Positions 1 through 35,424 of a stretch of 35,424 nucleotides of DNA are shown here, piece by piece; positions within the stretch are counted from its first letter, which is position 1, and each line of letters begins with the position of its first letter. Source of the stretch: an uncultured Candidatus Peribacteria bacterium (lineage in GTDB: Bacteria; Patescibacteriota; Gracilibacteria; UM-FILTER-43-11). The notes under the pieces are model-generated. The model searched no databases, was not told where the DNA came from, and saw nothing but the letters and a program-made list of their open reading frames with translations. The translations under genes were made by a program, and so were the position numbers. The DNA is taken from contig CAZIDW010000005.1 of the NCBI GenBank assembly GCA_964538225.1, positions 1 to 35,424 of the forward strand, given 5' to 3'.

Positions 1-97
1 GCGGGGCCGATAAGACCCCCTACAGCTTTAGCAAAGCCGCCCCTTCAGCCACTTTGGTATCTCTCCGCGAGCGTAGATTAATGTAACCGATAACGGT

Positions 98-1489
98 TTA
101 AAGGTCAATTGTCACCTGAGGCTGCATAATAACTGGATCTGCTTTTGAAAAACCACGGATTCTTTCCGCGAACGGTTCGGACTGATCCGCCTCGCCGTGT
201 ACCAGCAGTACTTTTTTTAGCCCTTTGATGCCTTTTACGTATTTATCCAGGCCATTCATGTCCGCGTGGGCGCTGAAGGCTTCCATAACCACCACTTCCG
301 CCTTCATCTTGTACATGTGGTCGAAGATCTTGAGCTGTTTTTTCCCCTCTACAATTTTGCGTCCTAATGTATTTTCCGCCATATAGCCCACGGCCACCAC
401 GGTGTTTTTGGGGTCTTCGATGTTGTTTTTAAGGTGGTGGCGGATACGGCCGGCTTCACACATCCCGCTGGCGGAGATGATGACGCAGGGGCCGATGAAA
501 TGGTTGAGCTTTTTCGACTCCTCCACATCTGCAATCTGGCGCAGCTGGCGCATGGTGAAGGGGTTTTTGGGGCTTTTAAACTGGGACCGGATTTCCTTGT
601 CATAAAGCTCCGCGTGCTGTTTAAAGATATCCGTGATCGCATTGGCCAGCGGGCTGTCTAAAAATACCGGCAGGTTTTCCGGGATCTGTTTTTCGTGGAT
701 GAGCAGATGCAGGCTGTAAATCAGCTCCTGGCTGCGCTCCAGGGCGAACGCGGGGATGATGATTTTTCCGCCGCGTTTGACGGTACGGTTGATCACGCGC
801 GCCAAGGCTGGGATACCCTCTTCGATCGGATCATGCGTACGGTTGCCGTATGTGCTTTCGCAGAGTAAATAGTCCGCTTTACGCACTACATAAGGGTCGC
901 GGATGATGGGCAGGCGGTAGCGTCCCAAATCGCCTGTGAACACCAGCTTTTTCTTTTTACCATTTTCTTCAATATCTACTTCCACAATCGCCGCGCCCAG
1001 GACATGTCCTGCCTCCCGAAACGTCACACTGACCCCCGGGACGACTTCAAATGGTTTATCATAAGATTCGCCCTTAAAAGATTTCAGCGCCAGCTTGGCG
1101 TCCTCTTGGGTGTAGAGCGGTTCAATGGGCTGTAAAGCCGTGTCCGGATGTTTGCGCGCCATGTATTCCGCGTCACTTTCCTGGATGTAAGCACTGTCCA
1201 TCAGCATGACATCGCACAGGTTTTGGGTGGCCTCGGTGCAATAAATCACTCCTTTAAATCCTTTTTTTACCAGTGTCGGCAGGTTTCCGGAATGGTCGAT
1301 GTGCGCGTGGGAAAGCACTGCCGCGTCTACCTCTCGCGGATTAAAACCGAACCAGCTGTTCTTTTCAAACGCTTCCTGCCGGCGCCCCTGAAACAGCCCG
1401 CAGTCCAGCAGGATTTTTTTACCGTTCACTTCCAGTAAATGCTGTGAGCCGGTTACTTCTAACGCGGCACCATAACTTGTTAATTGCAT
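98..1489 (-). CDS. MBL-fold / beta-CASP family metallo-hydrolase (RNase J/CPSF-like putative ribonuclease)
   Basis: The ORF 98..1534 carries the metallo-beta-lactamase motif HAHIDHSG and a D..H pattern, and has the ~460-aa beta-CASP architecture. I prefer the internal ATG at 1489 (MQLTSYGAALEVTGS...) because homologues start right at the first beta-strand. The 1534 start remains possible. Confidence 0.85.
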   Translation of the reverse strand: MQLTSYGAALEVTGSQHLLEVNGKKILLDCGLFQGRRQEAFEKNSWFGFNPREVDAAVLSHAHIDHSGNLPTLVKKGFKGVIYCTEATQNLCDVMLMDSAYIQESDAEYMARKHPDTALQPIEPLYTQEDAKLALKSFKGESYDKPFEVVPGVSVTFREAGHVLGAAIVEVDIEENGKKKKLVFTGDLGRYRLPIIRDPYVVRKADYLLCESTYGNRTHDPIEEGIPALARVINRTVKRGGKIIIPAFALERSQELIYSLHLLIHEKQIPENLPVFLDSPLANAITDIFKQHAELYDKEIRSQFKSPKNPFTMRQLRQIADVEESKKLNHFIGPCVIISASGMCEAGRIRHHLKNNIEDPKNTVVAVGYMAENTLGRKIVEGKKQLKIFDHMYKMKAEVVVMEAFSAHADMNGLDKYVKGIKGLKKVLLVHGEADQSEPFAERIRGFSKADPVIMQPQVTIDL

Positions 1490-1610
1490 GTTTTCGGTAG
1501 AGGGCCTGGTGGACGATCTAATCGATGGCCTCATTAGGGTGGGTCAGTTTTTCAACAATTAGATCTCCCATCAGGTTTTCGCCCCGGAGGGGCCGGCCGC
1601 CCATTAATCA

Positions 1611-2612
1611 TTATTTTTTAGCGATAAGTTCCGCCACGTCCACCATGCGGCAGGAATAGCCCCATTCATTATCATACCAGGCCAGTATTTTGACCATATT
1701 ATCCTCCATGACCATGGTGTTTTCGGCATCCACAATGGATGAATGGCTGTCCATTTGGAAATCTTTTGAGACCAATGGCCGTTCTTCCACTTCCAGTATG
1801 TTCGGTATTTCGCCCGCCCGTTTTTTCAGGGCGGCGTTCACGTCGTCAGCCGTTACCTCTTTTTTCAATTCAACCGTCAGGTCTACCAGGGAAACGGTCG
1901 GCAGGGGCACGCGCACCGCCATCCCTGTCAGTTTTCCTTTCAGTTCCGGAATCACCAAGCCGACCGCTTTGGCCGCGCCGGTGGTGGTGGGAATCATGCT
2001 TTGGATGCAGCTGCGGGCCCGGCGGGCGTCTTTTGAAGGGCCGTCTAAAATATTCTGGCTGGCTGTGACCGCGTGGATGGTAGTCATAATCCCTCGTTTG
2101 ATGCCGAACGTGTCGTGCAGGGTTTTGGCCACAGGCGCCAGGCAGTTAGTGGTGCAGGACGCGTTGCTCAGTATCTTTTCTTCCCCGGTCAGCACGTCTT
2201 CATTGCATCCCAGCACCACCGTCGCGTCTATGGGTTCATCGCCTTTGGCTGGCGCGGAAAGGAGTACTTTTTTGGCGCCGGCTTGCAGGTGCATACTGGC
2301 CTTTTCTTTGGTGCGGAACACGCCCGTGCATTCCATCACCACATCCACGCCCAAATCACTCCAGGGCAACTGAGTGGGGTCTTTTTCGCTGAACATCTTA
2401 ATCGATTTTCCATCCACCACCATTTCATTGTTTTTTATTTCTACTTTGCCCGGATAGCGCCCGTAAGTGGAGTCGAACTGAAACAAGAGCGCGAGCATCT
2501 TCGGGTCGGAAAGGTCATTGATGGCCACGACCTCCAGGCCGCTTTTGTTTTGCATGATGATATGAAGGATCTGACGACCGATTCGGCCAAACCCATTGAT
2601 TGCGATTTTCAT
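1611..2612 (-). CDS. gap: glyceraldehyde-3-phosphate dehydrogenase
   Basis: The N-terminal Rossmann motif is MKIAINGFGRIGR. The catalytic motif is SNASCTTNCLAP and the C-terminal motif is WYDNEWGYS. The 333-aa length is typical. Confidence 0.97.
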   Translation of the reverse strand: MKIAINGFGRIGRQILHIIMQNKSGLEVVAINDLSDPKMLALLFQFDSTYGRYPGKVEIKNNEMVVDGKSIKMFSEKDPTQLPWSDLGVDVVMECTGVFRTKEKASMHLQAGAKKVLLSAPAKGDEPIDATVVLGCNEDVLTGEEKILSNASCTTNCLAPVAKTLHDTFGIKRGIMTTIHAVTASQNILDGPSKDARRARSCIQSMIPTTTGAAKAVGLVIPELKGKLTGMAVRVPLPTVSLVDLTVELKKEVTADDVNAALKKRAGEIPNILEVEERPLVSKDFQMDSHSSIVDAENTMVMEDNMVKILAWYDNEWGYSCRMVDVAELIAKK

Positions 2613-2637
2613 GATTTTTTATTTAAAGATTAAAAAT

Positions 2638-2943
2638 TTAACGCAGTTCGGCTTGTGCTAATGGCTGACAATCCGGCATTCCCTGTGTTTGCTGTACAGA
2701 ATTTGGATCCTCATAATAACTGATAGCTTCATCAATGCGCCGCATCCAGTCGGTCGTCAGGGCGCCCGGCTCACTGCCGAACGCGAACAGCACTTTAAAA
2801 GCGCCGCGGATTTCCTGAGATAAGTCTTTCTGTTCAGCCGAGAGCTTTTTAAGGCGATAGAGGCCCTGTTCTATAAAATTAAGCTTGTCAGCGATGTGCA
2901 GGATGTTTTCGTTTTCAGAAGGCGCGGAGGGGCTTTCTTTCAT
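2638..2943 (-). CDS. hypothetical small protein (101 aa)
   Basis: An intact ORF packed tightly between prs (15-nt gap) and gap (25-nt gap) on the same strand. I recognise no motif. Confidence 0.5.
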   Translation of the reverse strand: MKESPSAPSENENILHIADKLNFIEQGLYRLKKLSAEQKDLSQEIRGAFKVLFAFGSEPGALTTDWMRRIDEAISYYEDPNSVQQTQGMPDCQPLAQAELR

Positions 2944-2958
2944 GGTTTACAGGGTTAA

Positions 2959-3903
2959 TCAATAAAACCATTTACTGGCTGATTTGTGCTGGGTGACACT
3001 GCTGATGATGTTGGCCAGCAGGGGGGCGATAGAAATCTGTTTTAAGCCTTTAAACTTTTTTTCTTTTGGTAAGGGCATGGTGTTGGTGACCACGACCTCT
3101 TTGTAGCCAGCCTTTGACAGCCGTTTAACGGCCGGGCCGGAGAAGATGGGGTGGGTAGCGGCCAGGTAAAGGTCTTTGGCGCCTTTGTCTTTCAGGGCTT
3201 TGACGGCATTGGTTACACTGCCCGCCGTGTCGATCATGTCGTCATACACAATACACACACGCCCTTTGACTTCACCGACGACATGGGTTACCGCAGACTT
3301 GTTGTGCTCGGGCCGTTTTTTGTGCAGGATGGCAATAGGCGCGCCCAGATCATCCGCCAGCCGTTTAGCGTTTTTGGCGCCGCCGACATCTGGTGAGACC
3401 ACTGTGATGTTTTTCAGTTTTTTCTTTTTAAAGTAGTTGGAAAACAGCCGGTGCACGATGACATTATCCACCGGGACGTCGAAAAACGCCTGGTTTTGGT
3501 CTGAATGCAGTTCAAATGTGATTACGTGGTCCGCGCCCGCTTTTACCAGCAGATCCGCCGTCACCTTCGCGGAAATCGGCTCCCGCGGTACATGCACCTT
3601 ATCCTGCCGCGCGTAGCCGAAATGGGGGAGGATGACATGCACTTTTGTTGCGAACGAAAGCTTGGCGGCGTTGGCCATCAGAAAAAGCTCCATGTAGTCT
3701 TCATTCACAAGTTGGTCCCGACAAGTCTGCACAATAAACACTTCTTGACCGCGCACGGTCTGCTGCAGGGCTACGTATTTTTCCCCGCACGAAAAGGTGG
3801 AAAGCTGTATCTTTCCGAGTTTCTTTTTTAGGGCGCGGGCCAGTTCATCGGCGAGTTCCGGGTGAGAGGAGCCGGAGAAAATGGTGTATTTGTTTTTGGG
3901 CAT
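2959..3903 (-). CDS. prs: ribose-phosphate pyrophosphokinase (PRPP synthetase)
   Basis: It has the FGYARQD motif and the PRPP-binding loop VYDDMIDTAGS, and is 314 aa long. Confidence 0.95.
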   Translation of the reverse strand: MPKNKYTIFSGSSHPELADELARALKKKLGKIQLSTFSCGEKYVALQQTVRGQEVFIVQTCRDQLVNEDYMELFLMANAAKLSFATKVHVILPHFGYARQDKVHVPREPISAKVTADLLVKAGADHVITFELHSDQNQAFFDVPVDNVIVHRLFSNYFKKKKLKNITVVSPDVGGAKNAKRLADDLGAPIAILHKKRPEHNKSAVTHVVGEVKGRVCIVYDDMIDTAGSVTNAVKALKDKGAKDLYLAATHPIFSGPAVKRLSKAGYKEVVVTNTMPLPKEKKFKGLKQISIAPLLANIISSVTQHKSASKWFY

Positions 3904-3946
3904 AGGGCGGTTGAATTAGCATTCGGCATTTATCTTAACATACTCC

Positions 3947-3981
3947 TAAGGACTAAGAAATAAGGATTAAGAACTAAGCTA
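3947..3981. repeat. degenerate heptanucleotide tandem array, TAAGNNN x5
   Basis: The sequence reads taaggac taagaaa taaggat taagaac taagcta. It lies in the cysS-prs intergenic region. Confidence 0.8.
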
Positions 3982-4055
3982 GACAAAGTGTCGATTTTTA
4001 TTTGTTTATAAAAAAAGAGAAAGCACGTGTCTTGCGTAATGATCCGGGATGTTGG

Positions 4056-5468
4056 CTACTTCGGCTCAATCACCGTTGTTTTTCCTGAATCTTTTACCAT
4101 AAAACCAGCCTTCTCGATTTCATCACGCAGTTTATCTGACTTACCCCATTCTTTTTTCCTGCGCGCCTCGTCGCGCTCGATAACCAGTCTTTGGATGTCC
4201 TCCGGTATGCAGACCTTTGGCTTTTCATCTACTTTTAAGCCGAGTACCGTGTCGAATTTTTTAATGGTGGCAAGTTTGTCCGGGTCGCTGATATCCGCAT
4301 CATCCAAAAGCTCCCATGCCGTTGCCAGGGCTTCGGGCATGTTCAGGTCGTCGTTGATGGCGAATTCGAATTCTTTAGTACGAGATTGGTGAATCTCGCC
4401 TTCAGAGCTTCCTAAATTACACACCTTTTCCTTTAATCTGCGGAGGCCGGTTTTGGCGGCATCCAAACCCTCCCAGCTGAAAGTCAGTTCTTTTCTGTAA
4501 TGCGCCTGCAGGCAGAAATAACGGTAATCCAACGCGTCATACCCTTTGTCGATGAGCACTTCGAGCTTCAGAAAGTTGTCCGCAGACTTTGCCATCTTTT
4601 CATCTTTCCTCAGCACCAAAAAGTTTCCATGCATCCAGTAAAGCACCCAGGGTTTTGTGTTGGTGGCGCCTTCGGCCTGGGCGATTTCGTTGGTGTGGTG
4701 TACGGGAATGTGGTCGATGCCGCCGCAGTGGATATCCATCTGTTTTCCTAAATATTTCATCGACATCGCACTGCATTCAATGTGCCAGCCAGGGTATCCG
4801 CGCCCCCAAGGGCTGTCCCATTGCATCTCCTGGTCTTTTCCTTCAGCGGACTCAGAGTCTGCCAAGAATTTGGATTTCGTAAACCAAAGCACAAAGTCGT
4901 GGGGATGTTTTTTGTTCGTGTCTGCTTTGACACGCGGGCAAGTTCGTAATTCCTGTTTATCCTGTTGCGCCAGTTTTCCGTAATCCGGGAATTTAGATGT
5001 GTCGAAATACACATTTCCCCCCGCCGTGTACGTTAATCCGTTTTCTTCCAGCTGTTTGATCTGTTCGATCATCGTGTCGATGTGGTCAGTGGCTTTGGGT
5101 TTGATGTGCGGCATCAGAAGATTCAGGCGGTCCATATCCTCCAAAAACGCCTGCGTGTACTTTTCCGCCAAATCCCACACAGTCATCTTTTCCCGTTTGG
5201 CGCCTTTCAGCATTTTATCTTCCCCCGCATCCGCGTCCGAGGTCAGATGCCCCACATCCGTGATGTTCATCACGTGTTTTACGGGGTAGCCGTTCCACTC
5301 CAACACTCGCCTTAAAATATCTTCAAAAACATACGTCCTTAAATTGCCGATGTGGGCGTAGTTGTACACCGTGGGCCCGCAGGTGTATAATTTTACCTCC
5401 GCCGGGTCGAGCGGTTCGAAAAGCATTTTCTGGCGGGTGAGCGTATTGTATAGATATAAGTCTGACAT
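4056..5468 (-). CDS. cysS: cysteine--tRNA ligase
   Basis: Class I aaRS signatures are present: HIGN (YNYAHIGNLRTY) and KMAKS (the KMSKS variant). The 470-aa length is typical. Confidence 0.97.
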   Translation of the reverse strand: MSDLYLYNTLTRQKMLFEPLDPAEVKLYTCGPTVYNYAHIGNLRTYVFEDILRRVLEWNGYPVKHVMNITDVGHLTSDADAGEDKMLKGAKREKMTVWDLAEKYTQAFLEDMDRLNLLMPHIKPKATDHIDTMIEQIKQLEENGLTYTAGGNVYFDTSKFPDYGKLAQQDKQELRTCPRVKADTNKKHPHDFVLWFTKSKFLADSESAEGKDQEMQWDSPWGRGYPGWHIECSAMSMKYLGKQMDIHCGGIDHIPVHHTNEIAQAEGATNTKPWVLYWMHGNFLVLRKDEKMAKSADNFLKLEVLIDKGYDALDYRYFCLQAHYRKELTFSWEGLDAAKTGLRRLKEKVCNLGSSEGEIHQSRTKEFEFAINDDLNMPEALATAWELLDDADISDPDKLATIKKFDTVLGLKVDEKPKVCIPEDIQRLVIERDEARRKKEWGKSDKLRDEIEKAGFMVKDSGKTTVIEPK

Positions 5469-5500
5469 TACCTGATGTGTTATCCAGATTGCTGACTACA

Positions 5501-5549
5501 GATTAAAGATTAACGATTAAAGATTCAAGATTTAAGATTTAAGATTTTA
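5501..5549. repeat. degenerate heptanucleotide tandem array, GATTNAA x7
   Basis: The sequence reads gattaaa gattaac gattaaa gattcaa gatttaa gatttaa gatttta. It lies in the divergent cysS / GT2 intergenic region. Confidence 0.9.
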
Positions 5550-5575
5550 GGCTCGTTCAGCTATACTATATTCAA

Positions 5576-6487
5576 ATGAAACTTTCCGTCATTATTCCCA
5601 CACATAACCGGGCTGACACGCTCAAAATCTGCCTCCGCAAACTGATGGCGCAGAAAGGGGTGGATTTTGAAGTGATTGTTGTGGATGATGGATCTGCCGA
5701 CAACACTAAAGATGTTGTCTCTGATTTTCAATTTTCAATTTCCAATTCTCACACAAATCACAAATCACAAATCACAAATCTCAAATACATCCGTCAGGAT
5801 GCCTCTCATCAGGGGGTGGCACGGAATAGGGGTGTCGACTCGGCCACGGGTGATGTAATCGTGTTTATCGGGGACGATATTTTTGCTGAACCTGATTTCC
5901 TTGAAAAACACCATGACCGGCACGCGGAATACCCGGATGAGAACGTGGCGGTTTTGGGTTACACCACGTGGGATCCGAGCCTGAATGTGAACAGTTATAT
6001 GAAATTTCTGGAATCCTCAGGTTGGCAATTCGGCTACCAGTTCCTCAATCCCGGCATGATCGGCAAGGCGGAACCTTACAAATTTTTTTACACCTCCAAC
6101 CTCTCCTTAAAGCGCTCACTTTTAGAGAAGGAAAAGTTTAATGAAGACTTTAACTGTTATGGCTGGGAGGATATTGAACTGGGTTATCGGCTGTGGAAAG
6201 ATCATGACATGCAGATCTACTATGAACCGCGGGCAGTGGCTTATCACCATCATGAGATCCAGCCCTCTGATCTGCCGACAAAGATGCACGCGGTGGGCAA
6301 GTCCGCCGTTCATTTTCAGCGTCTTCAGCCCGAGGTGCGGGTTATCCCGCAGGGTTTGAGGCGACGAGCTTTAAAATTGGCTACCAATAACGCTACGTTG
6401 CCGTTAATCCGACTATTCGGAGATCAAATGTATTATAAGTTTCAGTCCTGGAATGAGTTTTTGAAGGGGGTGGAAAATGGAGGTTAA
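5576..6487 (+). CDS. family 2 glycosyltransferase
   Basis: The N-terminus LSVIIPTHNRADTL....VIVVDDGSADNT is typical of the GT-A fold and a DD motif is present. It contains an in-frame repeat insertion at 5724-5786. Confidence 0.9.
   Translation: MKLSVIIPTHNRADTLKICLRKLMAQKGVDFEVIVVDDGSADNTKDVVSDFQFSISNSHTNHKSQITNLKYIRQDASHQGVARNRGVDSATGDVIVFIGDDIFAEPDFLEKHHDRHAEYPDENVAVLGYTTWDPSLNVNSYMKFLESSGWQFGYQFLNPGMIGKAEPYKFFYTSNLSLKRSLLEKEKFNEDFNCYGWEDIELGYRLWKDHDMQIYYEPRAVAYHHHEIQPSDLPTKMHAVGKSAVHFQRLQPEVRVIPQGLRRRALKLATNNATLPLIRLFGDQMYYKFQSWNEFLKGVENGG
5724..5786 (+). repeat. in-frame 63-nt heptad array (ATTNNCA x4 followed by CACAAAT x4 + CTCAAAT) inside the GT2 CDS
   Basis: The sequence reads attttca attttca atttcca attctca cacaaat cacaaat cacaaat cacaaat ctcaaat and encodes FQFSISNSHTNHKSQITNLK. 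The same words recur in intergenic DNA at 12055-12080 (reverse complement), 13394-13424 and 14873-14890. Confidence 0.9.
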
Positions 6488-6494
6488 TCTTCCA

Positions 6495-6573
6495 CTCTGC
6501 CTTTGGCAGAGCGTCCCCCTTAAGGACCCCTTCGTCTCCGCTTCGCGGAGCCATTTCCCCTTATGAGGGGGAA
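6495..6573 (+). other. cluster of three short GC-rich hairpins downstream of the GT2 gene
   Basis: The three hairpins are CTCTGCC-ttt-GGCAGAG (6495-6511), CTCCGC-ttc-GCGGAG (6536-6550) and TTCCCC-ttatga(g)-GGGGAA (6555-6573). They may act as a terminator or belong to a REP-like element. Confidence 0.5.
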
Positions 6574-6591
6574 GACAGGGGAGATTTAGGC

Positions 6592-6620
6592 TTGACATAT
6601 TCTTATAAATATATTAGAAT
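6592..6620 (+). promoter_or_regulatory. near-consensus sigma70-type promoter (TTGACA-17-TAGAAT)
   Basis: TTGACA is at 6592-6597, followed by a 17-nt spacer and TAGAAT at 6615-6620. The TTG of the -35 box is what the ORF track used as the start codon of the 712-aa ORF. Confidence 0.65.
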
Positions 6621-6648
6621 AATCAACCTAATCCTAACCCTCCTTTTT

Positions 6649-8730
6649 GTGTCTGAGAAATCTGATGAATTAAACCAGTTTGCGGAGTCTCTGGAATCAG
6701 AGGCGTTGGATGCTGAAAAAGTCAACGGGCTACAAGAACAAAGCCGGCTGACTGCCTATTTCCGCTTTCTGTTTTTGATGTTGCTGGTTATGGTGGCGGC
6801 TCCGAAGGCAGAGGCGCAGGAGGCGGCAGAATTTAAACCTTCTTTTTTGCGCTATCTGATGCCCACACATCCTAATTTTGCTCCCAATGCCAAACGCTAT
6901 GAAGAGCCGCGTAAGGGCGAATTCGGCGAAATTCCTTTGGTACCCAAAAGCCAGCAGCCTTTTTTATGGCAATGTGATGAGCTGGATGATAATGAGCTCG
7001 AACAAACCCCTTCACCTGTTTTTGAAGCGGCAAAAGAAGTACAAAAAGCTTTTCATTCTAAAAAAGCGGAAGCGAAAACCCGCCTTCGCCAACTCAATAA
7101 GCTGAAAGAATTAATCGATGTCCATGAAAGCGCCCAAAAGGTTTCGCCGGAACTCAGACAGAAGGTGCGGCGCCTTAAGCAAATTTATAAAAATAATGCA
7201 AAAATCATACATTCAGGCTCTGAAACATGGACTGCTTTAGAAGAAGAAGCCACCACATTATTGCGCCATATCGAGTTACAGGTTGTTGCTGAGCGACAGG
7301 CTGGCGCCCGACTGCAACGCTGTGCTAAGCCTCAGGATTTTTTTGATATCGGCAGTCGTATTAAACCCACGGACCCACCGAAATTTGATAATTTTGACAG
7401 TTACAGTGATGAAGGGGTTTCTTTATTGCCCTTCCGCTGTGAAGTTCTGCATCCAACAGATACTACAAAAACCAGCTCCAGTGTTTATATTGCTATTAGC
7501 TTATTGCAGAAGATTATTACTGAACATGTTTTGGTGGCTCTTGAAAGGGAAAAAGATTATATCATTGCCGCTGACCGCGCGACAGGCGAAGTAGGTGATT
7601 CGCCCACCAAAATACAGCGCCGAAACGCTTTAAACGCCCTGAAATCAGGATCCCCTTTAAATACCGCGATACTTGAAGGCGATGCCGGCAGAAACCTGCA
7701 AGGCTGGCTTTCTTTGTTGGAAGAGGTGCGCACATTGCAGGCTAAAGTTTATTATGCTGTCCGCGCTCAGACCAAAGAGGCCCGTAAAATAAGCCGCTGC
7801 AAACCTCCCAGCAAATCGCACCCCCGCCGCCCTTCTGCCAAAGGCACCAAGGCATTGAAGAAGGCAGTGGCTGAAAATGATGTTACAGCACTTAAGGCCG
7901 AGCTTCGCAAACAGCTTTTGGAGCGGGAAAAAATATCAAGTGATCAAATCAACCATGTATTTATTCGTTTTGCTGAAGACGCGGACATAAGATCCCTGGA
8001 TCGTAAAAAAAAGGCTATTGGACAAGCGGCAAGAGAACTTTTTTCCGGTAAAGATTTGGTTTATCATATTTTGAGGAAGGAAATGAAAAATGGCACGCAT
8101 GTTGCCTGTATTATGATTTATGAAAAAGACGCGGGCATGCAACCAAAGACGCAGGCGAAAAAAGACGTCGAAAAAGACACGAATAAAAAATCGGCTGCCA
8201 ACCCAACAGAAACCCTTAAATCCCCCGACGTCCTCCACTCCCGCGCGCTGGTAAAAACCATCAATGATTATCGTAAGCAAAAGGGTCTGCCTGAAATCCC
8301 GATGTCTCCGGCGCTGAACAAGGTGGCCCAGGCCCATGTGAAAGATCTGGCGGAAAACGAACCGCATGATGAGCGGGGCTGTAATCCGCATAGCTGGTCT
8401 GACCGGGCGGGCGAAGGCGCCTCGGGGTGTTGTTATACCCCTAATCATGCCAATGCCGCCTGCATGTGGGACAAACCACGGGAACTTACGAAATACCAAG
8501 GGAATGGCTATGAGATCGCCGCGGTGGGCGTTGGTTCGCCGGAAGAGGCTCTTGCCTTATGGCAGACCAGCACCATGCACCATGCCGCCATCCTGAATAA
8601 AGGCATCTGGAAAGACGCTGACTGGAAAGCCATTGGCGCGGCTGTCCACAATGGGTACGCGGTGGTGTGGTTCGGTAAACAGGCAGTTAAGCGGGCCGAT
8701 AAGACAGATGGTGATAGTGATAAGGAATAA
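6649..8730 (+). CDS. membrane-anchored/secreted protein with C-terminal CAP (SCP/PR-1, YkwD-like) domain
   Basis: The C-terminal ~150 aa (LNKVAQAHVKDLAEN...GYEIAAVG...HHAAILNKGIWKDADWKAIGAAV..GYAVVWFG) match the CAP/SCP pattern. A hydrophobic segment FRFLFLMLLVMVAAPKAEA lies near the N-terminus. I moved the start to the in-frame GTG at 6649 because 6592 lies in the -35 box. The start is uncertain and M63 at 6778 is an alternative. Confidence 0.8.
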   Translation: MSEKSDELNQFAESLESEALDAEKVNGLQEQSRLTAYFRFLFLMLLVMVAAPKAEAQEAAEFKPSFLRYLMPTHPNFAPNAKRYEEPRKGEFGEIPLVPKSQQPFLWQCDELDDNELEQTPSPVFEAAKEVQKAFHSKKAEAKTRLRQLNKLKELIDVHESAQKVSPELRQKVRRLKQIYKNNAKIIHSGSETWTALEEEATTLLRHIELQVVAERQAGARLQRCAKPQDFFDIGSRIKPTDPPKFDNFDSYSDEGVSLLPFRCEVLHPTDTTKTSSSVYIAISLLQKIITEHVLVALEREKDYIIAADRATGEVGDSPTKIQRRNALNALKSGSPLNTAILEGDAGRNLQGWLSLLEEVRTLQAKVYYAVRAQTKEARKISRCKPPSKSHPRRPSAKGTKALKKAVAENDVTALKAELRKQLLEREKISSDQINHVFIRFAEDADIRSLDRKKKAIGQAARELFSGKDLVYHILRKEMKNGTHVACIMIYEKDAGMQPKTQAKKDVEKDTNKKSAANPTETLKSPDVLHSRALVKTINDYRKQKGLPEIPMSPALNKVAQAHVKDLAENEPHDERGCNPHSWSDRAGEGASGCCYTPNHANAACMWDKPRELTKYQGNGYEIAAVGVGSPEEALALWQTSTMHHAAILNKGIWKDADWKAIGAAVHNGYAVVWFGKQAVKRADKTDGDSDKE

Positions 8731-8799
8731 CCACCCATTGCCTTTAAACGCTTTTTTCCTTAATATAATATCCAGTAGAAAAGCTTTTTAGGTAAACCG

Positions 8800-10287
8800 T
8801 TGCAAACAAAAACTTCTAAAATCATCAGTGTCTTTTTACTGGCCATTGCTCCTCTTGCATTGGGGGGCTGTTTTCAGGAAAAATGCCCCAATCCCTCCGA
8901 AAACATCCCGGGGACCAGCGATTTTAGGGAAGACTGCCCGTATGAAGAAGAAGGCGCCAGTGCCACGGGCCGGCGGGAACTGGATTTTTATTTCGTGTAC
9001 GACAACACCGACGCGTTCCGCGAACAGGTCCAGGCCTTCCAGAGCCAGAACACCGGCCTGACCGTGCGCATGAAAAAGTTCGTGGATCTAGAGGAATATG
9101 AAGACCTCATTATCAACGAGATTGCGGAAGGCGAAGGACCGGATGTGTTTATGGTGCATAATTCCTGGATGCTGAAACACTGGAAAAAACTGTTACCCCA
9201 GCCGCTTGATCTGCCAATCGTCATCACGCCTGATGTGTTCCGGCAGACGTTCTTCCAGGCCGCGATCGATGATTTGATCATCGAAGAACAGGTCTACGGC
9301 ATGCCGCTTTCCATCGATAACCTGGCCATTTATTACAATAAGGCTTATTTCCGCGATTTACTCGCCACCACCGACCAGCCCGGCGCTCTATGGGAAGACA
9401 TCAGAGATCAGGTCTTCCAGCTCACCAAACAGAACAACAGCCCGGAACGTTTCGCGCTGGCAGGCATCGCCATGGGGCGCGCGGATAACATCGCCCGCGC
9501 TGTGGATATCCTTTACACGCTTTTCCTTCAGTACGGGGTAGATTTTTATGATGATACGGGCGAATCTGCCACGTTCGCGGATAGGGAAGGGGCGTATTCC
9601 GGGGCGCTTGATTTCCCGGGAGTGGAGGCGCTGACGCTTTACACCAGTTTCGGCCTGCCCACCTACAAGAATTACAGCTGGAATGAATACATCACCGGGT
9701 TTGCGCCGGCAGACAAGGAAATCAACCCTTTTGTGCGCGGCAAGGTGGCCATGATCATCGGTTATCCGTATTTATACGACAATTTGGTTCAGGCCATCCA
9801 GAACCAGCAGAAAGCCGGCGGGGACCACATCAATGTGGAGGACATCGGCACCGCGCCCATGCCCCAGCTTACCACTCCCACCGAAACGTCGCGCCGTGAT
9901 ACATTGGCCAGTTATTTTCCGCTGGTGGTCGCCCGCACAACAGACATGCCGAAAGAGGCATGGGCATTGGTGCAGTACCTTACGACTGCCGACAGCCTGC
10001 AGACCTACCACAAAAAGACCAACCGCCCCACCAGCCGGAAAGATATGGTGCAGGAACAGCAGACCGATCCGATTTTCGGGGTGTTCGCCTATCAGGCGCC
10101 GTTTGCCAAGAGCTTCAGGATCTACGACGCGGATTCTTATCGTAAAGTCTTTACCGATGCCATCCAGAACGTTGTCACCAATGTCATGACTTCCAAAGAA
10201 GCCCTGGCGGAAGCGCAGGCCAAAATCACCTGTATCATCAAAAAACAGAAGAAATTAGTGGGTAGCGAAGTGGATTGTGGGATTTGA
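8800..10287 (+). CDS. extracellular solute-binding lipoprotein (ABC-type, family 1), orphan
   Basis: It has a TTG start and a signal peptide with the lipobox LALGGC. Its length and motifs (GPDVFMVHNSWM, DNLAIYYNKAYF) are typical of sugar-type SBPs. No permease or ATPase genes lie adjacent. Confidence 0.8.
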   Translation: MQTKTSKIISVFLLAIAPLALGGCFQEKCPNPSENIPGTSDFREDCPYEEEGASATGRRELDFYFVYDNTDAFREQVQAFQSQNTGLTVRMKKFVDLEEYEDLIINEIAEGEGPDVFMVHNSWMLKHWKKLLPQPLDLPIVITPDVFRQTFFQAAIDDLIIEEQVYGMPLSIDNLAIYYNKAYFRDLLATTDQPGALWEDIRDQVFQLTKQNNSPERFALAGIAMGRADNIARAVDILYTLFLQYGVDFYDDTGESATFADREGAYSGALDFPGVEALTLYTSFGLPTYKNYSWNEYITGFAPADKEINPFVRGKVAMIIGYPYLYDNLVQAIQNQQKAGGDHINVEDIGTAPMPQLTTPTETSRRDTLASYFPLVVARTTDMPKEAWALVQYLTTADSLQTYHKKTNRPTSRKDMVQEQQTDPIFGVFAYQAPFAKSFRIYDADSYRKVFTDAIQNVVTNVMTSKEALAEAQAKITCIIKKQKKLVGSEVDCGI

Positions 10288-10290
10288 TTA

Positions 10291-10330
10291 CCCATTGAGG
10301 GCTCAATTGAGGACCCATTGATTGCAATTC
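10291..10330. repeat. CCATTG/CAATTG-word repeat, left flank of the four-helix-bundle gene
   Basis: The sequence is cccattgagggctcaattgaggacccattgattgcaattc. It is related to 10763-10797 and, in reverse complement, to 12322-12390. Confidence 0.7.
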
Positions 10331-10392
10331 GGTTGATAATTAATACATATGTAATGTAATTAACCCTCTTTTTTGTTATTAAAGATTTTATT

Positions 10393-10749
10393 GTGCATTA
10401 TAGTGAATTAAAGATTTATCAGATTGCTAAAAAACTTGAGGAAGAGCTTGAGAAAGAATTAAATAATATTTTATTTTATTGGCAAATAGAAGATGTTGAT
10501 CAGGTTAGGCGATCTTCATCTTCTTCAACGACCAATATTGTTGAAGGGCATGGGAGACGTTTCTATGTTAAGGATTATATAAAATTTTTGAATTATTCTC
10601 TTACGTCGAGCGATGAAACTCAAAAACATATTCATAAACTTTATGTAAGCAAACACTTGTGTAAACATAAGTATGAATATTTTTTCAAAGGCTATAAAGA
10701 TTTATCGGTTCGGATATTAAACTATATAAACTGGTTGCGAAATAACTGA
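10393..10749 (+). CDS. four-helix-bundle protein (23S rRNA intervening-sequence protein / Avd family)
   Basis: The 118-aa protein has a GTG start. The family-typical pattern is L.IYQ.A..L....RRS..S...NIVEG.GR....D...FL..S..S..E....L. The gene is markedly AT-rich compared with its neighbours. Confidence 0.85.
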   Translation: MHYSELKIYQIAKKLEEELEKELNNILFYWQIEDVDQVRRSSSSSTTNIVEGHGRRFYVKDYIKFLNYSLTSSDETQKHIHKLYVSKHLCKHKYEYFFKGYKDLSVRILNYINWLRNN

Positions 10750-10762
10750 TATACTTAGTCGC

Positions 10763-10797
10763 GATCCATTGGGTCTTCCATGGGCCCTCAATTGGTT
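10763..10797. repeat. CCATTG/CAATTG-word repeat, right flank of the four-helix-bundle gene
   Basis: The sequence is gatccattgggtcttccatgggccctcaattgg. It shares about 21 of 24 positions with ctattgggtcctccatgagtcctc inside tsaE (12369-12392). Confidence 0.7.
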
Positions 10798-10803
10798 TTC
10801 CAT

Positions 10804-12051
10804 ATGACAACTGTTATTAAATATCTCTGGGGCTTATTCCTTTTCACTTTCCCCCTTTCTATCCGCTGGGTGTTTTATGAACCGGCCAGTTACCGGTTCG
10901 GCAATTTTAACCCATGGGTGACAGGGTTTGTGTATTTGCCGGAGATCTTATTGGGGGTGGTTTTTATTTTGTGGTTTATTTATAAGTTGAAAGTTGAAAG
11001 TTCGCCGTTGAAAGCTGAAAGTTGGTTGTGGGGTTTGTTCTTTTTATTCGTCATCAATGCTTTTGTGGTGACATTGCTTTTTGGTGATGCGTTTTTGGGA
11101 GCGATGTTTGTCCTCCGTGTTTTTGAGGGATTAGTGGTCTTCTGGCTTTTGACTGATGAGATACTATCCGTTAAACAAGTGGTTACCATCCTGTTGTTCG
11201 GCGCGGTTCTGCAGATTTTATGGGGGTACGCGCAGTGGCGGCTAAACGGGTCTTTAGGGCTCCCCTGGCTGGGCGAATCCGTGTTTGGGCCGGAGGCGCT
11301 GAACGTGGCCAAGATCGATTTGGCGGACGGCGCCAAACAAGTGCGGGCTTACGGGTCTTTTTTACACCCCAACATCCTGGCGGCCTATTTGCTTACCGTC
11401 CTGTTTTTAAGCCTCCGTTATTTAAAATACGGCTATAAACTGTTCTGGATTGCTTTGTTTGTGTGGGGCATCTATTTAACCCGCAGTCAGGCCGCGGTAT
11501 GGGTAGGCGCGGCCGTGTTGGGTTTGTATGTTTTGTTCGCTTTTTTCAAATCTCCTCTGTTCCGTAAAGGGATTGGGCTGGCGGTCGTGGTGGTGCTGGC
11601 TTTGGGGAATTTCTGGTTTTTTAAAAACAGCCACGCCATCCAAACACGCGACCTTTCCATCCAGGAACGTCTGGAGCAGAATGTTATCAGCCGGAACATG
11701 TGGGCGGAACATCCGTTTGGGGTCGGTGTGTCGAATTTTACCCTGGAGATGGAACAGTTCAATGCCGATAAACTCCTCCCCTGGGAATTCCAGCCGGTCC
11801 ACAATACGTATTTCCTCATCCTGAATGAAGTCGGTGTACAGGGGCTGCTGCTGTTGCTTTTGTTTGTTCTGGCTCTGTTCGATCGTTATTGGGTGGGCGG
11901 GAAAGCCATCGGTGTTTTTGCCCTCCTTTTGCTGGCGCCTTTTGATCATTTTCTGTGGGACAGCTGGGTGGGGCTGATGCTGGTGGCGATTGTGGCAGGA
12001 TTTTTTGCGCTGGAAAACCATCCGCATAAGCTGTTTACTAAAGAAGACTAA
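10804..12051 (+). CDS. O-antigen ligase (Wzy_C) family polytopic membrane protein
   Basis: There are about 10 hydrophobic segments and a central loop with AYGSFLHPNILAAYL and RSQAA, typical of the O-antigen ligase/WaaL-like family. I chose the ATG at 10804. The upstream extension from 10780 is encoded by the flanking repeat. Confidence 0.78.
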   Translation: MTTVIKYLWGLFLFTFPLSIRWVFYEPASYRFGNFNPWVTGFVYLPEILLGVVFILWFIYKLKVESSPLKAESWLWGLFFLFVINAFVVTLLFGDAFLGAMFVLRVFEGLVVFWLLTDEILSVKQVVTILLFGAVLQILWGYAQWRLNGSLGLPWLGESVFGPEALNVAKIDLADGAKQVRAYGSFLHPNILAAYLLTVLFLSLRYLKYGYKLFWIALFVWGIYLTRSQAAVWVGAAVLGLYVLFAFFKSPLFRKGIGLAVVVVLALGNFWFFKNSHAIQTRDLSIQERLEQNVISRNMWAEHPFGVGVSNFTLEMEQFNADKLLPWEFQPVHNTYFLILNEVGVQGLLLLLLFVLALFDRYWVGGKAIGVFALLLLAPFDHFLWDSWVGLMLVAIVAGFFALENHPHKLFTKED

Positions 12052-12054
12052 TTT

Positions 12055-12110
12055 ATTTGAGATTTGTGATTTGTGATTTAAATTTAGAATCTCATATCTT
12101 GAATTTGAAA
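12055..12110. repeat. heptad array immediately upstream of the tsaE ATG
   Basis: The sequence reads atttgag atttgtg atttgtg atttaaa tttagaa tctcata tcttgaa tttgaaa. The first 24 nt are the reverse complement of the CACAAAT array in the GT2 gene. Confidence 0.8.
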
Positions 12111-12111
12111 A

Positions 12112-13221
12112 ATGGAAGCGATTTATTTATCTGAATCACCGGAAGCCACCATTCGTTTAGGTGAAAAACTCGCCCACCGCTTACAAGGCGGCGATACTGT
12201 TTTGCTTTTTGGTGATTTGGGGCTGGGGAAGACTCATTTTATTAAAGGGATTGCAAAGGGATTGGGTATTGAGATGACGATTAAAAGCCCTACCTATGCG
12301 TATGTGAACCAATACCCGATAGAGGGCCCAATCAAAAGCCCAATCGATCGCAATTCAGGTTCACAATCTATTGGGTCCTCCATGAGTCCTCCACTGGTTT
12401 TTTATCATTACGACCTTTATCGTTTCAGCGAGGGAAACGATTTGTCGTCAATCGGTTACGATGAAAGCCTGGGTAATCCGACTGCCATCAACGCGGTGGA
12501 GTGGGCAGACCGGCTGGGCGGCCATCTGCCACGTACTTATGTCAAAGTCGGACTGGAAGGAGGCGCGGAGGCGCGCAAGATCTCCATCGAATTCATCGAC
12601 CCCCGTATCCCCACTAAGCTCACTATCCACCAGTTATATGATGAATGGGCGACCCCCCAGCATGTGCGCGCGCATATTAAACAGGTCACACACGTGGCTA
12701 TTCAATTGGCGCAGGCGTTTATCGAGCAGGGCGAGATCATCAACGTAAACCTCTTATACGCCGCTTCTATGCTCCACGATATCAGCCGGGTGTGTGATTT
12801 CAGCAGTCTGGACCGCAACCAGTTTAAAGAGGAGGTAACGGATGAGAAATGGAAAAAATGGCAGGCCTGCCGCCGGGATTACAAAGGGATGCATCACGCG
12901 GATATTGCCTTTGACCAGTTCACCAAACTCGGTTTTTCAGAGGTGGCGGAGGTCGTCCGCCTGCACAAGTCACTGAATATCGTCGATGAACCGGATTCTT
13001 ATGACACCTTAGAAAAAAAGATTCTTTATTACGCGGACAAGCGCGTGAAGCACGATGAAATCGTGGATTTAGACGAACGGTTCCGGGATGGGCGGGAGCG
13101 GTATGGAAAATACGATGATCGGCAGACACGGGAACGGTTTGAACAGGTCGAGAAAAAAACGCGCCAACTGGAAAAGGAGTTATTTAAGGGGCTGAAGATC
13201 GGGCCGAAGGACATAAAGTAA
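12112..13221 (+). CDS. tsaE: tRNA t6A37 biosynthesis ATPase TsaE fused to a C-terminal HD-domain phosphohydrolase
   Basis: The N-terminal TsaE motifs are the P-loop GDLGLGKTHF, SPTYAYV and HYDLYR. The C-terminal half carries H...HD...HH...D (MLHDISR, HHADIAF, YYADKRV), like YqeK-type HD hydrolases. A ~22-aa repeat-derived insertion lies between SPTY and HYDLYR. Confidence 0.85.
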   Translation: MEAIYLSESPEATIRLGEKLAHRLQGGDTVLLFGDLGLGKTHFIKGIAKGLGIEMTIKSPTYAYVNQYPIEGPIKSPIDRNSGSQSIGSSMSPPLVFYHYDLYRFSEGNDLSSIGYDESLGNPTAINAVEWADRLGGHLPRTYVKVGLEGGAEARKISIEFIDPRIPTKLTIHQLYDEWATPQHVRAHIKQVTHVAIQLAQAFIEQGEIINVNLLYAASMLHDISRVCDFSSLDRNQFKEEVTDEKWKKWQACRRDYKGMHHADIAFDQFTKLGFSEVAEVVRLHKSLNIVDEPDSYDTLEKKILYYADKRVKHDEIVDLDERFRDGRERYGKYDDRQTRERFEQVEKKTRQLEKELFKGLKIGPKDIK

Positions 13222-13264
13222 TCAAGGGCGGGAGGAAGGCGGCTCCCCTTGGGTCAAGGGGAGA

Positions 13265-13371
13265 GGAAGAGGGGTTAGATGATTAATGGTTATGTTTAAA
13301 AAACCATATTTGCTGGAGCGCTTTTGTAAAGGGGTCCAGCCTTTGTGTTTAGGTTGCGCTTGGAGCCCATT
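13265..13371 (+). repeat. copy 1 of a ~90-110 nt intergenic repeat (terminator-like hairpin module)
   Basis: The block ggaagaggggttagatgattaa matches copy 2 at 19/22 positions. The block tgctggagcgcttttgtaaaggggtccagcctttgtg matches at 34/37. The block ttgcgcttggagcccatt matches at 17/18. It contains GCTGGA-17nt-TCCAGC followed by a T-rich run. Confidence 0.8.
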
Positions 13372-13429
13372 GCAAATACGCTCCAGCTTACAGAATCACA
13401 ATTCACAAATCTCAAATCACAAATAGGGA

Positions 13430-14188
13430 TTATTCATCTTTCTCTGCATCCTCTTCCTCCTCATCTTCCGCATCCTCATCCTCATCTTCATCCTCTTCAT
13501 CCTCCTCTTTTTCTTCCGGCTCGATATCCTTATCGCCGCCCAGGTCGGTCTGAACGTTCAGGGCATCAATGCCGTACAACCGCAAGAAATTATCATATAC
13601 CAGTTCGCTTAAACCTCCTATTATTTCTAACACAAACCATACACCCGGCATGGCGATGAGCATGATAGTGATGTCTTTGACGCCGGTGGTCACAAACAGC
13701 AGGGCCAGGCCGATGCTCACAAATACGCCCAATGCGTTGCTGTAAATGCCTAAAAGAGAATATTGATAGCCTGCCAGCACCTCCATGATCAGGGCGGAAA
13801 TAAACGCGCTGAGCAAGAAGTGTACAGCCGCGATCGCGATAACGATGTCTAAGGCCACTCCCATCAAATAAAGCGGAATCGTGAGGAAAAACAGGATAAG
13901 GTTGAATAAAAAGATATGCATCACGGTCGTCTTCCGCCGGCTGTACTTTTCGTTGTCCATAAACGTCACCATCACACCGGTGATTGTGTTGGCGACCAGT
14001 GTGCCCACAAAGGTCATGATGACGATTACAAAAAGCGACAGCGAGGTGGCTTCGTCGGTCTGGGGCAGGACGTTCTGCAGGAGGAAATAAACAATGAAAA
14101 GCGCCAGAGTGCCGGCGGCCCCGCCCACGACACCGCTAAGCAGCCTTAGCATGAACAACGTAAAGGTCAGTGGTCTTTTTTGGTCCAT
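13430..14188 (-). CDS. polytopic membrane protein with poly-acidic C-terminal tail, unknown function
   Basis: The 252-aa protein has about 6 hydrophobic segments and a C-terminus of EEKEEDEEDEDEDEDAEDEEEEDAEKDE. Confidence 0.7.
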   Translation of the reverse strand: MDQKRPLTFTLFMLRLLSGVVGGAAGTLALFIVYFLLQNVLPQTDEATSLSLFVIVIMTFVGTLVANTITGVMVTFMDNEKYSRRKTTVMHIFLFNLILFFLTIPLYLMGVALDIVIAIAAVHFLLSAFISALIMEVLAGYQYSLLGIYSNALGVFVSIGLALLFVTTGVKDITIMLIAMPGVWFVLEIIGGLSELVYDNFLRLYGIDALNVQTDLGGDKDIEPEEKEEDEEDEDEDEDAEDEEEEDAEKDE

Positions 14189-14368
14189 TTTTGTTTGGGT
14201 GAATAAAGTAGTTCTTCTTTATTATTTTAAAGGAGTTTTGGTTATATTTAAACTCAAAATTCAAAAATTTGATTCAGGACAGAGCCTCCAATTTACCGTT
14301 AAGCATTTTGTGGAGATTCTGAAACAAGTTCAGAAACTGCATAAAATGCAAATTGAGTTTTTCGGTTT

Positions 14369-14836
14369 TTAACTGATATCAGTTTTGTACGTTAAAAAGA
14401 ACAAGGCGATCAGGCCGCAGGTTATCCCTACATCCGCGATGTTGAATACCGGGAAGGGTTTTAAAACAATAAAGTCCACCACAGCGCCCAAATGGATGCG
14501 GTTGATCAGATTTCCGACTGCCCCCCCGCTGACGATGCCCAGTAAAAACGAATTCAGCAGCGGTCTTTTTTTCAGCGCCAACAGATATTTCCACCCAAAA
14601 TAAAGCAAAAGCCCTAATACGGTTACTGAAATGATGATTTGGATCGCGTGGCCCATCTGGATTCCAAAAGCCACCCCTGTGTTGTGCTGAAGGGTAAAAT
14701 AAAGAAACCGCTTAATAAAAACAATCGGTTCAGAATAAAAATGCAAAAAATAATATTTAGTTATTAAATCAATTGCCAGCCACCCGATAGCTGATACAAT
14801 AAACACTCCGTATTGTCGTTTTTTTAGTTTTTTCAT
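14369..14836 (-). CDS. lspA: lipoprotein signal peptidase (signal peptidase II)
   Basis: The 155-aa protein has 4 TM segments and the conserved motifs GGAVGNLINR and FNIADVGITCG. Confidence 0.9.
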   Translation of the reverse strand: MKKLKKRQYGVFIVSAIGWLAIDLITKYYFLHFYSEPIVFIKRFLYFTLQHNTGVAFGIQMGHAIQIIISVTVLGLLLYFGWKYLLALKKRPLLNSFLLGIVSGGAVGNLINRIHLGAVVDFIVLKPFPVFNIADVGITCGLIALFFLTYKTDIS

Positions 14837-14872
14837 ACTGCGCGAATATTATATACTTAACTTACGCAATGA

Positions 14873-14958
14873 CCAATTTCCAATTTTCAAAATTTATTAG
14901 ACATTAGATATTAGGACTTGTATTAGGACTTGGAAATCATTTGGAATTTGGAAATTGG
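14873..14958. repeat. word-repeat region with a perfect 11-bp inverted repeat in the divergent lspA/ftsW promoter region
   Basis: CCAATTTCCAA (14873-14883) pairs with TTGGAAATTGG (14948-14958). Between them lie attagac attagat attagga cttgt attagga cttgg repeats. Confidence 0.8.
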
Positions 14959-14982
14959 AATGAACTGGAAATTTAGTAAATT

Positions 14983-16182
14983 ATGAAACGAAAACAATTT
15001 GACACCGTATTGGCTCTTATGTTCTTTGGTCTGGTGCTTTTTGGCATTGTGATGGTTTCAAGCGTGAGCGTGTATGAATCCCACCAGCTGACGGCGGACA
15101 TGGCGCAGAGGGGCCTTTTGGAAAAACCCACTAATAGTTTTTACTTATGGCGTCATGTCTGGCGCGTGGCCCTTTCCATTCCCCTGGCGGTCCTGATGAT
15201 CTACCTACCCCTGAAAGTGTGGAAAAAAGGCGCCCTGTTCCTTTTTATCGCCTCCCTGCTGTTGCTGATCGTCTTGTTTTTACCGGGCATCGGGGCGAAT
15301 TACGGCACATCCACCAGCTGGATCAACCTGCCCTTCCTCCCCTCCCTCCAGCCCGCCGAACTTGTTAAGCTCACGCTGATTTTTTATCTGGCGGTCTGGA
15401 TGGAAAAGCGCCAGGAGCTCGTCCGGTCCTTCCAGTACGGCTTTATTCCTTTTACCATCCTGCTCAGCGCGGTGGTGGTGCTTTTGGCGCTCCAGCCGGA
15501 TTTCGGATCGGTGTTGGTGATTTCTGTCATCGCGGTCAGTATGTTTTTCGCGGCCGGGGGCAGTCTGCTTCATATCATCGCCGGGGCGCTGATGTCCGCG
15601 TTCATGGCTTATCCAATCATCATGAGCAAGGATTACATCCGGAACCGTTTTATGGTGTTTCTGGATCCTTCCCTCGACCCATTAAACATCAGTTTCCAGA
15701 TCAAACAGGCTCTGATCGCTGTTGGCAGCGGGGGGCTTTTTGGGGTCGGTTTCGGCAAATCTATCCAAAAATTCGGTTACCTGCCCGAGGTTCAGGGCGA
15801 TACCATTTTCGCGGCCGCTGCCGAGGAGCTCGGCTTTATCCGCATCAGCTTTTTGGTGATCGCGTATCTTGTGATCGCTTATCGCGGGTTCCGCATTGCC
15901 AACAACGCGCCGAACCGTTTTGCTATGCTGGTGGCCGTGGGAATCACGAGCTGGTTTGTGTTTCAGGCCATTATCAATATCGGCGTCAATCTGGCGCTTT
16001 TACCTTTAACCGGCCTTACTCTGCCTTTTGTCAGTTATGGAGGTTCCTCTCTGATTGCCAATATGCTGGGAGCCGGTATTTTACTTAATATTTCCCGTTA
16101 TGCCGAACAAACGAATCCTGTTAGCCGGCGGGGGGTCCGGCGGGCACGTTATGCCCAACCTCGCTATCGCCACAGAACTTAG
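14983..16182 (+). CDS. ftsW: SEDS-family peptidoglycan polymerase (FtsW/RodA)
   Basis: The 399-aa protein has about 10 TM segments and the motifs QPDFGS, PEVQGDTIFAAAAEELG and LPFVSYGGSS. Its position directly upstream of murG favours FtsW. The 3' end overlaps murG by 83 nt. Confidence 0.88.
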   Translation: MKRKQFDTVLALMFFGLVLFGIVMVSSVSVYESHQLTADMAQRGLLEKPTNSFYLWRHVWRVALSIPLAVLMIYLPLKVWKKGALFLFIASLLLLIVLFLPGIGANYGTSTSWINLPFLPSLQPAELVKLTLIFYLAVWMEKRQELVRSFQYGFIPFTILLSAVVVLLALQPDFGSVLVISVIAVSMFFAAGGSLLHIIAGALMSAFMAYPIIMSKDYIRNRFMVFLDPSLDPLNISFQIKQALIAVGSGGLFGVGFGKSIQKFGYLPEVQGDTIFAAAAEELGFIRISFLVIAYLVIAYRGFRIANNAPNRFAMLVAVGITSWFVFQAIINIGVNLALLPLTGLTLPFVSYGGSSLIANMLGAGILLNISRYAEQTNPVSRRGVRRARYAQPRYRHRT

Positions 16183-17149
16183 AACCCATTGGGGGGCCGA
16201 TAGCGGAGTAGAATTTTTTTACATAGGGTCGAGACGGCTGCTGGACCGTGAACTGGTCCAGGCGGCTGACATTCCGTTTAAATCTATTTTTGCCGGGAAA
16301 GTGCGGCGCTATTGGTCGTGGCGGCATCTGGTGGATCCTTTTTTGGTCCTGATTGGTTTTTTTCAGTCGCTTGGGATTCTCATCCGTTTCCGGCCCCACG
16401 CGGTTTTTACCAAAGGGGGGTTTGTCAGCGTCCCGGTCGCGCTGGCGGCGTTTGTGTTAAGGCGGCCGATTGTCCTGCATGAATCCGACAGCCGTATGGG
16501 CATCGCCAACCGGCTGATTTCCCGTTTGGCCAAACAGGTCTGTGTTTCTTTTCCTGGTGTGCTGGACAAAAGTCCGAAGCGTGTGTTCACCGGCAATCCC
16601 ATCCGCATGGCGATCGGGGACGGGGATCCGGCTAAAGGATACCAGCTCACCGGCCTGCGCTCCGGTAAACCCATTGTCCTGGTGTGGGGTGGCAGCCAGG
16701 GAGCCCAGGAAGTCAATGATTTAGTCGTCAGCGAATTCGATATGCTGAAAGACCATTTTCAGATCATCCATATCACCGGCAGGGGCAAACAGACCCCTCT
16801 TCAGAATCTCAACTATGTTCAGTACGAGTATCTTGGCAGTGAACTTAAACACATTTACGCCATCACTGATTTTGTCGTGGGCAGAGCAGGCGCCAATTCT
16901 TTGTATGAACTGGCTTTTGTGGGTAAGCCGAATATCCTCATCCCCCTAAAGAACGCGGATCAGATCGGCAACGCGGATTATTTTGAACAAAAAGGCGCCA
17001 GCATCATCCTGCGCGGCCGGTCTTTATACGATGTCCTGACCGCCTTGCGGCACAGTCCGGAAAAACAGGAATCCATGAAACGGGCGCTGGCCGTCATCGC
17101 GAAACCGGAGGCCGCTGAACATATTGCTGGCATACTTTTAAATATCTGA
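16100..17149 (+). CDS. murG: undecaprenyldiphospho-muramoylpentapeptide beta-N-acetylglucosaminyltransferase (MurG)
   Basis: It has the G-loop ILLAGGGSGGHVMP near the N-terminus and a GT28 C-terminal domain (VVGRAGANSLYELAFVGKPNILIP). I chose the start at ATG 16100 (MPNKRILL). The ORF is open from 16055. Confidence 0.9.
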   Translation: MPNKRILLAGGGSGGHVMPNLAIATELRTHWGADSGVEFFYIGSRRLLDRELVQAADIPFKSIFAGKVRRYWSWRHLVDPFLVLIGFFQSLGILIRFRPHAVFTKGGFVSVPVALAAFVLRRPIVLHESDSRMGIANRLISRLAKQVCVSFPGVLDKSPKRVFTGNPIRMAIGDGDPAKGYQLTGLRSGKPIVLVWGGSQGAQEVNDLVVSEFDMLKDHFQIIHITGRGKQTPLQNLNYVQYEYLGSELKHIYAITDFVVGRAGANSLYELAFVGKPNILIPLKNADQIGNADYFEQKGASIILRGRSLYDVLTALRHSPEKQESMKRALAVIAKPEAAEHIAGILLNI

Positions 17150-17169
17150 TATTTTTATCTTGCGGCATT

Positions 17170-17255
17170 ACTTATGGCGGGACTACTTAGGCGGGACTAC
17201 TCGCTAGCGCTCGTGGTGGGCTACTCGCTGACGCTCGTGGTGAGACTTATGGTGA
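17170..17255. repeat. nested GC-rich direct repeats in the murG-GT4 intergenic region
   Basis: ggcgggactact occurs twice (17177-17188 and 17190-17201). actcgctRRcgctcgtggtg occurs twice (17198-17217 and 17223-17242). acttatgg occurs twice. A 34-codon ORF (17174-17278) runs through the repeats. Confidence 0.75.
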
Positions 17256-17330
17256 ACCGCGACCAACGGGAGCAGTAAACCATAAGCAGAACCACAAGTA
17301 TGACCGCAAGGAATATATTTAGTATAAATT

Positions 17331-18452
17331 ATGAAGATAGGAATAAATGCCCGTTTTCTGACGGCGCCTTTCACCGGCATCGGGCAGTACACCCGCAGTC
17401 TGGCGGCGGCCATGGCTGAGGCGGAACCAGCCAACGAATATCTTTTATTCACCCCGGAATTGACGGATGTGAACCTGCCGGATAACTGCAGGCAGATACG
17501 TGTGGCCGAAAAGCCGTACCGTTCTGAAAGCCTTAAAAAGGCGCACTGGGAACATGTGCTTGCTCCTAAAGAAATGGAGCGTTCCGAGGTGGACGTGGCC
17601 CATTTTCCCTACCCGTCCAATCCGCGCCGTCGTTTGCCCATGCCCACCATCGTTACCGTGCACGATGTGATTCCCTGGAAACTGCCGGCTTACCGCCGGA
17701 AGACGCGTTCCAAGATGTACCATCTGAACGCCCGTTTAGCCCTAAAAAAAGCCGACCATATCCTGACGGTTTCTGATTTTTCCAAACAGGAGATCGCTAA
17801 ACACCTGAAAATCAACGCAAAGAACATCACAGTCACCCCTTTAGCCCCGCCCCTCCCGCCCCATAAAGTCAGCTTCCCCCGTTTCGGACTTCGCCGGGGT
17901 TATTTTTTGTACGTGGGCGGGTATGATGACCGCAAGAATGTTCCCCGCCTGATGGAGGCCTACCAAAAACATATCGCCCCTTTTTACCCCATCGACCTTA
18001 TTCTGGTCGGGGGCAGAAATCAGGGGCTGGATGCCTATCTGACCGATGAGTATTACGAACGGGTGGCCGGTAAATACTTAATGCAACCCAAGGGGAAAAT
18101 CGTTTTCACTGAATATCTGGACCAGGGCGAGCTGGCCTGTTTATATCAAAAGGCTTTGGCGCTCGTGCACATGTCCCTTTATGAAGGGTTTAATCTGGCC
18201 CTGGTAGAGGCTATGCAGGCCGGCATCCCCATCGTCGCTTCTGACATTCCCGTGCACCACGAGGTGACCCAGGAGGGCGCCCTGTTCGCCGACCCTACCG
18301 ACATCGATCTTATCGGCACCGCCATGCATCAACTGGTCCACGATAAAACTTTACAGCGGGAACTGGTTGAAAAAACCGACAAACGCGCCCAGGACTTTGA
18401 CTGGGAAAAGACGGCGGAAGAAACACTTTATGTTTACAGTTTGTTTACCTGA
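17331..18452 (+). CDS. family 4 (GT-B, GT1-type) glycosyltransferase
   Basis: The C-terminal motif SLYEGFNLALVEAMQAGIPIVASD (E-x7-E) is present and the protein is 373 aa long. Confidence 0.9.
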   Translation: MKIGINARFLTAPFTGIGQYTRSLAAAMAEAEPANEYLLFTPELTDVNLPDNCRQIRVAEKPYRSESLKKAHWEHVLAPKEMERSEVDVAHFPYPSNPRRRLPMPTIVTVHDVIPWKLPAYRRKTRSKMYHLNARLALKKADHILTVSDFSKQEIAKHLKINAKNITVTPLAPPLPPHKVSFPRFGLRRGYFLYVGGYDDRKNVPRLMEAYQKHIAPFYPIDLILVGGRNQGLDAYLTDEYYERVAGKYLMQPKGKIVFTEYLDQGELACLYQKALALVHMSLYEGFNLALVEAMQAGIPIVASDIPVHHEVTQEGALFADPTDIDLIGTAMHQLVHDKTLQRELVEKTDKRAQDFDWEKTAEETLYVYSLFT

Positions 18453-18480
18453 TTGATAACTGATTGACATCTAATCAACA

Positions 18481-18514
18481 GTAGTACGCATGTGCGCGTA
18501 GTACGCATGTGCGT
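18481..18514. repeat. 17-nt tandem duplication with palindromic core
   Basis: The two units are gtagtacgcatgtgcgc and gtagtacgcatgtgcgt. They contain GTACGCA-tg-TGCGTAC and are followed by GGCC-tgaaa-GGCC and GCGC-actc-GCGC. Confidence 0.75.
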
Positions 18515-18655
18515 ACCTGTGTAGGCCTGAAAGGCCGCGCACTCGCGCACCATAAATAATCAAATAATCAGCAATCCATTAGCAGTCTATAAGAAGTCTA
18601 TTAGAAATCTACCAGGAAAATGGTTATAATCAGGATGTCCTTTTAACTAAACTCC

Positions 18656-18955
18656 ATGTTCGCCGCCTTTTTCATTTTCATCTTTATCCATTTGGTCGTT
18701 TTCGTTTTTTTTGTCGAAACGTTGCGCCGCGTTTACAAGCGTTTTAGTGAATATAATCTGGAAGATAAGCGGGAGACGATTCCGTTCGGCCTGGTCCGCC
18801 TGCGGCACATTGTGGTTTTGTATGTGGTGGGGTATATATTGTGGATTGTTGTTTCTATTGTGCTTTACCTGACATTTGTCGCTCCGGATTCGTCCCTATC
18901 CATCCGTAATGGTTCCCGTCCGGGGACGGCAGGGAGCATGGAACTTGATTTGTAA
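18656..18955 (+). CDS. hypothetical small membrane protein (99 aa)
   Basis: It has two clear hydrophobic segments (FAAFFIFIFIHLVVFVFFV and VVLYVVGYILWIVVSIVLYLTF) and ends 29 nt before guaA. I recognise no family. Confidence 0.45.
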   Translation: MFAAFFIFIFIHLVVFVFFVETLRRVYKRFSEYNLEDKRETIPFGLVRLRHIVVLYVVGYILWIVVSIVLYLTFVAPDSSLSIRNGSRPGTAGSMELDL

Positions 18956-18984
18956 CCCTCCAGGCCTTTAGGCTTGATATCATT

Positions 18985-20805
18985 ATGGACCATGAAAAAG
19001 TCGTTGTTTTGGATTTTGGCGGACAATACGCCCACCTGATTGCAAACCGCATCCGCCGTTTAGGGGTTTACAGCGAAATCCGCGATTCAGACACGCCCGC
19101 TGAACACCTGGCCCATTACAAAGGCATTATCCTTTCCGGCGGGCCCATGAGCGTATACGATGAGGGTGTTCCCAGTTGTGATAAAGGTATTTTTGAATTG
19201 GGCGTCCCGATACTGGGCATCTGTTACGGCCACCAGCTCATGCAGTATCTGCTGGGGGGTAAGGTGGCCAGCGGCAAGACCAAGGAATACGGTCTGGCGG
19301 ATTTCAGGGTCACTTTGAATTCAGGGATCTTCAAAAATGTTAAATCGGTTTCGCGCGTGTGGATGTCTCATGGGGACACGGTGGAAAAAATCGCCCCCGG
19401 TTTTGTGGAAGCAGGAAAGACGGCGGATATGGATTACTCTGCCCTGGCCGCCCCGGAAAGTCATTTTTACGGCGTTCAGTTCCACCCGGAAGTCACCCAT
19501 ACCGAGGAAGGTATGACTATGCTGGATAATTTTTTAAAACTCTGCAATGTCCGCCGCGACTGGAGTATTGAACAGTTTATCGATGAGGAAGTCGCGGCCA
19601 TCCAGAAAAAGGTAGGGGATAAAAAAGTCTTCCTGCTGGTGTCCGGCGGCGTGGATTCATCCGTCTGTTTCGCCCTGCTGGAAAAGGCGCTGGGCAAGGG
19701 GCGGGTGTACGGTCTGCTCATCGATCACGGCCTGATGCGCCTGGATGAGGCGGAAAAAGTTAAGAAATATCTGGCTGAAGCCGGTTTTACCAATCTCCAC
19801 GTGGTGGATAAAAGCGAGCAGTACCTTGCCGTCCTCCGGGGGATCACTGACCCTGAACAGAAACGCAAGATCATTGGGGATCTGTTCTGGAACGTCAAAG
19901 AAGATGTCGCGGAAGAACTGAACCTGAATCCCGATGAATGGATTATGGGGCAGGGCACCATTTACCCCGACACCATCGAAACCGGCGGCACTAAGCATGC
20001 CGACACCATTAAAACCCACCACAACCGTGTTGACCTGGTGCAGAAGATGATCCGGGCGGGCAAGGTGATTGAACCCATTGCCCAGCTTTATAAAGACGAA
20101 GTCCGCCTGTTGGGTGAAAAACTGGGTCTTCCGCCCGCTATGGTCTGGCGGCAGCCTTTTCCGGGGCCGGGGTTGGGGGTGCGCATCCTGTGCGCCTCCG
20201 ACAAGGAAGCCAAAAACGCCCCTGATTTTAAAAAACTCAACCGCGCCATCCAGACGTATCTGGAAGATGACATAAAACTGAAGGACATCACAGCCCAGGC
20301 GCTTCCCATCAAGTCTGTGGGGGTGCAGGGGGATATGCGTACCTACCGCCATCCGGTCGTCCTGTTTACTGATACCCACGACTGGGACGTGCTGGAAAAA
20401 GTTTCCACGGCCATCACCAACCGTTTTGCCGAGGTAAACCGGGTGATGCTGGTTTTGGGGGGTTCGCCAGGGGATTTTAAAATCAGCCCCGGCGACCTCA
20501 GCAAGACACGTGTCCGCCTCCTCCAAAAGATCGACGAGCTGGTCACTAACCGCATGGCTGCCGCGGATGAGACGTATGACATCTGGCAGTTTCCGGTGGT
20601 GCTGTTACCTGTTAGCCCCCAGGCCGGCCAAGAATCCATTGTCCTCCGCCCCATTGTCTCCATCGAGGCCATGACCGCCAGTTTCGCCCGGATTGATTGG
20701 GACGCGCTCAGCGCCATGGCAGATGACATCCTGTCGCGCAATGGACTGACCCACGTATTTTACGATCTTACCCACAAACCGCCGGGAACGATTGAATGGG
20801 AATAA
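18985..20805 (+). CDS. guaA: GMP synthase (glutamine-hydrolysing), long form
   Basis: The GATase residues are ILGICYGHQL and FHPE. The ATP-PPase P-loop is LVSGGVDSS and the canonical C-terminus is KPPGTIEWE. At 606 aa it is about 80-90 aa longer than typical bacterial GuaA. Confidence 0.95.
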   Translation: MDHEKVVVLDFGGQYAHLIANRIRRLGVYSEIRDSDTPAEHLAHYKGIILSGGPMSVYDEGVPSCDKGIFELGVPILGICYGHQLMQYLLGGKVASGKTKEYGLADFRVTLNSGIFKNVKSVSRVWMSHGDTVEKIAPGFVEAGKTADMDYSALAAPESHFYGVQFHPEVTHTEEGMTMLDNFLKLCNVRRDWSIEQFIDEEVAAIQKKVGDKKVFLLVSGGVDSSVCFALLEKALGKGRVYGLLIDHGLMRLDEAEKVKKYLAEAGFTNLHVVDKSEQYLAVLRGITDPEQKRKIIGDLFWNVKEDVAEELNLNPDEWIMGQGTIYPDTIETGGTKHADTIKTHHNRVDLVQKMIRAGKVIEPIAQLYKDEVRLLGEKLGLPPAMVWRQPFPGPGLGVRILCASDKEAKNAPDFKKLNRAIQTYLEDDIKLKDITAQALPIKSVGVQGDMRTYRHPVVLFTDTHDWDVLEKVSTAITNRFAEVNRVMLVLGGSPGDFKISPGDLSKTRVRLLQKIDELVTNRMAAADETYDIWQFPVVLLPVSPQAGQESIVLRPIVSIEAMTASFARIDWDALSAMADDILSRNGLTHVFYDLTHKPPGTIEWE

Positions 20806-20974
20806 CTTCGTCGTGAAAACCGCTTCGGTTTGGTCTCGCAGGCTCGAATGTTTGCACGGGCTTTCCCGCATAAGGTTGTTTTTATAAAGATTTGCAAGCA
20901 TTTCTATCCCTTTGTAATTATATTGATTAAAGAGAGATTTTTCAGTAACATTAAAAGCCCTAACAGTTTTTGCG

Positions 20975-21520
20975 GTGCCAAGAAATCCTGATTTAGACAA
21001 GTTGGTGGAACAGGCGCAAAAAGGTGACGCAGAAGCGTTTGCCGGGATTTATGATGAACTGGTGAAACCGGTTTACCGTTATATTTATTACCGGGTCGAA
21101 GATGCCATCGCGGAGGATCTGACAGAAGAAACGTTTTTAAAGGTGTGGCAGAACCTTAAAAAATACAAAAAGGGCAAGAACCCTTTTTCGTCATGGGTGT
21201 TCCGGATTGCGCATAATTTACTCGTGGACCATTACCGCCAAAGCAAGACGACCGAGATGATTGAAGAAACGATTGCGGACACCAAAAAGGAAAGCAATCC
21301 TCATCACCAGGCAGACCTGAAACTCACCCAGATTCGCCTGCGCAAGGTTATACGGCGACTGCCGGACAATTACCAGGAGGTGATTATTTTAAAATACATC
21401 AATGAGCTGGACAACAAAGAGATCGCGCACGCTATCGGCAAATCCGAAGGGGCGGTGCGTACGATCCAGTTCCGCGCGCTGGAGCGTTTAAGATCTCTTC
21501 TTTCGGAAGATAATTTTTAA
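20975..21520 (+). CDS. ECF-type sigma-70 family RNA polymerase sigma factor
   Basis: It has a GTG start. Region 2 is FSSWVFRIAHNLLVDHYR and the region 4 helix-turn-helix is LDNKEIAHAIGKSEGAVRTIQFRALERLR. Confidence 0.9.
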   Translation: MPRNPDLDKLVEQAQKGDAEAFAGIYDELVKPVYRYIYYRVEDAIAEDLTEETFLKVWQNLKKYKKGKNPFSSWVFRIAHNLLVDHYRQSKTTEMIEETIADTKKESNPHHQADLKLTQIRLRKVIRRLPDNYQEVIILKYINELDNKEIAHAIGKSEGAVRTIQFRALERLRSLLSEDNF

Positions 21521-21772
21521 TTTCTATAAAAGAATGAAACGTAGTTTTTTGCTGTTATTTTCAATAGGGAAACGCTCTCCTTTTGCAGCCTTCAGCTTCG
21601 TTCAGGTTACATCGGAGCCCTCGCTTCATTTTGTCCCCCTTCGCCTATGGCTACGGAGGACTCATTTCGCTCGGACCGCGTTTCTCGCTACTTAACTGAA
21701 ACAAAAATGACATTTTTACGTTATAACTATCGACAATGTGTCTAACGACACAGGTCAAAGTTGACACGATTT

Positions 21773-23806
21773 ATGGACGACCTTGAAAAAGCACTGCACC
21801 GGCTTTCAAAAACCGAACCCCGTTCCGGGTTTTGCCGCCAAGCCAGAAAACGCCTGATGTATAAGGTACGGCTGAGCGCGAATGAAACATGGTTTTTGCG
21901 GTTGTTTAAAAAAGTTTTTTTCGTCAACCCATCCCCGGATTTCGTCCGGCAGGCGCGCGTTCGCCTTATGGAACGCATCGTGGCGATGAAACGGCCCGTT
22001 TTCAGCTGGCTTCTGTTTGCCAAGCGCGCCGTTGCCACTACTTTGGTAATGCTGATTGCCGTGACCACTACCTTATTTTTTGTAGGCGGTAAACAGCAGG
22101 TCAGCGCGGCTGAGCCCACCTATCTTGAAGTGATGGGTGGCGATGTGTCTGTGAAACATGCTGACCGGCTGATTTGGGATGTGGTTTCCGAACAGACGGA
22201 ACTCATGGCGGGGGATCTAGTGCGCTTGGGCGATTCCGCGTCCGCGGTCGTCCATTTTTTCGATGATTCCCAGCTTCGTCTGGCAGGCGGGTCCTCCTTT
22301 TTGCTGAGCCGCCTGGATGTCAGCCCCGAATACGCGCGCCAGGGAATAATTGAAGTTTCCCTGCATCAGGGGCAGGCATGGGTCCAAGCGTTGAGCGCGG
22401 ATGACGGTTACGCGCGTTTTACGCTCATCACGCCGGATGCCATTCTTTCCGCCGACCACGCCTCTTTTGATGTGAAGACTTCGTATCCGGAACCCACCAC
22501 CCTCCGCGTGTTTAAACACGGGGTCGATGTCAAAGTCCTGCGCCAGGAATCTCGTCAGGCAGCGGCGACTGGCCGGCTGAACATATACCAGAAAGCCACT
22601 TTGCAGGCTGCTACGCCTTATCAGTCCTCTGCCGAGCTGGCAGCGTTTGCCCCTGCTAAAGAATTAACGGATGAAGACCGTGAAGATGCCTGGGTGCTTG
22701 AAAACCTGACATCCGACCGCCAGCACCTGGCGGAACTGCGCGACCGGGAACTGGCCACACTGAAAGCGGCTACCGGCGCGTTGCCCGGTCAGGCGCTTTA
22801 TCCTTTAAAACGCGCCAGGGAACGGCTTCAGCTGGTCTTCAGTTTCAATGAAGAAAGCCAGCAGAGCGCTCAGGTGGCCATGGCCAATGAAAGGCTGTCC
22901 GAGGCCATGGTATTGATCGAAGAAGGCGACACTGAACGGGCGAAATCCATCCTGATGGAATACCAGCGCCTGGTCCGCCAGATCGCTGAGGAAAAAGAAA
23001 ATGAAGCGATGAAAGACCAGCTTTCCAGCGAGGTAATGCTTAGCTATAAAAAAACCCTGGCCGCCACTTTACCCGAAGACGTACATGTGGGTATGGTCAA
23101 ACAGGCGCTCAATGAAACCGAAGAGCTTTTGGCCGCCGACCCGGCTGAACGGGCGGAGATTCGCCTGAAGAACAATCTGGACGATTTAAACCAGGTACAG
23201 GAACTGGTAGAAGCCGGCGATTTGGAAAATGCCGAGGAAACGCTCGCGGACCGTGAGATCATGGCTGCTTTATTGATCGAAGAAGCCTCCGCTTTAGAAG
23301 ATGAAGAGCAGAGAAAGGCGCTGTTCACTCAAATTTTGGAAACCCAGTACGAAGAACAGCGTATTTTAAATGAACTCCATCGCAAACTGGGCGATGAGGA
23401 AAGCCCCCTGGCTGACCTTGTGCAGAAAGCCCATCGGTCGGTCGAAGACGACATCAAGCACACGGCCGCGGTGGCCAAGCCCCTGCTGCCCGATGTGGTG
23501 CTAAACGACGCGGTCCGGCTGCCGGAAGACGAAAAAGTCATCGAATTCGTGAACAAGGTCAATATCTACCGTACGGCTCAGGGCCAGGCCAACCAGATCA
23601 AACGCCTGCTTTCCAAGCACCCGCAGTACAAGCAGAACCAGGAATTCTTAGAAAAAGTCCGCGCCCGGCTGGATGCCCGCGCCCAGGACCAGATCAACAT
23701 CTACCTGCTTGAGTTAAAGCGCGAGGCGACCGAAGCGAAAAGCAAAGTGGTGAAACGGAAGATCGACCAGGCGCGGCGGGCGATGGAGGAGCGGCTAGAT
23801 GATTAA
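21773..23806 (+). CDS. single-pass membrane protein with FecR-like domain and long coiled-coil (DUF5667-like) region; putative anti-sigma/sensor partner
   Basis: The TM segment is VATTLVMLIAVTTTLFFVG. It is followed by a FecR-like beta domain (GDVSVKHADRLIWD...AGDLVRLGDSASAVVHFFDDSQLRLAGGSSF) and then a ~350-aa helical Glu/Lys-rich region. I chose the ATG at 21773 (MDDLEKAL). The track start at 21761 is a TTG. Confidence 0.78.
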   Translation: MDDLEKALHRLSKTEPRSGFCRQARKRLMYKVRLSANETWFLRLFKKVFFVNPSPDFVRQARVRLMERIVAMKRPVFSWLLFAKRAVATTLVMLIAVTTTLFFVGGKQQVSAAEPTYLEVMGGDVSVKHADRLIWDVVSEQTELMAGDLVRLGDSASAVVHFFDDSQLRLAGGSSFLLSRLDVSPEYARQGIIEVSLHQGQAWVQALSADDGYARFTLITPDAILSADHASFDVKTSYPEPTTLRVFKHGVDVKVLRQESRQAAATGRLNIYQKATLQAATPYQSSAELAAFAPAKELTDEDREDAWVLENLTSDRQHLAELRDRELATLKAATGALPGQALYPLKRARERLQLVFSFNEESQQSAQVAMANERLSEAMVLIEEGDTERAKSILMEYQRLVRQIAEEKENEAMKDQLSSEVMLSYKKTLAATLPEDVHVGMVKQALNETEELLAADPAERAEIRLKNNLDDLNQVQELVEAGDLENAEETLADREIMAALLIEEASALEDEEQRKALFTQILETQYEEQRILNELHRKLGDEESPLADLVQKAHRSVEDDIKHTAAVAKPLLPDVVLNDAVRLPEDEKVIEFVNKVNIYRTAQGQANQIKRLLSKHPQYKQNQEFLEKVRARLDARAQDQINIYLLELKREATEAKSKVVKRKIDQARRAMEERLDD

Positions 23807-23875
23807 CGGATAGGTAAATCTGCTGGAGCGTTTTTGTAAAGAGGTCCAGCTTTTGTGTTGCGCGTGGAGCCCATT
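23785..23875 (+). repeat. copy 2 of the ~90-110 nt repeat; includes the last 7 codons and the stop of the FecR-like gene
   Basis: The sequence runs ggaggagcggctagatgattaa ... tgctggagcgtttttgtaaagaggtccagcttttgtg ttgcgcgtggagcccatt. See copy 1 at 13265-13371. Confidence 0.8.
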
Positions 23876-23949
23876 AGGTTATTTTTAATCCTGTTCATCA
23901 ATCATGGCCATCAGGTGAATTATTTAATCAGCGGTCGTATATGGAAAGA

Positions 23950-23988
23950 GCCCCGTCCACCGTTGCATAAAGCTATGGTGGACGGGGC
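23950..23988 (-). terminator. perfect 12-bp GC-rich hairpin 10 nt after the stop of island gene G
   Basis: GCCCCGTCCACC (23950-23961) pairs with GGTGGACGGGGC (23977-23988) across a 15-nt loop. The minus-strand downstream sequence UCUUUCC is only weakly U-rich. Confidence 0.55.
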
Positions 23989-23998
23989 GGGGTACCCT

Positions 23999-24625
23999 CT
24001 ATTGTTGGAGCTTGTTTTGATCGATGGTCCCATTTTGGACTAGGATGGCCAAGAGGTAATCGAAGTCCTGTGCCAGCCTTTCGTCGGCTTCGCGGTTGGC
24101 CGCAAGCCGCTTGTGCAGCCAGTAAGCGATACCGGCCGTCGAACCTAAACAAATGAGGCTGACCAGAAGGATGATGACCACCGTCCAGATCAGGCTGGAC
24201 TGCTTTTCCTCGAACTCGGCGGCCGTCAGGACCACAGGCTCGTCCGGGTCGGGATGATGGTGGTCGACCCGCGCCTTCAGCTTGCCGAAGGCGCCCTCCT
24301 CGCTTATAAAGGCTTCCATCTCTTCCTTGGTAATGAAGTGGGTGCTCTCTTCCTTGGTGATGAAGTGGGTGTTGTTATTCGTGGGGGGGTCCTTTTTGGG
24401 TTCGGGTTTCTTGGGGGAAGCCCTATGCCTCCGCTTGGGGACAGGCTTGGCGGGAATCTTACCATGGTTGCAGATTTCGTCATGCTGAGCTTGGCTGATC
24501 AGACCACTGGACTGATCCATTTTTGCCTGCGTACACGGATCGACCGTTTGGGCGCCGGCGACAGCCAGCAGAAAGGTCAGAAAGGTGACAAGGAAAAAGA
24601 CAAAGATAATTCCGTACCGTTTCAT
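23999..24625 (-). CDS. island gene G: type-I membrane protein, unknown function
   Basis: The signal peptide is MKRYGIIFVFFLVTFLTFLLAVAGA. It has a basic Pro/Lys stretch, a tandem 9-aa repeat THFITKEES/THFITKEEM (27-nt repeat at 24321-24371) and the TM segment LIWTVVIILLVSLICLGSTAGIAYWL. A strong SD precedes it (GAAGGAG, 7 nt before the ATG). Confidence 0.7.
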   Translation of the reverse strand: MKRYGIIFVFFLVTFLTFLLAVAGAQTVDPCTQAKMDQSSGLISQAQHDEICNHGKIPAKPVPKRRHRASPKKPEPKKDPPTNNNTHFITKEESTHFITKEEMEAFISEEGAFGKLKARVDHHHPDPDEPVVLTAAEFEEKQSSLIWTVVIILLVSLICLGSTAGIAYWLHKRLAANREADERLAQDFDYLLAILVQNGTIDQNKLQQ

Positions 24626-24785
24626 GATTCAACTCCTTCTCCCCGAGGGGAATCCGAGATTACGTGTTCGTAAAGAGGGTACCTGACGAGCAGTACCCCT
24701 CATCTTTTTATTTGAAAGCAAGTTGTACAACACTCGCCATGTGACTCTTTACGAACGCCCAGTGGTTTAAAAGAACAGATTTGCC

Positions 24786-25646
24786 TTAAGCCGTTTTTTT
24801 AATGGTTTCCGCGCCCCTTCCTTTCATACTTTTTTCGCTAGCCTGTTTCGCTGGCAGCTCGGCCATATTAGATGCTGTTTCAGTCGCCGCGACCTCCTGT
24901 TTCGCGGTTTTAACGCAATTCAGTGTACGGTCGATGCCGCTGCGGACATTTTTTACCGATTTTTGGATGCCGCGGGGGTAAGCCATTAGTCCGTTGCCAA
25001 TGTTTTCAGCCACAGGTTTAGCGGGTTTTGCCAACTCGATTGACGGCCTGCCCACCATCCTTACTGGAGTGGCGGCGATGCTGAATGGCAGCGAAATTGT
25101 GTTACCGAAAGCCCTCACTGGCTGGCCGCTTTTAACATTTTTTACGATTTTTCCAACTCTGGAACGGGTTTTTGATATACCATTTTTCAAGCCGAGCCAC
25201 ATATTTTTAGGGATTCTGATGACATTGCCTGGTGTTTTGAACACGCCTTTGATTACATCGCGGAAATTATGGACCAGATTTTTCTGAATGCAGATCAGGG
25301 GGGCTTTGACCAGTTCTTTCATGCCGCCGTAGATCGATCCTTTAAACACGCCGGCAGCCGCTTCGCGCGTGGCTTTTATCGGCATCTTGAATTTATCCAG
25401 TACTCTGGGTATGTATTTTGTCCCCAGGCTCAGGGGTTTTGTAATAGGCCATAAAACTATTCTCGCGGGAAAAGTGACCCATTTAAAACCTTTCCACAAT
25501 CCCCTGCCAAGCACTTTAAGGCCCGACCCGCTCGCTTTTGCGACTGCTTTGGCTTTTTCCGCGGCCATGCGGGGCATGCGTTTTTCTTTCACGAAACTGG
25601 TGTGAAAGTCATTGTTGTGCCAAAGGGTGGTTGTATTATGGAACAT
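24786..25646 (-). CDS. island gene F: highly basic Lys/Gly/Pro-rich protein, unknown function
   Basis: The 286-aa ORF contains recurring K-x-[VI]-K-x-G-like units (IKGVFKTPGNVIRIPKN, GKIVKNVKSGQPVR, IQKSVKNVRSGIDR). The start is uncertain and the ATG at 25577 (MPRMAAEKAKA) is an alternative. Confidence 0.6.
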   Translation of the reverse strand: MFHNTTTLWHNNDFHTSFVKEKRMPRMAAEKAKAVAKASGSGLKVLGRGLWKGFKWVTFPARIVLWPITKPLSLGTKYIPRVLDKFKMPIKATREAAAGVFKGSIYGGMKELVKAPLICIQKNLVHNFRDVIKGVFKTPGNVIRIPKNMWLGLKNGISKTRSRVGKIVKNVKSGQPVRAFGNTISLPFSIAATPVRMVGRPSIELAKPAKPVAENIGNGLMAYPRGIQKSVKNVRSGIDRTLNCVKTAKQEVAATETASNMAELPAKQASEKSMKGRGAETIKKTA

Positions 25647-25662
25647 GGTTTATGGCTGATTA

Positions 25663-26901
25663 TTAAGCCTGTTGGAAAAGATTATTTAAATCAAAGCGGT
25701 CTTTCAGCGCGCGGTACACTTCCTGGATTTTATCGCTGATTTCCTGTTCGTTTTCCAAACCGAAGGTTTCGCGCATTAGTTGTTCCGGATTGTCGACTTC
25801 CGGGGTATTTTTAAGAGCCAGTAACATAATGCCTAAGGAATCTTCCGGGAATACTGCGTCAATATCTAACCCCAGTTGCTGTAATTCCTCCGTATCGGGC
25901 TGTTCTTTAAAAATCCGGATTAATTCATCTGTGTACTGTTTCGCCCTTTGGGCTTCAGTATCGTTTGTTGTCTCAGCCACCTGATTTACGCCTGTTGCAG
26001 GTATAGGGTTTTGTGTCGCTGTTTCATCTAATGCATCACCGATTGCCGGTCGCGTTATTTTTACCTGTTGGGACATTTGGCTTAATATGCTTTCGATGTC
26101 ATTTTCATCGAATCGGCGCGGCTCTTTGCCGGGATTGTATTCAGGCAGTCTTAATTCTTCCGCCCATTCGATTTGCGCGTACACACTGCACGATTGTTTT
26201 TCCACGTAGATTCGATGACCGATTTTAGACATCAGATTTAAAATTTTATTGCCGTATTTTTCGATGTAATCCATCAGCTCATCAAACGGCTCCATCACAT
26301 CAGCCAGTTTTTTCAGATGCTGTCTCATGGTCGCTTCATCGTCATCGTTCCGGATTTTAAATATTTTGCTGAACAGTATATTAGTCGCCGTTACTTTCCT
26401 TGTGGTGAGACTGCGGATGTCGTTCCGCGTTACGTTTTTTCCGATCACAGCAATCATAATCGCTCTCAGCAGATTTTTTAGATTTTCCTCATCCAGCCCC
26501 AAATATTTCAGTAGGTTCCGGTTCTCATTGGGCTCCCGGACATGGTTTTTTAACAGTTCGATCAATGTCCGGACCGTGGCTACAGCCAAAGGCTGTTCCT
26601 TACAGATCTCTTTAAAGCGTTTGAAATTATCCGATTCAGGCTGTGTCGCAGACAAGGTCTGCGGGGCCCTTTCCGCTGTCGTTTGTGCCGGAACCGGCTC
26701 ATTGCCCTTAATATCTGCGTCAGGCCGGCTGTTTTCAGGGGTCTGTTGAGGCTCCTTGGGCTTAAGCTGGCTTTGCAGCCTGTCCCGCAGGGTATTTTGC
26801 GTAGCGGCGCCCGATTCCCTTTGCTTGATGGTCTCCTGGACACGCTCAGCTAAAGGCTTTCGGATACGCTCATTGACTGATTTTTTTCTAAAGATGGCCA
26901 T
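25663..26901 (-). CDS. island gene E: soluble acidic protein, unknown function
   Basis: The 412-aa ORF has a disordered Gln/Pro/Thr-rich N-terminal ~95 aa followed by helical-looking regions. It has no TM segment and no motif I recognise. Confidence 0.7.
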   Translation of the reverse strand: MAIFRKKSVNERIRKPLAERVQETIKQRESGAATQNTLRDRLQSQLKPKEPQQTPENSRPDADIKGNEPVPAQTTAERAPQTLSATQPESDNFKRFKEICKEQPLAVATVRTLIELLKNHVREPNENRNLLKYLGLDEENLKNLLRAIMIAVIGKNVTRNDIRSLTTRKVTATNILFSKIFKIRNDDDEATMRQHLKKLADVMEPFDELMDYIEKYGNKILNLMSKIGHRIYVEKQSCSVYAQIEWAEELRLPEYNPGKEPRRFDENDIESILSQMSQQVKITRPAIGDALDETATQNPIPATGVNQVAETTNDTEAQRAKQYTDELIRIFKEQPDTEELQQLGLDIDAVFPEDSLGIMLLALKNTPEVDNPEQLMRETFGLENEQEISDKIQEVYRALKDRFDLNNLFQQA

Positions 26902-26950
26902 TGTTTTAAAATTAAAAAGTAGAGATTAAAAGATAAAAATTTTAGGGGAT

Positions 26951-26982
26951 GGCGCGCCTCGTCGTGGTCGACGAGGCGCGCC
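26951..26982 (-). terminator. perfect 14-bp GC hairpin exactly 14 nt after the stop of island gene D
   Basis: GGCGCGCCTCGTCG-tggt-CGACGAGGCGCGCC. On the minus strand it is followed by AUCCCCUAAAAUUUUUAUCUUUU. Confidence 0.6.
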
Positions 26983-26996
26983 CGGTTGTCCGTTCA

Positions 26997-27656
26997 CTAG
27001 CCGTATTCGTCCAGGTCCAGCGCGTCGGTCAGACTGTCTGGCGCAGGGGTTGCTGGTAGCGTTGCGGGCCGCCTATAGCCGCAGCCTGCGGTGCAGGTCT
27101 TCGGCCCCAGGTAACCTCCGCAGTTCGGACAGGTCGAGGCGGGATCTGAGGGAGCCGTCGCGGGGGGCGGCGCTGTCGGCGCACCGGGCTGGGCTGGGGG
27201 AGTGGGAGCGGAACCTGCTTCCGGCGGCTTTTTGGGCCAGTACCGGAGGGTCAGGAGTGCTTTCCACCCTTTCTTTTCCGCCAGGCTGGTGAGCTCTGGC
27301 GGCTGGAAGCGGATTACCCCGATTAACATCAAGGGGATGAGCCAGCCCAGAGATTCGTCGGCGCAATGGAAAAGCGCCAAGCTGAGCCCGTAGGCGACCA
27401 CGAACCAGAAGGGTATACCCTTTAGGGAGCGCGCCTTTTTTCCGGGCAGGCTGATGTAGTGATACACTAGGAGCGCGAGAAGCAGGAACGCCCAACTACC
27501 GGGCACCAGGTACTCTGACCAATGGTTGAGAAAGTACTCCTTTTTTGGCCAGAAGGTGGGATCCACCTGGTCGGCAATCATTTCGGCTTCATCGGTGCAG
27601 CCGGTGGAAAGGATGACAGCGACGAGCGCTGCCATCAGTTTCAGGAAACGCTTCAT
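26997..27656 (-). CDS. island gene D: lipoprotein-signal polytopic membrane protein with C-terminal zinc ribbon and acidic LDEYG tail
   Basis: The signal/lipobox is AVILSTGC and there are 3-4 hydrophobic segments. A Pro/Ala-rich linker leads to CPNCGGYLGPKTCTAGCGY (CxxC...CxxxC, about 27075-27131). The C-terminus is SLTDALDLDEYG. The SD is AAGGAGG, 5 nt before the ATG. Confidence 0.75.
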   Translation of the reverse strand: MKRFLKLMAALVAVILSTGCTDEAEMIADQVDPTFWPKKEYFLNHWSEYLVPGSWAFLLLALLVYHYISLPGKKARSLKGIPFWFVVAYGLSLALFHCADESLGWLIPLMLIGVIRFQPPELTSLAEKKGWKALLTLRYWPKKPPEAGSAPTPPAQPGAPTAPPPATAPSDPASTCPNCGGYLGPKTCTAGCGYRRPATLPATPAPDSLTDALDLDEYG

Positions 27657-27801
27657 AACTGCCTCCTTTTAAGGCTGGTCGTGAACGGATAACAGAGAAA
27701 GTTCTGCCTTTTTCATCCTTCTCCGTCAAGGCTTCGAAGGAGAAAAAGACAAGAGGGTCTCTGTTATCGTTTCTCGGAATTTTAAAGAACAAGGGAATAA
27801 A

Positions 27802-27830
27802 ATTTTATAATATTTTTTATATTTTGTCAA
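27802..27830 (-). promoter_or_regulatory. sigma70-type promoter of island gene D (TTGACA-17-TAAAAT)
   Basis: The minus strand reads ttgaca aaatataaaaaatatta taaaat. It predicts a ~135-nt leader. Confidence 0.65.
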
Positions 27831-27856
27831 TCTTTTCTTAAAGAAAGCTGGTGAAC

Positions 27857-27885
27857 GGCGGCCCGGGAGAGGTTCCCGGGCCGCC
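27857..27885 (-). terminator. perfect 12-bp GC hairpin exactly 14 nt after the stop of island gene C
   Basis: GGCGGCCCGGGA-gaggt-TCCCGGGCCGCC. On the minus strand it is followed by GUUCACCAGCUUUCUUU and then the gene D promoter. Confidence 0.55.
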
Positions 27886-27899
27886 TGGTTGCTGTGCGC

Positions 27900-28766
27900 T
27901 CAGGAGTATTCATCTAACTCAGGGAGATCGAGGGCTTCCTCCAGAGATAGGGAGGTGGGCGAATCGGCCTGCCTGGATGATGTTTCGCAGTTCCCGCAGA
28001 GGACGTAGCCAGGCGGGTTCAGGTACCCGCAGGCGGGGCAGCTGACCCAATTCCGCTGGTCCTGCTGGGTGGGCTGGCTGGTGTCGGCGGCGGTAGGGGT
28101 TATTGCAGGCTGTTTGCCTTCCGCCGCCTTTTTCTTGCCGAAACGAATGCGGCGCCAGATTCCCAGGATGGAATTCTTGGGCGCGTTTTTGACCCACCCC
28201 TTAGCCTTGTCCCCGCCGACCTTTTCGGCGATGAACAAAATCATCATGATACAGCCGACGGTGCCGGCGGGCACAAAAATACCCCACAGCCAGAGCGGCT
28301 TGCTGGTGAGGGTTTTGCCCCCGCAGATACCTGCTAGGGCGACGCAGCCCAAAGCGCCGACCGTTATTTCTCCGACAGACAGAGGATCCTTTTGGCCGGG
28401 CAGTTTTTTGTCCATGACCCCCCGCCACCATTTCCCCGCTTTTGCAATTGAGCCGAGGATAGGAATGGGCATAGGGAAATAGGACAGGATTACAGGGATG
28501 AGCCAAAATGGCTGGAATGGCGGGATTACCAAGTACGTGACCCAGGGGCCGACATATTGGCGAGTGACCTTGACGATGATTAGGATCCAGAAGACTCCGA
28601 CCGCAAAGGCCCACATCCAGGACTCCGCGGGGGTTATGGCGTTGGTGACGGTGGATGAAAACCAATTCCACGCCTTCATCATGATTCCAGTTAAACTGCC
28701 TGCCCAAGCGACCTTGGGCAGTAACAACACAATGAGCATCGATACTCCCAAAGTAAACTTGCGCAT
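27900..28766 (-). CDS. island gene C: signal-peptide polytopic membrane protein with C-terminal zinc ribbon and acidic LDEYS tail (paralogous architecture to D)
   Basis: The signal peptide is MRKFTLGVSMLIVLLLPKVAWA and there are about 5-6 hydrophobic segments. A basic stretch RRIRFGKKK leads to a low-complexity linker and CPACGYLNPPGYVLCGNC (about 27987-28040). The C-terminus is SLSLEEALDLPELDEYS. The SD is AGGAG, 7 nt before the ATG. Confidence 0.75.
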   Translation of the reverse strand: MRKFTLGVSMLIVLLLPKVAWAGSLTGIMMKAWNWFSSTVTNAITPAESWMWAFAVGVFWILIIVKVTRQYVGPWVTYLVIPPFQPFWLIPVILSYFPMPIPILGSIAKAGKWWRGVMDKKLPGQKDPLSVGEITVGALGCVALAGICGGKTLTSKPLWLWGIFVPAGTVGCIMMILFIAEKVGGDKAKGWVKNAPKNSILGIWRRIRFGKKKAAEGKQPAITPTAADTSQPTQQDQRNWVSCPACGYLNPPGYVLCGNCETSSRQADSPTSLSLEEALDLPELDEYS

Positions 28767-28985
28767 AGTCAGACTCCTTTCGTAACCTCCTCGCGGGAGG
28801 CGTTTTTTGGTTTAACGGTCGTATCTGATTACCGGATAATCAAATAAAACCGTTAAACCGGTTTGATTCTGAACGTACACAGCAAGGAAGAGATCTGCTG
28901 TCAATCACCTCCGTAGAGGGAGAAATGGACAGCAAATCCTTCCTCGCTACGAGTTGTTAAAGAACAAGGTTGAGTAAGAGTGTAT

Positions 28986-29014
28986 ATTGTACAATAAATT
29001 AAATTTTATGTCAA
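28986..29014 (-). promoter_or_regulatory. sigma70-type promoter of island gene C (TTGACA-17-TACAAT)
   Basis: The minus strand reads ttgaca taaaatttaatttattg tacaat. It predicts a ~210-nt leader. Confidence 0.7.
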
Positions 29015-29052
29015 TAGTATTTCAGAGATAAAATCCATTAACCGATTTATAC

Positions 29053-29077
29053 AAAAAAAAGAGCCGATAAACGACTC
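29053..29077 (-). terminator. rho-independent terminator of the 1569-aa gene
   Basis: The minus strand reads GAGUCG-uuuau-CGGCUC (one G.U pair) followed by U8 (A-run 29053-29060 on the plus strand). Confidence 0.6.
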
Positions 29078-29198
29078 CCCGAAAGGAAATAAGTAGTATA
29101 TTTAAATAATATACTTCTTGATTTATTTGTCAAGGGTCTAAGTCCTAGAATAAACAATCCTCTTAATTCAGAAATGGCTCAATTAAGACAAAATCCAC

Positions 29199-32100
29199 TT
29201 AGGGCCTATTGGCTTTTTGCCATTCATTATCCCAGCCGTCAGGACGCACATTGTAGTTATCTGTGTTTTGCCGCCCCCGGATGTGTCCAAGATATAAGTC
29301 TCCCTCTAATTTATTTTTTTCAAATAATTTTAGAGATTTATCATATGTCTCTGCGTTGGTTCTGTTTTTGTAGAACTGTGACATGGCTGTTCCGGGACTA
29401 CGGGCGCTTTCAAAATATTCATCCAGCCATTGTTTCTGTTCTTCGCTTAGTGATGTGTAACGTCGTATCCAGGCAATCGATCCGCTGTCGATGAACGGAA
29501 GGACATCCAATACATCGTGCGCAAAACCACCGGCCTTTCCAATCACATAAGAAGATGCCCGCACCCATTGCGAAAAGGCCAACAGCGCGTACCCGCCGAA
29601 TTTTTTAGTACCATAACTGTTTAAGCCGAAAGCCTCTTTCACATTTTCGTATAAGCCTTTTTTTGGGTCGATAATAAACGGCAGTCGGTCTTTGATTTCT
29701 GCGGCATTGTAATAATCCGGGAAGCGCCCCTTTTCCTTTAGGTAATATTCATGGCTGTCCGGCATGGGCATGCGGTAAAACGCGTAGATTTTAGACGGAG
29801 CTTTTTCGCCCGGCCCCCCTGTCTTTACCACGACATGGATGGTGTCCATGTATTTTTTCAAATCGGCTTTGGTTAGGTTCGGATGCTTGCTCACAAATTG
29901 TTCCATTGCCTGCTCGCGCATGGCTTTCTCCATTAAATTGTGGGCTTCGCCAACGGAATGGGTGTCTTTTACCCCTGCTTTTTCTTTGTCAACTGAAGTG
30001 AGAAGGTAGCCGATGCGGTAATCCGGGCTCCGTTCATTCTGCGTTTCCGTAAAATAAGCATTGCCGTTCGCGATGGCTTCCGGATTGCCGTTTGCCGCTC
30101 CGAAGGCGCTGGCGAACGGCCGCGTATAGTATCCCAAAAAACTAAATGTCTCACTCCCTCTTAATTCATCATCATCCTCCAGTTTCTGGCGATCAAGCTG
30201 GCTGTTTTGATCCAACAGTTCTCTGCCGACCACATCCCGCAACTCCAAATCGCGATGGATGGTCACCAGCTGGTCGCTCCTGAGCAGTTCTTTGACCTGG
30301 CGCAGTTTGGTGGTCGTCCATGGTATGGCGAATTTTGAGACCCCGTACAGCACTTCCAGCGGCAGGGTCACGCCTTCCACAGTCAATTGCCAGACATCAT
30401 CCACAAATTCAAGAATGACGGGTTTTTTGGCCTCGTACCAGATTTCAGCCCGGCGCCCCATAATCTTAACATTAGTAGTCGTTGAATCCACCAGCTCGCT
30501 CAATACTCTTTTGACCCATGGCACATAATGTGTGCCCAGGTTGTCGTAAAAATCTTTGCCGGCTTCAGTTACAGGTGAATAAATGTCGTAGCGGAATTTG
30601 GCGATTAGTTTATTGCTCGTTTCCTTGCCCCATTCCTTTGACCTTTCCAATAAGCTTTCTTTTTGCACGCGTTCCGCCTCGTAGCTGTCCATTTCCGCCT
30701 TCAGCACCACTTCCCAGGTCAAATCATCGGGATTATTGCGGAACTTTTTGATGATTATCTGTTGGATTTCCGTAAATTGGGCTTTTTCCAGGTCATAGTC
30801 CTTATCTGTAATGGCTTTTACCCACCGTTCGTTTAAGGCTTCCTTGCCCCAGTAGGCGTCTTTTTCCACCTTATCCCCCACATAGCCGAAGAAGTTTTCA
30901 ATGGTGCGTTTTACCACTTTAGCAGCCCGCATCTCCGGATCGTATTCTTTAAATTTAATGCCGCGCACAATATTGTATGCCTGGATCCGCCGGGGCAGTT
31001 TTACGTCTTCATGACCGGGCCGGGGCCGGCCGTCCGGCGTGGTGGCCTCGTACCATTCCATTAATTCAGCAAACGGCACATCGTTGAGCTCCTGCAGGGC
31101 GCGGGCGTGTTCGTCGTCGGAAATCTCGTTTTTTTCCATGTCCGCTGCCCCCTGTTCCAGCAGTACGGATTCATACGTGCCCTCCATGGATTCCGCGATG
31201 CCGGTGAGTTTGAACCGGTCCAGAAGCCCTTCGCCGGTCACGTGTTTAATGGTGAGTTCCGCGGCGCCGGCCATAAAAAGGACGCGCAGGAATTTGCCGG
31301 ATTTCCCTTCGCCTTTGTAGGCTTTTTTGGCCAGTTTCCAGGCCCCGATGAGCAGGGCCACGCCCGCGGCGCGGTTGGCAATGCTCTGCCCCGGGCCGAT
31401 GACCATGTCGATCACGCCTTTGGCGTAATCAGTGATCTTGTCCCCAAAAGTCATGCCGTCCAGTTTGGCGGCCAGTTCCGCTTTTCCCTCCGCGCGGGCC
31501 GCGTCGATTTTTTCGCGGTGTCGGATTTCGATTTCAATCATTTTCACAATATTCCGCGCAGTGATCTGGGCATTCCGTATCTTGGGGTCCGGGTCCAGTT
31601 CCGCGCCTTTAATGGTTTCCAGCACTTTCAGAAAATCTTCTTTGCCCTGGGCCACACCCGGTTTGGTCTCCGGCAGGATGTAATTGAACATCTTTACCAG
31701 TTTCTGCACGCCTTCTTCGCTGGCCAGCATGTGGTCCCATGCTTCTATTTTCATGCCCGGGTCCCCCTCTTTGTTTTCCGGGCTGATGTAGTCTTCGTAC
31801 CGGCCCTGCACGTATTCCATGCGCATCCCCAGCCGTTCCAGGTAATCCCAGCGGCTTTCCGGGTCGTAATCCAGCGTGCTGTAGGTTACATCGATATGCG
31901 CGAGGTCCTCTTCAAAGGATTTGATGAATTCCCTGTTGTTGACCCCGTAGATCTCATCGTAAAGGCTTTTCGTTTTTTTAAAAGTTTCGATGTAATCTGC
32001 GAATTGTTTGCGTGTCGGGTTTTTAACGCGCGCCAATTTGTGCGCCTCTTTGTATAAGCCTTGCCATTGTTGCAGGGTTTTTTTGTCGCGTTTAATCACC

Positions 32101-33908
32101 TTGCCGATGTTGTCCCGCGAGAGCGGGTTTCCATCCGGCCCGTAAACGTATTGGCTTAATTCCGCGATCATCGGGTCGATTTCTTTGTCCTCAGATTTTT
32201 CTTTAATCAATTCGCTGATTTCCTCCATGCGCCCGATGTTGTCCTCCAGCAGGCGCGCTTTTACCATGGCCAGGTTCGCGTAGCGGGCGAACAGCAGAAA
32301 GGTACGCTGGGGGGCCTGCAAAAACCGGCCTTCCACGGTGCGGTTGAAGTATTCGGACTGCGCCAAAGTCTCAAACATCCATTTATATTCATCGGTGATG
32401 TCACCTTCATATTCTTCTTTTCCTTCTTTATTGATCCGGTAGCGGCTGACCCCTTCGCGATAAATCGTGGCGACCAGCATGCGCCGGATGGCCGGGTGCA
32501 GGTCTTTGCCGAAATACCCGCCGTGTTCCCCGTACAGGTGGTCTACCGTTTCCATGGCTTTTTTGAACTTGCGCATGGCTAGTTCCATCAGGATCTGGCG
32601 GTTATTGGGCTTGCTCAGACTTTCCCGTGTGAAGGCTTGTCCTGCCTTTTCTTTGTCTTCTACGCGTTTGTGGTAATCCTGGGCCGCGTCAGCCAGTTTT
32701 TTGCACTTTTCCAGATCTTTTATCTTTTCCTGATAAATAGCGATGTTCAGATGGGTCTCCTTTTCTTTTTTAAGATTTTTTATTTTGATTTCAAAATCCA
32801 GCTGTATGTCTCCGATAGCTCCCCCTATTTCCCCGAAAGCCCGGCTTAAAGGCGGTGTCATCCGCACCTTGGCCGCCCGGTTTTCTATTCCGGTTGCCCC
32901 GCTGGTTTGGATGATCTCGTCGATACGCGCGGGAATGGCATCGCTTTTTGCCCGGGCCAGTGTTTCCTGTTCCGTGAGCTTTTCGTGAAAATGGCGTATA
33001 TCCTGTTCAGGGTCTTTGCCCCCCCAGTAGGTCAACCATTCATGATGAAGGAAGGGAAAATTCCTTTTGTTCTCCGCCGGATCGTTTTTAAAATTTTCAC
33101 CCAATACAAAGCTATTGGGGGCAAAATCATTGGTCTCGTACGCCAGGATCGACAGAAACAGCTGTTTGCTTTCACGCAGTTTTTGTTCGGATTCAATTCC
33201 CTCTGGCCCTTTCCAGAAGCTCTCAAAAAAACGGTCGCTCAAAAGCGGGCTTTCCACCGCCCGTTCAAAGGCTGCGACCGCGTTGTTGAATTCACGGCTT
33301 TCCTTAAATTCCTTACGCTTTCTCATGATTTCCCCCACCTTTTCGCCTTTATAGGTCAGGCGCTGGTGGCGCCGGTAAATCACGTCTGTTTTGGCCTTTT
33401 CCAGCTTTTTGAGAAGGGCTTCATGCTCCTCGATGGCTTTTACCAGTGATGCTAATTCCTTGGGCTGATTCCGTCTTTTTTCAAAGTATTTTTTAACCTC
33501 TTTAAACGGATGCCACTTTTTGCCGGTCTCGTCATCCTCGTAAAAGAACTCGGATTCCTGAATGGCTTTGGTGCGGTCTTTGGTAGCCCCCAAATCATCA
33601 AAATCCAGTTTAACGGCCTGCTCGTGGGGCCGTCTTTTTTTGGCGACGTCATCCCATTCCTCAAAATCTTCATCCGCGTATTTCTGGTTGTATGCTTTCT
33701 GGCTCGCCAGGAGTGTTTCCCGGCTTTCTTCCACCTTTTCTTTTTGCTTATCAACTTCCTCCTCCAGTTTTTTAATGGTCTCTTCTTTCAGGTCGGTCTC
33801 AATGCCGGCTTCTGTTTCCAGGCGGAATTCCCTAAAGACCGGCTGGTTTACCCATAAGCCGAAATCACTGTTTTCAGAACGATGGTGGCTCCAGGCGGTC
33901 AAAGGCAT
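29199..33908 (-). CDS. island gene B: 1569-aa protein of unknown function with central hydrophobic hairpin
   Basis: It is a single uninterrupted ORF, mostly charged and helical-looking. It has no signal peptide, HExxH or Walker A motif. The only hydrophobic stretch is central (GVIDMVIGPGQSIANRAAGVALLIGAWKLAKKAYKGEGKSGKFLRVLFMAGAAELTI, about nt 31250-31440). Confidence 0.85.
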   Translation of the reverse strand: MPLTAWSHHRSENSDFGLWVNQPVFREFRLETEAGIETDLKEETIKKLEEEVDKQKEKVEESRETLLASQKAYNQKYADEDFEEWDDVAKKRRPHEQAVKLDFDDLGATKDRTKAIQESEFFYEDDETGKKWHPFKEVKKYFEKRRNQPKELASLVKAIEEHEALLKKLEKAKTDVIYRRHQRLTYKGEKVGEIMRKRKEFKESREFNNAVAAFERAVESPLLSDRFFESFWKGPEGIESEQKLRESKQLFLSILAYETNDFAPNSFVLGENFKNDPAENKRNFPFLHHEWLTYWGGKDPEQDIRHFHEKLTEQETLARAKSDAIPARIDEIIQTSGATGIENRAAKVRMTPPLSRAFGEIGGAIGDIQLDFEIKIKNLKKEKETHLNIAIYQEKIKDLEKCKKLADAAQDYHKRVEDKEKAGQAFTRESLSKPNNRQILMELAMRKFKKAMETVDHLYGEHGGYFGKDLHPAIRRMLVATIYREGVSRYRINKEGKEEYEGDITDEYKWMFETLAQSEYFNRTVEGRFLQAPQRTFLLFARYANLAMVKARLLEDNIGRMEEISELIKEKSEDKEIDPMIAELSQYVYGPDGNPLSRDNIGKVIKRDKKTLQQWQGLYKEAHKLARVKNPTRKQFADYIETFKKTKSLYDEIYGVNNREFIKSFEEDLAHIDVTYSTLDYDPESRWDYLERLGMRMEYVQGRYEDYISPENKEGDPGMKIEAWDHMLASEEGVQKLVKMFNYILPETKPGVAQGKEDFLKVLETIKGAELDPDPKIRNAQITARNIVKMIEIEIRHREKIDAARAEGKAELAAKLDGMTFGDKITDYAKGVIDMVIGPGQSIANRAAGVALLIGAWKLAKKAYKGEGKSGKFLRVLFMAGAAELTIKHVTGEGLLDRFKLTGIAESMEGTYESVLLEQGAADMEKNEISDDEHARALQELNDVPFAELMEWYEATTPDGRPRPGHEDVKLPRRIQAYNIVRGIKFKEYDPEMRAAKVVKRTIENFFGYVGDKVEKDAYWGKEALNERWVKAITDKDYDLEKAQFTEIQQIIIKKFRNNPDDLTWEVVLKAEMDSYEAERVQKESLLERSKEWGKETSNKLIAKFRYDIYSPVTEAGKDFYDNLGTHYVPWVKRVLSELVDSTTTNVKIMGRRAEIWYEAKKPVILEFVDDVWQLTVEGVTLPLEVLYGVSKFAIPWTTTKLRQVKELLRSDQLVTIHRDLELRDVVGRELLDQNSQLDRQKLEDDDELRGSETFSFLGYYTRPFASAFGAANGNPEAIANGNAYFTETQNERSPDYRIGYLLTSVDKEKAGVKDTHSVGEAHNLMEKAMREQAMEQFVSKHPNLTKADLKKYMDTIHVVVKTGGPGEKAPSKIYAFYRMPMPDSHEYYLKEKGRFPDYYNAAEIKDRLPFIIDPKKGLYENVKEAFGLNSYGTKKFGGYALLAFSQWVRASSYVIGKAGGFAHDVLDVLPFIDSGSIAWIRRYTSLSEEQKQWLDEYFESARSPGTAMSQFYKNRTNAETYDKSLKLFEKNKLEGDLYLGHIRGRQNTDNYNVRPDGWDNEWQKANRP

Positions 33909-33940
33909 GTTTTTGTTTTGTCCAATAAAATTATCTTAAT

Positions 33941-33949
33941 ATTATACCA
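33941..33949 (-). promoter_or_regulatory. extended -10 element (TGgTATAAT) upstream of the 1569-aa gene
   Basis: The minus strand reads tggtataat about 32 nt upstream of the ATG at 33908. The -35 is weak (TGGTAA). The predicted leader is short and has no SD. Confidence 0.5.
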
Positions 33950-33951
33950 AA

Positions 33952-33990
33952 AATTCCGTCCTTTTACCAGAGAGTAAAGTTGACGGAATT
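33952..33990 (-). terminator. hairpin after island gene A (9-bp stem, 21-nt loop, then U-run)
   Basis: AATTCCGTC (33952-33960) pairs with GACGGAATT (33982-33990). On the minus strand the 3' arm runs into UUUUU and then the -10 of gene B. Confidence 0.45.
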
Positions 33991-34016
33991 AATAAATAGT
34001 TTTTTAATTTTATAAC

Positions 34017-35060
34017 TTATTCATCTTTCTTTTTGGCGGACTGGCGCCTTTTCTGCCGTTCAGCAATGGCGTTCTGGTAGCCTTCCGGCACCGCCCAGAT
34101 TACAAATCCTACCCCTTCTCGGCGTCCCGTATTTTCCATTAGATATCCTTCTTTCGATACGCTTAATATGGTTCGGAAAGAACGGTAAGTGGGCACTTTG
34201 ATGATAAAAACGCCCGGATTGTACTTATTGGTTACTACATGGAATTGCATAGTTTTTTCTGGCTCCTGCCCTTCCATAATCATCTGTAAGTTTTTATTCA
34301 TTTCCTCGCGCGAGCGGGGGTGTTGTTCTAAAAGTCTCAGAAATTCTCCGTATCCGGTATTGACGTTACTGTCTTCCGCATCAGGATTGAGTTCGCCTCT
34401 TAGTTGAATTAGCTTGGCCAGTCGATGGGGCAGTTTAATACGGTAGGTGTCATAAATGCCCTGGTCGCGGTCTTTTTTTCCGCGGATCCGATTCCTCCGG
34501 TTGGCAAAGATTTTGCGGTTGACCTTGGGGATTGTCTTGTCAAATTTGTCCCAGTCTAGCCATCCAAGGGGGTTCAGTTCTACCCCGTTTACCTTCACGA
34601 TTTGACCGAACTGGATGCGTATCAAAAAATGCTCAGGAATGTGTACAGCATCATCCCGACGCGTGATATTAAAAACACCCGATGCTTCTTCGCGGTAATG
34701 CAGTTCTTCCGGATGTTGAATAGCCAATTCCAACACTTCGTCTACCTTTTCTTGTTTTTCACTCCTTTCGATATACAGTAAAAAAGAAGGATTGAGATAA
34801 AAACGATAAAGCGTTTCTTGGCAATTTTGAAGCAATTCCAATTCCTCCGGGCCGAATTCAATGGGCGTGCGGTACTGGTCCCGTTCGCGCTGGCATGAGA
34901 TATTCAGATAGCACGGGGGCACGTCCGCTTTTGCTTCCCCAAACGGGCTGACGATTTTTAAAATCGCCGCGGCCACGGCGCCGCGCAGGAGCGCGCGCCG
35001 GCTGACGACCGGATTTCGGGGTTTTTCGCCTTCAGATTGATCGGGTTTATTCACACTCAT
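34017..35060 (-). CDS. island gene A: Tat-signal secreted protein, unknown function
   Basis: It has a twin-arginine signal VVSRRALLRGAVAAAILKIVSPFGEAKA. I moved the start to the ATG at 35060 (MSVNKPDQ...) because the track ATG at 35099 lies between the -35 and -10 of the promoter below. Confidence 0.72.
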   Translation of the reverse strand: MSVNKPDQSEGEKPRNPVVSRRALLRGAVAAAILKIVSPFGEAKADVPPCYLNISCQRERDQYRTPIEFGPEELELLQNCQETLYRFYLNPSFLLYIERSEKQEKVDEVLELAIQHPEELHYREEASGVFNITRRDDAVHIPEHFLIRIQFGQIVKVNGVELNPLGWLDWDKFDKTIPKVNRKIFANRRNRIRGKKDRDQGIYDTYRIKLPHRLAKLIQLRGELNPDAEDSNVNTGYGEFLRLLEQHPRSREEMNKNLQMIMEGQEPEKTMQFHVVTNKYNPGVFIIKVPTYRSFRTILSVSKEGYLMENTGRREGVGFVIWAVPEGYQNAIAERQKRRQSAKKKDE

Positions 35061-35090
35061 AAAATGGTCATAGGTTATGGAGTGAATTTT

Positions 35091-35118
35091 ATTATACATT
35101 ATAAATATATTTTGTCAA
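35091..35118 (-). promoter_or_regulatory. consensus sigma70-type promoter of island gene A (TTGACA-16-TATAAT)
   Basis: The minus strand reads ttgaca aaatatatttataatg tataat. The -10 element is at 35096-35091. Confidence 0.7.
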
Positions 35119-35178
35119 TATTATTTCCAATTCTTAAATTGGGATCCCGCCGAATAACCATTGTAAATGACCCCCTCT

Positions 35179-35408
35179 GACTCGCTACGGCGAGTCTTCT
35201 CCCCCTCGCCTGAGGGACCCCCTCCCTCCCCGCAAAGCGGGGAGTACTCCCCCTCGCCTGAGGGGGAGACTGTTTGTTTTTGCCCTCGCCGGGCGGGCGA
35301 CCGCTCCGAAGTCACATCGGAGCGGTCAGAAAAACCCGCCGGGGGCCTATGAGCCGTGTAATCACCGGAGTCGCCTTGTATCACCGTCTGCCACGGCCAT
35401 AGCCCCCG
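35179..35408. other. string of five GC-rich hairpins with an 18-nt direct repeat, running toward the window edge
   Basis: The hairpins are GACTCGC-tacg-GCGAGTC (35179-35196), CTCCCCGC-aaa-GCGGGGAG (35225-35243) and CTCCCCCT-cgcctg-AGGGGGAG (35248-35269). They continue with GACCGCTCCGA-agtcaca-TCGGAGCGGTC (35299-35327) and a long imperfect stem GGGGGCCTATGAGCCGTG...CACGGCCATAGCCCCC (35341-35408). The direct repeat CTCCCCCTCGCCTGAGGG occurs at 35199-35216 and 35248-35265. Confidence 0.6.
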
Positions 35409-35424
35409 GACCCCCAGGGGTCGC

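Follow-up and report, generated by a model that had tools for sequence, protein, structure and literature searches.

Seven consecutive open reading frames (ORFs) on the minus strand of the window, the whole 35,424-nt stretch of DNA analyzed here, are best explained as the promoter-distal part of a vertically inherited gene cluster, H-I-A-B-C-D-E-F-G, which, judging from the sequences compared, appears specific to a Peregrinibacteria-like clade of the Patescibacteria (CPR). The genes are real, are co-inherited in a fixed order, are marked together by shared regulatory and peptide motifs, and evolve rapidly. With a probability of roughly 45%, their products come together in a single structural, non-enzymatic complex at the cell envelope. 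Association with the envelope is suggested by predicted topology, and a physical assembly of this topology may serve envelope architecture, be it cell shape, the division site, or contact with another cell.

Gene content and chromosomal setting

The seven ORFs (23999-35099) specify proteins of 208, 286, 412, 219, 288, 1569, and 347 or 360 amino acids, and the ORF listing matches exactly the earlier note's description of seven consecutive same-strand ORFs without a known family. All seven are real genes, each having a full-length protein homologue (48-78% identity) in one or more of the syntenic loci L001, L004, and L009. The lack of a recognizable family was likewise borne out, as profile searches of the seven ORFs against Pfam, PHROGs, NCBIfam, and PADLOC returned nothing above a curated cut-off, the closest being the zinc ribbon of C, which scores 21 bits with DUF7577, a family whose cut-off is 28. 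A Pfam search of 61 cluster proteins from 12 genomes found nothing but zinc ribbons and one FtsK_alpha domain. The cluster thus seems to encode no enzymes, in that a recognizable catalytic domain or motif is absent from all products. Signal peptides and transmembrane (TM) segments are predicted in A, C, D, and G and are absent from B, E, and F, such that the products are expected to occupy the cytoplasm, the membrane, and the exterior.

The earlier note had staked its proposal on co-occurrence of these genes in related genomes. They do co-occur, and in conserved order, in at least eight independent genomes, across which the identity of B falls from 78% to 21%. In every locus that extends far enough, the cluster sits between cca/pepA and an ECF sigma/anti-sigma-guaA-GT4-murG-ftsW-lspA block, which forms the left half of the window; the exception is L016, which has a VanY gene in place of the sigma flank. 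The position beside ECF sigma/guaA is fixed in the window and in L004, L006, L008, L009, L010, L012, and L015. Relatives add two genes preceding A, and the window ends short of both: H encodes a protein of 650-1425 aa that is largely cytoplasmic and ends in a membrane anchor of several helices, and I an acidic protein of ~110 aa. The conserved core is H-I-A-B, and C-G are lost or replaced, partly or wholly, in the deepest branches (L012, L015, and partly L010). The idea of a seven-gene unit must accordingly be given up, and it may be that the seven genes in the window are not a single obligate unit.

The cluster evolves faster than its neighbours. At an ECF sigma identity of 76-78%, B retains 31-36%, A 28%, and E 23%, and BLAST no longer detects C, D, and G, a pattern that fits structural or surface-exposed proteins.

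Orphan gene content of this kind could also mark a mobile or foreign island, such as the remains of a prophage, an integrative element, or a defence island, and the noise-level matches that F and B give with tape-measure or internal-head proteins, together with an IS-like ORF at one end of L008, point the same way. This origin is nevertheless extremely improbable. No tRNA was found, nor any integrase or transposase family among the window ORFs; there is no compositional break (G+C of 42-57% inside versus 38-57% outside); the collections of viral contigs, phage records, and plasmids that were searched hold no match to the cluster, and PADLOC gave none; and the chromosomal position is constant across deep divergence. 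The description of the run as an island does not survive these results: ordinary in composition, free of mobility genes, and lacking relatives on phages or plasmids in those collections, the locus is, from its sequence context, a vertically inherited one at a fixed chromosomal position and not a mobile or defence element. Candidate defence systems in PADLOC-DB were rejected at best scores of ~13 bits for both ZorA (F, E = 0.0097) and REase_II (E, E = 0.01), as were phage structural proteins (phiKZ_IP, 15.7 bits against a cut-off of 27; phrog_1535, E = 0.061; BFVD, best E 0.21 with TM < 0.1).

The encoded proteins

Protein A (34017..35060, minus strand) is a predicted exported protein of 347 aa when read from the ATG at 35060; the longest ORF (34017-35099) would give 360 aa. 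Translation most likely begins at the ATG at 35060, since a promoter matching the sigma-70 consensus at 12 of 12 positions (TTGACA-16-TATAAT, 35091..35118, minus strand) overlaps the upstream ATG, and M14 is where alignments with homologues begin. A 63-nt stretch immediately preceding A shows 86% identity in L001 and L009 and partial conservation in L002, L008, and L014. Homologues of A, at 21-78% identity, lie directly upstream of B in L001, L009, L002, L008, L013, and L014, and no match was found in Pfam or among PDB sequences. The earlier note had A exported by the Tat pathway. A Tat signal calls for an S/T-R-R-x-F-L-K-type motif ahead of a hydrophobic stretch and an AxA site; at the N-terminus of window A, SRRALLRG is followed by hydrophobic residues and by AKA, which resembles a cleavage site. 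The twin-arginine motif occurs in four of seven homologues (the window, L009, L008, and L014) and is absent from those of L001 (HPIRMA), L002 (IRGS), and L013 (RIR), and no Tat family was found among the scanned ORFs of the 35-kb window. Tat export of A is doubtful.

B (29199..33908, minus strand; 1569 aa) is the signature protein of the cluster. It lacks a signal peptide and is predicted to be almost all-alpha with an alpha/beta C-terminal domain. The family is small, with 84 clusters or representatives among 1.84 billion proteins, and its members span 1500-1800 aa. No match was found in Pfam or the PDB, including to any GTPase domain. Fold-level comparison covered B alone, the usable alignments for A, C, D, E, F, and G being too shallow. 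Two fairly confident AF2 models (pLDDT 79, pTM 0.61; pLDDT 78, pTM 0.72) portray a compact multi-domain helical protein, not a single long coiled coil. When these were submitted to Foldseek, as the earlier note had advised, neither the PDB (best E 1.2 and 0.39) nor BFVD (0.21, TM < 0.1) yielded a match, and the modelled fold appears to be novel. A P-loop NTPase or dynamin-like remodeller, which would call for a Walker A motif GxxxxGK[ST] and a GTPase domain, was considered and rejected: the sole similar string, GEGKSGKF, lies in the loop of the hairpin described below, ends in F and is unconserved (GEGAMGKT, GEKDDKLGQ).

The most conserved segment of B (residues ~815-905; 31194..31466, minus strand) is a Gly/Ala-rich helix-loop-helix with the pattern GPGQSxANRAAG ... 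KGxxxxGK ... AGAAE ... TGxG ... GTYE. A central hydrophobic hairpin had been claimed for B, and a predicted hairpin makes up this most conserved part of the protein; its hydropathy is moderate (maximum KD ~1.2 in window B over 17-18 aa; family median 1.36 over 18 aa, range 0.98-1.93), and it is not clearly membrane-spanning. Two adjacent segments of TM-level hydropathy would be expected of an integral hairpin protein of the Inc, translocator, or reticulon kind; the hairpin of B, being only moderately hydrophobic, is not regarded as a classical TM pair. The region is modelled at a pLDDT of only 51-65, and its helices carry conserved charges (Arg/Lys/Glu).

In chlamydial Inc proteins, and in type III secretion (T3SS) translocators such as IpaB and YopB, which have small acidic chaperones, a bilobed hydrophobic hairpin enters a target membrane. 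B resembles these in that a pair of neighbouring helices, ~20 residues each and joined by a short loop, occupies the middle of a large helical protein, with a small acidic protein (I) encoded nearby in relatives. One could envisage a device for cell-to-cell contact or host-membrane insertion, in which B, and perhaps H, is delivered into or onto a partner membrane through the conserved bilobed hairpin, an envelope conduit or anchor is formed by A, C, D, and G, and I, small and acidic, plays the part of chaperone. Rapid sequence evolution, typical of interface proteins, would suit such a device, as would the CPR lifestyle, which is thought to be symbiotic (PMC4736985). However, B has no signal peptide, secretion signal, or homology to these proteins, neither the cluster nor the DNA next to it encodes an ATPase or a known secretion component, the hairpin falls below TM hydropathy thresholds and conserves charged residues in its helices, and B is present as one fixed copy per genome without a variable toxin-like end, all of which makes a delivery device decidedly unlikely.

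C (27900..28766, minus strand; 288 aa) is predicted to have a signal peptide, four or five TM segments, a Pro-rich linker, and a zinc ribbon (CxxC...CxxC, ~27978-28046, minus strand) after the last TM segment. D (26997..27656, minus strand; 219 aa) begins in the manner of a lipoprotein (LSTGC) and has two TM-like segments whose hydropathy exceeds the threshold, a Pro-rich linker, and a zinc ribbon. Its lipobox, ...VILSTGC, is imperfect relative to [LVI][ASTVI][GAS]C, and that of the L006 homologue, LAGC, is canonical; the signal peptidase II gene lspA is in the window (14369-14836). Both ribbons consist of two CxxC knuckles ~10-15 residues apart (CPACG...CGNC in C, CPNCG...CTAGC in D), and the Cys columns are invariant across the C family. 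C and D had been described as paralogous polytopic proteins with zinc-ribbon tails. The ribbons are found in both, and the detectable relation is confined to ribbon and tail (BLAST E = 0.001; hhalign E = 6e-9 over 18 columns of the ribbon segment), so that paralogy is limited to the ribbon tail.

The arrangement is like that of zinc-ribbon membrane proteins (Pfam DZR PF12773, DZR_2, DUF7577, Zn_ribbon), with a CxxC...CxxC pair after the last TM segment. Unlike these families, window C and D score below gathering thresholds: C reaches 21 bits with DUF7577 (cut-off 28) and 15.2 with DZR (cut-off 27.3), and D matches no Pfam zinc-ribbon family, its only related score being Ribosomal_L32p at 14.6 bits (cut-off 21.3). 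Homologues of C in other genomes, that of L016 among them, do pass the DZR cut-off (30.5 versus 27.3 bits), and a PDB profile search with C found L32/L40e/L37e/Nop10-type ribbons only. A zinc ribbon is a generic module and uninformative on function; no counterpart has been described for the membrane domains of C and D, for their Pro-rich linker, or for the terminal peptide that they share. C ends in EEALDLPELDEYS (27903-27941, minus strand), which matches the tail of D, TDALDLDEYG. The two tails share the same peptide within each genome and differ between lineages (ALDLxELDEY, ALDLLWRRK, ARRNF, VDKLFPV, and TSRQLPPADGSGRRRSRV), and synonymous differences in the window, L009, and L006 point to selection at the peptide level.

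E (25663..26901, minus strand; 412 aa) is a predicted cytoplasmic protein with the conserved motif NLLKYLGLDEENLKNLLRAI. It is acidic, as had been stated, if mildly so (pI 5.25), has homologues in L001, L009, L006, and L008, and matches nothing in the PDB or Pfam. In L016, a distant locus, the protein at the position of E carries a C-terminal FtsK alpha domain (PF17854; 27.4 bits versus a gathering score of 22.9) and weakly shares the LGxxxxNL motif region of E (E = 0.008, probability 5%). The domain is absent from window E and present in only one of the 61 cluster proteins, and the FtsK ATPase (beta) domain is found nowhere among them. F (24786..25646, minus strand; 286 aa), separated from E by a 16-nt spacer, lacks a signal peptide and consists of Pro/Gly-punctuated basic repeats, in accord with the very basic repeat protein of the earlier note (pI 10.8). 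Its N-terminal motif, MFxxTTxWH, is conserved. Homologues are found in L001, L004/L009, L006, L008, and L016, and an F-like protein of 276 aa occupies the same position in L010, aligning to F but giving no BLAST match. G (23999..24625, minus strand; 208 aa) is, as proposed, a type-I membrane protein by prediction: a signal peptide precedes an ectodomain that contains Cys, a single TM segment follows, and ~40 aa remain as a cytoplasmic tail. Its homologue in L004/L009 is 48% identical; proteins of analogous architecture take its position in L006, L008, and L010, and one of similar size in L016.

Promoters, leaders, and terminator-like hairpins

Near-consensus promoters had been reported for several of the genes, and four sites matching at least 11 of 12 positions are indeed found on the coding strand, all of them intergenic, versus one such site in the left 20 kb. 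The view of a multi-unit locus also holds, with several transcription units predicted to be driven by strong promoters. A strong promoter precedes every unit, as does a structured leader whose conservation equals or exceeds that of the coding DNA. B is preceded by TTTGGTATAATATTAAGAT (33933..33951, minus strand), an extended -10 element together with bases conserved downstream of it; the short A/U-rich leader that comes next lacks a Shine-Dalgarno sequence. This 19-nt motif occurs once in the window, where none is expected by chance, and across 16 loci (~250 kb) it lies upstream of B and H only.

The B-C spacer (28767..29198, minus strand) holds two promoters (29133-29106 and 29014-28986), a terminator-like hairpin between them (29080-29058), and a leader of ~210 nt. 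This leader is predicted to consist of three long hairpins, and the predicted fold, which pairs the AAAGGAG ribosome-binding site of C, has 72 pairs, 3 of them compensatory (z = -8.6). The spacer is 79-89% identical at the nucleotide level, versus 69-79% for flanking coding sequence, and an Rfam search of it returned no match. The promoter of D (27802..27830, minus strand; 11 of 12) is followed by a structured leader (z = -3.9) within a C-D spacer that is 78-82% conserved. Just 3' of D lies a perfect 14-bp G+C hairpin (26951..26982, minus strand; z = -5.7), conserved in L001, L004, and L009, that may act as a terminator or stabilize the 3' end of the RNA. The F-G spacer (24626..24785, minus strand) contains a long hairpin leader (z = -3.8) and is 87% identical to that of L009, with F and G DNA at 63-67%.

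Gene order alone is no proof of functional coupling, because the flanking housekeeping genes are equally syntenic. The seven genes could be functionally unrelated, fast-evolving, lineage-specific orphans kept together through regional collinearity alone, just as guaA, the ECF sigma/anti-sigma pair, GT4, murG, ftsW, and lspA are; that almost every gene has its own promoter, and that C-G are lost while H-I-A-B is kept, would follow naturally. Such an accidental grouping is unlikely, given a promoter motif exclusive to B and H, a C/D tail peptide that is common to both proteins and evolves concertedly, the mere 16 nt between E and F, and the complementary predicted compartments of the products. 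The motif, the peptide, the E-F spacing, and the promoters and leaders argue for linkage beyond shared ancestry.

A candidate envelope assembly

In the structural assembly that we favour, B and H would form a cytoplasmic or membrane-peripheral scaffold, and C and D would serve as membrane adaptors, with the shared docking peptide at the end of their zinc-ribbon tails recruiting a common cytoplasmic partner. The acidic E and basic F, given the proximity of their genes, would act as a pair, and A and G would form the outward-facing part. B, E, and F would thus be cytoplasmic, C, D, and G would sit in the membrane with cytoplasmic tails, and A would be exported.

Giant helical proteins form cytoskeletal or attachment scaffolds in the Mycoplasma terminal organelle (HMW1, HMW2, P65, and P30) and in the Scy-FilP-DivIVA polarisome of Streptomyces. 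By analogy only, the cluster is like these in being lineage-specific and non-enzymatic, in having clustered genes, and in combining very large helical cytoplasmic proteins with small Pro-rich membrane proteins, and an envelope role would fit. Unlike them, it shows no sequence similarity to the scaffold proteins and no fold similarity in B, and B is compact and multi-domain in its model. More specifically, H-I-A-B-(C-G) may represent an undescribed, lineage-defining, envelope-spanning machine of Peregrinibacteria-type CPR with entirely new folds, in which C and D dock through a co-evolving peptide code and B and H are expressed under a dedicated promoter signature, for instance an organelle for contact or attachment, or a scaffold for division or cell shape. 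We offer this fuller version tentatively, as a somewhat unlikely one.

Much of bacterial diversity belongs to the CPR, or Patescibacteria, in which roughly every second gene is unannotated; to our knowledge, almost nothing has been established about CPR cell biology, including how these tiny cells divide, take shape, and hold on to partner cells. The cluster provides a delimited target of nine co-inherited families, among them B, at 1500-1800 aa and with an unmatched predicted fold, and it offers handles in the C/D peptide that changes in concert between lineages, the promoter motif of the two giant genes, and the conserved structured leaders. If the products do not form an envelope or contact apparatus, the missing annotation here would still reflect an unexplored lineage under ordinary vertical inheritance and not an artefact. 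If they do, the cluster would encode a new kind of bacterial cell-surface machinery.

Genes and protein families of the cluster

The seven consecutive same-strand ORFs claimed in an earlier note on this DNA are all present on the minus strand: G (23999-24625, 208 aa), F (24786-25646, 286 aa), E (25663-26901, 412 aa), D (26997-27656, 219 aa), C (27900-28766, 288 aa), B (29199-33908, 1569 aa), and A (34017-35099, 360 aa if its longest ORF is taken). Because homologues of A align from Met14 of the longest ORF, its true start is most likely 35060, in agreement with the 347 aa of the first reading; a perfect TTGACA-16-TATAAT promoter (35118-35091) overlaps the first ATG of A. The first 26 codons of F (MFHNTTTLWHNNDFHTSFVKEKRM) are kept as protein in the related loci L006, L008, and L016, the public gene call for the L009 homologue (10001-10783) begins at a later Met, and the longer form is probably right. 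Elsewhere the window encodes housekeeping functions (beta-CASP RNase, GAPDH, PRPP synthetase, CysRS, glycosyltransferases, TsaE, LspA, FtsW, MurG, and GuaA), together with an ECF sigma factor and a FecR/DUF5667 anti-sigma-like protein.

No match above curated cut-offs was found for the seven proteins in Pfam, NCBIfam, PHROGs, or PADLOC, in keeping with the claim that A-G lack a recognisable family; the sole meaningful trace is C's zinc ribbon, which scores 21 bits for DUF7577 where 28 are required. Pfam and NCBIfam likewise have no match for a 252-aa ORF among the housekeeping genes (13430-14188, minus strand). Among 61 cluster proteins from 12 genomes, Pfam found only DZR, DZR_2, and DUF7577 zinc ribbons and one FtsK_alpha domain. 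The latter, above the Pfam gathering score (27.4 versus 22.9 bits), lies at the C-terminus of a 613-aa protein at the E position of the distant L016 cluster (17354-19195), without any ATPase domain; it is absent from window E, and E was rejected as an FtsK-related protein because the domain is present only in L016. PDB sequence-profile searches with the B, A, C, E, and F families returned nothing beyond generic L32/L40e-type ribbons for C, no Rfam family reached the gathering threshold in the whole window or E <= 1 on 28700-35424, and nothing on the cluster genes was found in the literature on Peregrinibacteria envelope and attachment.

Hydropathy profiles give A one N-terminal hydrophobic segment ahead of an AKA site. 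Signal peptides are seen in C, where 4-5 TM segments follow, and in G, where a single TM segment does, as expected of the type-I membrane protein proposed earlier; D starts like a lipoprotein and has two TM-like segments above threshold, and B, E, and F have neither signal nor TM segment. A twin-arginine motif occurs in four of seven A homologues, so Tat export of A is possible rather than established. The descriptions of F as very basic and E as acidic hold (pI 10.8 and 5.25), and the F N-terminal motif MFxxTTxWH is kept in all lineages.

The signature protein B, with about 16% basic and 17% acidic residues, differs from the large Cys-rich exported proteins described in PMC4736985 in having one Cys and no signal. 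Residues 215-1410, modelled by AF2 with a 53-sequence alignment, are almost all-alpha (pLDDT 79.4, pTM 0.61), and residues 1130-1569 (pLDDT 78.4, pTM 0.72) include an alpha/beta domain above pLDDT 90. The structure prediction and Foldseek comparison proposed earlier, run on B, gave no fold match for the two models in the PDB (best E 1.2 and 0.39) or for one model in BFVD (best E 0.21), with TM-scores at noise level. The most conserved stretch, residues 815-905 (GPGQSxANRAAG...KGxxxxGK...AGAAE...TGxG...GTYE), is a Gly/Ala-rich helix-loop-helix with conserved charges and moderate hydropathy (1.2 in the window; family median 1.36), modelled at low confidence. Of the central hydrophobic hairpin reported earlier, the helix-loop-helix stands, but its moderate hydrophobicity is a poorer fit to a TM pair; the pattern is more suggestive of an element that touches the membrane peripherally or binds a partner, and proves neither. 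Two candidates were rejected: B as a classical two-TM protein, the hydropathy being too low, and a P-loop in the hairpin loop, where the string contains no Walker A motif and is not conserved. No conserved catalytic-type motif is visible in B. We regard as improbable a device for cell contact or for insertion into a host membrane, in which the small acidic protein I (encoded upstream of A in relatives) would act as chaperone; Inc/translocator hairpin proteins offer an analogy, but none of their defining features is clearly recognised here.

Gene order in related genomes

A word-indexed search returned only three relatives of B, and an exhaustive profile search of 1.84 billion proteins gave 84 representatives (50% clusters), 61 of them at E < 1e-30 and most 1500-1800 aa long; the organism-named records read 'Patescibacteria group bacterium' or 'Candidatus Peregrinibacteria bacterium'. 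In L009 (B 77% identical to window B), I-A-B-C-D-E-F-G is followed by anti-sigma, ECF sigma, guaA, GT4, murG, and ftsW, mirroring the window. L004 (78%) is arranged in the same way, from a B cut at the contig start through C-D-E-F-G to anti-sigma, ECF sigma, and guaA, and L001 (74%) reads H(850)-I(113)-A-B-C-D-E-F to its contig end, H being a large protein with a C-terminal membrane anchor. At greater distance, L006 (36%) carries B-C-D-E-F-G and L008 (31%) H-I-(two lipoproteins)-A-B-C-D-E-F-G, each followed by anti-sigma, ECF sigma, and guaA, L013 and L014 carry H-I-A-B-C, and L016 carries cca-H-I-A-B-C-D-E-F-G. L010/L011 (24%) have pepA...H-I-x-B-x-F-like-G-like, then sigma and guaA, and L012 (21%) and L015 have cca-pepA-x-H-I-x-B, then almost directly anti-sigma, ECF sigma, and guaA. 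With the A-G order recurring across related loci, the conserved co-occurrence on which the earlier note had staked its proposal is therefore found. Wherever a relative's contig extends far enough, H and I are found upstream of A, and the conserved unit is larger than the seven genes first claimed.

The term 'island', also used earlier, does not fit. The locus has a fixed chromosomal position, no tRNA occurs in the window and no compositional break at the cluster, and no relative was found in the viral contigs, phage records, and plasmids searched. The cluster is inherited vertically at a constant site of the chromosome, and a mobile island is, within the collections searched, effectively refuted. 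At the end of the window, the segment 35140-35424 (approximate start) is G+C-rich, non-coding, and ends the contig where relatives carry I and H; it has two copies of CCCTCAGGCGAGGGGGAG-like hairpin repeats, and about 100 nt of it are 73% like a stretch of the L008 A-B spacer (8369-8469, opposite strand). Possibly this is a small repeat element at which the assembly broke off.

At 76-78% identity of the neighbouring ECF sigma, identities are 31-36% for B, 32-34% for F, 28% for A, and 23% for E, and C, D, and G are not detected by BLAST; the cluster therefore evolves fast, with order and architecture retained. Beside G, the ECF sigma and 681-aa FecR/DUF5667 anti-sigma-like genes (20975-23806, plus strand) converge on the cluster, and this pair also adjoins it in L004, L006, L008, L009, L010, L012, and L015, L016 being the exception among loci reaching there; the cluster promoters look sigma-70-like, not ECF-like. 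Variable exported enzymes lie within or beside the cluster in relatives (L001 3617-5232; L008 3921-5966; L016 21158-22357), among them a membrane-anchored VanY-like D,D-carboxypeptidase near the cluster, weak in L001 and clear in L016, and two paralogous L008 lipoproteins with an AHSGGG serine-hydrolase-like motif.

Promoters, leaders, and tail peptides

A 19-nt motif, TTTG[GC]TATAATA[AT]3[AG]GAT, comprising an extended -10 element and conserved downstream bases, occurs once in the window (33951-33933, minus strand; 0 expected by chance), just upstream of the B start at 33908. Across 16 loci (about 250 kb) it is found only upstream of B and of H, even where B is 21-24% identical (among others, L001 5717-5735 and 9955-9973, L008 1036-1054 and 9002-9020, and L016 2446-2464 and 8784-8802). 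A second conserved box, GTCAAnnnTACyCTCTGG, lies about 20 nt farther upstream, at B only. B has no Shine-Dalgarno sequence; C has AAAGGAG. The near-consensus promoters reported earlier are borne out, every unit having one on the coding strand, with four sites of at least 11/12 in 11.7 kb versus one in the left 20 kb. A seven-gene operon was rejected on these multiple promoters, which uphold the earlier description of a multi-unit locus.

Conservation of the intergenic DNA equals or exceeds that of the genes (B-C spacer 79-89%, F-G spacer 87%, genes 63-79%), and the E-F spacer is 16 nt. The B-C spacer (28767-29198, minus strand), better conserved than its flanking genes, holds promoters at 29133-29106 and 29014-28986 and, at 29080-29058, a small hairpin that resembles a terminator and shows compensatory changes, all on the minus strand. 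After the second promoter comes the leader of C, about 210 nt long, whose predicted fold consists of three long hairpins (about 30 bp in one case) and pairs the ribosome-binding site of C (MFE -89 kcal/mol, z = -8.6). The leader has no Rfam family, and a cis-regulatory element, an RNase III site, and a tiny sRNA are all conceivable. A perfect 14-bp G+C hairpin directly after D (26951-26982, minus strand; z = -5.7) and long hairpin leaders upstream of D (27650-27795) and G (24620-24765), each with z about -3.8, are all kept in L001, L004, and L009.

C and D share an architecture of N-terminal signal or lipobox-like segment, TM helices, Pro-rich linker, and zinc ribbon. They end in an extreme C-terminal peptide that evolves in concert, being common to both within each genome and differing between lineages: EEALDLPELDEYS in C and TDALDLDEYG in D in the window, EEALDLEEY and ADALDLDEFGS in L001, KALDMLWRKR and SALDLLWRRKNR in L009, QARRNF and RARRNF in L006, PEVDKLFPV and PDVDKLFPV in L008, and TSRQLPPADGSGRRRSRV in C of L016, with the identical 18 residues in D. 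In the window, L009, and L006, synonymous differences separate the tail codons of C and D, so tail identity there is maintained at the peptide level; near-identity over about 60 nt in L008 suggests conversion. The earlier view of C and D as paralogues with zinc-ribbon tails holds for ribbon and tail, which align, but not for the remainder, where homology is undetectable, and full-length paralogy was rejected. Charge patterns compared for a tail partner (window, L001, L009) do not discriminate, the identities being too similar.

Conserved order might also arise from unrelated orphan genes held together by regional collinearity. The B/H motif, the C/D tail peptide, the 16-nt E-F spacer, and the promoters and conserved spacers are signals of functional linkage beyond synteny, and this alternative is unlikely, if less so than a contact device.

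A possible structure at the envelope

With a probability of about 0.95, the cluster is real, conserved, and clade-specific, consists of undescribed protein families, and is not mobile, phage-derived, or a known defence system. Its signature protein B has no sequence or fold relative in the libraries searched and no member fits a described system; the cluster is therefore categorically new by distance from known kinds. None of the defining features of Mycoplasma terminal-organelle proteins or the actinobacterial polarisome, both cited as analogies, is found.

We infer, at slightly less than even odds, that the gene products together build a non-enzymatic envelope structure. Its scaffold, cytoplasmic or peripheral, would consist of B and H, and C and D would serve as adaptors, docking a common partner through the tail peptide they share; E and F may form an acid/base pair, and A and G would be positioned outside. 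CPR genomes are rich in unannotated genes and the organisms are uncultivated; with its C/D tail 'code', its B/H promoter signature, and its structured leaders, this cluster lends itself to study more readily than a typical orphan cluster.

What the first reader, a model, noticed from the sequence alone, without database searches (positions are those of the whole stretch)
23950..29014. Three self-contained GC-rich cassettes (G, D, C) with strong Shine-Dalgarno sites among SD-less neighbours
Genes G, D and C each carry a canonical SD (GAAGGAG, AAGGAGG and AGGAG) 5-7 nt before the ATG.

By eye I find no AGGAG or GGAGG within ~15 nt of the starts of gap, prs, cysS, GT2, tsaE, lspA, ftsW, GT4 or guaA, nor of island genes A, B, E and F.

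The same three genes are visibly more GC-rich. My hand counts on single 120-nt samples gave about 67% in D and 57% in C, against 46-58% in two samples of B. Each ends in a perfect 12-14 bp GC hairpin. In C and D that hairpin sits exactly 14 nt after the stop codon.

The pattern fits acquired or duplicated autonomous cassettes from a donor that uses SD-dependent initiation. It also fits a gene class under special translational control.
Basis: seen in the sequence. Interest (0 to 1): 0.65.

Follow-up and report, generated by a model that had tools for sequence, protein, structure and literature searches.

The report
Leader-RNA gene cassettes with Shine-Dalgarno sites
In a Peregrinibacteria (candidate phyla radiation) genome whose genes almost all lack ribosome-binding (Shine-Dalgarno) sites, three small membrane-protein genes are separate units that share a conserved, previously undescribed folded RNA leader, a strong Shine-Dalgarno site, GC-rich codon usage and a strong 3' hairpin, and this looks like an old, inherited gene class with its own expression control rather than imported DNA.

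Summary
Of 26 genes in the window, only C, D and G have a Shine-Dalgarno (SD) site. They have the three highest GC3 values, and each ends in a perfect 12-14 bp GC hairpin.

The "foreign cassette" reading does not hold. The organism is a Peregrinibacteria, and the same units sit at the same chromosomal place in at least five further lineages. Their proteins diverge about as much as GMP synthase does. SD, GC-rich codon usage and hairpins are all kept there, even where the genome has drifted to 42-46% GC.

Pooled over the lineages, 23 of 25 cassette genes have an SD core, against 1 of 116 other genes.

The new result is a shared 5' leader: the motif UGYUCUUUAA followed by a long two-part hairpin. 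Compensatory base changes support it, and it is more conserved than the coding sequences. A covariance model built from C/D leaders finds the G leaders, and a model built from G leaders finds the C/D leaders. Rfam has no match.

Best reading: an ancient, partly duplicated class of single-gene units for envelope proteins that depends on the leader and the SD.

Main caveat: published Peregrinibacteria 16S tails are non-canonical, and this lineage's 16S could not be reached.

The parts
28986..29014 (-). Promoter of cassette C (TTGACA-17-TACAAT, 11 of 12 matches)
   Evidence: The same hexamers are kept in L010 and L003.
28767..28985 (-). C leader, about 220 nt. It holds the 5' motif CCTTGTTCTTTAAC (28956-28969), the long hairpin P1 (within 28874-28969), a second hairpin (28809-28859) and a CCUCC/GGAGG hairpin (28786-28800), and it ends in the SD AAAGGAG (28774-28780).
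   Evidence: Folding z-score -7.6. Alignment fold. Covariance-model hits of 78 bits with R1 and 37 bits with R2. The whole B-C intergenic region that contains it is 78-87% identical across lineages, against 62-74% for the CDS.
27900..28766 (-). Gene C: 288-aa polytopic membrane protein with a signal peptide, a C-terminal zinc ribbon and an acidic ALDLxELDEY tail
27857..27885 (-). Perfect 12-bp GC hairpin after C, with no U-tract
   Evidence: Compensatory changes in orthologues (GGCGGCC / GGTGGCC / GGCAGCC).
27802..27830 (-). Promoter of cassette D (TTGACA-17-TAAAAT)
27657..27801 (-). D leader, about 145 nt. It holds the 5' motif CCTTGTTCTTTAAA (27781-27794) and the two-part hairpin (model hit 27684-27794). 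A GCCUU/GAGGC hairpin covers the SD AAGGAGG (27662-27668).
   Evidence: z-score -4.5.
26997..27656 (-). Gene D: 219-aa lipoprotein-type membrane protein with a Pro-rich linker, a zinc ribbon and an ALDLDEY tail. It is a paralogue of C in its C-terminal module.
26951..26982 (-). Perfect 14-bp GC hairpin after D. The stem is identical in three lineages while the loops differ.
24626..24785 (-). G leader. The 5' motif TCTGTTCTTTTAAA (24767-24777) starts 8 nt after the stop codon of F. The outer stem is TTCGTAAAGAG/CTCTTTACGAA. A UCCCC/GGGGA hairpin sits next to the SD GAAGGAG (24633-24639).
   Evidence: R1 hit of 23 bits and R2 hit of 115 bits. There is no room for a promoter between F and the motif.
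23999..24625 (-). Gene G: 208-aa single-pass membrane protein with a signal peptide and a C-terminal transmembrane segment
23950..23988 (-). GC hairpin after G (12 perfect bp). The structure is kept in orthologues but the sequence is not.
24786..26901 (-). Genes E and F, lying between D and G. They have no SD, low GC3 and no leader, and serve as the internal contrast.

Best explanation
C, D and G belong to an ancient, vertically inherited class of single-gene expression units in Candidatus Peregrinibacteria, a phylum in which nearly all genes start translation without an SD.

Each unit consists of:
- a consensus sigma-70-type promoter (G instead is read through from E-F);
- a shared structured 5' leader, made of a 5'-proximal pyrimidine motif UG(U/C/A)UCUUU(N)A(A/C) followed by a long two-part hairpin, plus extra hairpins in C;
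- a canonical-looking SD (A)AAGGAG(G) placed 5-9 nt before the ATG and partly buried in local pairing;
- a coding sequence for a small envelope protein, written in a GC-rich codon dialect that favours C-ending codons and AAG;
- a very stable GC hairpin without a U-tract.

Proposed mechanism (inferred). These mRNAs are too structured and GC-rich to use the A-rich, unstructured, SD-independent loading route of the other genes. They therefore depend on SD pairing with the 16S tail. The common leader and 3' hairpin protect the mRNA and gate access to the SD, so the class is co-regulated after transcription. The shared 5' motif would be the common handle for a trans-acting factor, a processing nuclease or an anti-SD-like pairing.

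What is shown: the anatomy, its conservation, the covariation, the class-specific SD and codon usage, and vertical descent.

What is inferred: SD-16S pairing in this lineage, control of stability or translation, and the role of the motif.
For: SD restricted to the class. 3 of 3 against 0-1 of 23 genes in the window. Pooled over 11 loci, 23 of 25 against 1 of 116, Fisher p about 5e-23. This count is partly circular, because some units outside the island were chosen by these very features.

Vertical descent.
- The order guaA-sigma-antisigma-G-F-E-D-C-B is kept in L010, L003, L014, L017 and L137.
- C, D and G are 53-75% identical between lineages, similar to guaA at 60-73%.

The compositional contrast persists and grows in lower-GC relatives.
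- GC3 is 0.60-0.81 against 0.35-0.52. In the distant locus L006 it is 0.89 against 0.20-0.38.
- AAG-Lys is 0.63-0.92 against 0.03-0.37.

The intergenic regions holding the leaders are 73-91% identical, against 55-74% for the cassette coding sequences and 27-60% for other intergenic DNA.

Hairpin covariation.
- C/D leaders: 15 of 23 pairs show double changes. 95% of cells are paired, against 46-64% when the partners are slid. 0 of 500 shuffles reach the observed value.
- G leaders: 13 of 29 pairs show double changes, with 91% paired against 40-48%.

Reciprocal model detection.
- R1 (built from C/D) finds G leaders at 18-32 bits.
- R2 (built from G) finds every C and D leader at 25-48 bits.
- R1 run on 683 kb of unrelated viral DNA gave one hit, at E = 0.79.

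Other points.
- In the window the models find only C, D and G, apart from weaker opposite-strand echoes of the same three hairpins.
- The SD core is predicted to be mostly paired in all 18 leaders, with P(unpaired) 0.10-0.49.
- 3' hairpins have dG of -20 to -33 kcal/mol, against -2 to -15 after other window genes.
- SD scarcity is published for the phylum: 7% SD genes in Ca. Peribacter riflensis (PMC10783764).
Against:
- Five published Peregrinibacteria genomes have non-canonical tails (CACUUCCUUA, CAUUCCCUUA, UACCUCUUUU).
- The cassette SDs pair best with the canonical tail (median -8.8 kcal/mol). They pair less well with the published tails (-7.0, -6.2, -4.8).
- No expression data could be found, so transcript ends, abundance and regulation are untested.
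- Pairing between the 5' motif and the SD is predicted in only 7 of 18 leaders.
- In the window itself, GC at four-fold sites in C and D is not outside the housekeeping range.
- Only 5-8 lineages were available, and orthologues are not independent observations.
Confidence: 0.6

Rival explanations
1. Constitutive high-expression, long-lived mRNA modules. The strong promoter, 5' stem-loop, strong SD, C-ending codons and 3' hairpin would simply maximise the yield of abundant envelope proteins in the way the ompA or lpp mRNAs do, with no switch-like regulation. The shared leader would be a 5' stabiliser.
For: - The promoters match the consensus at 11 of 12 positions.
- The leader and 3' hairpins are very stable.
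- The codon bias is towards NNC and AAG in every lineage.
- No conserved internal-loop sequence suggests a ligand pocket.
Against: - The SD is predicted to be largely paired.
- A CCUCC/GGAGG hairpin and a GCCUU/GAGGC hairpin lie on or next to the SD and are conserved.
- The 5' motif is conserved in sequence, not just in structure.
- A GC3 shift from 0.25 to 0.89 (L006) is larger than translational selection usually produces.
- No expression data are available.
Confidence: 0.2
2. The AAGGAG element is not a working SD. Peregrinibacteria ribosomes have variant or unused anti-SD tails. The purine tract would be part of the leader's own structure or a protein-binding site, and initiation would be SD-independent as for all the other genes.
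For: - Published Peregrinibacteria 16S tails lack CCUCC.
- Ca. Peribacter riflensis is classed as SD-scarce.
- The purine tract is always involved in predicted pairing.
Against: - The GGAG core is kept at 5-9 nt from the ATG in 23 of 25 units with unrelated cargo and in lineages from 30% to 50% GC. That is the spacing expected for SD-anti-SD pairing.
- Two of the three published variant tails still pair at -6 to -9 kcal/mol through G-U wobble.
- bS21, which hides the anti-SD in Bacteroidia, is often absent in Peregrinibacteria (PMC9297842).
Confidence: 0.1
3. The cassettes are foreign DNA taken from a GC-rich, SD-using donor, either anciently and retained or repeatedly exchanged as moron-like units among Peregrinibacteria.
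For: - Composition and codon usage are atypical, and each unit carries its own promoter and hairpin.
- Whole units are gained or lost. H is absent from the window. G is duplicated in L003. Lineage-specific units sit at other sites in L136, L137 and L138.
- An aconitase-family gene with an SD and raised GC in L138 looks like a real import.
Against: - C, D and G are syntenic and diverge like housekeeping genes.
- Homologues were found only in Patescibacteria.
- The contrast has not ameliorated over genus-to-family-level divergence and is largest where the genome is most AT-rich.
- The promoters are AT-rich and native in style, and the leader models score 0.38-0.48 GC on all but the L006 leader.
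- No integrase, transposase or flanking repeats were found.
- No viral relatives came out of a leader-pattern scan of viral contigs.
Confidence: 0.08
4. Chance plus amino-acid composition. The SD-like strings and the GC excess would be by-products of Pro/Ala/Gly-rich proteins and random purine runs.
For: In the window, second-position GC is high in C and D (0.48-0.52), while their four-fold-site GC is ordinary.
Against: - Conservation of the SD, leader, hairpin and codon dialect across lineages.
- G has ordinary second-position GC (0.36) but the highest GC3.
- Covariation statistics.
Confidence: 0.02

Closest known systems
SD-scarce Peregrinibacteria with variant anti-SD tails (Amin et al. 2018; PLoS One 2024, PMC10783764)
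   Same: Same phylum. The published figure of about 7% SD genes for Ca. Peribacter riflensis fits 1 of 116 ordinary genes here.
   Different: To my knowledge those surveys do not say which genes keep an SD. They do not describe a shared leader RNA, a codon dialect or a cassette layout. The 16S tail of this particular clade is unknown.
Bacteroidia SD-blind ribosomes with an SD-led rpsU (PMC7797042, PMC9976891, PMC13000453)
   Same: A genome-wide lack of SD sites with a tiny SD-bearing minority that is under special translational control.
   Different: There the SD gene is rpsU (bS21), and control works by releasing an anti-SD that bS21, bS18 and bS6 keep hidden. Here the cargo is envelope proteins, and bS21 is often missing in the phylum (PMC9297842). 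A structured leader family accompanies the SD.
Phage 'morons' (autonomous promoter-gene-terminator modules of deviant composition; from my own knowledge of Hendrix, Juhala and co-workers, 2000)
   Same: Single-gene units with their own promoter and hairpin, deviant GC, and whole-unit gain or loss between neighbouring genes (H, and the lineage-specific units).
   Different: These units are chromosomal. C, D and G are ancient and syntenic, not recent insertions. All units share one leader RNA.
5' UTR mRNA stabilisers (E. coli ompA leader; Bacillus cryIIIA STAB-SD; from my own knowledge)
   Same: A long structured leader on a monocistronic envelope-protein mRNA. C also has extra SD-like GGAGG strings inside its leader.
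   Different: No sequence or model similarity. The stabilising function is untested here.
fourU / ROSE RNA thermometers and other SD-sequestering leaders (from my own knowledge)
   Same: A U-rich or pyrimidine tract (UUCUUU) that can pair with AAAGGA of the SD through A-U and G-U pairs. Local hairpins also cover the SD.
   Different: The motif lies 114-350 nt from the SD. Pairing between them is predicted in only 7 of 18 leaders. There is no Rfam match.
Integron gene cassettes
   Same: Arrays of single-gene units, each ending in an inverted repeat.
   Different: These units have their own promoters. Their hairpins are perfect stems rather than attC sites. No integrase is nearby.

Membership tests
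Canonical SD-led genes | A purine-rich motif complementary to the canonical 16S tail CCUCC | tested here: met
   Pairing of -8.2 to -11.6 kcal/mol for C, D and G. 23 of 25 units carry a GGAG/GAGG core.
Canonical SD-led genes | The motif lies 5-9 nt upstream of the start codon and is conserved in orthologues | tested here: met
   The upstream sequences show spacings of 5-9 nt in all lineages.
Canonical SD-led genes | The organism's own 16S 3' tail is complementary to the motif | not testable with these tools
Published Peregrinibacteria tails are variant. Computed pairing to them is -4.8 to -7.0 kcal/mol (median).
Horizontally acquired island or moron-like insert | Composition and codon usage deviate from the host genome | tested here: met
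Horizontally acquired island or moron-like insert | Patchy presence among close relatives, or absence at the orthologous site | tested here: not met
   C/D-type units are at the same site in six lineages (window, L010, L003, L014, L017, L137) and G-type units in five of those; L014 has an unrelated SD-less gene at the G position. The feature is met only for the extra unit H and the lineage-specific units.
Horizontally acquired island or moron-like insert | Nearest homologues lie in another phylum, or divergence is out of step with the genome | tested here: not met
   Homologues were found only in Patescibacteria. Identity is similar to guaA and the neighbouring genes.
Horizontally acquired island or moron-like insert | Mobility genes or flanking direct repeats | tested here: not met
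   No integrase or transposase domains in A-G. No repeats bracket the units.
Known Rfam cis-regulatory RNA or riboswitch | A match to a curated covariance model at its gathering score | tested here: not met
   The best hits are generic hairpin (miRNA) models at 31 bits against a gathering score of 81.
Structured cis-acting leader RNA (generic) | Conserved secondary structure supported by compensatory changes and by conservation above the flanking sequence | tested here: met
   Reciprocal model hits.
SD-sequestering switch (fourU/ROSE-like or anti-SD leader) | A conserved pyrimidine tract pairs with the SD, and the pairing is supported across homologues | tested here: inconclusive
   Local hairpins over or next to the SD are conserved, and the SD core is mostly paired. 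Long-range pairing of the 5' motif with the SD appears in 7 of 18 leaders only. One compensatory pair supports it in C.
Bacteroidia-type SD-blind system | Genome-wide SD scarcity | tested here: met
   1 of 116 non-cassette genes has an SD core. Literature.
Bacteroidia-type SD-blind system | The anti-SD is hidden by bS21/bS18/bS6, and the SD-led gene is rpsU | tested here: not met
   The cargo is membrane proteins, not rpsU. Sequestration of the anti-SD cannot be tested here. bS21 is often absent in the phylum.
Integron cassette | A promoterless ORF plus an attC site next to an intI integrase | tested here: not met
   The units have their own consensus promoters and perfect stems, and there is no integrase.
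Intrinsic (Rho-independent) terminator | A GC-rich stem followed directly by a U-tract | tested here: not met
   Only 2-5 U in the 10 nt after the C, D and G hairpins. By contrast, the hairpin 120 nt after B has a U8 tract.

The most novel reading that the evidence does not exclude
Peregrinibacteria would run two translation-initiation regimes side by side. Most genes use SD-independent loading. A leader-marked regulon of envelope and secreted proteins uses the 16S tail.

In this reading the conserved 5' motif (UGYUCUUUAA) mimics the clade's own pyrimidine-rich 16S tail; compare the published tail ...CCUCUUUU. That would let the cell switch its whole surface-protein set on or off after transcription. 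The switch could work through competition for the SD, through ribosome heterogeneity, or through a small anti-SD-like RNA such as the candidate encoded just upstream of C. The separate codon dialect would tune these mRNAs to that regime.
Probability: 0.15. Interest if true: 0.85.

Novelty: new variant of a known kind. Interest (0 to 1): 0.62.

Why it matters
SD-poor bacteria are known, but what the few remaining SD sites are for has been worked out only in Bacteroidia, where the SD gene is rpsU.

Here the SD minority of an uncultured, ultra-small symbiont phylum coincides with three other features: one conserved leader RNA family, a codon dialect decoupled from the genome's drift in GC content, and envelope or secreted cargo.

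This yields a concrete, searchable marker (two covariance models) for a probable post-transcriptional regulon of surface proteins in CPR bacteria. It makes testable the question of whether the variant 16S tails of these organisms are still used. It also warns that the combination of atypical GC, an SD and an own promoter and terminator need not mean horizontal transfer.

Tried and rejected
- Exact-protein look-ups of C and D found nothing.
- Genome and metagenome scans with the F protein gave only three close and two distant lineages. More lineages came from guaA homologues.
- Viral scans. Protein alignments of D and G were too divergent to be used. A gapped DNA pattern for the G stem was too unspecific: it gave 117 or more chance loci, and none of the 80 listed loci that were screened scored with the leader model. 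This served as a negative control.
- No RNA-seq or metatranscriptome runs were found for any lineage, so transcript ends and abundance are untested.
- ECF-type promoter spacing around the 5' motif was inconsistent between units, so I dropped that idea (by eye).
- The 5' motif as a DNA operator near the transcription start is unlikely. In G the motif follows F's stop codon directly, with no promoter in between.
- The degenerate motif pattern alone is not specific: it occurs about once per 3.5 kb per strand. Only the motif plus the hairpin is specific.
- Thermodynamic support for pairing between the 5' motif and the SD is mixed.
- The H, L137 and L138 leaders score only about 12 bits with R1, so their homology to the C/D/G leader is not established.
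- The "exactly 14 nt" spacing is not conserved.

Full report
**What is in the window.**
The 35.4-kb window has 49.6% GC and carries housekeeping genes: gap, prs, cysS, tsaE, lspA, ftsW, murG and guaA. It also carries an ECF-type sigma factor with a DUF5667/FecR-like partner. On the minus strand lies a block of genes without Pfam families: A (34017-35099), B (29199-33908, 1569 aa), C, D, E, F and G.

GMP synthase is most similar (66-75% identity) to proteins labelled Candidatus Peregrinibacteria. The closest relatives of C are labelled Patescibacteria. The organism is therefore a Peregrinibacteria of the candidate phyla radiation. DNA runs that hold the window come from a microbial-mat metagenome.

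**Checking the observation.**
- Only G, D and C have an SD: GAAGGAG, AAGGAGG and AAAGGAG, placed 5-7 nt before the ATG.
- Predicted pairing to ACCUCCUUA is -8.2 to -11.6 kcal/mol for these three and 0 to -3.8 for the other genes, with two exceptions. orf712 has an uncertain TTG start. The murG value came from the first in-frame TTG start (16055), which lies inside ftsW; at the later ATG (16100) it has no SD core. In several related loci the called murG start follows the GGSGGH codons and gives the same spurious SD.
- About 4% of random 22-mers reach -8 kcal/mol.
- C, D and G have the three highest GC3 values, 0.71-0.72 against 0.665 or less.
- At four-fold sites C and D (0.73-0.74) lie inside the housekeeping range. 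Within this genome the contrast comes from second-position GC and from two-fold codons, notably AAG-Lys at 0.63 against 0.20-0.28.
- The only perfect inverted repeats of 12 bp or more with short loops in the window follow D (14 bp) and C (12 bp). G's hairpin has a 12-bp perfect core.
- The 14-nt offset after the stop codon is real for C and D but is not conserved in orthologues.
- The hairpins lack U-tracts. The hairpin 120 nt downstream of B, by contrast, has a U8 tract.

**The units are old and inherited.**
The same order, ftsW-murG-GT4-orf99-guaA-sigma-antisigma-G-F-E-D-C-B-A, recurs in two lineages from other samples (L010/L001 and L003/L004). Recognisable versions recur in L014, L017 and L137. 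Two distant loci, L006 and L009, keep E-F-G.

Between the three closest lineages C, D and G are 53-75% identical. A neighbour (orf681) is 67-72% identical, and the C-terminal part of guaA is 60-73%. The cassette genes are therefore neither unusually similar (no recent exchange) nor out of step with the genome.

The contrast in the relatives is much larger than in the window.
- In L010, GC3 of C, D and G is 0.64-0.81, against 0.43-0.47 for guaA, GT4 and murG.
- In L003 it is 0.60-0.69, against 0.35-0.44.
- In L006 it is 0.89, against 0.20-0.38.

The codon dialect (AAG, NNC) is the same everywhere.

Pooled over 11 loci, 23 of 25 cassette genes have a GGAG/GAGG core, against 1 of 116 other genes. 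I note that some units outside the island were picked by these very features, so the pooled count is partly circular. The orthologues of C, D and G were picked by homology and position.

**The new element: a shared leader RNA.**
C and D each have a consensus promoter (TTGACA-17-TAxAAT). It is followed by a 145-220-nt leader that begins with the exact 13-mer CCTTGTTCTTTAA (family D8). G's leader begins with TCTGTTCTTTTAAA 8 nt after F's stop codon, with no promoter in between.

The leaders fold far better than shuffled sequence: z = -7.6 for C, -4.5 for D and -2.6 for G.

The intergenic regions that hold the leaders are 73-91% identical between lineages. The cassette coding sequences are 55-74% identical, and other intergenic DNA is 27-60%.

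Ten C and D leaders from five lineages align to one two-part hairpin.
- 15 of 23 pairs show changes on both sides.
- 95% of cells are paired, against 46-64% when the partners are slid.
- None of 500 shuffles reaches the observed values.

Six G leaders give 13 of 29 such pairs and 91% pairing, against 40-48% for slid partners. The outer stem TTCGTAAAGAG/CTCTTTACGAA is kept even in a 30% GC lineage, with a G-C to A-U swap.

The two covariance models detect each other's leaders.
- Model R1, built from C/D leaders only, finds the G leaders at 18-32 bits.
- Model R2, built from G leaders only, finds every C and D leader at 25-48 bits. It also finds the L006 leader and further candidates in L009 and L136.
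- R1 run on 683 kb of unrelated viral DNA gave one hit, at E = 0.79.
- In the window the models hit only C, D and G, apart from weaker opposite-strand echoes of the same three hairpins.

Rfam 15 has no family for these leaders.

**The SD in its context.**
The SD is embedded in conserved local structure.
- C: CCUCC-loop-GGAGG lies just 5' of the SD.
- D: GCCUU/GAGGC lies across the SD.
- G: UCCCC/GGGGA lies beside the SD.

The SD core is predicted to be mostly paired in all 18 leaders examined.

The 5' motif (UUCUUU) can pair with AAAGGA of the SD. RNAalifold predicts this pairing for C, with one compensatory pair. Partition-function predictions show it in only 7 of 18 leaders, so I treat it as a hypothesis.

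**Cargo and modularity.**
- C and D are membrane proteins. They resemble each other only in a C-terminal zinc ribbon plus tail.
- G is a single-pass membrane protein.
- A fourth unit, H, encodes a membrane-anchored 312-aa protein. It has a promoter, the motif TGCTCTTTTAAAA, a long leader, an SD and a GC hairpin. H sits between guaA and sigma in L010 and L003 and is entirely absent from the window at 20806-20974.
- G is tandemly duplicated in L003.
- Other lineages carry units of the same layout at other sites, with other secreted cargo (L137 2789-3850, L136 20771-21787, L138 2668-2868). Their leaders score only about 12 bits with R1.

The units therefore behave as modules that can be duplicated, gained or lost whole. 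The three in this window are nonetheless ancient residents.

**Literature context.**
- Ca. Peribacter riflensis is listed as SD-scarce, with 7% SD genes (PMC10783764).
- That paper's S4 table, drawing on Amin et al. 2018, gives non-canonical 16S tails for five Peregrinibacteria: GAACACTTCCTTA (three genomes), GAACATTCCCTTA and GATTACCTCTTTT.
- bS21 is often missing in the phylum (PMC9297842).
- The cassette SDs pair best with the canonical tail, at a median of -8.8 kcal/mol. They still pair with two of the variants at -7.0 and -6.2 kcal/mol through G-U wobble.
- I could not reach the 16S of this clade. This is the main open point.

The constant 5-9-nt spacing of the GGAG core to the ATG, across unrelated cargo and across 30-50% GC genomes, argues that it does work as an SD.

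**Interpretation.**
The best-supported reading is a conserved, leader-marked, SD-dependent class of monocistronic units for envelope proteins. The SD, the GC-rich codon dialect and the terminal hairpins are kept by selection.

I infer three things, none of them shown:
- These structured, GC-rich mRNAs cannot use the A-rich, SD-independent route of the other genes and so need the SD.
- The leader and the 3' hairpin stabilise the mRNA and gate the SD.
- The shared 5' motif is the common handle for a factor, a processing nuclease or anti-SD-like pairing.

A purely constitutive high-yield, stable-mRNA role is the main rival and overlaps with this reading. Foreign origin is poorly supported for C, D and G. 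Chance is excluded by the orthologue comparison.

**Verdict.**
- The "acquired from a donor" interpretation is not supported. The "special translational class" interpretation is supported and is extended by a previously undescribed leader RNA family.
- Novelty: a new variant of known kinds (an SD minority in SD-poor bacteria, and structured cis-acting leaders).
- Interest: 0.62.

Noticed in passing
window 29058-29133 (- strand): Between B and the C promoter lies a second consensus promoter (TTGACA-16-TATTAT). It is followed by about 45 nt and a hairpin with a U8 tract. The promoter hexamers, a co-varying stem and the U-tract are kept in L010 and L003. It is either a tiny sRNA or B's terminator with an overlapping promoter. 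Its unpaired 5' part is pyrimidine-rich (UUUCCUUUC, UUUUCCUUC, UUUCCCUUC). That resembles the published Peregrinibacteria 16S tails and is complementary to AAGGA.
   Followed up: partly
window 26997-27040 and 27900-27945; orthologues in L010, L003, L014, L017: The last residues of C and D are alike within each lineage but differ between lineages: ALDLxEY, ALD(M/L)LWR(K/R), VDKLFPV and ..R(D/R)LL(R). In the window, L010 and L003 the tails use different codons, which points to protein-level co-evolution, for example with a shared binding partner. In L017 the DNA is identical over 8 codons, which may be gene conversion.
   Followed up: partly
window 20806-20974, against L010 13800-15000 and L003 12241-13445: A complete fourth cassette, H (promoter, 5' motif, ~230-nt leader, SD, 312-aa membrane-anchored protein with a DxSGS motif, GC hairpin), lies between guaA and the sigma gene in two lineages. 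It is cleanly absent from the window and from L014, L017, L136 and L137.
   Followed up: partly
L003 7762-9180; window 23829-23844: G is tandemly duplicated in L003, and the second copy keeps only the 3' part of the leader. In the window, a 16-mer downstream of G (CCTCTTTACAAAAACG on the - strand) resembles the 3' arm of the G leader stem and may be a relic of such a copy.
   Followed up: partly
window 35130-35424 (- strand): Upstream of A there is a GC-rich stretch packed with short GC hairpins (for example CTCCCCCTCAGGCGAGGGGGAG and GACCGCTCCGATGTGACTTCGGAGCGGTC). It has no convincing ORF and no Rfam match, and it is cut off by the end of the window.
   Followed up: no
window 35060-35118: The first ATG of A (35099) lies inside A's own 12-of-12 consensus promoter. 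The orthologue in L004 starts at the residue matching Met-14, so the real start is probably 35060. There is no SD either way.
   Followed up: partly
window 24319-24372: There is a 27-nt tandem repeat inside G, encoding (N/S)THFITKEE twice.
   Followed up: no
window 10288-10779: A very AT-rich spacer (GC about 0.29-0.34) lies between the solute-binding-protein gene and the O-antigen-ligase-like gene. It holds only a doubtful GTG ORF.
   Followed up: no
L138 3186-5123: In a 37.5% GC relative, an aconitase-family gene (Pfam E = 5e-103) has an AAAAGGAG SD, raised GC and a TGATCTTTGAAA motif upstream. It is inserted between lspA and ftsW. It may be a genuine imported gene, or it may show that the SD class is not limited to envelope proteins.
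   Followed up: no
murG starts: L010 19693, L014 6923, L018 3825: The called murG starts in these related loci fall just after the GGSGGH codons, which produces a spurious strong SD. In the window the spurious SD instead precedes the first in-frame TTG (16055), inside ftsW. The real start is upstream in the loci and at the later ATG (16100) in the window, and has no SD core there.
   Followed up: yes

What the first reader, a model, noticed from the sequence alone, without database searches (positions are those of the whole stretch)
26997..28766. Paralogous membrane proteins ending in a zinc ribbon plus a conserved acidic ...ALDL..LDEY[GS] C-terminal tail
Genes D and C share the same layout:
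- a signal peptide, then a polytopic hydrophobic core;
- a basic juxtamembrane stretch and a low-complexity Pro/Ala/Thr/Gln linker;
- a 4-Cys zinc ribbon (CPNCGG...CTAGC in D, CPACGY...CGNC in C);
- a ~25-aa tail ending SLTDALDLDEYG (D) or SLSLEEALDLPELDEYS (C).

The extreme C-terminus, with its penultimate Tyr in an acidic context, is conserved while the linkers are not. That suggests a short linear docking motif for a partner protein. I do not know a described family with this tail.
Basis: partly seen in the sequence, partly recalled or inferred. Interest (0 to 1): 0.7.

Follow-up and report, generated by a model that had tools for sequence, protein, structure and literature searches.

The report
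Co-varying docking tails on two membrane proteins
Two neighbouring membrane proteins in a rare, unannotated Patescibacteria gene cluster each end in a flexible linker, a four-cysteine zinc ribbon and a short terminal peptide; that peptide always matches between the two proteins but comes in three different versions across lineages, which fits a shared docking site for one co-evolving partner, though binding is not shown.

Summary
C (27900-28766, -) and D (26997-27656, -) both have a signal peptide, a hydrophobic core, a basic stretch, a Pro/Ala/Thr/Gln linker, an invariant 4-Cys ribbon and an ...ALDL..DEY tail. No other ORF in the held DNA carries the tail.

Only the last ~80 residues of C and D are detectably homologous (hhalign 93.7%). 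The membrane cores are not. The genes also share a related structured 5' leader and a similar 3' layout.

The family is tiny: about six lineages, in syntenic clusters without any annotation.

The acidic Tyr tail is not family-wide:
- Window and L003: ALDL..DE[YF].
- L001: ALD[LM]LWR[KR]..
- L010: S[KR]FRERN[KR]F.
- L013: the C homologue has no ribbon.

In every genome where both tails are known, they match each other. Tail codons differ at synonymous sites in three of four lineages, so the peptide is under selection.

The central domain of neighbour E (residues ~93-260) is the only tested segment that co-varies with tail type, in both divergence and net charge.

Best reading: a shared cytoplasmic docking peptide, with E as the leading partner candidate. 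This is inferred from four lineages, not demonstrated. Interest is moderate.

The parts
27900..28766 (-). Gene C: 288-aa membrane protein. Signal-like N-terminus, four hydrophobic segments, then a C-terminal basic stretch, linker, ribbon and tail.
   Evidence: ORF. Hydropathy. Orthologues at 70% and 57% identity in syntenic loci. Remote homologues P0011, P0012 and P0013.
27987..28040 (-). Zinc ribbon of C (aa 243-260): CPACGYLNPPGYVLCGNC, i.e. CxxC-x10-CxxC.
   Evidence: All four Cys are invariant in five lineages and absent only in P0012. Sub-threshold Pfam hits: DUF7577 at E = 2.5e-4, plus DZR and Zn_ribbon_3.
27903..27947 (-). Tail of C (aa 274-288): SLEEALDLPELDEYS, a type-1 acidic/aromatic tail.
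28041..28214 (-). C juxtamembrane basic stretch (aa 185-213) and variable P/A/T/Q linker (aa 214-242).
   Evidence: 11 K+R in the 40 residues after the last hydrophobic segment. The linker is poorly conserved. AF2 pLDDT is ~30 in the linker and tail.
26997..27656 (-). Gene D: 219-aa membrane protein. Lipoprotein-like signal with Cys20, three hydrophobic segments, then a C-terminal basic stretch, linker, ribbon and tail.
   Evidence: ORF. Hydropathy and charge bookkeeping give N-out/C-in. Orthologues. L010 homologue at E = 2e-8 over the full length.
27069..27131 (-). Zinc ribbon of D (aa 176-196): CPNCGGYLGPKTCTAGCGYRR, i.e. CxxC-x8-CxxxC.
   Evidence: All four Cys and the CGY[KR]R motif are conserved in four lineages. 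Weak hit to Ribosomal_L32p, a zinc-ribbon protein.
27000..27038 (-). Tail of D (aa 207-219): DSLTDALDLDEYG, type 1.
26122..26625 (-). Central helical domain of neighbour E (aa ~93-260 of the 412-aa protein at 25663-26901). Candidate receptor of the tails.
   Evidence: It is the only cluster segment where L001 is the outlier: identity 0.28-0.60 against 0.72-0.88 for window vs L003. Net charge is +4/+3 in acidic-tail genomes and -6/-11 in basic-tail genomes. It holds the only 3 of 56 windows with a clean complementary charge separation.
27857..27885 (-). GC-rich 12-bp hairpin downstream of C, preceded by a GCACAGCAAC motif. Probably a terminator or stabiliser.
   Evidence: Fold z = -4.3.
26951..26982 (-). 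GC-rich 14-bp hairpin downstream of D, preceded by GGACAAC.
   Evidence: Fold z = -6.4.
27657..27830 (-). Promoter-like site (TTGACA-17-TAAAAT, 27830-27802) and structured 5' leader of D (27657-27795). The leader starts with TGTTCTTTAA.
   Evidence: Promoter. Conserved in five lineages with 33 pairs, 8 of them compensatory. Fold z = -4.1, with the SD inside a hairpin.
28767..29014 (-). Promoter-like site (TTGACA-17-TACAAT, 29014-28986) and structured 5' leader of C (28767-28970), with the same TGTTCTTTAA motif. In the consensus fold the motif pairs with the SD.
   Evidence: Fold z = -8.1. The D-leader covariance model detects it at E = 5e-5.

Best explanation
C and D are two membrane proteins of an orphan Patescibacteria gene cluster (X-Y-A-B-C-D-E-F-G).

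Each carries a C-terminal extension, most likely cytoplasmic, with this layout: a basic juxtamembrane stretch, a variable and probably disordered linker, a Cys4 zinc ribbon, a short spacer, and a 10-15-residue terminal peptide.

The terminal peptide is proposed to be a docking motif, probably a short amphipathic helix. Through it both membrane proteins would recruit the same soluble partner to the membrane.

The interface evolves fast and in concert:
- Three tail versions exist: ALDL..DE[YF], ALD[LM]LWR[KR].., and S[KR]FRERN[KR]F.
- C and D of one genome always carry the same version.

The leading partner candidate is the central helical domain of E, the gene immediately downstream of D. It diverges with tail type and shifts its net charge in the opposite direction.

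What is shown: the architecture, the homology of the C-terminal modules, within-genome tail concordance, and selection on the peptide.

What is inferred: cytoplasmic location of C's module, docking itself, and the identity of the partner.

The confidence given (0.5) is for the shared-docking-peptide reading. That E specifically is the partner I put at about 0.3.
For: 1. The C-terminal modules of C and D are homologous (hhalign 93.7%).

2. D's topology is clear: signal peptide plus three TM segments, an acidic N-tail, and 4 K+R in loop 1, giving C-in. C has 11 K+R in the 40 residues after its last hydrophobic segment.

3. Tail concordance holds in four lineages:
- Within-genome C-vs-D tail scores are 31, 33, 47 and 41, against shuffle means of 15-17.
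- Scores between different tail types are 5-27 (sequences).

4. The variant tails are reproduced in independent assemblies:
- L001 = L002 = L006 = L007.
- L010 = L011 = L012.

5. The peptide is under selection:
- At identical tail residues the codon is the same in only 2/7 (window), 1/6 (L003) and 2/7 (L001) cases.
- DNA similarity between the C and D 3' ends is not significant in the window or L003.
- Even so, L-x-x-A-L-D-[LM] is invariant in six proteins whose linkers do not align.

6. The motif occurs only on C and D.

7. E's central domain co-varies with tail type:
- It is the only L001-outlier segment in the cluster.
- Its net charge is +4/+3 where the tails are -5/-6, and -6/-11 where they are +2 to +4.
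- It holds the only 3 of 56 windows with a clean complementary separation across C, D, E, the F N-terminus and the B C-terminus.
Against: - No binding or complex model was obtained.
- AF2 models of E (pLDDT 37) and C (pLDDT 50) are unusable.
- Only four lineages have both tails known. That gives two or three independent tail changes, so the E correlation has very low statistical power.
- A control protein, the anti-sigma factor, also shows one segment with a charge shift of similar size in the three-genome comparison.
- The cluster is mosaic, and each lineage has accelerated segments.
- The N-terminal half of B, plus A, X and Y, are not available for the L001 and L010 lineages. They cannot be excluded as the partner.
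- In L001 and L010 the 3' ends of C and D are similar at DNA level beyond the stop codon (scores 21 and 24 against a null of ~10 +/- 1.4). Gene conversion therefore contributes to the concordance.
- By simple counting (signal peptide plus four segments) C's C-terminus would lie outside. Its topology rests on the positive-inside rule and on analogy with D.
- P0012 shows that the C core can exist without the ribbon.
Confidence: 0.5

Rival explanations
1. The tails are a shared docking motif, but the partner is not E. It would be the 1569-aa giant protein B, or A, or the upstream X/Y proteins. E's co-variation would then be coincidental lineage-specific acceleration.
For: - B is the best-conserved cluster member and sits directly upstream of C in every lineage.
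- B shows L001-specific charge shifts at residues 1261-1360.
- More than half of B, and all of A, X and Y, are unavailable for the L001 and L010 lineages and so are untested.
- The cluster is mosaic, so one accelerated segment coinciding with a tail switch is not improbable.
Against: - In the part of B that can be compared (residues 547-1569), no segment has L001 as the identity outlier.
- The last 72 residues of B show no charge separation across four lineages.
- E's central domain satisfies both criteria, and its charge pattern repeats in L010.
Confidence: 0.2
2. The tail concordance is produced mainly by gene conversion between the 3' ends of two adjacent, same-strand genes that share a stop-GACAAC-hairpin layout. 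The tail would have no specific partner, and the matching would be a by-product of recombination.
For: - DNA similarity between the C and D 3' ends is 8-10 SD above shuffles in L001 and L010, and it runs past the stop codon.
- All nine 3' regions share the stop, (G)GACAA[CG], GC-hairpin layout, which offers flanking homology.
- 5 of 7 identical tail residues in L010 use the same codon.
Against: - In the window and L003 the DNA similarity is not significant (12 against ~10 +/- 1.5), and synonymous sites mostly differ. The peptide core is still identical in C and D and between species, while the adjacent linkers diverge completely. That is purifying selection on the peptide.
- The ribbons immediately upstream keep distinct C-type and D-type sequences in all lineages. 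Any conversion tract would have to be confined to ~30-45 nt.
- Conversion explains how a new tail spreads between the genes. It does not explain why the tail is retained.
Confidence: 0.12
3. The tail acts in cis or on the membrane rather than on a separate partner. It could pack against its own zinc ribbon or juxtamembrane basic stretch as an autoinhibitory element. The W/F plus K/R versions could bind the anionic membrane surface.
For: - The tail lies only 10-25 residues after the ribbon, on a flexible spacer.
- Acidic type-1 tails could pair with the strongly basic juxtamembrane stretch.
- Types 2 and 3 (LWRKR, FRERNKF) resemble interfacial membrane-binding peptides. This is an inference from composition.
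Against: - The juxtamembrane stretches and ribbons stay essentially unchanged when the tail flips from -5 to +2 in L001. There is no compensating charge window in C or D.
- Acidic type-1 tails would not bind an anionic membrane, so no single cis or membrane mechanism covers all three types.
Confidence: 0.1
4. The tail is a recognition tag for a general cellular machine, such as a C-terminal degron for a protease or a sorting or processing signal, rather than a cluster-specific interaction.
For: C-terminal peptides on flexible linkers are typical degrons. This rests on established knowledge of ssrA/ClpXP-type tags. No direct evidence was found here.
Against: - The motif is found only on C and D in all held DNA.
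- It changes charge and sequence completely between close lineages. A conserved housekeeping recogniser would not tolerate that.
- It resembles no known bacterial degron such as ..LAA (own knowledge).
Confidence: 0.05

Closest known systems
FtsZ C-terminal linker plus conserved C-terminal peptide, which binds FtsA, ZipA and other partners (own knowledge; the paper index was unavailable)
   Same: A variable, disordered linker ends in a short conserved peptide that tethers a soluble component to membrane proteins. The linker is free to vary while the peptide is constrained.
   Different: - The polarity is reversed: here the membrane proteins carry the peptide.
- A zinc ribbon is embedded in the linker.
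- The peptide is not conserved family-wide. It switches among three versions in concert on two proteins.
- There is no sequence relationship.
SSB intrinsically disordered linker plus acidic tip (..DDDIPF), a hub docking motif (own knowledge)
   Same: An acidic C-terminal peptide with an aromatic residue at or near the end, on a Pro/Gly/Gln-rich low-complexity linker.
   Different: - In SSB the aromatic residue is the last one, and its free carboxylate is recognised. Here 0-2 residues follow it.
- Two lineages have basic tails instead.
- The SSB tip is nearly universal, whereas this tail is lineage-variable.
CLIP-170 C-terminal zinc knuckles followed by an acidic-aromatic ETF/EEY-type end, bound by CAP-Gly domains (own knowledge)
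   Same: A small Cys-rich zinc module immediately precedes an acidic-aromatic C-terminus, and together they may form a bipartite docking unit.
   Different: - CLIP-170 is eukaryotic and cytosolic.
- No CAP-Gly domain is detectable in any cluster protein.
- The knuckle type differs.
- The tail is not conserved across the family.
SecA C-terminal tail: flexible linker plus a small metal-binding domain that docks SecB and ribosomes (own knowledge)
   Same: A flexible linker ends in a tiny zinc-binding module that serves as a docking element at the membrane-cytoplasm interface.
   Different: - The SecA motif is CxCxSGx8C[H/C], which is absent here.
- SecA's zinc domain is itself the terminus, with no further tail.
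- There is no homology.
Generic zinc-ribbon Pfam families (DUF7577 PF24463, DZR PF12773, Zn_ribbon_3 PF13248, Zn_Ribbon_1 PF13240)
   Same: The CxxC-x10-CxxC spacing and the ..NP.gY..C..C.. pattern of the C ribbon resemble these families. The best hit is DUF7577 at E = 2.5e-4.
   Different: - All hits fall below the gathering thresholds (21 bits against 28).
- D's ribbon has a CxxxC second knuckle and matches none of them.
- These families say nothing about the membrane core or the tail.

Membership tests
Zinc-ribbon fold (Pfam DZR / Zn_ribbon / DUF7577 type) | Two Cys-x2-Cys knuckles about 8-15 residues apart | tested here: met
   C has CxxC-x10-CxxC. D has CxxC-x8-CxxxC, so its second knuckle is one residue longer. 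All Cys are invariant in every ribbon-bearing homologue.
Zinc-ribbon fold (Pfam DZR / Zn_ribbon / DUF7577 type) | Score at or above the Pfam gathering threshold | tested here: not met
   C scores 21.0 bits against DUF7577 (cut-off 28) and 15.2 against DZR (cut-off 27.3). D matches only Ribosomal_L32p at 14.6 bits (cut-off 21.3).
Zinc-ribbon fold (Pfam DZR / Zn_ribbon / DUF7577 type) | Zn(II) coordination by the four Cys | not testable with these tools
   This needs metal analysis of the purified C-terminal fragment.
C-terminal short linear docking motif on a disordered linker (FtsZ-CTC / SSB-tip kind) | A linker variable in length and sequence, of low complexity, and predicted to be disordered | tested here: met
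   The linkers cannot be aligned and vary in length. AF2 pLDDT is ~30 for residues 210-237 and 261-288 of C. The model is weak overall.
C-terminal short linear docking motif on a disordered linker (FtsZ-CTC / SSB-tip kind) | A terminal peptide conserved under selection | tested here: met
   L-x-x-A-L-D-[LM] is invariant in six proteins although synonymous codons differ. This holds only within a tail type. Three types exist.
C-terminal short linear docking motif on a disordered linker (FtsZ-CTC / SSB-tip kind) | An identified partner that binds the peptide | tested here: inconclusive
   E's central domain co-varies with tail type in divergence and in charge. Only four lineages are available and no complex model or assay exists.
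Carboxylate-anchored acidic-aromatic C-termini (SSB ..IPF; EEY/F bound by CAP-Gly) | The aromatic residue is the very last residue, with its free carboxylate recognised | tested here: not met
   The aromatic residue is followed by 0 (L003 C), 1 (window C and D) or 2 (L003 D) residues.
Carboxylate-anchored acidic-aromatic C-termini (SSB ..IPF; EEY/F bound by CAP-Gly) | A CAP-Gly or other known reader domain encoded nearby | tested here: not met
   No Pfam domain above threshold in A, B, E, F, G, X or Y, or in the B homologues.
Bacterial lipoprotein (for D) | A lipobox with an invariant Cys at the signal-peptide cleavage site | tested here: inconclusive
   The window has ..ILSTG|C, L003 has ..TLTS|C (canonical), and L001 has ..LTTN|C (poor -1 residue). 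The Cys is conserved in these three. The L010 homologue has an AWA|Q signal without the Cys. An LspA gene is present in the window.
SecA-type C-terminal metal-binding domain | The CxCxSGx8C[H/C] motif at the extreme C-terminus | tested here: not met
   The motif is absent from both sequences.

The most novel reading that the evidence does not exclude
The C/D tails and the central domain of E would form a rapidly co-diversifying specificity interface, with at least three mutually exclusive 'types'. It would sit inside an otherwise conserved and entirely uncharacterised membrane-cytoplasm machine of Patescibacteria, built around a ~1,570-aa giant protein. New tail types would spread between the two membrane anchors by short-tract gene conversion. 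The anchors, and the third membrane protein G, would be translationally co-regulated by a previously undescribed structured leader RNA that sequesters the Shine-Dalgarno sequence. Such fast, concerted interface turnover would suggest conflict-driven evolution, for example escape from a phage or host factor that hijacks the tail.
Probability: 0.2. Interest if true: 0.65.

Novelty: new variant of a known kind. Interest (0 to 1): 0.42.

Why it matters
If correct, this is a compact natural example of a short linear docking motif carried by two different membrane proteins. The motif switches type in concert with its receptor, which makes it a ready-made system for studying how peptide-domain specificity co-evolves.

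It also gives the first functional handle on a seven-to-nine-gene cluster of Patescibacteria 'dark matter' in which no protein has any annotation. That handle is who touches whom.

The scope is narrow. About six lineages carry the cluster among ~15 billion proteins searched, and nothing links it to a known process yet. The shared structured leader of C and D, and possibly G, is an additional candidate for a new cis-regulatory RNA.

Tried and rejected
**Annotation.** Pfam, NCBIfam, PADLOC and PHROGs scans of A-G and of the upstream X/Y proteins, the B homologues and the L010 proteins found nothing above threshold.

**Solved structures.** PDB sequence and profile searches with B, a B profile, an E profile and F found nothing.

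**Structure prediction.**
- E alone gave pLDDT 37.
- C with six sequences gave pLDDT 50.
- Both models are too poor, so no fold search was run.

**More loci.**
- Word-indexed searches with C, D and B returned only the same three genomes, plus two distant B homologues.
- The metagenome scan with D gave only a duplicate of the L001 lineage.
- The GTDB scan with the B C-terminus gave only L001's genome.
- IMG/VR scans with B and E found nothing, so there is no sign of a viral origin.

**Frameshift or assembly artefact as the origin of the L001 tails.** Rejected:
- Both genes change in the same way with different codons.
- The tails are reproduced in independent assemblies.
- No type-1 motif appears in the alternative frames.

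**Recent gene conversion in the window.** Rejected.

**Known RNA family for the hairpins or leaders.** Rejected. Rfam gave nothing at gathering thresholds and only spurious miRNA-hairpin hits in permissive mode.

**Literature.** Two searches returned irrelevant papers. Three later searches timed out. One was rejected for syntax.
Full report
**Context.** The window is a bacterial chromosome segment.
- Up to ~23.8 kb it carries housekeeping genes: a beta-CASP RNase, GAPDH, PRPP synthetase, CysRS, FtsW, MurG, LspA, GuaA, and an ECF sigma factor with a DUF5667/FecR anti-sigma factor.
- A minus-strand block follows: A (34017-35099), B (29199-33908, 1569 aa), C (27900-28766), D (26997-27656), E (25663-26901), F (24786-25646) and G (23999-24625).
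- None of these seven has a hit above threshold in Pfam, NCBIfam, PADLOC or PHROGs.
- The closest relatives are labelled 'Patescibacteria group bacterium'.

**The observation.** Both ORFs and every listed feature are present at the stated coordinates.
- C has a signal-like N-terminus (..AWA|GS) and four hydrophobic segments. It then has 11 K+R within 40 residues, a P/A/T/Q linker, the ribbon CPACG-x9-CGNC, and the tail SLEEALDLPELDEYS.
- D has a lipoprotein-like signal (..LSTGC) and three hydrophobic segments. It then has a basic stretch, a linker, the ribbon CPNCG-x7-CTAGC, and the tail DSLTDALDLDEYG.
- The similarity is real but confined to the last ~80 residues (BLASTP E = 1e-4; hhalign 93.7%, E = 2e-7). 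The membrane cores are not detectably related.
- The last 14 residues of C and D score 31 against a shuffle mean of 17 (p = 0.007).
- No other ORF in the window or in any fetched locus carries such a tail.
- D's topology is unambiguous by hydropathy and the positive-inside rule: N-out, three TM segments, C-in.
- C's topology is ambiguous by segment counting. The strongly basic post-TM stretch and the homology with D's module favour a cytoplasmic C-terminus.

**How wide the family is.** It is very narrow.
- Word-indexed searches of 5.8 billion protein clusters with C and with D returned only two other lineages. These are L001 (GCA_018817125.1) and L003/L004 (GCA_004196315.1), both with B-C-D-E-F-G synteny.
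- Metagenome and GTDB scans added only duplicates.
- An exhaustive HMMER search of 1.84 billion representatives with a C profile found three further real homologues. P0011 is on L010, which carries the end of B, C, D, E and the start of F. P0012 is on L013. P0013 is on L014.
- The L014 C homologue is frameshifted and is cut by the contig end before the tail.
- B has two more distant homologues at 33-35% identity. One of them is followed by a membrane protein with neither ribbon nor tail.

**The tail is not family-wide, but it is always shared by C and D.**

| Lineage | C tail | D tail |
|---|---|---|
| Window | ..SLEEALDLPELDEYS | ..SLTDALDLDEYG |
| L003 | ..TLEEALDLEEY | ..NLADALDLDEFGS |
| L001 | ..NIEKALDMLWRKR | ..NLESALDLLWRRKNR |
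| L010 | ..AAQSKFRERNKF | ..KPASRFRERNRF |
| L013 | ..SMDPKNDY (no ribbon) | not on the contig |

- Within-genome C-vs-D tail scores are 31-47. Scores between different types are 5-27.
- The variant tails are not artefacts. L001's are reproduced in a JGI and a Logan assembly, and L010's in two further assemblies.
- The ribbons keep distinct C-type (..NP.gY..C..C) and D-type (..C...CGY[KR]R) sequences in all lineages. The concerted behaviour is therefore limited to the terminal peptide.

**Selection versus gene conversion.**
- In the window, L003 and L001, identical tail residues mostly use different codons (same codon in 2/7, 1/6 and 2/7 cases).
- In the window and L003, DNA similarity between the two 3' ends is no better than shuffles.
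- The core L-x-x-A-L-D-[LM] is nevertheless invariant in six proteins whose neighbouring linkers do not align. This indicates purifying selection on the peptide.
- In L001 and L010 the 3' ends are similar at DNA level (8-10 SD above shuffles), and the similarity runs past the stop codon.
- All nine C/D 3' regions share the layout stop, (G)GACAA[CG], GC-rich hairpin (hairpin z = -4.3 and -6.4).
- Short-tract gene conversion is therefore a plausible vehicle for spreading a new tail type from one gene to the other. It does not explain why the tail is retained.

**A candidate partner.**
- Flanking genes and B, C and D place the window closer to L001 than to L003. E and F reverse this.
- Sliding-window identities show that residues ~100-260 of E are the only cluster segment where L001 is the outlier. 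Window vs L003 is 0.72-0.88, window vs L001 is 0.30-0.60, and L001 vs L003 is 0.28-0.55. The tails show the same pattern.
- The net charge of this domain is +4 (window) and +3 (L003), where the tails are -5/-6.
- It is -6 (L001) and -11 (L010), where the tails are +2 to +4.
- Across 56 sixty-residue windows over C, D, E, the F N-terminus and the B C-terminus in four lineages, only three show a clean complementary separation. All three lie in E's central domain.
- E's C-terminal domain is conserved in all four lineages, which fits an adaptor with one constant and one variable face.
- Caveats: only four lineages; a mosaic cluster; one control segment with a charge shift of similar size; and no data on the B N-terminal half, A, X or Y in the L001 and L010 lineages.

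**Mechanism proposed.** C and D act as membrane anchors. Their cytoplasmic, flexibly tethered ribbon-plus-tail modules dock one soluble component, and E is the best candidate. The terminal peptide probably binds as an amphipathic helix, with hydrophobic positions at i, i+3, i+4 and i+7. A charged aromatic cap would set the specificity. The docking step, the helical binding mode and the partner's identity are all inferences.

**Comparison with known systems** (own knowledge; the paper index failed).
- The layout works like the FtsZ linker plus C-terminal peptide, or the SSB linker plus acidic tip.
- The zinc module followed by an acidic-aromatic end recalls CLIP-170.
- The SecA C-terminal tail is another flexible-linker zinc docking module.
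- Membership in any of these families fails. The aromatic residue is not terminal, no reader domain such as CAP-Gly is encoded nearby, the SecA motif is absent, and the ribbons score below the Pfam thresholds.

**A by-product: structured 5' leaders.**
- The intergenic regions are more conserved than the proteins. The B-C spacer has 90% mean column identity. The C-D spacer reaches 77% even with distant L010 included.
- Each spacer holds a near-consensus promoter followed by a long leader that begins TGTTCTTTAA. A one-mismatch copy of the motif also precedes G.
- The leaders fold far better than shuffles (z = -8.1, -4.1 and -3.3).
- They keep long helices with compensatory changes: 8 of 33 pairs in the D leader and 14 of 67 in the C leader.
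- They occlude the Shine-Dalgarno sequence. In the C leader's consensus fold it pairs with the 5' motif.
- A covariance model built from the D leaders detects the C leaders in five lineages at E = 5e-5 to 3e-3, with L010 weaker at E = 0.11. It detects the G leaders only marginally.
- Rfam has no match.
- C and D therefore look like whole-gene paralogues with diverged cores, and they are probably co-regulated at translation.

**Verdict.**
- The docking-motif interpretation is partly supported and needs refining. It is not a conserved acidic Tyr tail but a concertedly switching shared tail.
- It is a new variant of a known kind, in a very rare orphan family.
- Interest is moderate.

Noticed in passing
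window 27657-27795 (-), 28767-28970 (-), 24626-24785 (-); L001, L003, L010, L013 and L014 equivalents: Long, highly conserved, strongly structured 5' leaders precede the three membrane-protein genes C, D and G. Each begins with TG[TC]TC[TC]TT[TA]A and has its Shine-Dalgarno inside a helix. A model built from the D leaders detects the C leaders (E = 5e-5 to 3e-3). Rfam has no match. This is a candidate new cis-regulatory leader RNA.
   Followed up: partly
window 28767-29198 (-): The B-C intergenic DNA has 90% mean column identity among three genomes whose proteins are only 57-78% identical. It contains a second near-consensus promoter-like site (29133-29106) followed ~25 nt later by a hairpin plus T-run (29080-29058). 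This could be B's terminator or a tiny ~50-nt transcript.
   Followed up: no
window 27857-27885 and 26951-26982 (-); all C/D 3' regions in L001, L003, L010 and L013: Every C and D gene is followed by the same layout: stop codon, a (G)GACAA[CG] motif, then a perfect 12-14-bp GC-rich hairpin with only a weak T-tract. The stems differ in sequence between C and D but are conserved between genomes.
   Followed up: partly
cluster-wide: window 23999-33908 vs L001 and L003: The phylogenetic signal is mosaic. C core and D linker: window resembles L001. C C-terminal half, E N-terminus, F C-terminal half and G N-terminus: L001 resembles L003. E centre: window resembles L003. This suggests recombination among lineages or strongly heterogeneous rates.
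   Followed up: partly
L003 7762-8418 and 8524-9180: Gene G (signal peptide, His-rich ectodomain, one TM segment, cytoplasmic tail) is tandemly duplicated in the L003 lineage, with near-identical copies.
   Followed up: no
L014 9520-10357: The C homologue in GCA_016927155.1 is split by a frameshift between its third and fourth hydrophobic segments. It could be a pseudogene or an assembly error. This locus also shows that the cluster extends upstream: X (>=922 aa), Y (114 aa), A, B, as in L004.
   Followed up: no
window 27930-27960 (-): The +1 frame of the codons for ..SLSLEEA.. in C reads ..YLWRKP.., and L003 C gives ..PWKKP*. This resembles the LWRKR end of the L001 tails. L-E-E-A codons (CTG GAR GAR GCC) shifted by one base give W-[KR]-[KR]-P. 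The same does not hold for D, and L001 keeps the ALD core upstream, so it may be coincidence.
   Followed up: partly
window 35091-35118 (-): A perfect 12/12 sigma-70 consensus (TTGACA-16-TATAAT) overlaps the first ATG of the 360-aa ORF A. The L004 orthologue aligns only from residue 14, so A probably starts further downstream, possibly on a very short leader.
   Followed up: no
window 29199-33908 (-), B residues ~810-900: The most conserved stretch of the 1569-aa orphan protein B across five lineages is ..GMTFGDKI..GPGQS.ANRAAG.ALL....KLA.KAYKGEGK.G..LRVLF.AGA.ELAIKHVTGEGLLDR... It is a hydrophobic, Gly-rich hairpin-like segment and possibly a membrane-interacting element. No family or solved structure matches.
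   Followed up: no
window 12112-13221 (+): A 369-aa ORF combines an N-terminal TsaE domain (E = 1e-29) with a sub-threshold HD-domain match in its C-terminal half. This is an unusual fusion.
   Followed up: no
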